A program made the translations under genes and the position numbers. The notes beneath the pieces were generated by a model. The model searched no databases and was not told where the DNA came from. It saw nothing but the letters and a program-made list of their open reading frames with translations. From Sphagnum compactum (taxonomy: Eukaryota), in contig OZ234493.1 of NCBI GenBank assembly GCA_965153455.1, positions 28,634,213 through 28,698,212 of the forward strand: DNA of 64,000 nt. The letters are read 5' to 3'. Shown here one piece after another: positions 1 through 64,000 of this stretch. How positions within the stretch are numbered: the stretch's first letter is position 1; each line of letters opens with the position of its first letter.

Positions 1-3000
1 TTTAAGTTGGAGAGGAAAATCAAACACACAAAATTATTTATAGGGCAAAAGAAAATTTAGATATTTTGAGCAAATGTGAGGGGTATAGTTTTTTTTTGTA
101 TTAAAAGATACATTTTGTGAATTTGTCCTTTAAGTTAAAAAGGCAAGTTAAATGATTTTTTTTTTTTTTTGTATCTTAAGGATTGTTAAAAGCTTGAACC
201 AACTTATCAAGATGGGTTAATTTGAATTTGCTTAGAAGATATTATTGCATTTTCATGTTTTTAGCATTGTTTGAAGGTTTGGAAAAGCTTGTCACCACAA
301 GTTTGTCAAATTTTCACATGAAAGCCGCCAAGGTCATGACTAATTGGTATAGCCCTTTTGGAACGAAAAAGAACTTGAGCTCAAACTTAATAGTGTGTAA
401 GTGAAACTCAAGTTGGCCTTTTGGCAATGAGTTTGACTTAGGGGTGCCAACATCTTGTTAAGTTAAATTTGTCAATGTGCTTACAAAATTAAACAAAATC
501 ACATGAGATTGAAATTTTTTCGATAATAAACATGAAACAAAAACTAAACTAAAATCTTATGAAAGATCATTTACACTTAGTTCACACCTTAAAGACCATG
601 ACCCTAGTTTAAACAATAACTTGTCAAATATGATCACCTCTAAAGGTAAGAAAAATATTGGATGGTTAAGAATAATGAATCAAAATATGAACTTTATCCA
701 CCAACAAACTTTGACAAACTTAAGAATAAATGTTCCAAACAAAGTTTGGTAGTTTGTTCAAAAATTGTTTTATGTCAAAAAATTTATCATTGTGCTAATC
801 TAAGAAAAGATGAATGAAAATTGTGTTAATTCGAAATGTGTGAATTATATTGTGTTTTATGTGGGTTGAAATAGGTTCCTAAAACATTATGTGAAAAGGA
901 TAGACTCCTACTCATTATTTTTATCTTTGAATGGATTTGGCATTAGTTAAATTTTTTTCATTAATTTTTTTTTCAAAAAATGGCAAAAATAAGTATAAAT
1001 AAAATTTCATCAGATCTAACACTTGAACCTTGGTTTATAAGGTCACTCATCCAAAATGACTAAACAAATTGGGATTGTTATATATTTGTTACAATGTACT
1101 ATCTCTTGTTAATATTATTGTCTATGTCGAATGTTTTAGAAAATAAAAAATTGAATGACAAAATTCAAGATTTAAAATATATTAATTATTTGGCAAACAT
1201 TTGCCGAATCCATTCAAGGATTACAATATCACATAGTTTATTTTAAAGTTATTCAAATAAATTTTAAAACGTGCAATTTAATTTATTTATTTTTATATTA
1301 GTTGCACAATGGGTGAAAGCAAATTATGGTGAATGAAAAATGTTAATACAAATCTTGTTTTTAAAAATTGTGTGTGTTTGAACTTCCATTGACTCAATAT
1401 TAAAAGGTTTTTTCATAAATTGTATTCATAATAACATATTCCAAAACCCAAAAAAAAGTGTCAAAAGAAATTACATTTTATATTAATATTAAATGATTAA
1501 TTTTTCTGAAAAAAAAAACTTATAACAACATTTTGGAAAGAGCAAATAAACTTGGCAAAGTACATACATACTTAATCATGTGTTGAATATGAATTGATTA
1601 CACCATTTCAATCCATGTGAATAGTTTCATTCATGTGATTTTAAAAAAAACATCCAAATGAAAATTTCCATTCCAATGAATGTAAGTTTGTGTAAATCTG
1701 TAAATTTTTTTTGTTGAAACATTATTCTCTTTTGAAAAGTAAGAAGGATTGTATTAAAGGCCTTGTGTTAAAAATTCATATTATGTGTTTGTCAAAACAT
1801 AGATGAAATGAAAGAAAAATTGTCCCCAAAATGATAATAAAATGCACTTTAAAAATGTACATTTTCTTGCCCAAGTTGGGGCCTACATATTGTGCTTTCA
1901 CCCTAATATCTCTATCCTACCATGCATGTTTTTGAAATTGTCATGCTAAGTTAGGGTTTGCTTACATATCATCTTACCTTCCTACTTAGTTACCTACATT
2001 GATTCATGTTTACAATTATGTGTTGACATATATGTCACTTGTAACTATAATGTGGGAAATTCAAAATGAACATGTGTTAGTATTTTTTGCTATAACATTA
2101 AGTATCATCACATGGAACAATGGTCGAATGATTAATGCTTTGGTTTGTGAGCATGAAGATGATTAATTTGATTCCGTTTTCAAACATTTTGTTCATGTTT
2201 TAAGGTGTACAAGTGGCCTACATCCCCAGGCCTACATTTTACATCCGTAGGAATTTTAGTTTATTAATAAATAATTTTAAATCATAATTATTTGATTTAT
2301 GCTACCCATAAATCAACATTAACTATCACATATTGAAAAGTTTGACATGACACAAAAATCGTCTTGACAAGAGCTACAATAAAATATTTACATGTTTGAT
2401 TTTGGTTTGATTTCTCAAATGTTATGAGCTTTTAAAAAGGGATTTTGAAAATTTCAAGAAAGTGCCAATGGGATGTTGTGCTCACAAACACATGTATAAT
2501 TTGGGGAGGTTAGTGCCTCGCATAATATTGTAGTACCTTTTCAGGTTTAGCACAATAGTGCCGCATGATTAATATAATTTGAAATTTTTGTTTTCGCACC
2601 ATAGTTTTTGATTTTGAAAATTTCAACATATAATAATTAAATAGAATAAAATCACAAATGTTCTAGGGTGTTGTTAAAAATGTTCATCCTTCCAAGCCAA
2701 TGACTTATCATCCATCCTAGTAGGTTAGTTAGGTCGTCATCATGTACGGTTAGTTTCATTTTAGAAACATATTATTACTTACAAGTTAATTGAAACCCAC
2801 TATCATTCACTTTTGTATAAATCAAAGAGACACCCTTGGAACCATCAATTAAAGATCCTCATTATATATAATTACTTGAATGAACCAACTTACTACCTAT
2901 GATTGGGAGATCACTCTTATATTTTAGGAAACACGTGATACAAAATGATATTTTTAATATGCTATGAAATAATGACATATTTAAAACATATTTTTTAGAT

Positions 3001-4767
3001 ATATTCTCAAAATAACTGATTAATACCCTATTTATATTTAAATTATAAATTATATTATTTTTCTATAGGTTACACCCTATATTTTTGTACACTCTATTTG
3101 TAATAAAATGGGAAGTGACCTCCCCAGGCTACCTATACAACTTTCTCTTAGGGGATCAATAAAAAATCATTATCATCAACACTTAAAAAAGCATCCTTCT
3201 AGATATATTTTTGGTAATGCACTGAAACCTAAGCATAAGGAATCTGGCTATTTCTATTGTTTTCTTTGAAATCTGGTAACAAAAAGCCTTGTAAGACCAC
3301 TTTGCTATTGTGCATTTTGCTTTAAGTACTTTCCCCAAGAAAACAAAGACTGCTTTTAACAATACATGACATACTGATGAAAACCCCTGCTCAGATTTCT
3401 TTGGTTTTTTTGGAGGGCACATTACAGCAAACCAATTTTTGCTCCACTCTCTTGGGGGCAATTCCAAAAGCGGAATGCCCATTTAAAACAGATAGGTGGG
3501 CATTCCATTTTTTGAAGTACACATTCCATTTTTAAAATGGCCCCCTTCAAAAAAAAATTCCCTTTCATAAAGTTATCCTTAAACTCACCCTCTCTTGCAG
3601 TGGTATCCGTAAAGTAAGGAAATTTTATTAAATCTCAGTATGAAATGCTGAAACTCAGCATTTAATGCACAAGGTTCGAGAGTAATTATAGTGCTAGTTA
3701 ACTTATCAATAATGTTTTGCATAATAACCACCAGTTATGCATAAGGATAAGTTATCAAATAACTAGTTGCTACTTGCCAATTCTCTTGCTAGTTTATGAG
3801 CTGTTTATGTGATTTTTTAAATAATTTTTTCCCCTGTATTTAAAAAAAAAAATCATAAACATGGCTTAGTAGCATTTTAGATTTGATAATCCACTTGGAT
3901 GACAACCGGGTCATCTGAATAGGTTATTAGATCTTGAAAATTCAATACCATACGATTAGGTTATTAACCAATTATATCACAAAATCAATAACTGATTGGT
4001 AGGTTATAAGTACCCAGTTGATAACCGGGTCAAAACTCAATAACATGAGAACACTGCATTTTACACTAAATAAACATACCTCCAAATACACTAACAAAAA
4101 TCTCGGAGGTATTTTTTGTGATTTTGTAAGGTGCCACTTCCAATTTTACTATTAAAGAAATTTTTTTATCAATGCTTTATAGCATGAAGGTCCATGGGTA
4201 TCTCATAACTTAGCCCGGAGCACATGTTGATATGGAGGGTAAAGCCGCATGGTGTGGCACTCCCAAAATAAGGGGCTTAGGATGAGGTGGTAACTGAGTT
4301 CAACCTCACATTTAAGAAAATGCTCCCCATCTATGAGATTTACCCATTGGAAGAAGCACAAGGCAAATATTAGGATTATCCTAAACCCTAAACCATGACA
4401 CACTTGGAGAAATTTTCTAGTGCATTTGAAGAACACTTTATATAACAATCCTCTTCCCTTGGTTCTCTCATGCCCAAAAAGAGTAGGGGATATTACCTTA
4501 TGAATGGGAGGGATCTTACAAGTGTTAAAACCCCTTGCACACATAAGATTTATGCCTCACGATCTATGAATGTTTGGGTTCGTGATAACATTTTCCTTGT
4601 GCTTTATGGGGGGGAGAGTAAAGGCCATGGGTGGCCGACATTTCCAAAATGTGTTCTATTTCACCCCTGGGCATTCCATGTCTTGAATTGCCTTGTTAAC
4701 AAGGGAGGAAAAATTACCTTGGAAAGGTGCCCTCAAATGACACTTAAAAAAATTGTAGCATGTCTTA

Positions 4768-4838
4768 GGGTAAGGTATTGTACTTACGTTAGAAATTCTC
4801 TGCCTGTGCTACAGCAACGTACGTACAATACCTTACCC
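4768..4838. mobile_element. Very short MITE/hairpin element with ~24-bp terminal inverted repeats (PIF/Harbinger-Tourist-like)
   Basis: GGGTAAGGTATTGTACTTACGTT ... AACGTACGTACAATACCTTACCC with one mismatch; flanked by TTA and TAA. Confidence 0.7.
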
Positions 4839-4845
4839 TAACTAA

Positions 4846-5090
4846 GGTCCAGCTTCGTCATTAAAATAATCCTCAAAATAGTGAAATGAAATTTTGTGAA
4901 AATATGAAGTTGACATGTTGAAAATCCATCATAATTATCAAAAGGCTACATACTGAATAATAAATTTCACTACTCATATCACAATATTATAGTAGACAAT
5001 GGAAAAATATATAATTTCAAATTTTAAAAATGAATTCATTTTTTGCCCCAAAAAAAAATTAATTCATTTTTGTCAATGAAGAAACTGACC
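4846..5090 (+). mobile_element. ~245-bp MITE, family A copy 1
   Basis: Ends GGTCCAGCTTCGTCATT ... AATGAAGAAACTGACC are inverted. The whole element is an approximate reverse complement of 5959-6203. Confidence 0.7.
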
Positions 5091-5559
5091 CTAGGCTATG
5101 TACATCAGAATAAATGGCCAATTCTGCCATGAAGACCACCTTGAAGCCTTGGGTGAACCAGCACCCACACTGGTACCATGGTAAAAGCCCCAAAATTGAT
5201 TCAAATTGCTTCTAAATATCCCATGCCAGCCTTAACCGAGGGTCTCTGACTCCTAACCAACCATTTTCCTGGCTTAATAAGGCCACTAAGAGGCCTAACT
5301 TAAAAAGGTGAAGGTTCCGGTATGGGTGCTGGTCCACCCTGGTCCCATTTGAAAAACTGTCAAATCAATGTCGAGTATGGACCTTTACAGGTGAGGGCAT
5401 GCAAGGACCCAGGCAGCCGTGCTCAGTATGCGATCCTACACAAAAACAAAATAAAGTTTCAATATGTGTCGGTTTGGCTCAAGAAATTGGTTTTGGCTCA
5501 GCACACTTTCGCAATTTGCAGTGGCTGGTAGAATGTGCGACCACGCTATCTACCAGCAG

Positions 5560-5777
5560 AAAAGAGTGTAATAAATATGATCTGACTTCTTCTGTTCAGT
5601 ATTTTTAGTTGGCCCCATCATCATGATTGGTCCAGGTGGTTTGTTATTAGTAGTCTCCCATCTACTTGCTTGCTGTCCTAGTTTCAGTTTGATGGGCGAG
5701 GTTGCAAAAAAGTAAAACTTGGATGTGAAAAAGTATTTTGGTAGGGTCACATATTGAGAAGCGCTGGAGGAGGCTCT
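5560..5777. mobile_element. Partial copy of the Tourist-like MITE found at 52249-52612
   Basis: ATGATTGGTCCA.GTGG.TTG.TATTAGTAGTCT...AAAACTTGGATGTGA.AAA.TATTTT..AGGGTCACATA is shared with 52453-52612 and ends in a similar GGAG..GCTC-TTA terminus. Confidence 0.65.
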
Positions 5778-5958
5778 TATACCTTACTTACACTTTGTCA
5801 TCTGTTCCCTAGACCAAAAAGTTTGGTACTCTGTACACATGAGAGCAAGAAAATAGACACCTAGTGCAGTTGAGAAAAGGAGAAAAGTGAAAAGAAAGAT
5901 TTTGGGTTTTGGAAGGGAAGAGGGAAAAAGTGCAGCAAGTACCACCACCCTAGCCTAA

Positions 5959-6203
5959 GGTCAGTTTCCACATTGACAAAATGAATTTTTATTATTTTTC
6001 AAAAAATGAATTCGTTTTCTTTAATTTTGAAACTATAATTAATTTTTTCTATAAAATTTAATATTACATTGTGATATGAATAGCGAAAGTATTCAGAATG
6101 TAACCTATGATAATTAGGATGATTTTCAACATGACAACTTTGTATATATTTTCACAAAATTTCATTTCACTATTTTGAGGATTATTTAATGACGAAACTG
6201 ACC
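5959..6203 (-). mobile_element. ~245-bp MITE, family A copy 2 (inverted relative to copy 1)
   Basis: TIRs GGTCAGTTTC..CATT / AATGACGAAACTGACC, flanked by TAA and TTA. Confidence 0.7.
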
Positions 6204-6757
6204 TTAGGGTAAGGTAGTTACCTATCAGCTGGTGGCACAAATGCTCTACCCTTTAAATTATATACATAAAGGAGGATAAATTCCACACTAAGTAGGAGGT
6301 ACCTGGGCCAGTTCCACACTAAGTATATTATTTTCAGAAGTGTTGAGACTTTGAGTCGCCACAAAAACAAAACAAAAAAAACAGACACACACACACACTC
6401 ACACCCACACACACACACAGAGTATTCCACATATATTAAATTGAAAACATATGGCGATAAAGCACAGTGAAGAAGCTCAAGTGGATCCTTCACTAGTTAC
6501 GCCGGAAAAGTTTCTATGGTAGACACCAAGATGGCGCTAGAATGTAGAGATACCAAACTTTGGCCCATCACAAATTGGCTCCTGTGCGCTAGTAGTCTTC
6601 TACCCTGAAGGGCGGCACAGAGCCAAGAAAGGACTTCTTTGTACATGTGAGGGTACTGTTTGACAGAACAAGAAGAAGAGGTAGTTTGCAGCTGCATTGC
6701 TTTTTTTGTTTTTTTCGTTTTGTTTTTGTTTTTGTTTGTTTTTGTTGTTGTTGTTCC

Positions 6758-9290
6758 ATGGCCGTGGTGCTGGGCGTCGGTCGGTCGCTGGTTTGGACCG
6801 GAGTTGTGGCTTTCGTGGTTTTCGTGCTCTTCGCTGCCTACCAAGCCTCGACGATCTCCAACTCCCCGCCGGTGTTTCGTACATGGCAATCCAGAGTCAG
6901 CAATTTCGTCTACGGAGCCTGGAACGCATCCCCCGTGACTTCGGCGCCGTTTTTTTTCAATTCCAGATCTATCATCGGCGGTGCTCAGGTACCTTATGTT
7001 TGCTGTTTTGGTGCTTTGTGGAACAATCAAGCAATCAATCAATCAATCAATCCTCTGCAATCTTGTTGTTGTCGTGATTCTTATCACGATTCCTTATCGT
7101 TTCTTTCTCGATGATGCCACTGCTGCTGTGAAGGTTTCTTGTTTCTTGTTCTTGGTTGAGTTCTGCTGCTTGGAGTTGGAGGTAGTATCAAGAACCGGAA
7201 ATTCTTTTGTTTTCTTTGTGTCGTGTTTGGGTTGCGGTTGATGCGTTGCGGGGGGGAGCGATGGTTTGTTTCATCATCGGTTTCGGTAGCCGGAAAGTTC
7301 TTGGTGTCGATCCAGTTTGCAGTAGAGCCCCCCGAAAAACCTTTGGACTAACGAGGAGACTGAGTGTTCCAAAATCTCTCTCTCCACAGATGCAGCGGTT
7401 GGAAGACGACGGGGTTAAGGGAAAGAGGAGGAGAGTGGCAATTTGTTTGGTTGGAGCCGCCCGTGCCTTCGAATTATCGGGAGGGAGTCTGAAGAAGTAC
7501 CTGCTGGACGCTTCCACTGACGCTGATGTCTTTTTGCATTCGCCTCTAGACAAAGACTCCTACAAGTTCTTGATGTTGAAAGGTGTCTCCAATCTGACTG
7601 CTGCACACATCTTCATTCCTCAACAACTGCCAGAGTCCAATCTTCAGCGACAAGTCCTCACTGGTGTAAATTCACCAAATGGAATACAGGTCTGGCCATA
7701 CCAACCGAAAGGTTTATATCTTTCATTTCTTTTCCTCTCCTTTGTCTTCACTTCATTGAGAGGAGGTGGAAAGATGAAATCTTTGCTGAGAACCCATAAG
7801 AATACAGACCTTAGTACACTACACCACCAGTTTGGCACATAGTACTCTCAAGCCTCTCCTTTTCAGTTGCTTGCCTGCATGTGTGTGGATAACAACACAC
7901 TTCAATATCTGGAGTTCATTTTTTGGAGTCAGATCTTGAGATATTGTTGACGTTCTGAACTAAGAAGTTGCAGTGACTTTTTTCCGCATATTGGGTAGCG
8001 CTTCATAAGATTCCAGAGTTTGCAGGAAAAACATACCTATCATCACCTTCTACTGTATGTATGAGCAAGCTTGCATAAGACTGAATGTTGTTGGTACTAT
8101 GATAGTTTTGATCAGTTTTGCTTGAGAGACCTTGTTAGGACAGATAGTTAGATAGATATTGATGGTCTGAGCTATAAAAGTTTACAGTTGTTATGCATGA
8201 TCAGGGCTTGCTGCAGTACTTCAACTTGGTGGAAGGATGTCTGCACATGATAGAGAAACATGAGATGCAGCACAACATCACATATGGGTGGATTATCAGG
8301 ACCAGGGTTGATGGCTACTGGAATGGACAAGTTCCATCACTTGAGTCACTGGATCCAACTTTTTATTATGTTCCTTCTGGGTCCCAGTATGGTGGCCTCA
8401 ATGACAGGTTTGGCATGGGCAATGCAAATACTAGCAGGGCAGCATTGGCAAGACTCAGCTTGCTGCCATTGCTCCATAGCAGGGGTTTGAGACAGCTCAA
8501 TTCAGAGACAGCATTCAAAGCTCAGTTGGTTGAATCTCAGATACCTTTCAAATTTCTTGAACTTCCGTTCTGTATACTTACCACACGGAAGTACTCGTGG
8601 CCACCAGCCTTTTGGGGGGTCCCAGTAACTTCCATCACAACAAAGGGGCCTCTGAATGGCTCGAAATGCAGACCATGCACTCCCAGGGCTATGGGACCAG
8701 AAGCACAGGCTGTTGTTGATAAGCTGAGCAAGGGTTGGGGATGGCCTGGTCTTATTGAAGGCCTTCAACTTTGTGATGCCCAAGGCGACTGGGAACGACA
8801 CTGGGAAAGATTCTTTCCAAAAAGACCTGGGTTTGATGTTTCCCTTGACATGATCAGAATGCAAAACATGACTCTGGCCAGTTGTATTCAAGAGATTGAG
8901 GACTTTCAGCAGCAATGGGAGGTTTGGGATGCTCCACCAGCCAAAATAATATGTGAGCAAAGGTTCGTATTCAATATTCTTCTGTGGGCCTCACAGTGTC
9001 TCATTCTATTTTTGATGCTAGTTTCTGAATGTCCATGTACCTAGGAGAAGGCCAAAGGACTTTTTTCTAATCAGGGTTTGTGGCATCTTGGGTGTCTAAA
9101 CTGACCTTTGTCACTGGTTTTCTTTAGAGCAAAATATGTTTACTATCCACTGAGGCTTGACTTGCATAGAGATGGGTGGATGATGGCACGGCTCTTGTTT
9201 CATATGTAGGAATAATGAGAAAGAAATGTATCAAAGGCTAGAGAAGAAGAGGTTTACTAAAGATTTGAATGGTGATGCAGGTTGAGTTAA
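6758..9290 (+). CDS. Uncharacterised plant type II membrane protein with an N-terminal TM helix and a conserved lumenal domain. Exons ~6758-6988, 7390-7689, 8205-8962, and a probable short last exon 9281-9290 (alternatively read-through to a stop at 9044).
   Basis: Phase-compatible GT-AG introns. TM segment LVWTGVVAFVVFVLFAAY. Conserved plant-family blocks VAICLVGAARAFELSG, SPNGIQGLLQYFNLVEGC, WIIRTRVDGYW, YGGLNDRFG, GPLNGSKCRPC. The 3' end is uncertain. Confidence 0.85.
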
Positions 9291-11626
9291 CTGATTTAGA
9301 AGGCAGTCTTATGCTGGCAGAGTTATGTGCATATGCTCATCACCTCTGGATAGATGCTGTAAGACTCCTGCATGCTTTCTGAACATACCATTCTTGTTGT
9401 CCACCCTCAACCTTTTTGTCATAATCAGGCACTTGAGGTTAAATGCTCAAAGGTTAATATGAGCAGTTTCCTGCCTTTTGCTTCCACCAATATAAATGGG
9501 ATTCCTTTGGACCTTTGAAAGTAGTCTTTAAAATCTCAATCAGCAACCACTTCTCTGACATTGGTTACTTGTGCAACTCCAAGATATGTGGTCCCAACCG
9601 TTCCACATGCCTCCAACCACCACCAGAATACTTTTCAATTGCTGAGCATTAAGGATTCTGGTTGTTTGCCCTACAGCTGAATAATTGCAAGGGAAAACAT
9701 GCTTGATGTGATGTGTTCCTGTTCATTCTTGTCATGTTTGTTTTGGATTTGCTGGAACTGACACACAATTGTTAACATTTGAAGTGTAATTATGGAGTTT
9801 CTCTGCAATCTGAGAAATTTGGCATGTTCATGTTTTGTATTGTGTTGCAGGGTGTAGATCATGGATCTAGCAACATTGACAGGAGCTTGGGGTATATTGT
9901 GACAATGTTGCAGGTACTTGCCTCCATAACAGCCCTTTATTCTGTTACCCTTAAATCATCTAGACAATTATGAGCATTTTTGTCTGAGCAGTGTCACATT
10001 CTGAGGAAATCCTTCATTATGGCCTATGCTGGAATGTGTTTGCTCTCATGTATTCTGGGAATGGCTCATTTCTCTTCTCTTCATTGTCACCATGAACTTC
10101 ATGTACTCCTTGAATATTCAGTTCTTCAAGTCTTTGTGGACATGGCCTTTTTTCCAAAAGCTTTGGAATTCTCTTGCAAATTGATTACATTGACTCTTGA
10201 AAGATTTTAGCTCAACAGACCAACTATGAAATTTTGTTCTTCAGATTTAAAAGGTGCTGCCCATGTTTGGTTATGATGAATCTGGTACTTACTTAGTAGA
10301 CCTGTGACTTTGGACAACTGTACTCATCAGTGAAATTCGGTACTCACAAAGTCTTGTTCTCTCTTTTAGTTTTCAATGTTGGAGAATTGACTCATGGCTG
10401 AAGTACCACATTTTTATTAGAATAGTTTAAAAGGTCAAAAGTTGTATGACACTGTTATCTTTTTGTTTCTGTTTCATATTTTCAATTTCGTACAGGTTGA
10501 CTTTTCCCCCATCAGGTGCAGTTTTGTACACCAAGTGACGAGATGACTCAGCAGCTGACAACCAGTGTCTACAGTTGGGCATAATTTCTCAATGCCTCTT
10601 TGATAGCTGAATCTCCACATATTTATTCATCATGGTCTTTTGTGGTATTTAGAAATCCTTGTCTCAACTGTGCCAGAAAATTTCCATTTCCAGGCTAGCA
10701 TGGCATCTACTCGCACCATTTTTGTTAGTTTGCAGTTATCTGCCCATGTCATGTTTCAATTAAGCTACTACAGTCAAATAGTGTCTTACAAGGGGACATG
10801 AAGCACACAAAGCACAAGATTCTGTGCTTCAGACTTCTTGTCAGGTTATCTTTGCTTCTAAATGTAGCTAATGTACAGGACTTCTGATTTCCAGCTTAAA
10901 CAAGCCAACCTGCTGTGTCCCAGGCAGTTGGTAGATGTTATCTAAACCCTAAACCCTCAACCCACACTTCACTACCCAATCCAAACCTTCAGTTTCAATC
11001 TCTAGTTTTTGGGTTAATCTTGTTCTTACCTTTCAGAAGTAAACAAATCTTTGTTTGAGTATGCATATTCTCTTCTGCAGGGGCACACACATATGACCAG
11101 AATCGGCACAGGAGTGTTACAATACAGTCCTTTGTCTGATGGTTGTAGCATTTCCACCCTCCAAATAGTAATTTCAACATGCCGGGGTCAGCAGGAGTTG
11201 TTTTGCCAATGACACTTCATTAGTCCACACAAACTTAGGTACCTGACTCCTGGAAACTCAAATGGTCAAATCTCTACAATATAAATGCAGTAAACCTGGT
11301 GGTATCTGCAGTATTATTTCTCTCAATAATCAAATAATAGACATGTGACTCCTCCTGGCATAAGGTTTCACAAGCATTAAAACCTGGCAGCTTTAGTTCA
11401 AATGCTTATGCCACCCTAGATCTCCACAAAAATTGTTTCAGTCAATAGAATCTATTCTCTTATTGGCAGCCGCTTGTTTTTCAAACAGTCAATACTTGAT
11501 ACCCTGTGATGAGAAGGGCATGGCATACTCTAGTGTTTAAACTTGGGATATATAAGTAGATGTACATACATATGTATGTACGTGCGTGTGTGTATGTGTG
11601 TGTGTGTGTTCAGTTAAGGTTTCAGC

Positions 11627-14600
11627 TCAGTCTTCATCCCCTTTCACATCCAGTGGATTGCCTGCAAGCCAGCTCCACACACCAGTGCTCTGCTGTTTTT
11701 GTACTGCTTGAACTGCAGCTTCGTCTGAGGCAGCCTTCTGACGTTGTAGAAGGTCCAGCTCCTTTTGCAATGTCTCCATAGATTGGAGCTTTTGTCTTAA
11801 TTCTGCAACATCCACCTGTGCATGCAATGTAGTATATTTAAGAGTGAGAATTTGCTGCAGTGAAGGACTTGACAGCTCTGATCACTGTCGGAGAGATCTC
11901 TCAACCCCTTTCACCTTGCTAATCTCAATCCATTTCACAAAAGGAACACCCAAATGCCTGAAATATTCTCTCCCTTGGAAAAACCACTCTCCCCTACTCT
12001 TCTGCCACATATTTCCTTTGTACATGGGTCCAAAAATAAATGAAATGTCAAGTACATAGCAAAGGCTCAGAAGAGTAAGACATTCTGGTACTTAAGAATG
12101 TTTCTTGCTCTTCCCAACTCTTGACACCAACCCAATTCATCCTCGAAAATGCTAGTAATGTTACCTCAAGGCGGAAAGACCTGGATTGCTCTGCTGCCAG
12201 CTGCTGACGCACTGAGTGCAGCTCCTACAAAACAATAGGAGATGTGAGGATGGTGTATGTATCTTCACTCAAAGTAGTGAGTGAAATTCACTTTCCATCC
12301 TCCAAAAATCTGCAGAGATCTTGCTTGGACAACAAAATCAATCAGTAAAATTCACTTACCCTATGCCACATGTGATCAAATTATAGTTTCAAACTAGTGA
12401 GAGCTGGGGAAGATTTGAGATAGGGATCAGACCTGTTCTAATTCAGATGAAGAAAACTGGGAGGCTGCAAGCTCATTCTGTAGCTTTGCACACTCAGCTT
12501 GTGCTGCTACAGTTGCTGCCTGCAATTCTTCATTCACTTTAAGGGCTAATGCCAGCTTCTCTCTTGTTGCCTGCAACTCCTCATTCTCTTTAAGGGCTAA
12601 TGCCAGCTTCTCTTGTGTTGCCTGCAACTCCTCATTCACTTTAAGGGCTAATGCCAGCTTCTCTCTTGTTGCAGGATCAGCTAAAACATGCTGCAAATCA
12701 TGCATGCGCAACACAAGCTAAGAAGCATGCTTATAGTGAAGAGGACTTAGCCTCCATGACACAATTGTGCATACTAGTTGTAGATGTCTGAAAAGGTGAG
12801 TTACAAATGGTACCTCTGACTCTTCTGTCGGCAGCTTCACAGCCATAGAATCTTGCACAGTCTCTGACACTTCTTTTGGCTCCACCACTGTCTCTTGTGG
12901 CTCTGGAGAGGATGATGATGATTTGCCATTGACCAGAGAACTATGTGCTGGTGGAGAAGGAGCCGCAACTGCTGTGGCTGCAGACACAGCTGCAGCTGCT
13001 GCAGCTGAAGACTCCAAAATCTTTGATTGTACCTTCTCTGCAGGAAATGTTCGAAATACATAAACCTGCAAAGTCATCATTCACTCAGTGCTCTCCTCAT
13101 TACACATCCTTGGGCACCCACTTGAAGGAAAACACAAAACACTCAAAAAAAGGGAGCAAAAGCTACACACCTGATTGTTGAAGTGTCCATTGTATCCACC
13201 AAATGCTAGTAAGGAGTCTTCCACGACCACAACACTCAAACCCTGTCATCACCATGAGAAGAACATGACTTTCTTGAGAATGAAATTCTGTATTCCTCGA
13301 ATTATTACAAGAAAAAGTGCAATTTCATGGCATCAAGAAACCTTCCCAGGACAGAGACTTCTGTTGTAACTGACTGGAGATGTTGAGCAGTAGTAGACTA
13401 CTAAACTGTAACAATAACAATTTTCCCAGCTAGGTGTCAGAACAATTTCAAAACTGCATAAAATAACCAGTATTCAAGAGATACAATGCTCACTTCACTG
13501 GCAACAGCTGCTCGTCCCTTCACTGTAGCTACTACTGACCACACCAAGGTATCCATGTTCAAAACTAGGGTGTCAGAAATGCCTGTTTCACCATCACACT
13601 CAGCTCAGGAGCAGCAACATTGCACAAAAGATTCGTCCTAGAATCACAGAAGCTTGCTAAAACCCTTGAGGTCATTTGAATGGAAAAAACACTGCTACAA
13701 GAAAACCATAAAACTCTGCCTCCTTTTCTTTGGTGTCAGATCATATCAGACATAACTAATGTTTAAAGAAATCCAATCCAATCCAAACCAATCCTTGTGA
13801 AAGACAGAACATGGACTGGGGTAGATGGAGGATACAAAAGAAGGGGAGGCATCGCAAATACCACTCTTGTTGTCTCCACCACCAATGATGTACAAACTGT
13901 TGCCAATAGTTGCACCAGCATGCCCAGCACGTGGTGACGGTACTGTACCTCCTGTCTGAGCTTGTGACCACTCCATCTGCCAATCCTCATTACACCACAG
14001 CCAATCAACCATCCACCTTCAGACATTGCAGAACATGGTTCCATTTGATTGCAGAACATGCCCAAAGACAAGATGATGCCAATATTTTCCAAGTGGATGA
14101 CCACCATGTTCCATTCCTTTTGGTTTCTGCCAGGGTGCAATCAGAATGGGTACTTCCATGGAGCTTGTCCATTCAGTGTTCCAAGTAAAACCCATAGTGA
14201 GAACAAAAAGAACCAAGGCCTCCTCCCAAGTAGAAACTTAGCATTGTATGGCAACAGACACAATCTGGACAATAGCATTGATGGAGATCACAGTTGAGTG
14301 TAGCAATTGATACACAATTAGGCTCCTATCAAGCCATACATCTCAAGCATTCTACATGGGCATTGTGTCAGTAAAATGGGCATTTCGTCATAGCTACTGC
14401 AAGGAGGGGGGGAGAGAACAAATTACACTATCAAGGTCAAGCACATATAGGTCATTGTAGCAGCTAGAATGTGAACCACCACCAAATAAGAAAAGATAAC
14501 GGTCTCCATGAGCTGCTGCAACATGGTCTGAACGTGGAGATGGTCGTGTCCCACTGCAGCAAACCCAACATCACAGCTACAGTCAGAAAAACAAGGTTTC

Positions 14601-17600
14601 CATGCAGTTGAAAGAGGTAAGATGGAGGGCAACTTGCCTTCAAGATGTGCTGAGGCTAGCTGCTCAGACACAAGACACACACACTAACCAGCTAGAATTA
14701 TATGAAGCTGGTATGTGAGAACATGAGAGCGTGCAAACACAATCACAATGCAGTTACCATGGGATGGAGTGTACCTTGTATCAACAGCTTTCCATGTCAA
14801 TGTTTCCAAGTCCAGAATGTTGAGATCATTCATAAGGCGCCTCTTGGAATCCTCTCCTCCAAACATAACTAAGGTTGAACCCACAAGTGTCACTGATTGG
14901 CCACCACGTGCAATCTGAAGCCCCAAAAAAAAAGCACCCTTCTTAGTCTCTGTAAGACTTGACCTTTGCATATGGCACAATGGACCAAAGTCATGGAAGA
15001 GAGCAGAGCAAGGGAAACCTTACAGGAGTCTTGCCATGGACATCAAGAATGGTCCAGGTCATAGTATGTGTATCAAAAGCACGCACTGCATGCACACCCA
15101 AAGGACACACAGCACACAGTAGTTAGAACTAACATTCAGACAGTCAAAACTGCTTGAGGCACACAAAAAAGAAAATAAATCCAGTTCAGAATATAACCAC
15201 AGTATATATTTATATACCCTGAGGGTAATCGCCCCACCTGTTACAGTATCTACGGGTTCTTTTGAATGGCCAGCCACTGCAAGCAGCTTTGTGCCCCACC
15301 GAATCTGTACAAAAACATAATTCAGAATGCACTGGTTTCCAAAACACTGCTACCGTAGGGATTTGCAACAAACATGAGAAGACGACAGGGTTAAAAAAGG
15401 ATTTTCCAAAATCAAAATCCTTGAAGCTGCAGATGGGTCCTTGACCAATACACCTAACTGTGTAGATGACATACCAGGCTATGTCCTGCACATGGAGGGA
15501 ACCAAGAGGACAATTGTTTCTGCTGTTCTGAAAGAGGTGACTGAGGAACTTTCTCCACCTTCGACCATTCAAAAGTTTTCAGATCAAGAAACTGCAGATA
15601 GCAAAACACCCACATGAGCAACAAAACTGGGGGTCTAAGATTTTAACTTGGGAAAACCATAGGGAATCATCATGGTCGTAAAATCTTGTAACAAGTTCCT
15701 CAGTCTTTGGAAATCAAACATCAAAAGATGTGTAGTGTTGTGAAAAAATGACTTGTGTACCTGCACATCATTTAAGTAGCGACCATTGTGATTGCCTCCG
15801 ATGACATATAGCTTATTATTTACAACTTCTGCTGCATGCTGCAAGTTCAAGTACCCACCCAAACATTCAGCAAAACTCAACATTAGTCCGCATCCTGCAA
15901 TGTGAATGTACTGAACACTGACCCAAATCTGAGTCTCAGACAACCATAATCCCCTAAACACCTCTCCAACCAAATTTGCTCTCTCCAGACATTCACTGAG
16001 CATTTTGGACCAAAAGCATGATGAGAAGCCTTTTGACCTAACGAAAACACTGCCAGTCATCAATGCCTTCACCCAGAACATCAGAGGTAATTCTGCCGCT
16101 GAGGACTGGTCTCAACCATACACTCTTGAGAAACAGTTTGACAGATTTATCCAAACAGAAGGGACAACCATAGTTGTTCATCACCTGGTAGCGAGCTGCT
16201 GGTCTTCGACCGGTCACAGTTGGCAACACCCACTCATTGTAAACAGGAATTGCCCTCACTCCCTCTGCAACTTCCTCCACTTCTGTGGTGTTGAAAACTC
16301 CATTTAGTTTCAAGAGGCCATTTGATGCAGGTGGAGCCTCTACAACAGGCATCTCATCATCCACTTTATCCTCCCCATTCAACTCCACTGCCACAACCAG
16401 CTTCTCATTCTCTGTTTCTCCTTGTACAGCAGGTTCTGAGTCCACAATAGGAGGGGGTGGCTGGAAGATATCATATATCATTAGTGGGCGAAATGACCAT
16501 GATACACGTTTGACATGGCATCTGCCAGCTGATCAAGACACCTATCTAGATGGAACAGAAAATGGTACATCAAAGCTACAGATCAGAAAAAAAATAAAAT
16601 TACTTTACTAGTCCAATGATGAACAGCAACCTACATCATTCCACACGACCTCTTTGTCTTGCTCTTGAGCTTTTGACCACCAGCTAGGATCCTCCTCCTA
16701 TCAGGACAAGCAGACAAGGAGAGAGACATGAGCCAATAGGGAATAAAACTGTGCAGATATGAATTACAAATGTGAGGTAAGCTTCAATTCAACCATACAC
16801 AAAAGCACTTCTCAACCTGTAAAAATCACCCTCTTTCATGGTGGGAAAAATGGTACTGAAAACAAAATACAGTGTGTGCAGAACCCAACAACCTCTAGTG
16901 TTCGAATGAAGAGCCTCATAGCCTCCATTGAGTCCATCCGTCCCAGTTGGTTCCAACTACAAAAGAAACCCAAAACAATCATAGAACAGAATCAGCAGCA
17001 ACTAAAAACCTGCAGAGCCCTCAGTAGATCTCAATGTGATGGTGAAAAAAAATGCTAAGAAACATGTAAGGTACCATATGACACAGATGTTGTACCTTGT
17101 CCATTTTGCAAGATCAATCACATTCCAACTCCAAGGTTTCGGCACGTTGCAAGGTCCCACTGTTGCCTGCTCAGATTAAGAACACTCCCAACTTCTCAAC
17201 CTTTGTAACACCACTTCCTCTGATCTGTACTTCTCTAAACATGCAGTTTTCAATGCAATCCTTTTGAGTGTCTCCTTGCTGCCAAAAAGTCCTTGCATGC
17301 TAGGAGCTTGCAGTTCCATCACAATGAAATTTCCATAAAATGGTCTTATCCCAAGGAATAAGAGCCCTATAACACACAACCATAGGACTGCTGGGAATAC
17401 AGCATCTGCCAGGATATCCAAATCAATTTGCTCCTTGAAGGAGAAGGACCCAGCAGCAGACCTGTTTGTAAAGCCCATAAAGGAGAAGGGTGGTGTCATC
17501 TGACAACCCAAGAGATGATGACTTGAGTGAATCAACATTGCCAGGTGAAGATGCAGAAAACCCTGCATATGCTGCTCCAGCATAAAACCGATCTGGATAC

Positions 17601-17635
17601 GGCAATGTTGCTGCTGCCATCCCCACAGTCGTCAT
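11627..17635 (-). CDS. ACBP4: Acyl-CoA-binding domain protein with kelch repeats and a C-terminal coiled coil (class IV ACBP, ACBP4/5-like); about 18 exons
   Basis: ACB domain: LPYPDRFY...LLYGLYKQ|ATVGPCNVPKPWSW...MEAMRLFIRTLE|EEDPSWW (exons 17635-17462, 17166-17096, 16956-16893, 16697-16650). Kelch motifs LYVIGGNHNGRYLNDVQ, RGGQSVTLVGSTLVMFGGED, PRSDHVAA, PRAGHAGATIG, AFGGYNG. C-terminus VDVAELRQKLQSMETLQKELDLLQRQKAAS...GVWSWLAG. An alternative ATG lies at 17620. Confidence 0.95.
12520..12672 (-). repeat. 51-bp x3 in-frame tandem repeat inside an ACBP4 exon
   Basis: Units 12520-12570, 12571-12621 and 12622-12672 encode ATREKLALALKVNEELQ / ATQEKLALALKENEELQ / ATREKLALALKVNEELQ. Confidence 0.95.
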
Positions 17636-19169
17636 CGTTCTACCCCCACCTACTACGCATATGTGGAACTGCTGATCTCCAAGCTTCAGATCCAGCAGCC
17701 ACACCAGCTGTATCCCCCTTTATGCTCACCTTCTGGCTAGCTTTGATAGGAGGAACTGATCAATCTTGAGTGGGAAGAATTCAAAGTCTGCACCTTTCTG
17801 CAAGTAGGAAAAACCATAGTTTGAGAGAGGAATGAAGGAGGATTGGAAGCTTAATCTCTACACACTCTGCTATTCCTGTCTGAGCTGCTTCTCAGGTGTA
17901 GAATTAGCATTGAGCTGACTGTTGTGATGTCATTTTTTTCATCCCTGGAAATGGCTGCCTCTTCCAGGATTTGGTCTGACAACAAAGCAAACTTTTTTTC
18001 TGAATGCAGTTCCATTGGTCATCAACAACATACCCAAATGTGAAGGGATAGAATTCTTCCACCAGGGGAAGAAGAACATTGCCATTTATGCATGCATGCA
18101 AGCATTCCACCAAAAACACAAGGACAAAGCTCACCAGGTGACTGACTGACACAAAGGACAACAAGTCCTCCAAAACCATAACAGCTCTTGTACACTTGCA
18201 TCATAGATTTTCTCCCCACCCACCCACAGAGATCTTGTTCTCTTTTAACTGCTGCAAAAATCACTGCAAAAATTAGGGTTACCGATCTCTACCAGATCCA
18301 AGTAACAAGATGCAAATGGGTGCTCTCAGTCTTCCTTTCTCTTGCACCAGATGCAAATGGGTACTCTTAGCTTTCCATATTCTTGAAGAATCTGCAAAAA
18401 TCTGCACTTCTCCATTCCACCCCCAACCCACCCACCCACTGTCCATCCATCCAGCTTCTCCGCTCCTCTCCCAAACCACTAACCAGACAAGACAAAAAAA
18501 AAAAAAAAGACAGACAGAGACAAACAGACATCACAAAAACACAAACCCATTTCCCCATTCTATTTTGTTGTTGAAGTGCTGTGTTTGATTTTTACCTCTC
18601 AACGAACTGCCTTCCTTCCTTCCTTGTTCTCCTCTCAAAGCTCCACCACTTCCTACACTTCAGATTTTCTTTCTCTTCTTTCCACCCCCACAAACACACA
18701 CACATGCTCTCTTCTGCTCAGCTCTGTTCTGCTCCTCACAGAATGAATGAATGAATGAAATGGGTTCCTTAGCTTTTTTGCCCCCACTACGACAATTTCA
18801 TTTTTCGTGAGTTTTCTTTTTGTTTTTTTTGTTGGGGAGGGAGTATTGGGTCTTGTTTTTTTTGGGTTTTTTTCTTTTGTGTGTGTGTTTTATTGGGGGG
18901 GGGAGGGGTATTGAAGGTTTTTCAGGGTGCGTACGGAAGACTCTAACGCCTTATTCTTCGTCTTCTTGCCCTTTCCAACTCATTTCCTTTCCCACTTACT
19001 TTGGGGCTCCCTAAATGTACACTCAGCGTTAGTGGACTTTTTGGGCATGTTTTCTTCAAGTCTTCATTACTAGGTCCTAGCTACTTTAGTTTCTTTTTCT
19101 CTCTTTTTTTAATTTCAAGAATTTTTATTTTATTTATTTAAAATTTTTTTTGTGTGGGTGTGCCAATTT

Positions 19170-19295
19170 TGTGATGTTGCTCAAGTGATGATGATCATCC
19201 ATAAGAAGTATATTTAGCCAAATTTGATGATATTCAAAATTTAAAAGTACGAAATTTTAAGCATGCTTTCATTATTATTTAGGCAATTGTGGTGA
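19170..19295 (+). repeat. Short dispersed repeat family; related copies near 20925-21050, 35095-35190 and 61485-61620
   Basis: Shared core (GTGATGTTGCTCA)...ATCATCCATAAG..TATTTAGCCAAATTTG..A.TATT.AAAATATGAAAGTA.AAA.T.TTAA.CAT.CTTT. Confidence 0.6.
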
Positions 19296-22220
19296 TTTTA
19301 TTTTTCTTGAGTAGTAGACAAATAACCTTTTTTTTCCCAAAAACACTACTTTGGAAGAATAACATTTTTGAGAGAATAATATATTTTTCTTCCAAAATAG
19401 TTTTTCACAAAGTAGTGAATTCTGTGAAATTTTTTGCCAACCCAACCAAATTTTCAGATTTGTTCAGCCTGAAAAATATAATTCCAACACATTCAAGGAT
19501 TTTTTGTTGAAAAAAAAAGGTCCCCAATTCACCAGATTAGAGAATGGGTTTATTATATATAAAATAATCACCAGATTTCTAAAAAACATATTCTAACACT
19601 AACCAAAATATAAAAAAAGGGATTCTAAAAGGAACTCTACTTTCATATGTGTTGTGTATAAGTCAAATTGAAACCCCGACTTTTTATCCAAACAAATTTG
19701 GTTCAATTCTCACAAATTTACAATTAATAATGTTCCCATGTGTGACATGCTTGTTAAAATTATTTCCCAATATAACATTTAACACAAAGGAAAAGAGATA
19801 AACATTTACAACCAATTTGTCAAGCACTCGGAAGTTATGGGGTTTGGTTGGGGAGAAGGGACTATAGCTGCAATAGGGTTGTTGTCCATGCAACTCTTAG
19901 TATTTGGACCTTTGGTGCCATGATTTTTTTCCCTTGACATAATAACAATAATAATGGGGGGATGGAGGGGGGGAGGGGTTAAAGAAGAGAGGAACTACGT
20001 GCTTGACAAGCAAATGGCACAAAGGGCAAAAGGATCCTCTTAGGAGGTGAGGCCAAAAGGCATATGCTTCATTTGATCCCTCATAAAATAGTGGGTACCA
20101 AAATTGGTTGATATAGGTAGTAGTAGTTCTTCATGAAAGGTTCAAAGGGCTTTGTCAATGTTGATTGAGTGAAGAAGCAAATTAGGTCCAACCTAGTGTT
20201 GGCCGGTTATTGAAAAAGGCACCCCGGGTATCAACCTAGGTGTCGATAACTTATTGATCAATTATTCATTTTTTTTGAAATTTGATAAATGACTTATTCA
20301 TCTAGTATTGAAATTTTTAAATTTTAATAATTTGACCCAGTATTTTAATAAACACTAAACATGTCTATGATAGAAAAAAATGAAAATAATAAATAATAAA
20401 ATCTTATAATCAGCATATAATTGGCAATATAGTCAATGGTTCTCAACTAGGGTATTTGATAACCAACTCTTATGAGTAATTAATTATTGTTACCCAAAAA
20501 AAACCAACCCCCAAGTAAATTGACAGTTGAGAGTATTATTTTGATAATGAAATTAATAATTGGCATTTCTAAATTCTTTTAAAATTTTCATAACCTACTC
20601 CGCCAGTTATTTGCCAAAAAGCAGTAACCAACTAACACTGGTTTAAACTTCAAACCAATGTTGGGTGAGTATTAACTTTTGAACATGCCACTTGGTATAA
20701 TATCGGCAATAGGTTGCAAGGCTAATTTTTGGGAGGTATGAGGCAAATATATATACCTGGCTATTGAGAGTGGTATAACCTTTAATATGAAGTTGGTAAC
20801 CTTAATATTACCTCTCAAGACCCTACTAGGCAAGTATTGATACAAGGTTAGTATTACTTCATGTCACTAGGCAAGCATTTTTTAAGAAGAACCCACAACA
20901 AGCAATGTTTTTTAATTCCATCTTGTGATGTTGCTCACCAACTTGCAATAATCCATAAGCATATTTAGCCAAGTTTGGCAATATTCAAAATATGAAAATA
21001 GAAAATCTTAAGCGCTTTTTTGTATTGTAAGCAATTGTGGCAATTTTTGAAATAAAATGCTCTATTTTGGCAAGCTTATTTCTTTTTAAAACAGGAAATT
21101 TTTGACAGAATATTCTTTTATCCAAACAGTTTTCACAAAATGAAGAAAATTAGCCACCAAAAAAATTGATGGCAACCAAAGGTTCAAAAATGCGAAGAAT
21201 TGATCTCATAATTTTACAAGAAATTGAATCAAAGTAAAAAATAACTAATGGGAACCAAAACCATAAAGTCCATCAAGTTTTTTTTTTAATTTCAAGAACT
21301 TGAACTAGAAATTATCTTCAAAGATGTTGCAATTGTATGTCAAGGTTGTGCATACAAGTTCTTTTTTAATAGTTTGGAGAAAATGCCTTGTTTACATAAG
21401 TAATTGAAATCTCAATATCAATTTCTAGTTGTCATTCGAAACACAAATCGTTCTCAAAGTCAATAGGCAACTGCTAACAACCTTAAAATAATGTGCAATG
21501 GAACATTTATTGAAACTACTATGAACAAAAAAAAATAACATATTTTGTTTGCATGAATGATAATCTTTGGTTATCCATAACTTGTTTTGACCTAGGTTTA
21601 TGGTTAGCTATGTATCAAAATTTGGTAGGTAAACAATCCATTTATAGATGTTTGTGTTTGAAATACATTTGTAAATATTTGTTTTGAATTTTTTAAATGA
21701 TGTTTTTTCAATGTAAATAAAAAGAGGAGGAAGAAAACTTCAAAGGGAAAACTATGAGTTAAAGAAGGAGAAATTTGAAAATAATTGCCATGGCAACTTC
21801 CTAGTACCATGGCAAGTTCAATATTTTAGTGTGAAATAATCACTTTTATTTTATATTATTTTATTTCAAAAGTAGAATATTTTAAAATATTTCATATGTT
21901 CTTTCACAAAATTTTGAATTTTTGAATTTTTTTTTTATGGTATTACAAAAAGGAAGAAAGAGAAGGATTGTTCATGATCCCAAATGTTGATGGGTATGAT
22001 CTACATTTTTATCATTTGTGGGTGTTGTGTAAAAGGTGTTATTGATGTTGTGTCATGGGTGTTGTCGGGCACACAATTTATCATTCAATATTTGAAAGTT
22101 TTTTGGGCATGCATTATTAGTACATGGATCCATGTGGGTTCCGTGGCAAAAGATTGATCAAAAAAATTTGTGACTTTTGGTGGGATGGTGATCTTTGCAT
22201 CCCTAATTTTGTTGCCATCC

Positions 22221-23247
22221 ATGTGGCCAACATTTCCAACAGTGCCAAAGTCGGTCAATCTGATAATCACAACATCACTAATAAATAAATATGCATTTCA
22301 TGCCTCTTGAAATGGGTGAAAATCTAGACCTTTTTATTACCTTTCATTTGTCAAAAGTTGAACAAAAAGAACATCGCCTCAAGCTTTTGGTCTAGCATTG
22401 TATTCCTCTTCGTCAACAAATGTATATGGATAATTAGGTTATTGATTTCCTTGGCCTAGTTCAAGTGCATTGTTGTTGGTGTCCCCAAAAATGTCCTCAA
22501 TGTTTTTTTCGTGCATTCACCAAACAAATCAAAAAATTCTTGGATAATTACTTTATCTCCATCTAAATGAAGTGGGTAGTAATGAACATTCTTCTTGTGA
22601 TTCATTCATGAGTATCTTGGGTTGAAGGTACTTTTCTGTTCCCATATCTTGTCCATCCTGCTCTTTTCATGGTTGTTTATTACAATTTTCATCATTTTTT
22701 TATCTTCTTGTAAACTCTATTGAGCAGGGCCACATTTTTGGTCATGACCCCCTGGACTTTTGAATTCCAACCACTTGCAATTGACATACTAGAGCAAGGG
22801 ATCAAGGTTGTGGAGGAAGACGTTTTCTATAATTGAACCGATAGCAACAATATGAAATTCTCAAGTTTTGGGAAACCATTTAATGCTACCAAGAGATGCA
22901 TGCTCTCATGCTTCAAACGTTGATTGGAGCTTGTTCAAAGTTTGGATCCCTTGTTGTTGACTTTGCACATCAACTTGTATATACTATTTTAGACTTGTTA
23001 TTGTTGCATTTGAATTTCATTTTAGATTTTTTTAACATTTGTTTATTTACAAGCAATAATGTGTGAGCATGTCAAAATCTTGGTTGACATTTATTTGCAT
23101 TTAAAGGAGATTAAGAGGTCTTCGATGAGGTTTTTCATCATCTTTTTCAGAACAAAAGATCTCGAAGTGAAAATTTGCCAAAACACACCTTGATATTTAA
23201 TTCACCTATCCATAAACGCTCCAAGAGTTATTTTGGATTGTGAATAA
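22221..23247 (+). pseudogene. Degenerate, intron-containing beta-class N4-cytosine/N6-adenine DNA methyltransferase-like relic
   Basis: Manual translation: PKSVNLIIT at 22245 resembles the SVDLIITDPPY motif IV context, with the catalytic tetrapeptide lost. GT-AG intron 22628-22727. EMHALMLQTLIGACSKFGSLVVDFA-(fs)-ST at 22893-22976, then an intron, then NNV*ACQNLG*HLFAFKGD*EVFDEV at 23055-23132. This matches K..LL..LI...S..G..VLD.F.GSG....A...LGR..IG.E.D. Several frameshifts and stops. Confidence 0.65.
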
Positions 23248-25199
23248 GTTTGAACTTTCCATCAAATTTTTCTTTCTATTTTTTTATATTGGATCTAGAT
23301 GAACTAATGACCTCTCTTCCCTCCTAGTGCAAAGGTGCGTCCCTTTTTCGTTCATGATGATTTCTTTGCAAGCCCCCTTTCAAGCCCCAATTGCTTTCAT
23401 ATGCTGAAGCTTATGTTCAGATATTGGCAACTTATCCTTCTCCTTTCTCTTCCTTTGTTCCCCAATCTTATAACAAATTTGTTATGCACTTTATAGATTT
23501 TGAGGCAATTGAGTGATAAACAATTGTCACTTGTATTTTCGCTTTGTTTCATTACAAGATTTGGATTTGGATTTCTTTTTTTATAATCCTTTTGGTTGTA
23601 ACTTATGCATTCAATGGATACATCACCATTGAATAATTTTCATACATTGTATGTATTTTTCACTTCATTTGAATAAAAGTTTTTCCCTTTCCTTTTTCCT
23701 TGCCAAAGTCGTTGTCTTCAAAACAATTAATAGTCACAGAACTAACACCCACATATGCACCATCCATTGCATGGCTATTATTATTCAGTTGTGGATGAAC
23801 CTCAATTGAGTTCATATTTGATTTCACTTTGGTAAACCAATTCTATAAGTAGATGGTCTATACTTAGGAAATTTCAATATTTGTTTTACAAAACCCAATC
23901 TTCTTGCCTCAATTCGTGAACATCCCCGTGCCTTCATTCCGATTCTTTGGGACCACAAGATAATGTTGACTTTCATATTCCCAAGTCAAAATCTAATTCA
24001 AGAGTATAAATTTTGAATTCGAATATGCACCAATTATTGAATATTAAACAATATTACTCCTCTTTGTTACAATTGTCATATTGTATCACAATTAGTTGTG
24101 TTTAAAATATGACCTGGTAGCAAATGCTAAAGGGGGACTAGCATGGTGTCATCTCGTGAATATTCCAAAGGTTTTTTTTGTCATTTCACAATTCTATAGA
24201 TAATACGTTTGAGATTAACGAATATTCAATTATAGATTCCAAGGTGTTTGGTGTGACAATTGGTGTCAAATTTTTTTTTGCCATTATAGAATAGAAGTTT
24301 AACAATTGCAAACGCATGGTTAAAGTAGAAAGGATACAATTATGCAGTATGGGTGGAGAGAATGCAAATTGAAATATAGATCATGCAAATTAATAATAGA
24401 GGGGAAACAATGCAATTTGATTACATAAGTGATAAGAATGGTCCTTGGTGCAAGAGGTTAAAAAATGAATGAAAATTAAAATAGTTTTAAATGGTATTAA
24501 TAATGTAAGGTGTCATGGGTTATATACTTCATATTGTCTCAATTCATAATGGTCACAGACCTCTTTGTGGTGAATAGGTAGTGTTTGGATTGGTACATAC
24601 CTCATGATGGGTCAACATGTTTATATGCCATTGAATTGGATTTAATTAAAATTTCTATATGGTTTAAATGTTGCAAAGCTTGAATATACTTCGTATTAAG
24701 GAAATTTGAAGTACAAATTGAAGTATGACATGAGCATTTCATGTGAAGAATTTTACAAAATAAACCAACGTAAATTTCTTCCGCCCTATTTTTTTTGTTC
24801 AATTTGTCACAAAAATACGTATGGTGCCAACATTCATTAAAAAATTCATCCTTTTGTTTTCATCCATTAATATCATTCATCCATAAACACGTGACATAAT
24901 ATTCTTTCACATCACCAAATGTTTTGTCCTAGGTGTCAAAGAATATTCTTTGAATATTTTGTCGACATTGATAGAATATGTTTTTAAAGTTTTGGTCATG
25001 TTCACTTGCTCACGTTCATGATCGTAGACTCATGAAATAACATCCTTGCCATATGGCAATTGAAAAGATTGAATGTGTTTACTACACCCATCCAACCCAC
25101 CCATATGGTTTGTAAACTTGAAAGGGAAAAAAAACAATATGGGATAAAATTTTAGTTATAGCCTAGTTGTATAATTATATCCCAGTGGCAACTATTCCT

Positions 25200-25765
25200 T
25201 AGCACATACTATTACATAGCCTACCTACTAAGTAACATAGGTTTTTACTAGGTACCTATTTAGATAATATTTATTTTAAGTACATATTTAGATAACTTTT
25301 AAATAATTATTTAAATAGCCTATTAGGTAGCTAGTGGGTATGTAGGTATGTATGTAGGTACTTAGTAAGTAGGTAGGGAACACTAAATAGGTAGCTAGGT
25401 TTGTGGGAAATAGGTATTTACTACATAGGTACATAATGAGTAAAGATTAAGTACTTTCTAAGCAGGTAGGTAAGTAGATAAACAATACATAAATAGGTAG
25501 GTAGGAGGTAGGTAAGTAAATAAATAGGACATAGGTAGGTAGGTAGATAAATAATATATAGGTAGGTATGTAAGAGGCAGGTGGGAAGGTACCTAGTAAT
25601 TAAATAAGTAGGTATGTACATGATAAATAGATAGGTAGGGTGCATGTACATAAAAAGTAAATAGGTAAGTATGTATGTAATAGGTCGGTAGGTAAGTAGG
25701 TTCCTAATAATTATATAGGTAGGTATGTACATAATAGGTAGGTACATAATAGGTATATATATGAC
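25200..25765. repeat. Degenerate (TAGG)n-derived simple-sequence array
   Basis: Recurrent AGGTAGGTAAGTAGGT/ATAGGT motifs over ~550 bp. Confidence 0.85.
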
Positions 25766-26904
25766 TAGTATATGTAATTGTTTTTTAGTTGTGCGCGCCA
25801 CTTGCAACTAAAAACCGCCTAGTTACATTGGACAAGTTGTAGGCATCCCTAATTGCATACGACAATAGATGTAGGATGAAATCAAAATAAACATACATAG
25901 TTTTATTTATATGCATTGAATATGGTCTATGCAATTATTGTGCAATTATCAAAATTTTAATGGTATAATTGTTGGCCAATATATATAGTCCATTGACTTG
26001 AGACCCATTAACATTGCCACGTGGCATGTTTAAAAATTGAATATATATATATAATTACAATTATAATTATAATTTATGAAAATTCTCATTCATATATTTT
26101 AGCCATTTATCGAATCAATCCCAACATTGCCACATGTTGAAGTATGGAATATGGTCAATGTTGACCACAAATAAATCTGACCATCTTTGTTAGTGGCATT
26201 GGAGGTGCGATGTGACATGTTCAAGGATTTTTTTTCCAAAAATCATGTTTAAATTGCATAGTAAATAATTTAAATTGCGCACTTTCACAAATCATATTTT
26301 ACCACATGTTTTTATTATAGATTATCAAGTATATGAACATTTAAATCCTTTTAAAGAGGGAGGAAATAAATCTCAAACGTTTATCGAAGGATGCAATGAT
26401 GCCATGTCTAATGCTATGTTTGTTTTTTCATTTTAGGGTTAGGGTTTCTAAGCTTTTTATGCCTTATGGTGCCCATGTTATTTTGGTAACACTAATACGT
26501 TTTTAAGGTTTAACGCTTAATCAACATTTCTTTGTTACGTGTCACACATTGGTTCGATATAAAAAGTTTAAGGTTTTATGATATTAACATGTGACGTGCT
26601 AAAATTTAAGGGTTATTTTTAACATTATGTTGATCTTGTTGGTTTAGGGCTATCCAAAGCCAAATAAGAATTAAACATTGGGTTAAGCATAAATTACCAT
26701 GTGTAGATTAGGGTTTAAGGTTTATGTCTTAAAATTATAAAATGCACAAGGACTAAATGCAAAGGAAGTTATATTTTCCAACTTTTTTGCATCCAAAACC
26801 AAGTGTCCATCCACATATATGTGTAGATCATATATTAAGAGACAAAAAGTTTTTGATGTAATATGTGTATAGAGTTTGTGTAGTGAATTCCTCAAAACAA
26901 CACC

Positions 26905-27475
26905 TCATTTAACTTTTTGCATGTATTTTTCTTTCCATATGAAATTGCTACCCATTATGTCTTTTAATTTCAATTGCGATGGGTCATCATTTTTATTTAG
27001 CATTTGAAGTTTGACATTGCCATTGCCTTCCATGATCCCACCAAGTTGCACTTGATACCAACTTTCTCCAACTTGCGTACTATGGTGCATACATCCATAT
27101 CCCCCAACCCTAAATATTGTGCTTGATGTACTAACCCCCTAATTTTCACGATTTAATAATTGAACATGGTCCCATATTTGAAATTGCACATCCACATAAA
27201 TCCAAATTTCAACTTAACATTACAAGACAACAATATAAACAAGTTTTATTTTAACTCTTAAAATTGCATGGGTGGACTCACCACATGCATCAAGATAACA
27301 TACCTATCAAGACATGGTTTAAATCAAGCTCATGATAGGTGTTAAATTAAACCATTCAACCATATTTGCAAGCCATTTTACATTATTACTATTTGATCCA
27401 TTTGTATGCACATGGTTTTTTTGAACACATAATTGATAACTTTTCTTGGCTAACCTTCTTTTAATCCACGCCCTA
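26905..27475 (-). pseudogene. Degenerate fragment resembling the CACTA (En/Spm) TnpA/TNP1-type C-terminal domain
   Basis: Minus-strand reading FQIWDHVQLLNREN*GVSTSSTIFRVGGYGCMHHSTQVGESWYQVQLGGIMEGNGNVKLQMLNKNDDPSQLKLKDIMGSNFIWKEKYMQKVK fits the V.L...G.I...H...G...Y.V.....L....DDP...L.D..G...W pattern. A GTGAGT donor near 27280 and an upstream decayed exon are present. Confidence 0.45.
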
Positions 27476-27779
27476 AAATTAATATGTAAAACTCAAATTT
27501 CAAAAGAATAGGCTACATATTTTTCACCAAAACATAGTTATGTGCCCTTTTGAAAATTGAAGAGGCAATTAAAGTGTCATTAATACAAAAGTGGGGTGCA
27601 CTTCACTATCTTAAATCACTATGGGCCTTTAGAAATGAAATAAATTCATTGCACTTTAGTGATTTCATCTTGCTTAAAATTATTTCACTATAAGGTCAGT
27701 ATGTAAACATCATGTTTCATTACTAGTTGACATAATTCATTATTATAATTTATTATGGTAAATAAATTTATTTTTATGT

Positions 27780-28860
27780 TGTTTTAAATATCTTAAAATA
27801 CTTTATGCTGTATTTTATGTCATTTTAAACTACTTTACCTATTATAATTTGTACCTTAAGTTATTATGTTACTATAAGTTATTATAAATTATTATACCTT
27901 TGATTATACTATAAACTATTATAACTTATTCTATCTTAAGGTATTTTAACTTATTATAATCTTTTATTTTAAATTATTTTAAATTAAATTATTCAACAAA
28001 TCCTAGGTTATACCTTAGGTTATTTTATTTTAAGATAATGTATGTTATTTCATTATACTTTAAGCTATTCAAGGTCATTATATTCTATATTATTAGAATT
28101 ATATCCTTAGGTATAAGTTAATGTATAATAATTAAAATTACCTAAAATAAAATATAAGGATTTAAAGTAAAATAACATATATAAGATTTACATATAATAA
28201 TTTAAAGTGGAATAACTTAAAGTAGACTAATATAAAATAATCCATAATAACATAGAATAACTAAAAATGGCATATGGTAAAATAACCAATAATAACTAAA
28301 AATAACTTGTGATATAATAACTTAGAATCACTAAGAATAATCTTCAACAAAAAAATCTAAAATAACCAAAAATAACTTAGAATAATCAAGAATTGCCTAA
28401 AATACAATAACTAACAATAATTTATGATAAAATAACAAGTAAATACCTTTGGTAAATGACATTCAATAGCTAAGAATAACATGTGAGACAATATCTAAAA
28501 ATATATATTAAATAATCAATAATAACTAAAAACAACTTATGGTAAAATAATATAATTAAAGATAACCTATGATAGAATAATCAACAATAACCTATGATAA
28601 AATACCAAAAAAACCAAAAATAGCCTATGATAAAATATCCAAAAATAATCAATGATAAAATCATTTATAATATTTAATAATAGCCAATGGTAAATTAATT
28701 CAAAATAACCAATAATAATCTAAGAAAAAATAATTTAGAACATAAAACAATAATTTATGATAAAATAACAAAAAAATGCTATGATAATATAACATAGAAT
28801 AACCAACAATAAAATAACCATTAATAGCTTATGGTAAGATAACATTCTATAAATACTTTC
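27780..28860. repeat. AT-rich ~25-bp-unit satellite in foldback arrangement (T-rich arm ~27780-28110, A-rich arm ~28120-28860)
   Basis: AAATAACCAATAATAACTTATGATA-like units. TTATACTTTAAGCTATTC (~28033) is the approximate reverse complement of GAATAACTTAAAGTAGAC (~28210). Confidence 0.7.
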
Positions 28861-29272
28861 CCCTTGGTTTTATTATTTTCTATTTTATTATTTTTTATTT
28901 GTTGTGCTTGTTGGAAAGGTTGGTTTCATATTTCTTATTTCATTGGTGGTTTTCATTTTCTACGATGTTTGCAAAAAACTATTTCTCTGTTGTGTATTTT
29001 TTCTTTTTATTCTATATGGTTGTTTTATAAATTTTGGGGGTTTAAGTTTTCAAATAAAATGTAGTTTTTTCGCCTTCTTTTTCTTCTTGCAATTTTTGTT
29101 ATTTATCTCATTTTTTTATGTTTTTTTTTTCTTTTACAACCTTTTTTTGGGTATTTGTAACTTCTGACAACCTTATTTTTATTTTATTATATTTTTGGGT
29201 TTCTTTTTTTTCTTTTATTTTGGTTTTTCAAATATGTAACTGGATCGATAATACTTATAAGATTTTGTACAG

Positions 29273-29891
29273 GTAGCTACAATAGTTCCTCTAAGCTATG
29301 CTTTAATTTGTGATTGCACATAACCGCATCCCTTGGTTTGATTTATCGTTCGCACGAGAGCCAACAAGCATTTCGATTGTGACACGAACCGTATTCAAAG
29401 ATCAACCTGGATTGCAAGATCTTTTGCGCGGCTCCTGCGTCCTATTCCTTTTGCTCAACATCGAGCATGCTGTGTTTATGAGCAAATCTTGGCAACATTT
29501 ATGTTGATATTTTTGGAAATAATCCAACGACAAAAAACGTTGGATGCAAGATTTACATCGTGGTGGAGATAACGTTGTAATCAAAATGGATGATCTCACG
29601 CATAGCATTTTCTACCAACCGTAGAAAATGATGACGACGAAAAGCAAATGTCCAACATTCTCGCCCATGTTCACCTGGGGGTGGTTGACCATGTCGTCAT
29701 CCATGCATATTTAGAGTCCTGCACAAGAGATCGCTATGACGGACGTTCCATGACATTGTATCACCCCATAAACGTAGAATGGTTTCTCGAACTTGATAGT
29801 CTTGTCCGTAATCCATCTCCGAACGTGTTCGTGACTGTTAAAGCGCATGGTGACATTGATGATGACAATGAATAGATTTGTCATCGTAATG
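29273..29891 (+). pseudogene. Decayed coding exon of unknown family, probably an upstream exon of the TET/JBP-like gene
   Basis: GC- and CpG-rich island bounded by the acceptor TTTTGTACAG (29272) and the donor G|GTAATT (29892). It reads as protein across several stops and frameshifts (..IAHNRIPWFDLSFAREP..WQHLC*YFWK*SNDKKRW..NILAHVHLGVVDHV..). Confidence 0.45.
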
Positions 29892-30622
29892 GTAATTGTT
29901 CATTTTTGTCGCCATTGTGAGAAAAATGCTTGTGATAATTTTGTAGTTAATATTTTTGCGAAGGATTAAATGCGATGCAGATACTCGATGCAAAAATAAT
30001 GAAAGCTCAAAAAATGCTAACTATTCATTGTTGCAAACACTATGAAAGAAATATTTGTAATGGCTTCGCAATTAGTTTTTTTCTGTTTTGCACGCATTAA
30101 GTGTAATTATTTAGTGGAGATACTTGATGCAAGAGTAATCAAAGCTCAAAATACATGCCTTCTTTGTTGAAAAACATGGCAGTACACAACAATTTTTTGC
30201 TTCTCCTTAATTTATTTTTCTTTTGAATTTAAATGAATTCAATTTTGACATTGTTGTGCAATTGATTTTATAAAATTAAAAATATTATCTATTTTCTATG
30301 GTAGTATTTAAATTAGGAAATACACTTTACCATAAGATGGTATCTACTACTAAAAGGCAATAACAAAGAGGTATATTTAATATATTTTAGGTCGAAAATG
30401 AATAAAAAAATCACTATAAATAGTATGCATGAGTGACATGCATTGTAGCTTTATGGTAGGAAATAGCCACAATGGGTTTATAGGCACTATAAATGATGGG
30501 TAATAACCCTAAAATGTTTATAGGCATTACAAATATAAATAATAATCATAAAATGTTTGTAAGCACTATATATGGTAAACATCAATTAAAGGAGGTCTAT
30601 AAGTGATTGAGTTTTTTTTCAG

Positions 30623-31854
30623 GTCTACAAAGGTGCGAAGCATGGTGCCGCCATAACGAAAGAAATCTTTCAAGGTCTAAACGTCCTCCGAAGCTTCAAT
30701 CGACGGAACAAATGCATGCAAAATGATGGCCACCATCTCCCCATTGTGGATCAACATAGAGTGTTCACAAATCTCTTGAAAATCCTCGAGATTCGGATAA
30801 TGTCCCTTGTTTTTTCCTTTGGAGATGAGGTCGGGATGCCCATGCTTATTACCTTACGCACGGAGTTCGGGACACTATGCCCGGCAGCACGAAAATGTCG
30901 GATAATGGAGGCATTTTCCTGGGCTCCCCAATGCTTGGTGAAGCTTAATTTTGTGTTCCTAACAACAATCCGTATCAAATTACGAGGAGTACCTTCACAA
31001 TCGACTTAAATGTTCTCCGGAATCTCAAATGGCGTTATTTGGGCACAGGTTTTATCGTGGCGATCTCATTGTGAACAGGTCGATACTTTGTAACCAGGAT
31101 GGATGCTCATTCAGAAATTTTTATTTTATTTTATTTTTCCCCATGGCGCGTGAAATTCTTTCCTTTTAGGTACCAGCACAGCACGAAAAGAAACGCAGGA
31201 GACAAAAGGACCTGGTCGCAGGAGGAACTGGAACGGTCTGCGGATGCTTAGGCCACAAAATTTGTGCAGACAAATTTGCGTCCCCAGCTTGAGTCGTGGT
31301 TGAGAGAGTTGGACAGCTTTTTCCCTAAGGAATTACCATTTGACACCTGTAGAGTGGGAAGAAATTGTTTCACAACCATGGCGGTCACTGAAAACTACAA
31401 GTCCACACCACATAGTGACAGGGACTTGTGCAATTCTGTGATCTCTTGGTTTTTGGAAGGTGAGTGTTCTTTGTAACTTTTGTTTATTTTAGACACTATG
31501 AGCCTTGTGGAAGGGGAAAAAAAAATGATTGCATACCTTCCTCCTCACATTTCTTCATTGGGAACTCGGTTGGAGTTGGACAGGAGAAATAACGTCAGGA
31601 GGGCAATTTGTGTTATTCTGCTCAAACAAGGGACTGTCATACTCTTCCGGTCTGCATGGCTTCAGCATTGCACCATGCCCATCCGAGGGGAAGGACGGCA
31701 ATTGGGGTGCGCATTGTACCTGCGGAAGCAGACGCTCTCCCGATACACAGCTCGACAAGCAAATCTGTCTCGAATCAATCGAGCTCTAAACGAATTTATG
31801 CGAATAACAAGTTCAAAGGATAATAGTCACTACAAGACACTAGTTGAAACATGA
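30623..31854 (+). pseudogene. TET/JBP-family Fe(II)-dependent nucleic-acid dioxygenase-like gene, disrupted. Exons ~30623-31048, 31170-31459, 31584-31854.
   Basis: Phase-consistent GT-AG introns 31049-31169 and 31460-31583. Reconstructed core: MALFGHR|YQ...CFTTMAVTENYKSTPHSDRDLCNSVISWFLEG|EITSGGQFV(fs)KQGTVILFRSAWLQHCTMPIRGEGRQLGCALYLRK. HxD at 31411-31419 and distal His at 31666. Lesions: frameshift near 30960, TAG at 31249, frameshift or deletion near 31615. Confidence 0.8.
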
Positions 31855-31915
31855 TAATAGATTAATAAAACACAAATTTCTACTTTTAATTTTTTTTCAT
31901 TTTTATTATTATATT

Positions 31916-32130
31916 ATGGGTTCTTTTAAAATTTATAAACGATGTTACAAGATGATAGCTACAACATGACAGTAAGTAGACAAAAAATAGTCCCTATCTT
32001 TAAGTTTTCTTCATTTTTTTTGTTATTTTATGGGTTTTTATAAAGTTTATAAATGATGTTACAAGATGATAGTTACAACATGACGATAATCAAACAAAAA
32101 AAATCCCTACCTTTAAGTTTTTTCTATTTT
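31916..32130 (+). repeat. ~114-bp direct duplication just downstream of the TET/JBP-like stop codon
   Basis: ATGGGTT.TT..AAA.TTTATAAA.GATGTTACAAGATGATAG.TACAACATGAC occurs at 31916 and 32030. Confidence 0.85.
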
Positions 32131-32189
32131 TCTAATTAGTCTTTTCCTTGTTAATAATTAAGTTCTTGGATCCCACAATTTTGTAAGAA

Positions 32190-32620
32190 TAATCATTAAT
32201 AGCCTATGATAAAATAACCACCAATAACTTATAATATAATAAGGAGTAATAGTCTATGATATAATAAGCATTAGTAACTTATAATATAATAACAAGTAAT
32301 AGCCTATGATATAATAACCATTAATAACTTATAACATAATAATCACTAATAACCTATAATATAATAAACACCAGCAACTTATAATATAATAACGAGTAAT
32401 AACCTATGATATAATAATCATCAATAACTTATAATATAATAACCATTAATAACCTATACTATAATAATTTATAATATAATAACCAGTAATAACTTATAAT
32501 ATAATAACCAGGAATAACATATGATATAATAACCATTAATAACCTATAATATAACAATCATCAATAAATTATGATAATATGTTTTATAATAACCAATTAT
32601 AAATTATGCTGAAATAATGT
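32190..32620 (+). repeat. 25-bp tandem satellite (consensus ATAATAACCATTAATAACCTATGAT)
   Basis: Unit starts at 32261, 32286, 32311, 32336, 32361, 32386, 32411; related to the A-rich arm at 28120-28860. Confidence 0.9.
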
Positions 32621-35600
32621 TTAAAAAAAACAATGGTATATAATAAAATAGCTTATGGTAAAATACTAGAAAATTATAAAAAAAACCTAAGTTAAAAAAA
32701 ATGTGCATAATAATATGTGATGACAAAAAAATATCATTCATTTAAATAATGATTCAATGGTTAAAAACTTGTTCCTTTACTATGATAAAAGGAGGTGAAG
32801 GGTTTAAAGTTTCATATTATGCATTTTAGGTTGGTCGGCTAAGTTTTTTGCATAGTTTTGTTAGCTTAGTGAATTTTTCAAAATGTTTAACTTGTGTTCG
32901 AATTAAGTGTTAATGAATTTATTATTGATGATTTAAATATTATTCAGTTTATTATTATTATTTAATTATTACTAAATTTGATTAACTATTGATGAACTCT
33001 TTTGTCCGTAATGATTTGTTTATTAAAAGATTATCAATTTTCAACATGGTAAATTTATTAAATTTTATTCAAAATGTAATGAAACATAAAATGAACTTGG
33101 ACGTATATTGGTGTAGTGTGTTCACAAAATGTCAAAGGATAGGCGCGATTTTTTTTTCCTTTTAATTTATCACTCATTTAATTCCAAATAAATCCCCATT
33201 CAACACCTTATTATTCATGTGCATTATGAGGTGTTTATTGTTACTTACAAGGTTAAAAAATGAAAGTGAAAAATGTATAATTTACATCTGATTTAAAAAA
33301 ACAATTACATAATTTAAACATAAACACATAATTTTTACACAAAACATTTCACATACAATAATCTTATAATAACCTTTGCACAATAATTTTTTTTTGTTAG
33401 TAATACATCTAACATTAAATGTTCATTGGTGCAAATGTGTTAAAAAAACATGAGACATAAATTGAATTGAATATAACATAAGGAGCTAGACACATGCTAG
33501 TTTCAAATTTAAAAATGAAAAAAATGACAATTTGGTTGTAACACATGTTTAACTCATAGAGCACCTTTTTTATTATATGATAATTATGCTATATACAACA
33601 TGTCCCACCATCATCTTAATAGGTTTCAATATTAATTAATGTATTTACGTAATTTTTTTATAATTCTTATTTTAATCATGATCATTTTAAATTATGGAAA
33701 GGGATGACGAAAATGTAAAACGCATTTGTTTATATGTGAACATTACCATTAAATTATGGCTAAATGATTGTGAGCCCAACAATCCGTTCTTTTACCTTCC
33801 AATAATTATCCCATATTGTTTTTTTTTTAAATTTAAGTTTTTATGTTTAAAATATCATGTGGCATTATATAATTGCACAATTAAAAATATTTTTCTTAAT
33901 TCGATGGTGTGGATGACAAAACATAGATTAACAAAAATTCTCAAATACTTATGTTTAAGTTATCACATGGTACCATTTTATTTGATCATGTTTGTCACAT
34001 GATATTAACAAATAATCAATAAGTTTTGTTATTTATATTTAAAACTTAAATTTGAATCATTGAATGTTGTTTATGAACATGTTGAAAATTATTATAATTA
34101 TGGAAGACATAAGTTGTATTGAATTTTTTAATTGAAATGTGCATAAAATTAATAACATAATTAACATGACTATTCGGGTTATTGAATCATGTGGTCACAT
34201 TTGGCACATGTTTCATAACCCAGGTTTTAACATTATGATGTATATATATAATATTAAAAGTTAAATTAATCAAATAAGTTCAAAAAATACATATGTTTCA
34301 AATTTCAAACCATTTAACAATATTTTTTTCATGCATTAATAATGAAAATAAGGTTTAAGGTTTTAATACCATATAAATTTGGACACATTTCAAATTACAC
34401 AACTCAAATATTTTCATTACACACATGTGATTCAAATTTCAATTATTTGTAAAAAATAAAAAATAATTCATACAAATTTAAATGATTTATGATTTAAATT
34501 TGTTTTATCTAATTTAATTTAAAATTTTAATAATTTTAAAATTATGAAAATTAATATACTTTGTTAAAGAAATGGGACTTAAGTTTGAAATAATTTAATA
34601 TAATCTAAATGTTTGCAAATGCATGTTTTTTAAAAAATTATTCAAATACAAAATTTCTCATACAGTTTATTAGAAAACATATAAAAAATTGAGTTGAACA
34701 TTCAATTAATTTGTGAAAAATGCATCATGACTCAATTATTTACATTGTGTGTATAAGGCATATTTGGACACTATGAAACTTCAACATTAAATATATATAC
34801 AATAATGTTTAAAGTAACCCCATGTGTAATTAAATAAAACAACAATTCAATAGGTTTTTAAAATTATAATGATGATTTAAGAAACATAACATTTAACAAA
34901 AGGTAACAACTTATCAATTGTACAATGTTTCACAAATTGTATAATAATAAAATGTGTTTTCTGAAAAAAAAAATCATTTTCAAATTGGTATGTTAAACAA
35001 ATCGTATTATCAAATTCCATATGTAAATTGCTTAGCTATTTTGTTTAATGTAATTCTTATAATGGTTTTTTGGAATTTTTATCAATAGCCGAAAATGATT
35101 GTCATCCATAAGATGTTAAAAAAAAAGATCATTTAAAAAAAGATTTAATCAAATTTGACTATAGATAGAATATGAAGTACAAATTTTTTAATCATCTTTT
35201 GACCTTTTTTTATTAAACATTAGAGACCAAGTATGAAAATAAGGGAAAAAATTACTTGATTTTTTTTCATTTCTAACAATTGAAACCCTTTAAAATCATT
35301 TCATTGTTGAATTTTAAATTTTAAATCTCTTTTTTTTGACAAAATTTCACGAATAGAAACAATTGATCTTTTGGTAATCAAGAAAAAAAAGTTGACATCA
35401 CGAATGAAAAAGGTTAATCTTTTGGTAGTTCAAACTCCAAAAACAAATTCATCACTTGAACCATTCTCATTGTTTTAAGACGATTTGATTTCAAAGCTTC
35501 AACACGTTTTTCAAAGCTTAGTCATTTATTGATGGCAAATACTAATCCTGAGAATTAAATACAAAGAATGAAAACTAGTTTCAAGCTCTACCAACAAATT

Positions 35601-37228
35601 AAAAAAATTCTAATAGTTAATTTACTTCAAAGCATATTCACACCACAACATTAAACACAACTTTATATGTTAATGTTTAATGTTCATTCCTTTGCACCTA
35701 TAAGCATGAAAAAATCCAGTTAAAAAACTAGGAAACTATTTAAGTCTCTCCAATTAGTCTAATCATTGTTGACAACCATATCACAACTATTAATTCTTTT
35801 TGAAGGTCAGAACATCTTGGCCATATTTAGTACCTAACACAAATTTTTTCACATTTTTAATAGTATAATCTAATATAGAATGTGTGGGGGGTGGAGATGC
35901 TCTAAGTTCAAAGCAACTAAAGGCACCTTAATAAAAGATTTGCTACTTTAGGAAACTCAAAACACCCCCGCACCCCAACAAGCTTTGACTATAACATTAT
36001 GTTTTTGCACCTTGCTTGGTTCTACATAGAATCACGAAACATGATTTTTTTTTTCTCCATGTTTTGTTTTAGAAGATTTTTTTCAAGTATTTTTTTGCAT
36101 ATTTTAGAAAATCACATCGATTTTGAACCTAATGCCTCTCGAGAAAGAATGAAATTTCCTACAATTGACATAATTTTTTATTACTTTGGATAACTAAAAT
36201 GCTAATTTTGAAAGCTTAGAAGGAAAGCTCAAACCAGCCAAATCCTATGATAGAATCACACCGCTCTATGCAAGACTAAGCACTTGTCTATGAAGAAGTG
36301 CAACAAGCATAGTTAGTTAGGGTTGTTTAGCCCTTGCTTTGCCACCAAGGTAGACTTTGTTGAGCTTCTTCCAATAAAAGACAATACACTAACACCAACT
36401 AGATGCACATCTGAATTGGCAAATTGCCGAGGGAAACAGATTGTGAAATGCTTGTTGTAGTGAAGAAGACTTAACTTACAGTGTGCTTTGAAGAGGTGTC
36501 CATTGGATGGGCTGAAGCTGGCCAGGCTGCTCCCACAAAACTTGAAAACAAAACCCCTTCATACCACTGCAAATATCACCAAGCATCAATGATTGCTCAG
36601 GAATTGGTGTGGAAATACTAGACGAGGACAGATAGATAGACAAGCAACAGATCGGAGAGGAACATCTGCATCATTGCTAATCTCACATAACATTTCCAGA
36701 AACAAAAAACCCTGAAAAACACAACAGCGATGCGTAGCAAAAGGGCCGCCCCCTCGACTCCTCTCCGGTCTCTCTGCTCTCATCGCAATCTTCAAACCAC
36801 CACAACTTCGTCTAAATGGAGAGATACCAGTTCGGTTGTAAGCTTACATTAAACTTCGATTGCACGCGCAAACTTCGGAGAAAGAAATCGTGATCCACAG
36901 TTCGATGACTCGATGCGGAAGCCAGGAACTATCAATGGAACAACGCCCGCGGTGCCAGGAACAACCGAGAGTATAGGTGTGCCACCACGAACGTTCACGA
37001 GCGGAAGGATTACAAACGCGAGAACCTGTTCCTCATGGATGGTTTCATCCACGGAGACATACCTGGAAATGGGTAATCGGGGATCGTTGTTCTATGGCGC
37101 TCTGCGTCCTTTTCCCTCGCTTTGTGTGTTTTCAAACGTTCTCGTCTCCGCAGTGTTGTATGTTCTGCTGCGTTGCAGAGAGAGAGAGAGAGGAGAGGAC
37201 AAGCTCCTCTCAAAAGAGAACTTGCAAA

Positions 37229-37480
37229 TGTGTTGATTTTTCTTCTTGAAGAGCGTGAGGTTTGTTTTCAGTTCGATGATCGGGTGTTCTGCATAGCAGA
37301 GGAGACGATGTGTTGAATTTTCTTCAAGAACTTGAGGTTTGTTTTCAGTCAGATGATCGCGTGTTTTGCTTTGCAGACAGAGGAGACGACAAGCTCTTTC
37401 TGAAGAGACATTTTTTGAGATTTTTTTTCTTCGAGAATTCGAGGTTTTTTCTCCATCGCATGATGATCCGGTTTTGTCGC
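37229..37480 (+). repeat. ~80-100-bp degenerate tandem repeat x3 in the RFWD3 promoter/5'UTR, followed by (GA)n at ~37523-37565
   Basis: TGTGTTGA.TTTTCTTC..GAA...TGAGGTTTGTTTTCAGT..GATGATCG.GTGTT at 37229 and 37309, with a weaker copy near 37418. Confidence 0.7.
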
Positions 37481-37519
37481 ACTTTAAGAGAGTGCGTGAT
37501 GTGTTGTTGAGAGCTTTGT

Positions 37520-37566
<47 letters not shown>

Positions 37567-37672
37567 GTTATTGTTTGTTTAGGTGTTTCAGATTCTCGTG
37601 TTTTTTTTCTCTGTGTATCTGTTTTCTTTCTGTGAGAAGAAAACCTTGGCATGCTCAAGAGAGTGGTTGAGG

Positions 37673-40600
37673 ATGAGGGAGGCTGAGGCTGCTGCTCCTC
37701 CTCCTAAGCGTTTTCGTCTCTCTATCAAGCGTCATCGGTCGAGTCTCCCTCCCCCGATTCCCAAAGATCCCGCTGATATACCGGCAACCTCTGCTATCGA
37801 CCATTTGAGCGATGGATCATCAAGGAGGAAGTCCTTGGCTGCGAGCTCGCAGCACGGGCCTTCTTCTTCTCCTTCGACTGCGAGAGGAGAACCAGTAGAC
37901 AATGCTGGAGACGTGTATCGTACTGCAGATAAATCTGTAGGAGCTTCACCCTTGAGCTCAGATGGATTTGCAGCCGGGAGCTTGGCTGCCGAGGAAATCT
38001 GCTTATTACGTCGATGTTCGTCCTCAGCCTCAGATTCCGGACCCTCAGAAGTTGCTGCTGCTGGTACTGTTCCAAGCTCAGGCAAGGTTCCAATCCTTCT
38101 TCTCTTCGGCTAATTCGGTACTAAGGCAAGTAGATCTCTCAAAGTCTCAGAATTACAGACTTTTTTCTCTTTTGGTTTCAATAGATGCAGCACTGTAGCA
38201 GCAGTCAGTGAATGCAAGGAGTGGAATTTGTGAAGCTGGTGATATGGATCTAGAGATAGCCTGACGATTGACTTGGGCATGGCAGAAGCAGAGGGGAAAA
38301 AGGAGAAAGACGAAGACTTTTTGGTACAGTGTTCACAACGCCTTCCATCAGAGTCAGCGGCGGCAGAAGTTCCTACTCATGATGCCGTAGTGGCTTTGGA
38401 AGAAGAAGAAGAAGAGGCAAGAGAGAATTTCAACTTCGTCCTAGAGCAGCAGCCTCTCGATGGAATCCCTTCCACACTGACGACATTTCATGATCTCTTG
38501 AATGAAATGGAGGCTCAGGAGTTGTTGGAGCATGAACCAAACGCTCCAAGCGACGCTGAGCAACTGGATGATGTGAATAACATTGCTGCAATGGATCCTG
38601 TCACCATTCCTGAAGATCCTGTTGTGATTCCTGAAGCTATGAGTGAGTTACTCAGTCTTCTTGGTACTGTGGACAATGCAAGTTTCAGAACAACTTTCCA
38701 GTTCCATTAACCCTTGATCATGGTTTCTCTGATGGAGATCCACTCTCTATCAGAGAAACAATGTTCCACTATTTTATCACTTGACAGTTGGAGCTTTGTG
38801 CCATGATCTGATGCTCTCTCAGTGTTGATATGATGCTTCTTATCATGCAGACAATGAGCCAATGGTTCAATCAAATACTGCTGCATGGGCACTGACAACT
38901 TTGGTACAAGAGCAGCAGCTCAGAGCACCTGAGGTGGTTGAAATCTCAGATGAAGAAAGGGCGGACAATGGGACTGCCGGAGTGAATACGGATATTGATG
39001 ATCTGGGAGGAGGCAATGGGTCTGGGCAACTGGATGATGATGATTTTCATGCTCCTTCCACCAATGCTGATTTTGCAGCTTTTGCTATTCCTGCAGGTGA
39101 GTAGAAATCTGAGGGTAGTGGATTATGTGAGAATCAGAGTTTTGTGGGCACTTCAGTTCTTTATGTGCAAGATGTTGTGTTTTACTCTTATATTGTTGAT
39201 GATTGTTGCAGGCAGTTTTAAGGATATGGACTCGAAGCCTGATCAAGTTAGCACTCAGAGGCCAGGAGATGGGGAACCAGATGTGGTCACATGTCCAATA
39301 TGCATGGAAGCATGGACGAGCATTGGGAGTCACCGCATTTGGTATCCTTTGTTTGCATTTGTTAAACCCTAAACCCATTCGTAGATATTTCCAGTGACAT
39401 GCTTGATTTCAGATGACTGGATTTTTCCTTGAGAGCTATAATATATCAAAGATGAAGTCAAATCTTGTGTCCTCTCTCAAGACATGAGCCTTAGGTTTAT
39501 CAATGGATCTCAAGGTGAGGTTTTGGCATTTGCAGCTCATTGGCATGTGGTCACTTGTTTGGAAAATCATGCATCAAGCGCTGGCTTAGACAGGCAGGCA
39601 AGAAGCAAGGGAAGGTACTACTGCCTTGAATTTATATTTTTCTTTGCAAGCTTCAACTCAGCAAGGGTATGATCAGTGAAAATAAACAATGTCACACCCC
39701 AATACAGTGCTTAGAAGGTATGGGAAACAACAACAATGCCTACGCAAGTATACACAAATGTTCATCCAGGAATATAGCCTGAAGTTTGCCATCACATTTT
39801 GTGGTGAACTTTGAACTTATATCAGGTGGTTTTGTGTTGTCTAGTGTCCACAATGCAACTGCCGGGCTAGAGTTGAGGACCTGCGTACGCTTTATGTTCC
39901 ACGAATTGCTGTAATTGATGGGGAGGGCCAGCAGATAATGCAAGTATGGAGCCTTCTGATTTGAAACTCCAGATTTTAAGAATGATTTGCTTGTGTCTAA
40001 GCTTAGGATTAGGTTTTTGGCGCAAGTCTAAGACTTGGGTTTTTTTTGTTGTTGTGTGAGAAGCAGGAAGTTGGGGTTTTGCGTGCTCAAAATGCACAAC
40101 TCAAGATGCAGGTATGCATTGTGAAAATCAACAGGTTAATGTGATATTCAGTTTCTCACCACTAGGTGAGAAAATTGTGTACAAAGAAGGGGTTGCAGTT
40201 GTGCCTACAAATCCACAGTGGACAGGCTTGCATACTTTTGCATGGCTAGTAGGTTTAAATCTAACAAACACTCTTTTAAAACCTGCTCTGTATGTCTGCA
40301 GATTTCTGAGCTGATGGAGGAGATTCACTGTTCACAGGTTTGTACTGTGAAATCTATTGATGTGGTTTACAAGAGCAATGTTAGTTGGAGGATATGTCAA
40401 CCAAGCATGTTCTCAAAGACTTGTTTGTTCCTAGGGTAGCATGATAGGGCTTTTAACTGTGTTGTTATACTTGAGGGACAAAAGCTTGATCTAGACAAAC
40501 ATTAATTACTGACTCATATGTGCTTGTACTTGTCTCTGACTGTGAAGATGTCTCATATCTTCAGCTGCAATTTCAAATGTTTGTCCAATGCTCTACACTC

Positions 40601-43309
40601 ACAAGTCTACAGTGGAAACAGCTTTGATAAGCTGTTTGTCTTCATCTTTGTGCAGGCTCTGCTTTCAGTGCTCTGTCCAGAGCAGCATGATGCTCTCAAT
40701 GCATTTCAATGGACACAATGTCAGCAACTTCAGAGAACACCAGAGAGTTTGAGAACCCTGCATCAACCCATACAACCCAGAATTATACCTGTTCCACCCT
40801 TACATCAGGTGGCTCACGAAAACCACAGGCAGTTTCCAACAAACATAGGTCAGGCTGACTTGAAAAACTGTAGGAAGTACCAGTCTCACAAACTACAGAC
40901 TCAATTTGCCCAGCATTCTTCTTGCAACTACACAGGAGGATCAGGTATGCGTAATCAAGCATCACCTGAGCTCAGGGTTTTGCAAGAGAGGAACATTTGG
41001 GGGCAGTCTTATGCCCTGGAGTCTTCAAGAATCTCAGAGTGTGCTGGAATTCGAGAACCCAGACAAGGAAAAAGGGATAGCACCCAAGCCAGGCCATTGC
41101 GGACATTTTCTTCTTTGGCATCAATTGGTAGTCGAGGCCTGAAAAGCACCTTTGTCCTCCAAGTAAGTTTAATTTTCATCATCTGAAGCACAGATTTCTT
41201 GCACAAAAAGTCATCCAGTTCAAGGCCTTTAAGTCACATGTCAAAGTCCAATTGTGCTGGAGTACGTTTGAAGTGTTGGGGGTGATGCTTCACTCATTTA
41301 TATTATTTTGGCAATGTCTAATACCAGGATGAAGTGCCATTGCAAGGTGCAAAAGTTTTTGATGTGAATGCACATAGCCAATTACTCCTTGTATCACACA
41401 AACCAGCTGATAGTGGGGCCAGCTCTGGCCTGATGAAGGTGCGACACTTTATTTCTCCCTTGAAGATTTATGAATGCCAATTAATTTCTGATGTTTGAGT
41501 GGATTGCCTGACTGGTAGCTTCTGAAGTATGATCTGGAATAACAGAGAAGGGTGGAAACAGATGAGCTTGATGGCATTATCTGAGGGTGAATGCATAGAT
41601 GTTCCTTCAGGAACAAGTGTCATCCGTGATATTCGTATTGCACCATCTGGCACTAGGGCTCCTGGAAGACTGGCATTGGTTGCTTCCTTAGGCAAGAAAT
41701 TGACTGTCTTCAGGTATGGGCACTTTTTTTGGCCCTCTTTCTCAATCTTATTTTGTGCTTGTTATTCAATCATCCTGGAAATCTCTGGATGAGTTTATGT
41801 ATTTTATGGATCTTGTCATGCTCTTGCTTCCTCATAATATCAGTGGTAGAAACTGGCTGAACAGATTTGTGTTATGTTTCTTGCAGTTTAGAGAGCAATA
41901 ATGTGGTCATCACATATGCTTTGCAGGTGTGCAGTCCTTACTTATTTCCTTTCTGACAAGAGCTGTGGAATATTTTCCTTTCCTCAGTTTTGCATACAAC
42001 TATTTATTCTTCATTTAGACCAAGGTTTTTGGAACTGATGGAAATGGGACCCCTCAATTGCAGAGCCCGTCCTGGTCATGTGCATGGGATCCCTGTGATC
42101 CGAATCAGGTCTACTCTGGTTTGCAGGTACTAAGATGGATCATCTTGAACTCATTTACTGTCTAGAGCTTCATATTGTTGGTAGCCTCAATCATGTACAG
42201 AAGCCCTTTCCCTCCAAACTGGGTGCTTCCTGTTTGAATGCTAGAGTAGTGATCTGTAGCCAACATATATGACATGGAAGTCAAAATTTGCAGAATGGAT
42301 CACTGCTGGTGTTTGATATGCGCCAAACAGGAGCACCGATAGCTACTCTGAAGGGTCCTAGCTGCAACCCCATTCACACACTCCAGCATGTTCCAGAGCA
42401 TTCAAGATTGGCTGAACAGGGCGAATCTGTCAAGGAGACAAGTGGCCTTCTGAGTGCATCTTGCAGCAGCCTCTGTTTCTGGTCGGACATCGGCTCTTCA
42501 AATCTCCAAACTGATGGGTACAGGCAAGCCCATTTTGTGCAAAATCCTCTGCAAGAACAAGTTTTTTTTCCCAGTAATGTCATGTAATATAATAAACCCT
42601 GGATCTTGCCTACGTATGTTGTTGCTATTATATTCAACTTTTGAGCTCGTCATTTTGTTTTGCCATTTCTTAATGCAGGCCAATGTGTCTGTCACAACCA
42701 GCAGAATCTTCAGTCTGTGTCTCACTTGCCTACAATGCAGTGATTGACATGGCTGTTGCATCCTTCAGGCCAAAACCAACCCAATTTGTTGATGTTGAAG
42801 CCCGATCCACATCATCTCCCTCACCCACTTTGTCCTCCCCAGCAGAAGTACCTAGTCAGCCCACTGACTCCTTAGGTTTGCCTGAAGACATGGGGCTATT
42901 ACCTTCTCACATTTCTTACAGCAGGAAACCAAAGTCTCCATTCCCTGCTGAAGACAAGGATAGAAGTACAGTGCTTCATGAACCAAGTTTTTTTTGGGAG
43001 CAGCAAGGTCGCATGGTTGGGCACAAGAGCCAGAGAGTGATGTCAAGGTCTGCAATTGTCAGTGAATGGCAACCTGATCAAGCCTCAGGCAGCAGAACAA
43101 ATCCTGAGACTGGCTCCTTGTATGCATTTGGAGATGAGGGAAGTAATTCTGTCTGGCTTTGGGACTTGGTTTCGAGAGCCAAGACCCAGTCCCTCATTCC
43201 TCATCACTCTCCCGTGCTTGACATCAGGAGTGTGCATACTGCTGGAGCTGATATTCTTGGCTGTATTAGTGAACGAACTTTGCAGGTTTACAGAAGGTTG
43301 CCACCATAG
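37673..43309 (+). CDS. RFWD3: RING finger and WD40 repeat E3 ubiquitin ligase, RFWD3-like; multi-exon, with a long acidic low-complexity N-terminus
   Basis: RING split over exons 39212-39341, ~39535-39613 and ~39845-39943: [34 protein letters not shown]...CPQC, the RFWD3-type CGHLFG..CI..WL signature. WD40-like exons IRDIRIAP..LALVASLGKKLTVF, WSCAWDP..NQVYSGLQNGSLLVFDMRQT, LYAFGDEGSNSVWLWDL..HHSPVLDIR. The start and the first exons are less certain. Confidence 0.88.
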
Positions 43310-44344
43310 ATTTTCCAGAGGAACTGAGAACCCATCTGGTTCCTAATCATTTTGGGCTTGCATGGTTTCAATCAGTTGCAGATAGGGGACAGGTGCTGTA
43401 TCTTATCAACCTTCAGGAGAATTGCAGAACCAAAATTGCTCTCTATGACAATCTGGACATCTGCTGAGGTTAGAAAGTTGACACCTTGCTTATTTGCTAA
43501 CTCAAAGCTCAAGAAACTTTTTGAGCTTTCTGGGTTTCTCTTCTTCACAGACGTAGTACAGTAGCAACCAGAATCGGTCAGCTCTCCATGTTTAAGAAAG
43601 AGAAAGTCCAGTTCCAGTCATGTAGTCGCAACTGGTGTTAGCTAGTTCTCTGTGGATATTCTCTGGTTCCAGTTTAGATCTTGTCTTTGTAAATTTGATG
43701 GAACCTCTGGATGAGGTTTTGAGCAAGTTTTGATATATGCCAAAGTTCAGCAGCAAAAGACTTGTATGTATTGGGTAATGGCCATTGGGAGGATCCCACT
43801 GAGTGGTGGGCGGGCTGTGAACCAGGTATGACCACTGGTCATTATCTGACCTTAATGGCACACAGGAGAGATCTTATCTGTTGTGGCATTTTGAACAGTT
43901 ACCCCATTTTATTTGGTTTGATATTTCATGTTTATGAGTGTTGGATGCAGTAGAGCAGCACATACAAGATTCTTAAATTTTCTGCTCTCCTCTTTGATCT
44001 GTTGCCAAATTTGGCTAATTTTTATTGTGTACAATTTGCCTGTTTGGCTACATTATAAAATCAGAAAAAAAAAAACTCTGTAGCAGATTGATGCATGCTT
44101 CTTTTAATGCAACGATATTGTGTCTCAAAATAATTCTAATGCATGTACAAAATGAAATCGTGAAGATTAAGTCTGTTCACTTGTGGAAAAGTGTGTCGCA
44201 CATAACAATAGAAGAGAGATAAAGTAAACCCAGCAAAACTTTGTTCCTTTCACAAAGCTTTTTAGCACAGAAGGAAAGCAACCCAAGCCTCTCCTCAGAG
44301 TATTGTGGTCTAAACCCTAACTCTATAATATGTTATAAAAAAGC

Positions 44345-46567
44345 TTAAGAAGAAGCTACTCCTGACGGTAGAGTATAAACAGCGATTTGGGGCAAAAGAA
44401 CAGATCCGATATAAAGCTTTCCATCATACTCTTCCACTTCACTTGGCAATCGAACCACTTGGCCTGTCTGATCCTCAAGGACCTCCTTCACACTCCCGTC
44501 AGCACCATAACGTATGATCATTGCATGTGGCTTCCCAATGGCAAGCTGGTACAAGTAGCTTTGTGGGATAGGAAGTCGACCCAGGAGATAGCGTAGCCAT
44601 GGAAGAGTCCCCAGATAAGTGTCAGGCGCGTAGCGAACCGCATGCAAAGCTACCCAAAAATCACCGTTTTCATTGCGTCGGACATTGTCTGGCCATCCTG
44701 GCAAGATCACAAATGTCTCATGTGTGCCTGCCTTCTCTCCCTTCAGCCAGAATCGCACCAACCTGTCCTCAATTCAATGGCAAAAACAGATGATCGAATT
44801 ATCAAGACAAAGCACTTGTATCCACAAAGAAATTGCAAAGAAATATCTCTTTGACAACAATTTGAAGGTTGTTCGACAATGAGTGCAATCATGTAACTTC
44901 CTCATGAGAGGGTCACTCACAAGACATCAAGACAAGCACCAGGGTTGTAAAGTTGCTGATTGCATACTACATACAGGATTGCACATGGACACTGTGTAGA
45001 TCATGAAGAATTGAAGCTCAAAACGTTGTCAATCAGGCACCAGTAGTTATTTAGTTGTCAGTGCACTCACAAAGCTGAGTTTGAGGAGCTCCAAAACCAA
45101 ATTGAGGAAGTTTGAAATTCTTAAAGTTTCTGGGATTATTAGTGATATACAATGAGTTCAAGATTGAGTCTATTATCCCTGAAGAAATTGTGGAAGATTT
45201 TTCTTTTTCTTTTTCCCATTGTACCTGCCATTTCTGGTGTCGCAAATCACAATAAATGTGCCATCTTTACTGACAGCCAGCCCATTGGAAACACGCAAAT
45301 TGTTGATGAGAACGGTGGTTTGTTTTGTGGCAGGATCATACTTCACAAATCTGCCGGTGTCATCTCCTTCAAAACTTGCAATGAAAAATTGCCTGTCAAA
45401 AAATTTCCGCACCGAAATCAGTTTCAGTTTCTGAGATAAAGAAGAAAGATTCTATAGCAGGAGCAGATCCCATTACCCATCTTGCCAGTTCCATTGTACA
45501 GATTCTACAGCAGCAGATCCCATCAACAGTTCCTCAATTCCAGTGCAAGAAGATTCTACAACAGCGGATCCCATCAGCATATACTCAATTCCAGCATAAA
45601 AGATTCCCATCATCAACATGTCCTCCTCAATTTCAGTGTCAGATTCTTGAAGAAATTCGTGACAGAAGTTTCTTCATGTTCGAGAGACCTGTGAAGGTCC
45701 CTTATGCCTGAGTATTATCATCTGTTTTTTGTTTGTTCCTTCCTTACCTGCGATGCCATTTGGTGCTGCTGTCAGTGAAATACAAGACGCCATCTTCATC
45801 AAAGTCAAGATCATTGCAGAATTTCATGGGGACGCCGTCAATCTCTGCAACAACGGACTCTGCCTGACCTCCTTCCGGTCCCACCTTGAGTATCCCCAAG
45901 TATGCATCTGCAATCCAGAGATCGCCTGTCTTCTTGTTGAAGCGCAGACCCAAGGGACGCCCACAAATATGCTCAAATGCCAGATTCGGAGCTGGCGGAT
46001 TCTTGGGGGCACAAATTTCTGACCTAATTTGTATGACCCACCACCACCCCCACAAACAAATTGCACACAGTTTTCAACCTGAAGAATCAATCCTTCATTC
46101 AATAAACAAAACACATGATCCACAGTCTCAATAAACCCTCAACTGTAAGAACTCACAACTGGCAGCAGCAGCAGCAAGAAGAACACCGACCCAAGAAAGG
46201 GATTTGGGACTATTTTTGGGTTCAGCTACCTGTTTTTGGAAGTGTATGCAAATGTGGACCATCCAAGCTCTGGGCCATCATATCTGATGACTGTGCCATC
46301 GCTGACACCCGTATAAGGCCCTCTTCCTTGGGAATCAAACACGAAGCTCTCGGGTCCAAGAAAGGGGCCTCTCCAAATCTCTGCTTTCTGGAGCTTGTTC
46401 TCGGTGTCCCTTATCAAATTGTCCATCACATGAGACGGAGCTGGTGCCAAATACTGTGGTTTGAAATTCTTCTCTCTTCCTGCTAGTGACAGCTTCCATG
46501 GATCAGTACCCAAATACCATGCTGCAGCTGTGATGACTAACAACACGATTATACTCATTGTTGCCAT
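44345..46567 (-). CDS. Strictosidine synthase-like protein (SSL/LAP3-type six-bladed beta-propeller). Exons 46567-46230, 46023-45748, 45392-45225, 44762-44345.
   Basis: N-terminal hydrophobic anchor. Motifs GPESFVFDSQGRGPYTGVSDG, EHICGRPLGLRFNKKTGDLWIADAYLG, NDLDFDEDGVLYFTDSS, NGLAVSKDG, LPGWPDNVRRNENGDFWVA, SEVEEYDGKLYIGSV. Phase-consistent GT-AG introns. Confidence 0.95.
45445..45650. repeat. ~50-bp degenerate tandem repeat (about 4 copies) in SSL intron 2
   Basis: AGATTCTA.A.CAG..G.AGATCCCAT.A.CA..T.CTCAATTCCAG recurs at ~45447, 45500, 45551, 45601. Confidence 0.75.
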
Positions 46568-49500
46568 CTTGATTGATTCTTTCTTTCCTCCTCTCCTGCT
46601 GCTTCCCTTACCTCCCACTCCTGGCCCCCCCAAAAGACCTTTCCAAGCTCTTCTCTTTTGTTTGTTGCTGCAGAGTACTAATTCAGACCTTCAAGCAAGT
46701 TCTCTCTCTCTCTCTCTCACTCTCTGTCATTCCCCTGCTAAGCAAACAAAGCTCAAAGCTAAGAAGCTCAGAAGCTCAGAGCTCAAAGCTCAAAAGCTCA
46801 GAGCTCAAAGTTCAAAGCTTCTACCACTCCTCCTGCTGCTTGCAGATCTTGAGCTTTAATGATGCTCTGATATCTGGCAAACGGAAGATTTAGGAGTGAA
46901 GAAGACTCAGGATGATGAAGAAGAATAAGAAGAGGAAGACTGAAGACTGTGTGAGTCAATGTGAGAAGTCAATTTGGGTCTAGTCAAAGTTGATACACAG
47001 ATGGACCAAACCTACCATTACTGTTGACTCATCATGAGTCCATCATGAGTCAGGAACCAGAAAAATAATTATCCTAAATTTAAATTACCATGATATTTAG
47101 CATTGAAAATTAAGTAATAATAAAATAATAAAATGATAAATAAAATAAAAGTCAAATTAAAATTTGAAATAATTGAAAATTAGTAATGATGATACTATCA
47201 AATTTATTAAATCGTTTTATCATAATAGAAAATTTTAAGAATAATAAAATAATCATTTTTAATCATTTTTTAATAGTAGGAATAGTAATAATGATATAAT
47301 GGTGATTTCTTTAACACCCTGTTTTGGTTTTGGGGTTTTGTTGAATTGTTTGATTTTGCCACTTTAAAAGGAGAGAAAGTTCATAGTTGAACAAATATGA
47401 TACTTTCATTAGGGTTTTGAGAACATTAAGAGTCTCCAGTTTGACCTTTTGTATTCAATGTGTGATTTTGGTGTCATATGAGGATGACAAAGTAAGGCAT
47501 GTGCTTTTGGACATTGAGAACACAAGGAGAGAGAGAGAGAGAAACCCATTGAAAGAAACAAAGAAAGACTTTTTTTGGTAAATAGAAAGGGAAATATAAA
47601 GGCATACTTTTACTTCAAATCACACACACAAATGTCTAGATTCTTATGCGAGGTAACGAAGGGTCATTCTCGCGGGGTTTTGGTATATATTGTAGTTAGT
47701 GCATTCTAGACAATAGCTCATTTGTGATAGATGACAACTCTTTTGTTTTAGGTTTTCTTTGTCATTGTTCATTGTCATTTTGTACTCACGAGTCCTCTTT
47801 GCATTGGGTTTTTACCCATTTTTGTTGATTGCTTGCTTTTATTTTTTCTTTGGGTGGTTTCTTTTTGCCTTGTACTCTTGTTGGATGGGTTCCTTGATTT
47901 TTATTTACATGGTTTTTCTTCTTTTTTGGTATAGGAGAAGAGTTTTAATTTAGGCCCTTCACATGTGTAAAGAATTGATAGTTTTTTTTGTTTTTGGGAA
48001 GCTTGGAGACATCATGCGACATAATGTGACTCTTGTTTTTTTCAATCTAGGAGAGCTTTCGTGCAATTACATTGTTTCCATTCATTTACATTGTGCAATT
48101 CTTGTTTTTTACGACTTGGAGAGTTTTTGAGAGCTTTTATGTAACTAAGTTGTTCCAATTCATCAACATTATGGTGATTTTTATCTTGGAGTTTGTCATG
48201 GTTTTTATGTTCTTCTTTTTTGTTTCATGGTGCTTTTCATGCTTTTATTTAGTACTTTTTGTGCATTTTTTTTTTTTGGGGCATCAATTTTTCACTTTGT
48301 TTTTTCTTTGCATTTTTTGTTTTTTATTATATGTTTGCCTATGTTCAGGCGAGGACTAACATTATTTGATCATTTTGGTCATTTTGTTTCTTTAAGTGTG
48401 TTAGTTTAGTTGGTCGGTTAGGTTTCAATTAGTTAAGGATAAATCAAGTTAGCTTAATTGTTAAGGTTTAGATTTCAAATTAGTTCAAATGTGAATAAGG
48501 TTCAAAATATTATGTGGATAGAATATAATCCTAGTTTGTGTGATTTAAAATCACTTTTGATGACTTGAAATTCCAACACTAGTGTTATATGCAAATTTCA
48601 TATGTTTTGTACATGGTGTTAGTTTTTGCAATTTTGTGTGAAAATGTTGGATTTGAATTCCTTGTTTTCTTTGCAAATGAGTGATTATTTTGGTTTCGAC
48701 ATGGTGTAACAATCCAAATATTTTCATGTTATGTTTTATATGTGTGATGATGGTCATAGTTGTAAACGTCAACATAGGAATGCATGACATGTTTGTTTTG
48801 TGCTTCTTGTTTTTTATGCAAGTGAGGGTGAACATTGTTGCATTTTTTAATTCGTTTTATTATGTAGGTGTGGTTCCCATTACAATAGTTCTTTTTGAAG
48901 ATTATATATATATAGTTGTTTGTTGTTGTGTTTTTTAGTTTAGGTTGTTTACATGTTATGAACATGTGTTTTTTCCTTTTTTGTGTCAATGTTGACATCA
49001 ATGCATAATTGTTGCATTGTGTCATGTCATTTTCATTTTGTGTCAATGCTTGCCTTATGAAAGTGGTTTTTTCGACTTATGCAATTTTGAATTTTTTTAT
49101 TTTTTTTAATGTGTTGGCGCCAACATTTTTATCATGTGGTGGAAAATGTTAAGTTTTTGAGTGAACTTTAACATCTAGGTTGGTATTGTGATTTTTTTTG
49201 GTATGTTTTTTCATCGTTTTTTTCTTTTTGTTTTAACAATTTCCACGATTAACAAACCAATTTTGAAAAGCTATGTAATGAGGGTTTTTCAATATCATTG
49301 TTGAAACCCTAATTGATATTTTTCTTACACTATTCACACTATTCATATTTAGTGAATTGATTGATCTATTAGTTTTTGGACACATCATCTACATCATCTT
49401 TGACTACAAATATTGGTGATTTGTTGTGGTCTAATGATGGGTTTGAAATTTATGTGTAGTCTCCTTGTTTTCTTAAATCTAATGAATTGCATCTTGAAGT

Positions 49501-49689
49501 AGATGTTAATTTGTTTGCACATTAACCTTTATATTTTGATAAATCTTGAAAACTTTGACATCATTAATCCTAATTTTTTGGTAATGATTATATTGGTGAT
49601 CCCAACTTTGAAATCATTTAATTTTGTTGATGAGTATGACTATGAATATCCTATTAGTGAAGTATGTTTGAATCTTCATTTTAATATTA

Positions 49690-50330
49690 ATGAGAAATAT
49701 ATGGAGAATGTCAACAAAGGGGGGGTTCACAGAGCAAGTAAGCATATTGAACTTTGGGCAAGGAATGCATTGGACAAATGGAGAATGTCTCATGGTTTTG
49801 ATATTGGAAAGTTCATGGTAAATCTCTTGGGAAGTGAAAACCCTAAAGGATTTTGTGCACTTGTTTTTATTTGTTTTAGAGATGATAAAAAGGTATTAAT
49901 TTCAATGTAATTTTGATTTTGATTTTTTTGGGGTCATTGATTAAGGTTTAAAAAAATTGTGTTGTGCTTTTTAATGCAACATCCAATCCTTGACAAAAGG
50001 CATATTAATCAAATAGATCAACATGTTGAACCTAGTAAATCACATGTAGTTTGACATTTTCACTAATGTGAAGTACCACCATGTGTAGGTTGTGAGTGAT
50101 GAAACAATTTTGTGAACGTCGATAGTTGGTTTTGAGAAGTTTATTCATAAATCTAATGTGTTATATATTGAAGAGGAACAAAGGATGTTGGCAAAAGTAA
50201 AAATAATCCATTAAGCGACATTTTTAGTTGGTTTGAATTTGATATTTTCATTTGAACAAATTTTTTATCATGGGATGTTATAACTTCCAAAGCATGTATT
50301 TTGATGAATTTAGTTTATTATATTTACCTA
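49690..50330 (+). pseudogene. Degenerate Crypton-like (tyrosine recombinase/DUF3504-type) relic
   Basis: ..HRASKHIELWARNALDKWRMSHGFDIGKFMVNLL.. resembles NT...T.WA.N.F.EWR...G. Then SIVGFEKFIHKSNVLYIEEEQRML...NKFFIMG resembles G.G....A..I..EEE..L...F.LRG. Many stops. Confidence 0.5.
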
Positions 50331-50479
50331 CTAGTGTCATTCTTTGATTTTGTCAAGGAGTTTCAAAGAATTGGCTCATAAATATCATTATTTGTTTTGT
50401 AAATTAACATTGAATTCCAATTGATTGTTTTGTTGATGATGTGGTTACAACTAACATCATTTCTACTATGCTAGTTGTG

Positions 50480-50950
50480 TTGGACCTTTGATTTGAGCTT
50501 TGCCTATTTAATTGATTATTATTTTATTTTTTTGAAGTTGAACTTTGTTTTGCCATGCCATTTGGATTTGAGTTTTGTTGATTTAGTTGTTATAAGGAGA
50601 TGCACTACCTAATGAATTGAGGTTGAATCATATTTGGCCATGCCATTGTGAACATTTGATTTACGCTTTGTTGATTTAGTATTTTCAAAAGTTGCATTTC
50701 TTGCATTGAAGTTGACTCCATTTTGTTGTACTACTTTTGCTAGGCTTGATTTGAGGTTTTGAGCTTTGTTGATTTAGTTGTGTTAGGAGTTGCACTTTTT
50801 ACATTGAGGATGAACTCCATTTTGCTAGTCCATTTTTTGTTGAAGATTTAATTTGAGGCTTGAACTTTGTTGATTTAGTTGTTTTAAAAGATGCACCTCT
50901 TGCATTGAGGATGAATTCCATTCTACCATGCTAGTTTTGGATAGACTTTG
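50480..50950. repeat. ~90-100-bp degenerate tandem repeat (about 5 copies)
   Basis: TTTGATTTGAG.TTTGTTGATTTAGTTG....AG.TGCAC....TTGA.G.TGAA.TCCATTTTG recurs. Confidence 0.75.
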
Positions 50951-52248
50951 TATTTGTATTGAATTTGAGATTGTGTTATCATTTTGGTCAATGTTTTGAA
51001 ATAAAATGGAAATTTTTTTACTTCTTTAAAAATGTTTTCGTGTAGAATTATAGTATGGATAATAAGGAAAATTTCAGTTTGTAAAGAAATTTCAATAAGG
51101 GAATAAAAGAAAAAGACAAAAAAAGGTAGAAAGATGAAAAGAAAAAAAAGTTATAACTTCCAACATTTGGAAGTGTCTATATAGGTTATCATGTAACCTT
51201 TACGAATTTGAAGTTCCCATGAAGTTTTAATGCAATCTTTAGCCAAGTAAATGTCCCCAAAATATACTAAACAAAATTAGTTAATTCTTTAAGGGGAGAG
51301 AAGAAGCACATTAAAGTATGTAAAAACTAGGAACTAACCAATGTTGTGAGAGTTCTGGATTGCAATGTTAGTATTGGTGGGTTTTTAGGTCTAGGATTAG
51401 GTATGAAGATTCAAAATTGGACCTAGAACCTAAAATTGCTTTAAGAACTTACCTGAGAACCCATTAGAGGCAAGAACTAGGTTCAAAATGGAACCACCCA
51501 TCAAGGGATTCATTGGAGTGATTGACTTGAAATTGCTCTGGGTTTGAGGTGGGTTTGGGTATTCTAGGGTTTAAGTTTTCTTCTACCCCCCTCCCTCCAA
51601 TAGCTTTCTTCTTTAGAGCTTTCTTTCTTCCTACTCTTGATCTTGTCCTTCGTTTTTGTACCATGCCTCATAGGCCAACATCGCCATCCTCATATCTTTG
51701 AGACCATAGTAAAATGTGACAAAACAAATATTGTTTGTTCAAAACATGTATTTTGTAGGTGTCGGGCTTATAATTATTGAGACAATTTGTGTGATGAATA
51801 GGAGTACAAGGACTCAATTTGAATAAATCAATGCTTTCAAAATATAACTCTAAAATCAAACCATACCTCAAACCACACTCATTTTCAATATACTTTTGCC
51901 CCTAGACCCCATAACTGCCATGTTTTGGGGGGGGGGGGGGGGGGGGGGGAGAGTGAGGCAAACTGTATTTAAAGTTTTTAGAAATTTCAAAAAAATTCAA
52001 AACCTTACCCAAAAGGGTTATGAAAATTTTAAATATATATATAAGATCTGGGACTTTATGTTCTCTAAAAACAGATACCTACACAACATTGGTCCGAAGT
52101 ATGAACTTCATATTATGCTTTGGTGATTCATTTTGGGACCTAAAACTTGGGCTTCACAAAAAAAAAAGTAAGTTAATGAATTGTGGCATATTGTCTTCCC
52201 TTGTTCTACAACCATCCTTGTAAAAATTCTCCGTAATGAAACTCCTGA

Positions 52249-52612
52249 GAGCATCTCCATCAACGTTCAGTATGTGACCCTGCACTGGGAAATCTTGGAT
52301 GAGGTTCATTGGTCAAATCCAGTGAATCCCACTCGAAGACTCCTAACTAGGACACTTGAAAAGATGGACAGCTTTCGGAGCTCTCGAGGAGCCCTGGAAC
52401 AGTCTAATAAACACAGGTAAATCGTATATTTATTGACTGCTCCATGTTTCTAATGATTGGTCCAAGTGGGTTGCTATTAGTAGTCTTCGGTGTACTTGCA
52501 GTCCCAGTTTTAGTTTTATCGGCGGAGTTGGAAAAAAGTTAGGAACTAAAACTTGGATGTGAGAAATATTTTTGCAGGGTCACATAGATACTGAACATTG
52601 GTGGAGATGCTC
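52249..52612. mobile_element. Tourist-like (PIF/Harbinger) MITE
   Basis: Long TIRs GAGCATCTCCATCAACGTTCAGTATGTGACCCTGCA ... TGCAGGGTCACATAGATACTGAACATTGGTGGAGATGCTC; TGA/TTA flanks. Confidence 0.85.
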
Positions 52613-53578
52613 TTAAAATCTTTTAATCCTGCCTGCTGTATACAGCAGGCAAGGGTTATGGGATTCTTGTAAAATATATATACACAAATATTTATTTGGA
52701 GTCTATGGAATAGGCTTCTGTCTAGGGATGAAAAGAAACTTGTATGGCCAATCAGATTGCTAGAATGGGAGCTTTGAATTGTTTTGAATAAACTGGCACT
52801 TCAACAAACTTGTAATAGCATCATAGGCATAGTTAGGCTTGTCCCTAGATGAAAAGAAAAAAAATTGTGACCAATGAGGTTTTTCAAATCGGTGATTTTG
52901 AATTCTTTTTTTAAAGTTGCCTTAGTGAACTAGTATTTACATGCATGCAAATGACATGCAAATTGCAAGGATCCTTTAACAAGAATTTGGAGCATTCATG
53001 GTCTCCGATGTTTTAATTCATGATATGCCTCATGCTTTACACCACAGGATGCTTTGGGGCACAGGAACTTGGGGCTCTTCTGTCCAAGAGCTATGGAAGT
53101 TCATGTAGCTGAGAACAATTTGTTTTGGGGGCATAGGAACTTCCCTGTGCTGTTATGCCCTTGAACAAAAAAGTTCACAAAAAAGTTCGTGTAAGTGTCC
53201 TGTTAACGAAGAAATTCTTTAATCTATGAGAACAAATCAGGCATAGACAAAAATCTTTTGCTCTGTAAGAATGGAAGCCTGGATGGACCTACCCTTCCAC
53301 AACTCGGAAACGTAAATGAATATTTGAACAGATGACTTTACAGATCTGTAAAACATCCGGGCCTCGAGCGAGGCAAAGGAGGAAGGGTGGTTGGTTCCTC
53401 TAGATAGATAATGTATACAAAGGAAGAAATTAGGGCAGGTTTGTATGATGTGTTCGATTCACATCTTTTGGACTTAATATAACCACCAAAGATGCCTCAC
53501 TCAAAAGGGTAAAAGGTACCAAGTATCGACGTGGGTGCTGAATCACCATCACCTGCAAAAAGCATTGCAAAGTCTTTG

Positions 53579-53720
53579 AAAGCAGCTCTTTGCATGGAAG
53601 ATACTGTATGGTCCAGGTTTTGAGAAAAGCAGCTCTTTGCATGGAAGATACTGTATGGTCCAGGTTTTGAGAAAAGCACCTCTTTGCATGGAAGATACTC
53701 TCTAGTCCAGGTCTTGAGAA
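53579..53720. repeat. 47-bp x3 tandem repeat
   Basis: AGCAGCTCTTTGCATGGAAGATACTGTATGGTCCAGGTTTTGAGAAA starts at 53581, 53628 and 53675; no spacers. Confidence 0.95.
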
Positions 53721-55235
53721 AGTTTCTTGATGTGGCATCCACTTACTGGCTTAAGGAATGCCTCTGAGAAAGGCAACCCTGTCCACAATCTGGCTGGTCT
53801 TATACCTCATCAAAATAAGGAGGTCACAGTGGTAGCTGAAAATGATTAAATATTGTAGGTAGTAACAAGAGTTGATAAGGTATTATGCACTTTTGAACAT
53901 ACCATACCAGCTTGCTCCTCGTATTTTGTCCATTTGAAACTTTCATTGGAATTGGGTCCAAGCTCCAATCCTTCTTTTCAGCTGGTATGACAGAGGTATA
54001 TAAGTATATACACCCCGCCCTTTCTTCCCTTGTGGTACGTGCTAGGTATCACAGGAAAATAAAGATAAAACAAATCGGAGCGGGTCTTTATGTTGGTAAA
54101 ATTGGTAAAGTCCATGGCCTCAGGCTGCACCCCAACAGTTCCACTATGCTCGAAAGGGTAACAAAGACCTAATCCAAAAGTCATGAGAAAACGTGGAGCT
54201 GTTGATTGCAGAAGAGATGGATTTCTCTGTTCTCTTGGTGAGGAAACAAAGGTAGAGCAACACAGGGTGAAGCCTTCAAATTTTCACAATTTTCAGGCAT
54301 TTGGAGTTTAGGTTTTGGTTTCAAACTTTGGTAGTTAAATCATCTTTCAGTTTACCCGGATGTTTTTTCAAGAGTGTGTTGGTGCTACAACATCAACATC
54401 AACAAGTACTAGTGCATGTTGGTTTGTGGGAGTGATGGATATACCAGTCCTTGTTGACTTGGAATTTGGTGTTTCTCCTCAATTGTGACTTTGAAAGTCC
54501 ACCATATCCTGTGTCTGGGGTAAGGATAATTTTCCATCCCACACAGTGACACATTGCCATCATATCAGACGACAAACAATAACAGAAGATCATAATCATG
54601 TACACAGACAGATTGCTCAAATTCTTTCAAAATCACAGATCACATCTTCTGTCGATTCATAAAGAGGCAAGAATGTTCAATCTGTAATGCTTGAAACACC
54701 TTTTCTTTTCCATAGGCAAACCGAAACAAAAATGACAAGCAATCAGAGTCAAAAGACTATCATGACAGACAGACACATCACAAGGTACAGACAGAAATCT
54801 TAGCATATGCAGCCTTTTGGTTGTGTGTATTGTTATTGTACACAGGGTCTTTCTTGTCCCCACTACTCCTTGAAGAAGTACCTGTTTTTCACTGTCATCT
54901 CCACATTTGCAGACTGCAGGCAACCAAGCTAGCAAGGGAGGTTCTTCATCATATTGGCTTCTGACAATGACTCTGAAGGGTGCCAAAGCTTTGCAAGACC
55001 TCATTTCTACTGTATGACTGCAGCAGACCAAATTCATCATCCCCTTGAGGAATGGGTCTCTACCACCTCATGGAAAAAAGAACATCTTGAGGCTGAACAG
55101 ATCCTTTGCAGAGTCTTGGTGGCTTCTATCCCTTCTTTCTATATGGCCTAAAATTCATATCTCACAACAAGGTAATATGGTACACAGTAGTGTTGTTTCT
55201 CGCCCTGCTACAAGCAAAAGGAGTCTCGGGGTTCT

Positions 55236-56035
55236 TCAACCAAAACTTCTGGAGAGGCGATGATGCCTCTTGGGTTGATTTGAAGCTAAGTGCGACTGCT
55301 GTAGCATGGACCACATCACATGCACATCCTCATAGCCACATGAGCGCACATCATTGTAAAGCTTTGAAATCCCATTTGCTGCAAAGTACAGAAAACATAT
55401 TTATTCATCAGCTCTAGAGTACCACCAGTACACACCCCTAAAGCACTGCCAGAAATTTCAGTAAGATTCACTCAGCTACACTGTAGGGATCTTATGTTTT
55501 GAAGGAGGAACATTTTGTTCTGAAATGTTTGTCTGTACAAATCGATCAGGGGAGGCAGTTGCTTTAGGCTTGGTAAGGCACTCAGACGAGGGTGTACCCA
55601 CAATGCAGACACCACCTCACCTCGGCTGCTGCCTCGGGTGGTATCCTTCTTCTGGTAACACCTTGGGCCTTACCTACGACTTTTCATCCGACAATTTCTT
55701 TTGTCATGTCTGTCTCCAGGCAAGCAATAAACTCTGACTGACTGCAAGAAACACTCTCTGGTGCGAAAATCCTTAATTTCTTCTGCCGTTTTGCACATTG
55801 GCAGCAGGGGTGTTTTGAGTTCTTTTGGGCAATGCTGCTGCTTCCAGACTCTCGCTCCTCCATCTCATCATCTTCTCTAGAACAAAATTTCTATCGGAAA
55901 ACCTAATCAAGAAGTGAGACAATTTGTTTTGGAAGTCTTACCACGATTGTGTCTGCGAGGAAGCAACCTGGATATCATTGCACCCCAGATTCTCCTGAAC
56001 GGAGTGGTCACCTTCCGCAGCCACGATGATCCCAT
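55236..56035 (-). CDS. Small (78 aa) conserved plant protein of unknown function. Exons 56035-55942 and 55378-55236.
   Basis: Spliced translation MGSSWLRKVTTPFRRIWGAMISRLLPRRHNR|ANGISKLYNDVRSCGYEDVHVMWSMLQQSHLASNQPKRHHRLSRSFG*. Phase-1 GT-AG intron. The W..K...P.RR.W and KL..DV..CGY.DV.VMW..L motifs are typical of a widespread plant small-protein family. Confidence 0.9.
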
Positions 56036-56609
56036 CTCCCTTCTCTGATCGTTTTCCTTGTTCTCCTCCTGGTTCTTTCCTTTCCAATCCCCGCTTGCCG
56101 CTCGACTATGCAAAGATCCGAAACAAAGAAAGAAACGCAGCAGAGAAACAAAAAAAGCCGATGCGAGGAAAATCCTTTGAGAAACGCATCAAGTAGAATA
56201 CGTCTCTGGAAGACGACGACGCAACCGAAGCCTCGTTGTTGCGAAATCTCTCACTACCTCACAAACGTTGAAAAGAAATTCCTCAAACCGAAAGTTCTGT
56301 GTCCTCCTCACACCAATATTCTGCTGAACTGCTTTTGTGTCTGTCTCTGCGTCTCTCGTTCTTTTGCGCATAGACAGATCCTGACGCTGCTTCTGTCTCT
56401 GTGTCTCTCCTTCTTTTTGCGCAATAGGCAGATCCTGAAACTAGGAATTCTATTGCGAAAGTCCTAGATGTATACTATAAAAACAGTGATTCTTGCCTCT
56501 TTGAATCAGGCAATACTAGGTACTACGGAGATCTCCGGGTTCAACTGGCGGATAACACGCGAGCTTGAAATACGAAAACAGTGAAATGTTCCTCTTATCT
56601 CTTTCCAAG

Positions 56610-57200
56610 CTCGAACACTCCAATTCCTCTCTCTCTTTTCTCTTGTGGCCGCAAACTATAACAATCGACTGAACAGCAAAAAACCTGCGAGGCTTGTTCC
56701 TATTGCAACACTACAAAAAAAGTGAGGATGATGAAGCTCCAACACTGGAAGAAACAATTCCTCTCTCTTTTCTCTTGTGGCGGCAAATGATAACAATCGA
56801 CTGAACAGCAAAAAAAAACCGCTGCGAGGCTTGTTCCAATTACAACACTACAAAAGCGTGATGATGATGATCAAGCTTCAATACTGGAAGAAACAATTCC
56901 TCTCTCTCTTTTCTCTTGTGGCAGCAAATGATAACAATCGACTGAACAGAAGAAAACTACGACACTTGCTCCTATTGCGACACTACAAAAGAGTGATGAT
57001 GATGATGATGATGAAAGCTCCAACACTAGTGTAAGCAACAATTTCCTCTGCTTTTTTTCTCTTGTGGCAGCAAATGAAGTACAACAACAACAACAATCGA
57101 ATGAAACAGGCCCAAAAAAAAAAGCGTGCGAGACCTGCTCTTATAGCGATACTACCTACAAGAGAATGATGATGAAGACGTTGCTACAGCAGCACAGCCT
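56610..57200 (+). repeat. ~135-145-bp tandem repeat x4
   Basis: CAATTCCTCTCTCTTTTCTCTTGTGGC.GCAAA..ATAACAATCGACTGAACAG...CACTACAAAA..GTGATGATGATGAAGCTCCAACACT starts at ~56621, 56755, 56894, 57039. Confidence 0.9.
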
Positions 57201-58051
57201 CTCTCTCCCCCGCCGCGTTGCCACTTCGTGTGTGTGTGGGGGGGGGGGGGGGGGGGGGTGGTGTCTGCCCCCTGCTCCGGACTCAGGAAGCAGCAAAACC
57301 GCGACAACAAAACCACCAAAAAAAAACACTTAGAACAACCCACTGCAAACGGGGAGGGCACCTGCCCCCCCCCCCAAACCCTATAAAAAAAAAAACGTGT
57401 ACTGACCGTGCACACCGGCCGCATCGTTTCCGAAGATTCTGAAAATAATTAAAATCTATAAATGTGAAAAGGGGTTTTGGAGTCACACGGTGTGTGGGGG
57501 TGGACTACTAACCACCACCCAAAGTCAAAAGGGAAAAGGAAAAAAAAAAGCAAAAAAAAGCCAAAAAAAGAAGAAAAAAAAAGGGGAGAAAAACACACCC
57601 ACCTACTAGTGCCATTTTTCACTTTCCATGGAACTTCTTGGCACCGAGTTATTTCCTTTTAGTAAAAGAAGAAGAAGAAGAAGGAGAAGAAGGAGTCCCA
57701 CCCCCAAAAAATGGAAGATCTCACTCGGAAGTATGGAAGAGACACGAAATGGAATGCCATGCAATTTCTCACAAGTTTTTTTTTTTTGGGTTTGTGTCGA
57801 ATATGCCATCCGAATACACTAAAAAATAATTTGGTAGGTCTATTTGGAGAAAGAGAGAGAGAGAGAGAGAGAAGGGCACAATGTAGTTTTTGTAAAGCAT
57901 TTCGAGAAATTTTTTGAGTAAAACCGAGGCACATCTAAGTGGAGTGTAAGTTTGTATGTCATTTCAACAATGGAAGTTCAATTCACGGGGGATTTGTAGC
58001 TACTCTATAAGAAATTTTGGCTAATAAACTCGTACGAGTTCGTTCATCTTA

Positions 58052-58258
58052 AGGTGCATTCACACCTAATGTTGATGAGTCGGTGTTTTAAGTGAAAATT
58101 TAGGTGGCACCCAATGTTAAATGGGTGATTGTCTAGTATTAAGTGAATGTTAACTTAATATAAAACCTTTGTGGTAAATAGGTTTAAGGTCCTAAATGAC
58201 TAGTTTGGTGTTAAGGGACTTAATACTAGAGTCCTTAACACCAAGTGTGAATGCACCT
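58052..58258. mobile_element. Tourist-like MITE with intact TTA target-site duplication
   Basis: tta-AGGTGCATTCACAC ... GTGTGAATGCACCT-tta. Confidence 0.85.
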
Positions 58259-60048
58259 TTAGCCACGGATTTTTTGCATATGTCTTGTTTGAGGGTCTCT
58301 TTCTTTACTCTCTATAAAGCCCTAAAATGAGTGCACTACCAAAATTGGGTCCCCACTACTACACAAGGGCATTCCCAAAATTGGGTTGGGAGTTGCTATC
58401 ACCTCAAGTGATTACACAATTAAGTTGATGGGTTATGATATTTTAGACCATGCCAAAGGTTATGAATAGAGCATATTTTATTAAAAATTTAACAAAAGAT
58501 ATGTATCAAAATATTTCAAAAAAATTCCTTAATGCAAAGTTATAGTGGTTAATTTTTGATGCCATAGAAACAATTTATACAAGGTATTTTGTGCTTAAAT
58601 GCTGATAGTGAATGATTTAATCTAAAATATATTAAATGATAATTTATTTTAAACTAACAACTTGATTATGAAAACATTTGCATAGTTTTTTTTTGAAAAT
58701 ATGCATTTATTATTATTAATAGTGTATTTTTGAAATAAAAAATATGGATTGATCAGTTGGTTGGATTGTAAGAAATTCAAAATTTCATTACAAATTGTTT
58801 ATAGGGATTAAGAATGGGTTGAAGAGTGAAATGATAAAATTAAGTGTGAAAATTAATTTTTGAAACACCTTGACCAAATGGTAGTTATGAACTTCTGAAG
58901 GGTTAAAATTGGACCTTATTTGAAAAAGTTTTTTTGAAATGAATTTTTTTTTGTGTTTGTCAAAATTTCTATTCCCAATGGCTACATAATTGAAATATTT
59001 AAGTGTGATTTTATTCTTATGAACTTTATGGGTTTTTCTTTTACAATTTCCAAAGTGATTTCACCATACCATTAACAACAACATTTTTAAAGACAAGTTT
59101 TCGCTTAATTTTTTAAAAGTTTCATAAGTGAGTGAAATTGTAATAGTCAAAGATTACACTGATAAAATCTTAAAATTTAAAATCACACCAATATGAATAA
59201 TATATAAAAACATGCAAAAAACTCTTGGGAGTCTTGTGCATTTGCTTAAAATAAATCATTATAACTTGCATTCACCCTTTTCTTTAACTAAAGCAACTTC
59301 AACTTTAATATGAATTCTTGAAATTAGCATTTGTTGTGCAAGTTAAATGTGTAATTTTATTTTTTTTATCACAAGTCAATTTTTTACCACAATGATAATT
59401 TGATCAAGATTGTTCACTTGTAAGTGGGAGTGTCAAGAATATGTTTCACCAAGAAAGCAACATTTAAAAATTGAACCGCACGAGTCCACTATGAAGCAAA
59501 AGGATACACAACAACGATTGTGGGATAGATGATATCTGGCCATTATGCATGTTCATATCCAAACGTTTCCACATAACCGAACTACCACGGGTCCTGAACT
59601 TGAGGGTCCTTAATACCCTCAAGGATCCTTGGGCCTTACCCTACACATTCCATCCTAAATTTTGAACATTGTTCAGCACCTCGTTACTTACTGATATTCC
59701 ATTGGTTGATGTGAAAAATGACCGAGTTCTCATTTTGGGAACTTCAATGGAACACTTGTTATTTTAACATTTGCTCGTTTGAAGTTTGAACTTGCCATAA
59801 AGGGAGGCCATTGGGTACCTATCTGATGTGAGGCTCTCCTTATAGATAGAGTGTAGTGTAAAGAAGCTTTTCATGAATACCTCTAGGTATAACTTCTTTG
59901 AATGCATTCGAAGATTGCAACCATCACTTGCACTCATGGGATTTCTAAATTCTTTCCCTTTCATTTTCATTGCCATTAGAGAAATCCGCAAAGTCATCCT
60001 GTCTTCACCCTGTCTTTGGGCCCTCCTTTCAACTCCTAACCCCTCTTT

Positions 60049-60413
60049 TAGTGGGTATCGGTAAAGTAAGGAAATTTTATTAAATCTAAGCATGAAATGC
60101 CGAAACTCAGTACGAAATGCTGAATCTCAGCACTTAATCCACAAGGTGTGTTAGGAATTATAGTAGCTGTACAGGTAGGATGTACAGGTAGGAGCAGTGA
60201 AAATCTATGTAGCAGCAGTGGAAGCGCTCAAGAAAAAAGAAAGACAGGGTGAAACTCAGGAGAACATCAAAATTGATGGTTTCCTGAGTTTCACCACCCC
60301 CCATTGAATGCTAATGTTACTTTTTTGCAGGTTTTTAAAAAAAAATCTCACCCTGTGAATGACCAAACTCAGGGTACTGGTGCTGTCTTTTCCTCACTTT
60401 ACGGATATCTCTA
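60049..60413. mobile_element. Non-autonomous TIR element (hAT-like TAG/CAG ends); a partial second copy lies at ~3598-3692
   Basis: TAGTGGGTATCGGTAAAGTAAGGAAA ... TTTCCTCACTTTACGGATATCTCTA are inverted. The left ~100 bp is similar to 3598-3692. No clear 8-bp TSD. Confidence 0.6.
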
Positions 60414-62319
60414 TAATGTAAATATTCTTCTTAGATAGCCTTTGCTTCGGTGTTGGGTGGGCACAATGGTTGACCATCAAGCATCACTCGGTGACCTCCA
60501 AACCCAAAACACACACACACACAAAAGTTTTTCTGCTTGACTTTTTCCACAACCCTCCATAGAAAACCTAGACCGTGTTGTTTGTCCTGAAGTGGCAATA
60601 ACTAACCCCAATGTTCCTTCCTCGACTAAAGTCCAACAGCTCTCTCTCTCTCTCTCTCTTTCTCTCTATATAAGTGTGTATGTCACAATGGATGATAATA
60701 TGTATTGGCCACAATGAATCAGCACCCACCAGCACGCTACGAAGGATGGATGGTAAGTGGTCAGGAAACAGTTTTCTGTTGGGTTCCAGTTTCCTAGCTA
60801 ACCATGGTGCTTACCTCAGTGCTTTTTTTTTACTACCTACCTACTACTAGATAGGTAGGTAGGTAAAAAAAAACAGCTCTTACTTATGTATAAACCATCT
60901 AATAATTTACCTAGTATTTGCCTATTTTCTTACCTATCTACTTATATACAAGACCTATTTCGTACAAAATTGGTTACCAAGGTGAAATCAAATATTAACT
61001 CAGGTTGAGGTTCATCCAAAACTGAGTAATAACAGGCATCCAGTGGATGGTGCACTGATGGGTGCTGGTTCACTGTGGCATGCACTATTTAGAAACGTGG
61101 TGGGTGTTCTTTCACAAAAATCAAAAGTTTTCAAAGGAAATGGAGAGATGGAGTGGGGGGGCCCTCAACACCTTCACCATGTCAAAATGGAGGATGTTAA
61201 GAATAGAGAGAAGCATTTTGTTTCTCATGTTGGAAAAGCCTCAAGGAAGCAAAAGGTCACCAATAATTAACATCATCTTTTGTTGGTCCAAGAACATGCC
61301 TGGGTGGTCTCCAATGCAAAGCACATTGTTGTAGCCTAGATATTAATTATTGTAGAGATTTTTTTAGGTTTTAGTTTTTTTTTTTCCCAAAAGATACAAC
61401 ACGAGTTCTCTTGTTGGTGACCATGCTCTTCGGCATCGAAGTGTGAAGATAGTCAACATTGATCATCAACTTATACAATGTTTTTGGTGATCATCCAAAA
61501 CAATTTTGCCATAAACCAAATTGGTGATCACCCACAAGAATATTTAGCCATATTTGACTATAGACCATGTATGAAAGTAAAAACTTTAAAAATCCTTCAC
61601 ATTTTTGGCTACATGTTAAAACTCAATAAAGAATTTTTGACAATTTTTTTTAACAAAAATGATGGTATCTAGTTACTTTGTGCATAGTTATGGTATAATA
61701 ATTGGTATTCCTTGCTAACATGGACATGCATGCCATCTTGACCCAAAAGAGAAATACGACTTTTAATTTATTTTTAAAAAAAATGAATGATCGCATTACA
61801 TTTGGGACAATATTATTAATTATCACATTCAAATTTAGTGTTAAGCATGTGCATGTCCCTCACTTATAAATAATAATTTATAAATTGTATACAATGTACA
61901 CTATGAGAGCACATAAATGTCATGTGTGACCTCTATCAATTAAAAACATTTTTTTTTAAAATTGTTTTTTCTTACATCACAATATCATGTGTGAATTCCC
62001 AAAAACTAAGCCCATTTTCACACCCTTGTGATGTTGACTTCATCCAAAATTTGGTATGAATCATTTTGAGTGAAACTATCGAAACTACTTTTATCCCTTG
62101 TTGCACACAAAATTTAAGAAAAAGGAGTCTTTAGTAAAGGAGTGGTTAAATTGCAAAAGGGATCAATAAATAATATGCCAGATTTTTTTTAACGACATTG
62201 AAAAGATTAAAATATAAAATCCCATATTTGAAGTGAATCTTTCAGATTTTGACCTATGAAAAGTTTCAAAATTTAATGTGTGATGTCTCAAATTGCAAGA
62301 GCGGATTTAAAGTTTTTTC

Positions 62320-62456
62320 TTTTGGTGGAGACTTATGTTCATCCTTCTCTGCAAGAGTGCACCAAGTGTTTGAGAGTTTTGTCTCTTTTTTATGGAGACT
62401 TATATTCATCCTTCTCTGCAAGAGTGCACCAAGTGTTGAGAGTTTTGTCTCTTTTT
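62320..62456. repeat. ~66-bp direct tandem duplication
   Basis: TGGAGACTTAT.TTCATCCTTCTCTGCAAGAGTGCACCAAGTGTT.GAGAGTTTTGTCTCTTTTT occurs twice. Confidence 0.9.
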
Positions 62457-63945
62457 CGGAACTTGGAAATCGGTGGGTAAGGGTAGTAGGGTTAAATGTA
62501 TGCCCTTGGATCAACAATGCTCAAAAATCAAAGGATTGGGTTTCACCCTTGACCAACGGTTCTCAATAATCAATCCTTGAAGCGGGTTTTTTTTAAAAAT
62601 AAAAGAACCTACACTAAACCACTAGAGTTTTGTCAATTTGATCATGAAACCCACTGGTTATGAGAATGTTTAAATACTCCAACCAAAAGGTTCTTTATTA
62701 ACCAAATCTGAGAACTGCACGACAGTGGAATCATGTATGCTTCTCTACACTACCATTGTGCTTATCATCCTCCCTCAAATATATGGGAAATATAGAATCT
62801 ACACAAACCAGATTGAAAGGGGTTGAGGGTTAACTGAACATATCTTGTTGTTTGGGTACATACATGTTGCGGTTATGTCCAAACAAGGAAAAGAGAGAGA
62901 GAGGAAAATGCAGAAGCTTTCCTTGCCAAACAAACACCATACTACACATGTTTATCTATCTCCAAAAAAGAATGAAAAGACATAGGAAAATTAGACATGA
63001 GCACACAAACAAACGTACATCAGCAAAAGGCAATATGACAATTAAAAAACAATTAGTCTCAGCACATTCACACCTCAACTATTACTACTAACCAGTGCTC
63101 TCTCTCTCTCTCTCTCTCTCACTTGTTCTGTAGTTCATGCAACAGCTCAATGCAACATTTGCTTGTACTGATATTCAGCTGTTGATTGATAAGTGCAAAA
63201 AACCAGCAGCTGTGTAAGGTTTGTCATACTGCTAATATGAATCTCAATATTTCATTTGGGTGACAGCATCTCCAATTGTTGATATGTTAAGCAAAGCAAA
63301 ACAGGATTCCATTCTCTTCTGTATCTGACTACCACACCAGCAGTTTTGTCTTTTTCATCTGTCATAAGCAAAACCTCCAAAGCAAAGAAGCAGATTTTCC
63401 CAGTTCACCTCGCTTGCAAACCAACACAAGGAATCACAAAGCACAAACCCAGGAATCATAGGGGAGAAAGAAAGATGAATCTGGTGTATCATCTGTAGAT
63501 CGAAGTTCAAATGAGTAAGTACCAACTCTCTTACAGGAAGGAGACCAACTAACCTTCCATAGAAAGCATTGTCTGGTATTTGTCTCAGCATGAACAATTA
63601 TCTACAAACAATTCATACATATAGCAGTCGAGAAAGAGTAATGTAAGGTGCAGAAAAGAAACACATGAGAAATTACAAGGGTGCTCAGTACTGAGAGAAC
63701 TCAATGTGTATACAACACAATGAATACTTTCTTTGCTTGATAAACAGGGGGCAGGTACAGGAGTTTTCAATAAATTCACTCCGTTCATCTCAAAAGAATC
63801 CCCGATGTTCAAAAATTTAGGAACAAGAATCAGATGAATTGAAAGCTTCATCTAAATTAAGCCCTAAAGAGCAAAAAGAAATTGGGAATAAAAATCAGAT
63901 GAAAAGAATCCCTGGCTACCATGTGTGTACATTCATGTACACAGT

Positions 63946-64000
63946 TTAGTCAACTTCCTCAATCTTTGGTCCAGCACCAGATGATGGAATATCATCATCA
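63946..64000 (-). CDS. HSP70: C-terminal end of a cytosolic HSP70; the gene continues beyond the window
   Basis: The minus strand reads DDDIPSSGAGPKIEEVD*. GPKIEEVD is the hallmark plant cytosolic HSP70 terminus. It is too short to appear in the ORF track. Confidence 0.9.
   Translation of the reverse strand, partial: DDDIPSSGAGPKIEEVD

Follow-up and report, generated by a model that had tools for sequence, protein, structure and literature searches.

The locus at positions 30632-31815 of the window (the whole 64-kb stretch of Sphagnum compactum DNA that was analysed) is very probably an inert pseudogene fragment of ~1.19 kb, derived from a dispersed multi-copy Sphagnum family encoding an Fe(II)-dependent TET/JBP dioxygenase, closest to Chlamydomonas CMD1. 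When Sphagnum relatives were searched against the window by tblastn, they matched the locus with E-values of 1e-27 to 1e-91, far above chance, and the matches to the locus comprised Sphagnum proteins and unnamed ORFs only. The pseudogene keeps exon B, exon C, most of exon D and two internal GT-AG introns, arranged as follows (relatives are identified by their P numbers):

30611..31009, plus strand: spurious antisense ORF of 132 aa; the real exon is encoded on the minus strand; no Pfam match
30632..30958, minus strand: 5' part of exon B, encoding NTKLSFTKHWG...GGTMLRT, inverted with respect to the rest of the gene (tblastn of P0050 and P0037)
30677..30679, minus strand: exon B interrupted in frame by TAG at a codon that encodes Q in relatives (EHVQTLG); the alignment shows 'SEDV*TLKDF'
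30810..30815, minus strand: 1-nt indel in a homopolymer (T6 on the plus strand); exon B shifts from frame -2 to frame -1 between tblastn segments
30959..31010, minus strand: 3' end of the upstream intron, with the acceptor AG at 30960/30959 (minus strand), carried inside the inverted segment
31011..31078, plus strand: 3' part of exon B (CSPESQMALFGHRFYRGDLIVN plus the AG of a split Arg codon; tblastn of P0037 aa 117-139 and P0050 aa 116-139)
31029-31049, plus strand: MALFGHR motif, within the 3' part of exon B
31079..31169, plus strand: GT..AG intron of 91 nt; spliced junction ..TVDR/YQHPTK in P0037
31170..31459, plus strand: exon C, a long helix region and the strand with the iron-binding H-S-D (tblastn of relatives)
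31249-31251, plus strand: TGG to TAG stop in exon C (alignment with relatives)
within exon C, plus strand: CFTTMAVTENYKSTPHSDRD, with H-S-D at 31411-31419, seen in the window
31460..31583, plus strand: GTGAGT..AG intron of 124 nt; spliced junction WFLEG/E..SGG in P0009, P0022 and P0038
31584..31815, plus strand: exon D remnant (tblastn of P0015 aa 1-28 in frame +2 and aa 39-102 in frame +1)
31598-31612, plus strand: GGQFV, in the exon D remnant
31613-31626, plus strand: 19-nt net deficit in exon D; FPTHKLFF.. is lost and the frame is shifted
within the exon D remnant, plus strand: GTVILFRSAWLQHCT, with the distal His at 31666-31668, seen in the window
31696-31728, plus strand: RQLGCALYLRK, in the exon D remnant

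The first segment of the locus is inverted, as the relatives align on the minus strand from 30978 to 30632 and then on the plus strand from 31011. By tblastn, P0050 aa 1-55 mapped to 30978..30814 (frame -2) and aa 52-115 to 30823..30632 (frame -1); P0037 aa 9-113 mapped to the minus strand within the same interval, and the next residues of both proteins resumed on the plus strand. The inverted piece spans 30632-31010 (379 bp), with its right breakpoint at ~31006-31010. The minus-strand reading ..LIRIVVR/NTKL resembles the N-termini of P0050 and P0051, which likewise include intron read-through. An earlier note on this DNA had spliced three plus-strand exons into a protein of ~330 aa. Both GT-AG introns of that model stand: they lie, with the motifs, at 31011-31815 on the plus strand, the exon B/C junction is confirmed by the spliced Sphagnum protein P0037, and the exon C/D junction is spanned by P0009, P0022 and P0038. 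Its plus-strand reading of 30623-31010, however, was wrong, and the first ~130 residues of the reconstruction are an antisense reading of the inverted exon. The motif strings it quoted, including the iron-binding HxD and the distal His, are present in the window at the positions given there. Since the inverted and direct pieces adjoin seamlessly in parental order, we also entertained an origin by twin-priming (a LINE-like 5' inversion); this was rejected as unsupported, since the introns are retained, no poly(A) is present and the coding region is itself cut off at its 3' end.

The copy had been described as dead through two frameshifts and one stop. It is dead, but its lesions are more numerous, and the first of the supposed frameshifts is the inversion junction. 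At the 30810-30815 indel, P0069 has SSPEENKGHY where the window has SSPKEKTRD / SKGKNKGHY. Homology stops at ~31815, while relatives extend ~40 aa further (..RRREKGKMGPLEG..), and tblastn (E<=10) found no upstream exon A in the 64-kb window. There is no collinear ORF with start, intact exons and stop at 30632-31815, and a gene that is partly inverted, carries two stops, is thrown out of frame by two indels and is truncated at either end can make no enzyme. Were the lesions assembly or sequencing errors, or signs of unusual splicing, the gene could be live; the splice sites and catalytic motifs are intact, and the lesion at 30810-30815 is a 1-nt homopolymer change of the kind typical of sequencing errors. 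Such errors would have to account for six independent kinds of damage, among them a 379-bp inversion within an exon, two TAG stops, a 19-nt deficit that takes out a beta-strand and the truncation of both ends, and for the lack of a start exon in the window. We consider a live gene extremely improbable.

Named relatives of the pseudogene were found only in S. fallax, S. tenellum, S. compactum, S. jensenii, S. balticum and S. troendelagicum, on contigs of 2.4-30.7 Mb, with four models on four different contigs in S. jensenii alone. A phmmer search of 1.84 billion representatives with the C-terminal fragment returned 15 proteins at E<=1e-3; Pfam shows two of them, P0027 and P0028, to be unrelated repeat proteins. 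Of 30 relatives, 27 have an intact HxD, the distal His is kept in 12 of 13, and an Arg precedes QLG in 11 of 13. Every retrieved copy is fragmentary and no single chain spans the whole domain. Word-index searches, the phmmer scan and a cluster look-up recovered no full-length intact member among the relatives; the 'recently functional relatives' proposed from the intact motifs find no support among them. Some relatives have an N-terminal C2H2-like exon, in which Pfam found no match, and in P0079 a fragment of the family is fused to a threonine-synthase-like model.

Environmental sequence sets supplied many of the relatives, as unnamed ORFs, and the nearest ESM Atlas clusters (among the matches listed) come from Basidiomycota; both would fit a contaminant of fungal, algal or bacterial origin, or a misassembly. 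The locus nevertheless lies in one contiguous window amid ordinary intron-bearing plant genes (flanking exons: DUF7796, Kelch, RFWD3-like WD40 and strictosidine-synthase-like). A single-protein query of 185,579 prokaryotic species genomes yielded 148 pattern matches and 0 confirmed relatives, and no protein from outside Sphagnum has an identity high enough for recent transfer. Contamination is also made unlikely by the megabase-scale contigs of six Sphagnum species on which the named relatives reside; we give contamination or misassembly next to no credence.

The family assignment was made with profile A3, an intron-free alignment of 25 rows that replaced A1 (32 whole proteins, including intron read-through). 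Among 177,635 PDB sequences (E<=10), A3 had a sole match, 7cy4_A (MBP-CMD1; E 6.7e-5, 25.3 bits), with profile positions 192-280 aligned to chain positions 700-792. With the uncleaned A1, the PDB matches were all unrelated and none was TET-like (best E 0.46). Searched alone, P0069, the longest natural chain, placed CMD1 first (E 2.3e-5), followed by an unrelated match at E 1.7, and no hydroxylase appeared at E<=10. Significant similarity to a characterised TET/JBP member was thus found via CMD1, a TET homologue. In Pfam, Tet_JBP was the best match of P0069 (E 1.3e-5, 24.9 bits, profile 70-164) and led the generic 2OG-FeII_Oxy_3 (E 6.1e-3) by ~470-fold in E-value; this was the highest Tet_JBP score obtained and, like every other match, it stayed below the Pfam gathering score for Tet_JBP PF12851 (34.9 bits). 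The exon C fragment of the window itself scored 12.6 bits against Tet_JBP (E 0.081).

These matches have to be weighed against the rival reading of a generic 2OG-Fe(II) oxygenase family, prolyl-4-hydroxylase-like or acting on small molecules, which shares only the jelly-roll core with TET. On P0022, a 99-aa core, 2OG-FeII_Oxy_3 (E 2e-4) ranked slightly above Tet_JBP (E 4.6e-4), and phmmer of the same chain against the PDB touched two prolyl 4-hydroxylases (E 0.065 and 0.18), although CMD1 came ahead of both (E 0.019). Among the A1 rows, Tet_JBP was matched by 7/32, the Tet-like PF20515 by 5/32, Oxy_5 by 5/32 and Oxy_3 by 3/32. PHROGs and NCBIfam returned nothing specific, only generic 2OG matches at E>=0.015, and among phages the tblastn matches of P0022 were confined to generic 2OG oxygenases of cyanophages (E 0.1) and noise from tape-measure proteins. 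AlphaFold2 models were of low confidence (P0009 with A1, mean pLDDT 61; P0037 with A2, mean pLDDT 54; core <50). No PDB structure matched the P0009 model in Foldseek at E<=0.001; the highest-ranking rows, prolyl 4-hydroxylases at E 0.19 and TM 0.13, carry no weight given the low confidence of the query. Against the generic reading, CMD1 was the sole PDB match of the clean profile, and its alignment extends past the iron triad to WF, GGEF.P, H.T.P and the Y-L-R strand that contacts the base. The ESM Atlas placed 23 of the 30 clusters nearest to P0009 in the Tet_JBP set (top score 0.95). For exon B (P0037 aa 1-139), the matches listed (4 of 30; ranks 1-3 and 7) were Basidiomycota clusters with Tet_JBP or PF20515, at scores of 0.76-0.82, which we treat as leads only; P0037, the N-terminal half, had 0 PDB sequence matches at E<=10 (phmmer) and no Pfam match. 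P0010 aa 25-200 aligned to positions 50-210 of the 211 in the PF20515 profile (E 3e-3). We regard a generic oxygenase as improbable and favour membership of the TET/JBP family. The TET/JBP identity proposed in the earlier note is accordingly upheld as to the nearest characterised relative and the top Pfam match of P0069, with a score of 24.9 bits where gathering requires 34.9; the profile comparison that it had suggested put Tet_JBP and CMD1 first for P0069, but also gave weak prolyl-hydroxylase-type matches and placed Oxy_3 ahead on P0022.

To relate the family to the CMD1 active site, we applied a chain offset of +374 to the HMMER alignments, as set by His345, Asp347 and His397, the residues named in PMC7854593. 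The window H-S-D (31411-31419) and distal His (31666-31668) align to these three residues, so that the iron triad appears in order. The W of 'SWFLEG' aligns to CMD1 Trp358, and the Y-L-R of the family aligns to CMD1 F416-L-R418, making the R of 'YLRK' the equivalent of Arg418. The earlier proposal that QLGCALYLRK is the TET terminal strand agrees with this alignment. According to PMC7854593, the last-strand Arg that binds the 2OG C5-carboxylate is Arg1896 in TET2 and Arg289 in NgTet1, whereas its CMD1 equivalent, Arg410, points away from the site and Trp358 blocks the place of the C5-carboxylate or Arg side chain. The paper further describes a base-stacking aromatic with a polar contact two positions later (Tyr1902/His1904 in TET2, Phe416/Arg418 in CMD1), Arg418 contacting O2 of 5mC. 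Counted six residues back from the stacking aromatic, the canonical 2OG-Arg position appears to hold Gln in the Sphagnum family, with an Arg one residue earlier; HMMER puts a 2-residue gap here.

Judged from these aligned residues, intact family members would bind Fe(II) through H-x-D and the distal His. The Tyr of 'YLR' would be the stacking partner of a flipped-out 5mC, as the equivalent of CMD1 Phe416 and TET2 Tyr1902, and the Arg after 'YL' would contact the base as the counterpart of Arg418. Because a Trp occupies the Trp358 position and a Gln, rather than an Arg, apparently the 2OG-Arg position, we speculate that the co-substrate pocket may be CMD1-like (ascorbate) rather than classical 2OG.

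In the scatter of its partial copies over several chromosomes, the family resembles the TET/JBP genes that transposons carry in fungi and Chlamydomonas. No transposon hallmark was found at the locus. CMD1, the closest characterised relative, lies inside a DNA-1_cRei transposon, with other Chlamydomonas TET/JBP genes in Helitrons (bioRxiv 10.1101/2022.06.16.496473), and sections of PMC12730594 place fungal TET/JBP genes in transposons, as KDZ, hAT, Plavaka and Helitron cargo. In Sphagnum, Pfam detected no transposase domain in any of 64 flank ORFs (>=50 aa, across 19-37 kb) and none in the flanking ORF parts of relatives. There were no convincing terminal inverted repeats around the locus, only low-complexity AT-rich inverted matches, and repeat scans showed AT-rich minisatellites and weak inverted matches only. 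The absence of transposase, terminal inverted repeats and target-site duplications around the locus is what an ordinary host gene family would produce, duplicated and decaying without being mobile cargo, with the window copy as a segmental-duplication relic; a C2H2-like exon, as borne by some relatives, is also at home in a host regulatory protein. The dispersal of copies over large contigs (as in S. jensenii), their uniformly fragmentary state, the fusion seen in P0079 and the transposon-borne nature of CMD1 and its fungal counterparts speak against it. We hold a host family to be a real possibility, though short of an even chance.

Land plants are said to lack DNA-modifying TET-like enzymes, and for this reason the pseudogene is notable. 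Oxidised methylcytosines have repeatedly been reported in plant DNA. Passages of PMC11233409 and PMC13638503 state that TET homologues are unidentified in plants. In our literature searches, no paper connected TET/JBP with Sphagnum or another bryophyte, although comparative papers of the Aravind group may already list moss genes. The pseudogene adds one member to a known kind, TET/JBP; the locus is inert, and it is the Sphagnum family that is of interest. Though itself dead, this copy exposes a CMD1-like TET/JBP family in at least six Sphagnum genomes, which makes it directly testable whether any land plant encodes such an enzyme, and a bryophyte now joins fungi and Chlamydomonas in the recurring link of TET/JBP with repeated or mobile DNA. 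That peat mosses carry a mobile CMD1-like TET/JBP family with at least one copy still active is a tentative idea, and on present evidence we think it rather unlikely. If it were true, Sphagnum DNA would hold enzymatically made 5mC derivatives (5hmC-type, or ascorbate-derived 5gmC-type), the statement that plants lack TET homologues would be overturned, and oxidative or glyceryl 5mC editing could be studied in a land plant. Modified bases in the Sphagnum lineage are pure inference.

Among known systems, the prolyl-4-hydroxylase-type enzymes (2OG-FeII_Oxy_3; PDB 5C5T and 3ITQ) have the jelly-roll motifs HxD, GGG..FP and distal His in common with the Sphagnum family. Their matches were weak (E 2e-4 to 0.2), covered only 28-77 core residues and were outscored once a longer chain or profile was used. 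With metazoan TET1-3 and Naegleria NgTet1 (PF12851), the family has in common the iron triad and, on the terminal strand, the pattern x-x-x-x-x-x-Y-x-[HR]-K. It differs from them in having no Cys-rich or CXXC regions, in the Arg (as in CMD1) that follows the stacking Tyr where TET has His, and in the Gln at the apparent position of TET2 Arg1896. TET2 and NgTet1 were absent from the PDB sequence matches at E<=10 with A3, P0069 and P0022 as queries.

The fungal TET/JBP proteins (PF20515, 2OG-FeII_Oxy_6) are matched weakly, with alignments that reach N-terminal to HxD, and Basidiomycota Tet_JBP/PF20515 clusters were the nearest in the Atlas to both Sphagnum halves (among the matches listed). Fungal and Sphagnum families are both multi-copy and often degraded. 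In contrast to the fungal genes, the Sphagnum locus showed no linked transposase or terminal inverted repeats, and its family's PF20515 matches are all below the gathering score. The host here is a land plant, a group that the fungal paper (PMC12730594) does not bring up: moss, Sphagnum, Physcomitr and Viridiplantae each occur 0 times in it.

CMD1 (5-methylcytosine-modifying enzyme 1) of Chlamydomonas reinhardtii (PDB 7CY4-7CY8) is alone among solved structures in matching the family by sequence. The two align over ~90 residues, the N-terminal half of the Sphagnum family being without a sequence match. The family is 2 residues shorter than CMD1 between the distal His and the last strand, Gln appears to stand in place of Arg410, and its Asp lies at H+4, against Asp350 at H+5 in CMD1. 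The C2H2-like N-terminal exon of some Sphagnum relatives is a further difference. Unlike CMD1, the window copy is dead, and the family is known here from sequence alone. Both belong to the green lineage, and CMD1 is DNA-transposon cargo, the Sphagnum family being likewise multi-copy and dispersed.

By translating the window sequence in frame, we found on the plus strand all peptide strings that the earlier note had quoted for a TET/JBP-like dioxygenase gene. Both introns proposed there, 31079-31169 and 31460-31583, are present with GT..AG ends. The strings are located as follows:

31029-31049, plus: MALFGHR
31411-31419, plus: H-S-D, within CFTTMAVTENYKSTPHSDRD
31598-31612, plus: GGQFV
31666-31668, plus: distal His, within GTVILFRSAWLQHCT
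31696-31728, plus: RQLGCALYLRK

Spliced gene models of relatives define four coding parts:

Exon A (models P0033, P0038, P0048, P0049, P0057, P0059): zinc-finger-like N-terminus, C-x2-C-x12-H-x5-H, GHRCDxCxWxLxPGTDxxQHNSGLLH
Exon B (relatives): NIKLHSTKYWG...MALFGHRFCRxDLTVDR
Exon C (relatives): YQHPTK...FTAMAVTENYHSTPHTDRDLSNSVISWFLEG
Exon D (relatives): ..SGGEFAFPTHxMFFKPRHGTIILFRSAWLQHCTMPV...RRQLGCALYLRKQTL..., about 115 aa

Exon A lies upstream in these models and is joined to the dioxygenase exons. Its zinc-finger-like part gave no Pfam match, and tblastn (E≤10) detected no exon A in the whole 64 kb window.

Two relatives, P0050 and P0037, aligned to the window in pieces on both strands:

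30978-30814, minus, frame -2: P0050 aa 1-55
30823-30632, minus, frame -1: P0050 aa 52-115, with an internal stop
31011-31082, plus: P0050 aa 116-139
31168-31440, plus: P0037 aa 139-228

In relatives, '..GGTMLRT' runs straight into 'CSPES..'. The strand switch in the window, taken together with this uninterrupted reading, indicates that a 379-bp block (30632-31010) was inverted with nothing lost at the junction. The block comprises about 50 terminal nucleotides of the upstream intron and the first ~109 codons of exon B, and its outer end is the end of family homology. At the breakpoints (30631/30632 and 31010/31011) are inverted and direct pieces that abut precisely in the parental gene (..MLRT followed by CSPES..), with 0 bases lost. 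A copy truncated at its 5' end may simply have been inverted, or fold-back repair may be responsible. A 39-40-nt tandem repeat (2.6 copies, 30453-30579) lies directly 5' of the left breakpoint. Because the block is inverted, the plus-strand ORF of 132 aa at 30611-31009, previously read as the first ~130 residues of a ~330-aa protein, represents exon B read in antisense, and Pfam gave it no family match. Further lesions were identified:

30677-79, minus: TAG stop, Gln in relatives
30810-15: 1-nt indel in a T6 run
31249-51: TGG to TAG, in relatives the Trp of 'ADAWAT'
31613-26: 19-nt net deficit between GGQFV and QGT, 'FPTHKLFF' lost and the frame shifted
Past ~31815: homology lost, relatives extending ~40 residues more

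Directly 3' of the homology end, at 31880-32138, is a tandem repeat with a 114-bp unit (2.3 copies, 82% matches). Inversion, stops, indels and missing ends confirm that this is a pseudogene; the earlier note recognized the damage, its count of two frameshifts and one stop was too low, and it misread the 5' third. The window copy is irretrievably dead and inert.

A word-index search with a 74-aa exon C fragment yielded 14 proteins at 72-96% identity, one of which, P0009 (BDL97_03G147900), is a named protein of Sphagnum fallax. With P0009 and the relative P0033 as seeds, the same kind of search yielded 25 and 26 proteins, and cluster look-up supplied further members. A phmmer search of 1.84 billion cluster representatives with a C-terminal fragment of 125 aa gave 15 proteins at E≤1e-3, of which P0027 and P0028 are unrelated repeat proteins according to Pfam. 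All named relatives are from Sphagnum (fallax, tenellum, compactum, jensenii, balticum and troendelagicum; six species, on contigs 2.4 to 30.7 Mb long); the others are ORF predictions without names in environmental sequence collections, and many of these ORFs translate through introns. When relatives were compared with the window by tblastn, this locus was the sole matching site (E 1e-27 to 1e-91). At the sensitivity of these sequence searches, the locus is real and Sphagnum-specific. Of the stored relatives, 27 of 30 keep an intact HxD, 12 of 13 the distal His and 11 of 13 the Arg preceding QLG. In P0009, the only named S. fallax model, Tyr replaces the distal iron-binding His (LQYCTMP) and the 'YLRK' segment is absent. 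This annotated gene is probably also inactive.

Single-fragment Pfam scans gave sub-threshold matches only. In a first alignment (A1) of 32 whole proteins, including intron read-through, Pfam matches were distributed as follows:

Tet_JBP: 7 of 32 rows, best E 4.6e-4
PF20515 (Tet-like): 5 of 32 rows
2OG-FeII_Oxy_5: 5 of 32 rows
2OG-FeII_Oxy_3: 3 of 32 rows, best E 2e-4

By themselves, these counts do not separate TET/JBP from prolyl-hydroxylase-like enzymes. We also used an intron-free alignment (A3) of 25 rows, composed of four whole proteins and one unchanged part from each of 21 stored proteins. Its profile matched one of 177,635 distinct PDB sequences at E≤10, namely 7cy4_A, the MBP-fused 5-methylcytosine-modifying enzyme CMD1 of Chlamydomonas reinhardtii (E 6.7e-5, 25.3 bits; profile 192-280 to chain 700-792). 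P0069, a longer natural chain from S. balticum (252 aa, from cluster look-up), spans the greater part of exon B, the end of exon C that bears HxD, and the entire exon D. It matched CMD1 in the PDB at E 2.3e-5, the runner-up being unrelated (E 1.7), and in Pfam its match to Tet_JBP (24.9 bits, E 1.3e-5, profile 70-164 of 164) was stronger than that to 2OG-FeII_Oxy_3 (E 6.1e-3). Another relative, P0010, matched fungal Tet-like PF20515 over profile 50-210 of 211 (E 3e-3). In the ESM Atlas, the Tet_JBP set made up 23 of the 30 clusters nearest to P0009 (top score 0.95). For exon B alone, which lacks the iron-triad motif, the four matches listed (ranks 1-3 and 7 of 30) were all Basidiomycota clusters with Tet_JBP or PF20515, at scores of 0.76-0.82, leads only by the tool's own rating. 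No fragment or relative scanned reached the Pfam gathering score of 34.9 bits, and the N-terminal half had no sequence match in PDB or Pfam. Two AlphaFold models were of low confidence (pLDDT 61 and 54); Foldseek with the first returned non-significant rows only, prolyl 4-hydroxylases on top. Membership of the 2OG-Fe(II)-type dioxygenase superfamily is, judged from sequence, almost certain. Since the A3 profile and P0069 both single out CMD1, the balance tips from the generic oxygenases to TET/JBP, to which the family very likely belongs. The reading as a dead, TET/JBP-like gene of a land plant holds, at a significance that is sub-threshold yet specific; as to non-TET 2OG profiles, Pfam on A1 was undiscriminating and the A3 and P0069 searches favour TET/JBP.

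The locus lies in AT-rich intergenic DNA (GC 0.22-0.30), where a local GC peak of 0.376 at 30-32 kb coincides with it, flanked by GC-richer, intron-bearing genes with plant-type exons:

7186-9044, plus: DUF7796 gene
12718-17631, minus: Kelch-repeat gene
37583-43309, plus: RFWD3-like WD40 gene (RING-like region)
44345-46690, minus: strictosidine-synthase-like gene

The window, very probably nuclear DNA of Sphagnum, also contains a 128-aa ORF at ~25290-25810 (minus) composed of a short repeat that looks coding (..YLLTYLPTYL..) and is probably tandemly repeated DNA, and a CT/GA microsatellite (translating as LSLSLSLS) at ~37300-37420, close to where the gene at 37.5 kb starts.

The family models are all partial, and the named ones are spread over separate large contigs: S. 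jensenii has four such models, S. compactum and S. balticum two each. In the S. compactum model P0079, an exon D fragment is fused to a threonine-synthase-like/PLP-enzyme C-terminal region (PALP, E 2e-7), suggesting that family fragments were scattered into or beside host genes. As reported in bioRxiv 10.1101/2022.06.16.496473, CMD1 is contained in a DNA transposon, DNA-1_cRei, and Helitrons contain most of the remaining TET/JBP genes of Chlamydomonas; fungal TET/JBP genes are carried by several transposon superfamilies (PMC12730594). By this analogy, we lean slightly towards the Sphagnum family being mobile-element cargo. That it is an ordinary decaying host family is a less probable but credible alternative. 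We saw no direct sign of an element: transposase domains were found in none of 64 flank ORFs across 19-37 kb and in none of the relatives' flanking ORF parts, and repeat scans showed that the flanks hold only AT-rich 25-nt minisatellites, the 114-bp tandem repeat and weak inverted matches. The minisatellite (25-nt period, consensus like AATAACCTATGATATAATAACCATT) flanks the pseudogene on the left (28160-28850) and on the right (32147-32650) in a single orientation, with short inverted matches further left, including 27857-27930. The arrays might be the subterminal repeats of an element, or no more than intergenic satellite.

Passages of PMC11233409 and PMC13638503 describe TET homologues in plants as unidentified or not found, and the literature searched contained no paper tying TET/JBP to Sphagnum or any bryophyte; an earlier listing in Aravind-group surveys is possible. 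The kind of enzyme is already known, and what is new is its occurrence as a family in a land plant. What gives the inert locus its value is that it points to a CMD1-like family in peat mosses.

We compared this family with CMD1 by applying an offset of +374 to the A3 and P0069 HMMER alignments, the CMD1 iron ligands His345, Asp347 and His397 (as given in a passage of PMC7854593, also the source for the CMD1 roles below) being H719, D721 and H771 of the fusion chain. The family H-T-D aligns to His345/Asp347 and the His of 'LQHCTMP' to His397, and GGEF is the same in both. The Asp after HxD is at H+4 in the family and at H+5 in CMD1. 'GHRF' of MALFGHRF, in a region outside every alignment obtained, might, as a guess, be CMD1 Arg244-Phe245. 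The Tyr of 'YLR' aligns to Phe416 (TET2 Tyr1902), which stacks on 5mC, and the Arg to Arg418, which contacts 5mC O2 and is His in TET2 and NgTet1. Six residues ahead of the stacking aromatic, TET2, NgTet1 and CMD1 have Arg, whereas the family has Gln, with Arg one residue earlier. These alignments suggest that 5mC would be flipped out and bound by intact family members in the manner of CMD1 and TET. The Trp of 'SWFLEG' aligns to CMD1 Trp358, which sits where the 2OG-binding Arg side chain of TET would be and clashes with the 2OG C5-carboxylate, suggesting that the co-substrate pocket of intact members may be nearer to that of CMD1 than to the classical 2OG site.
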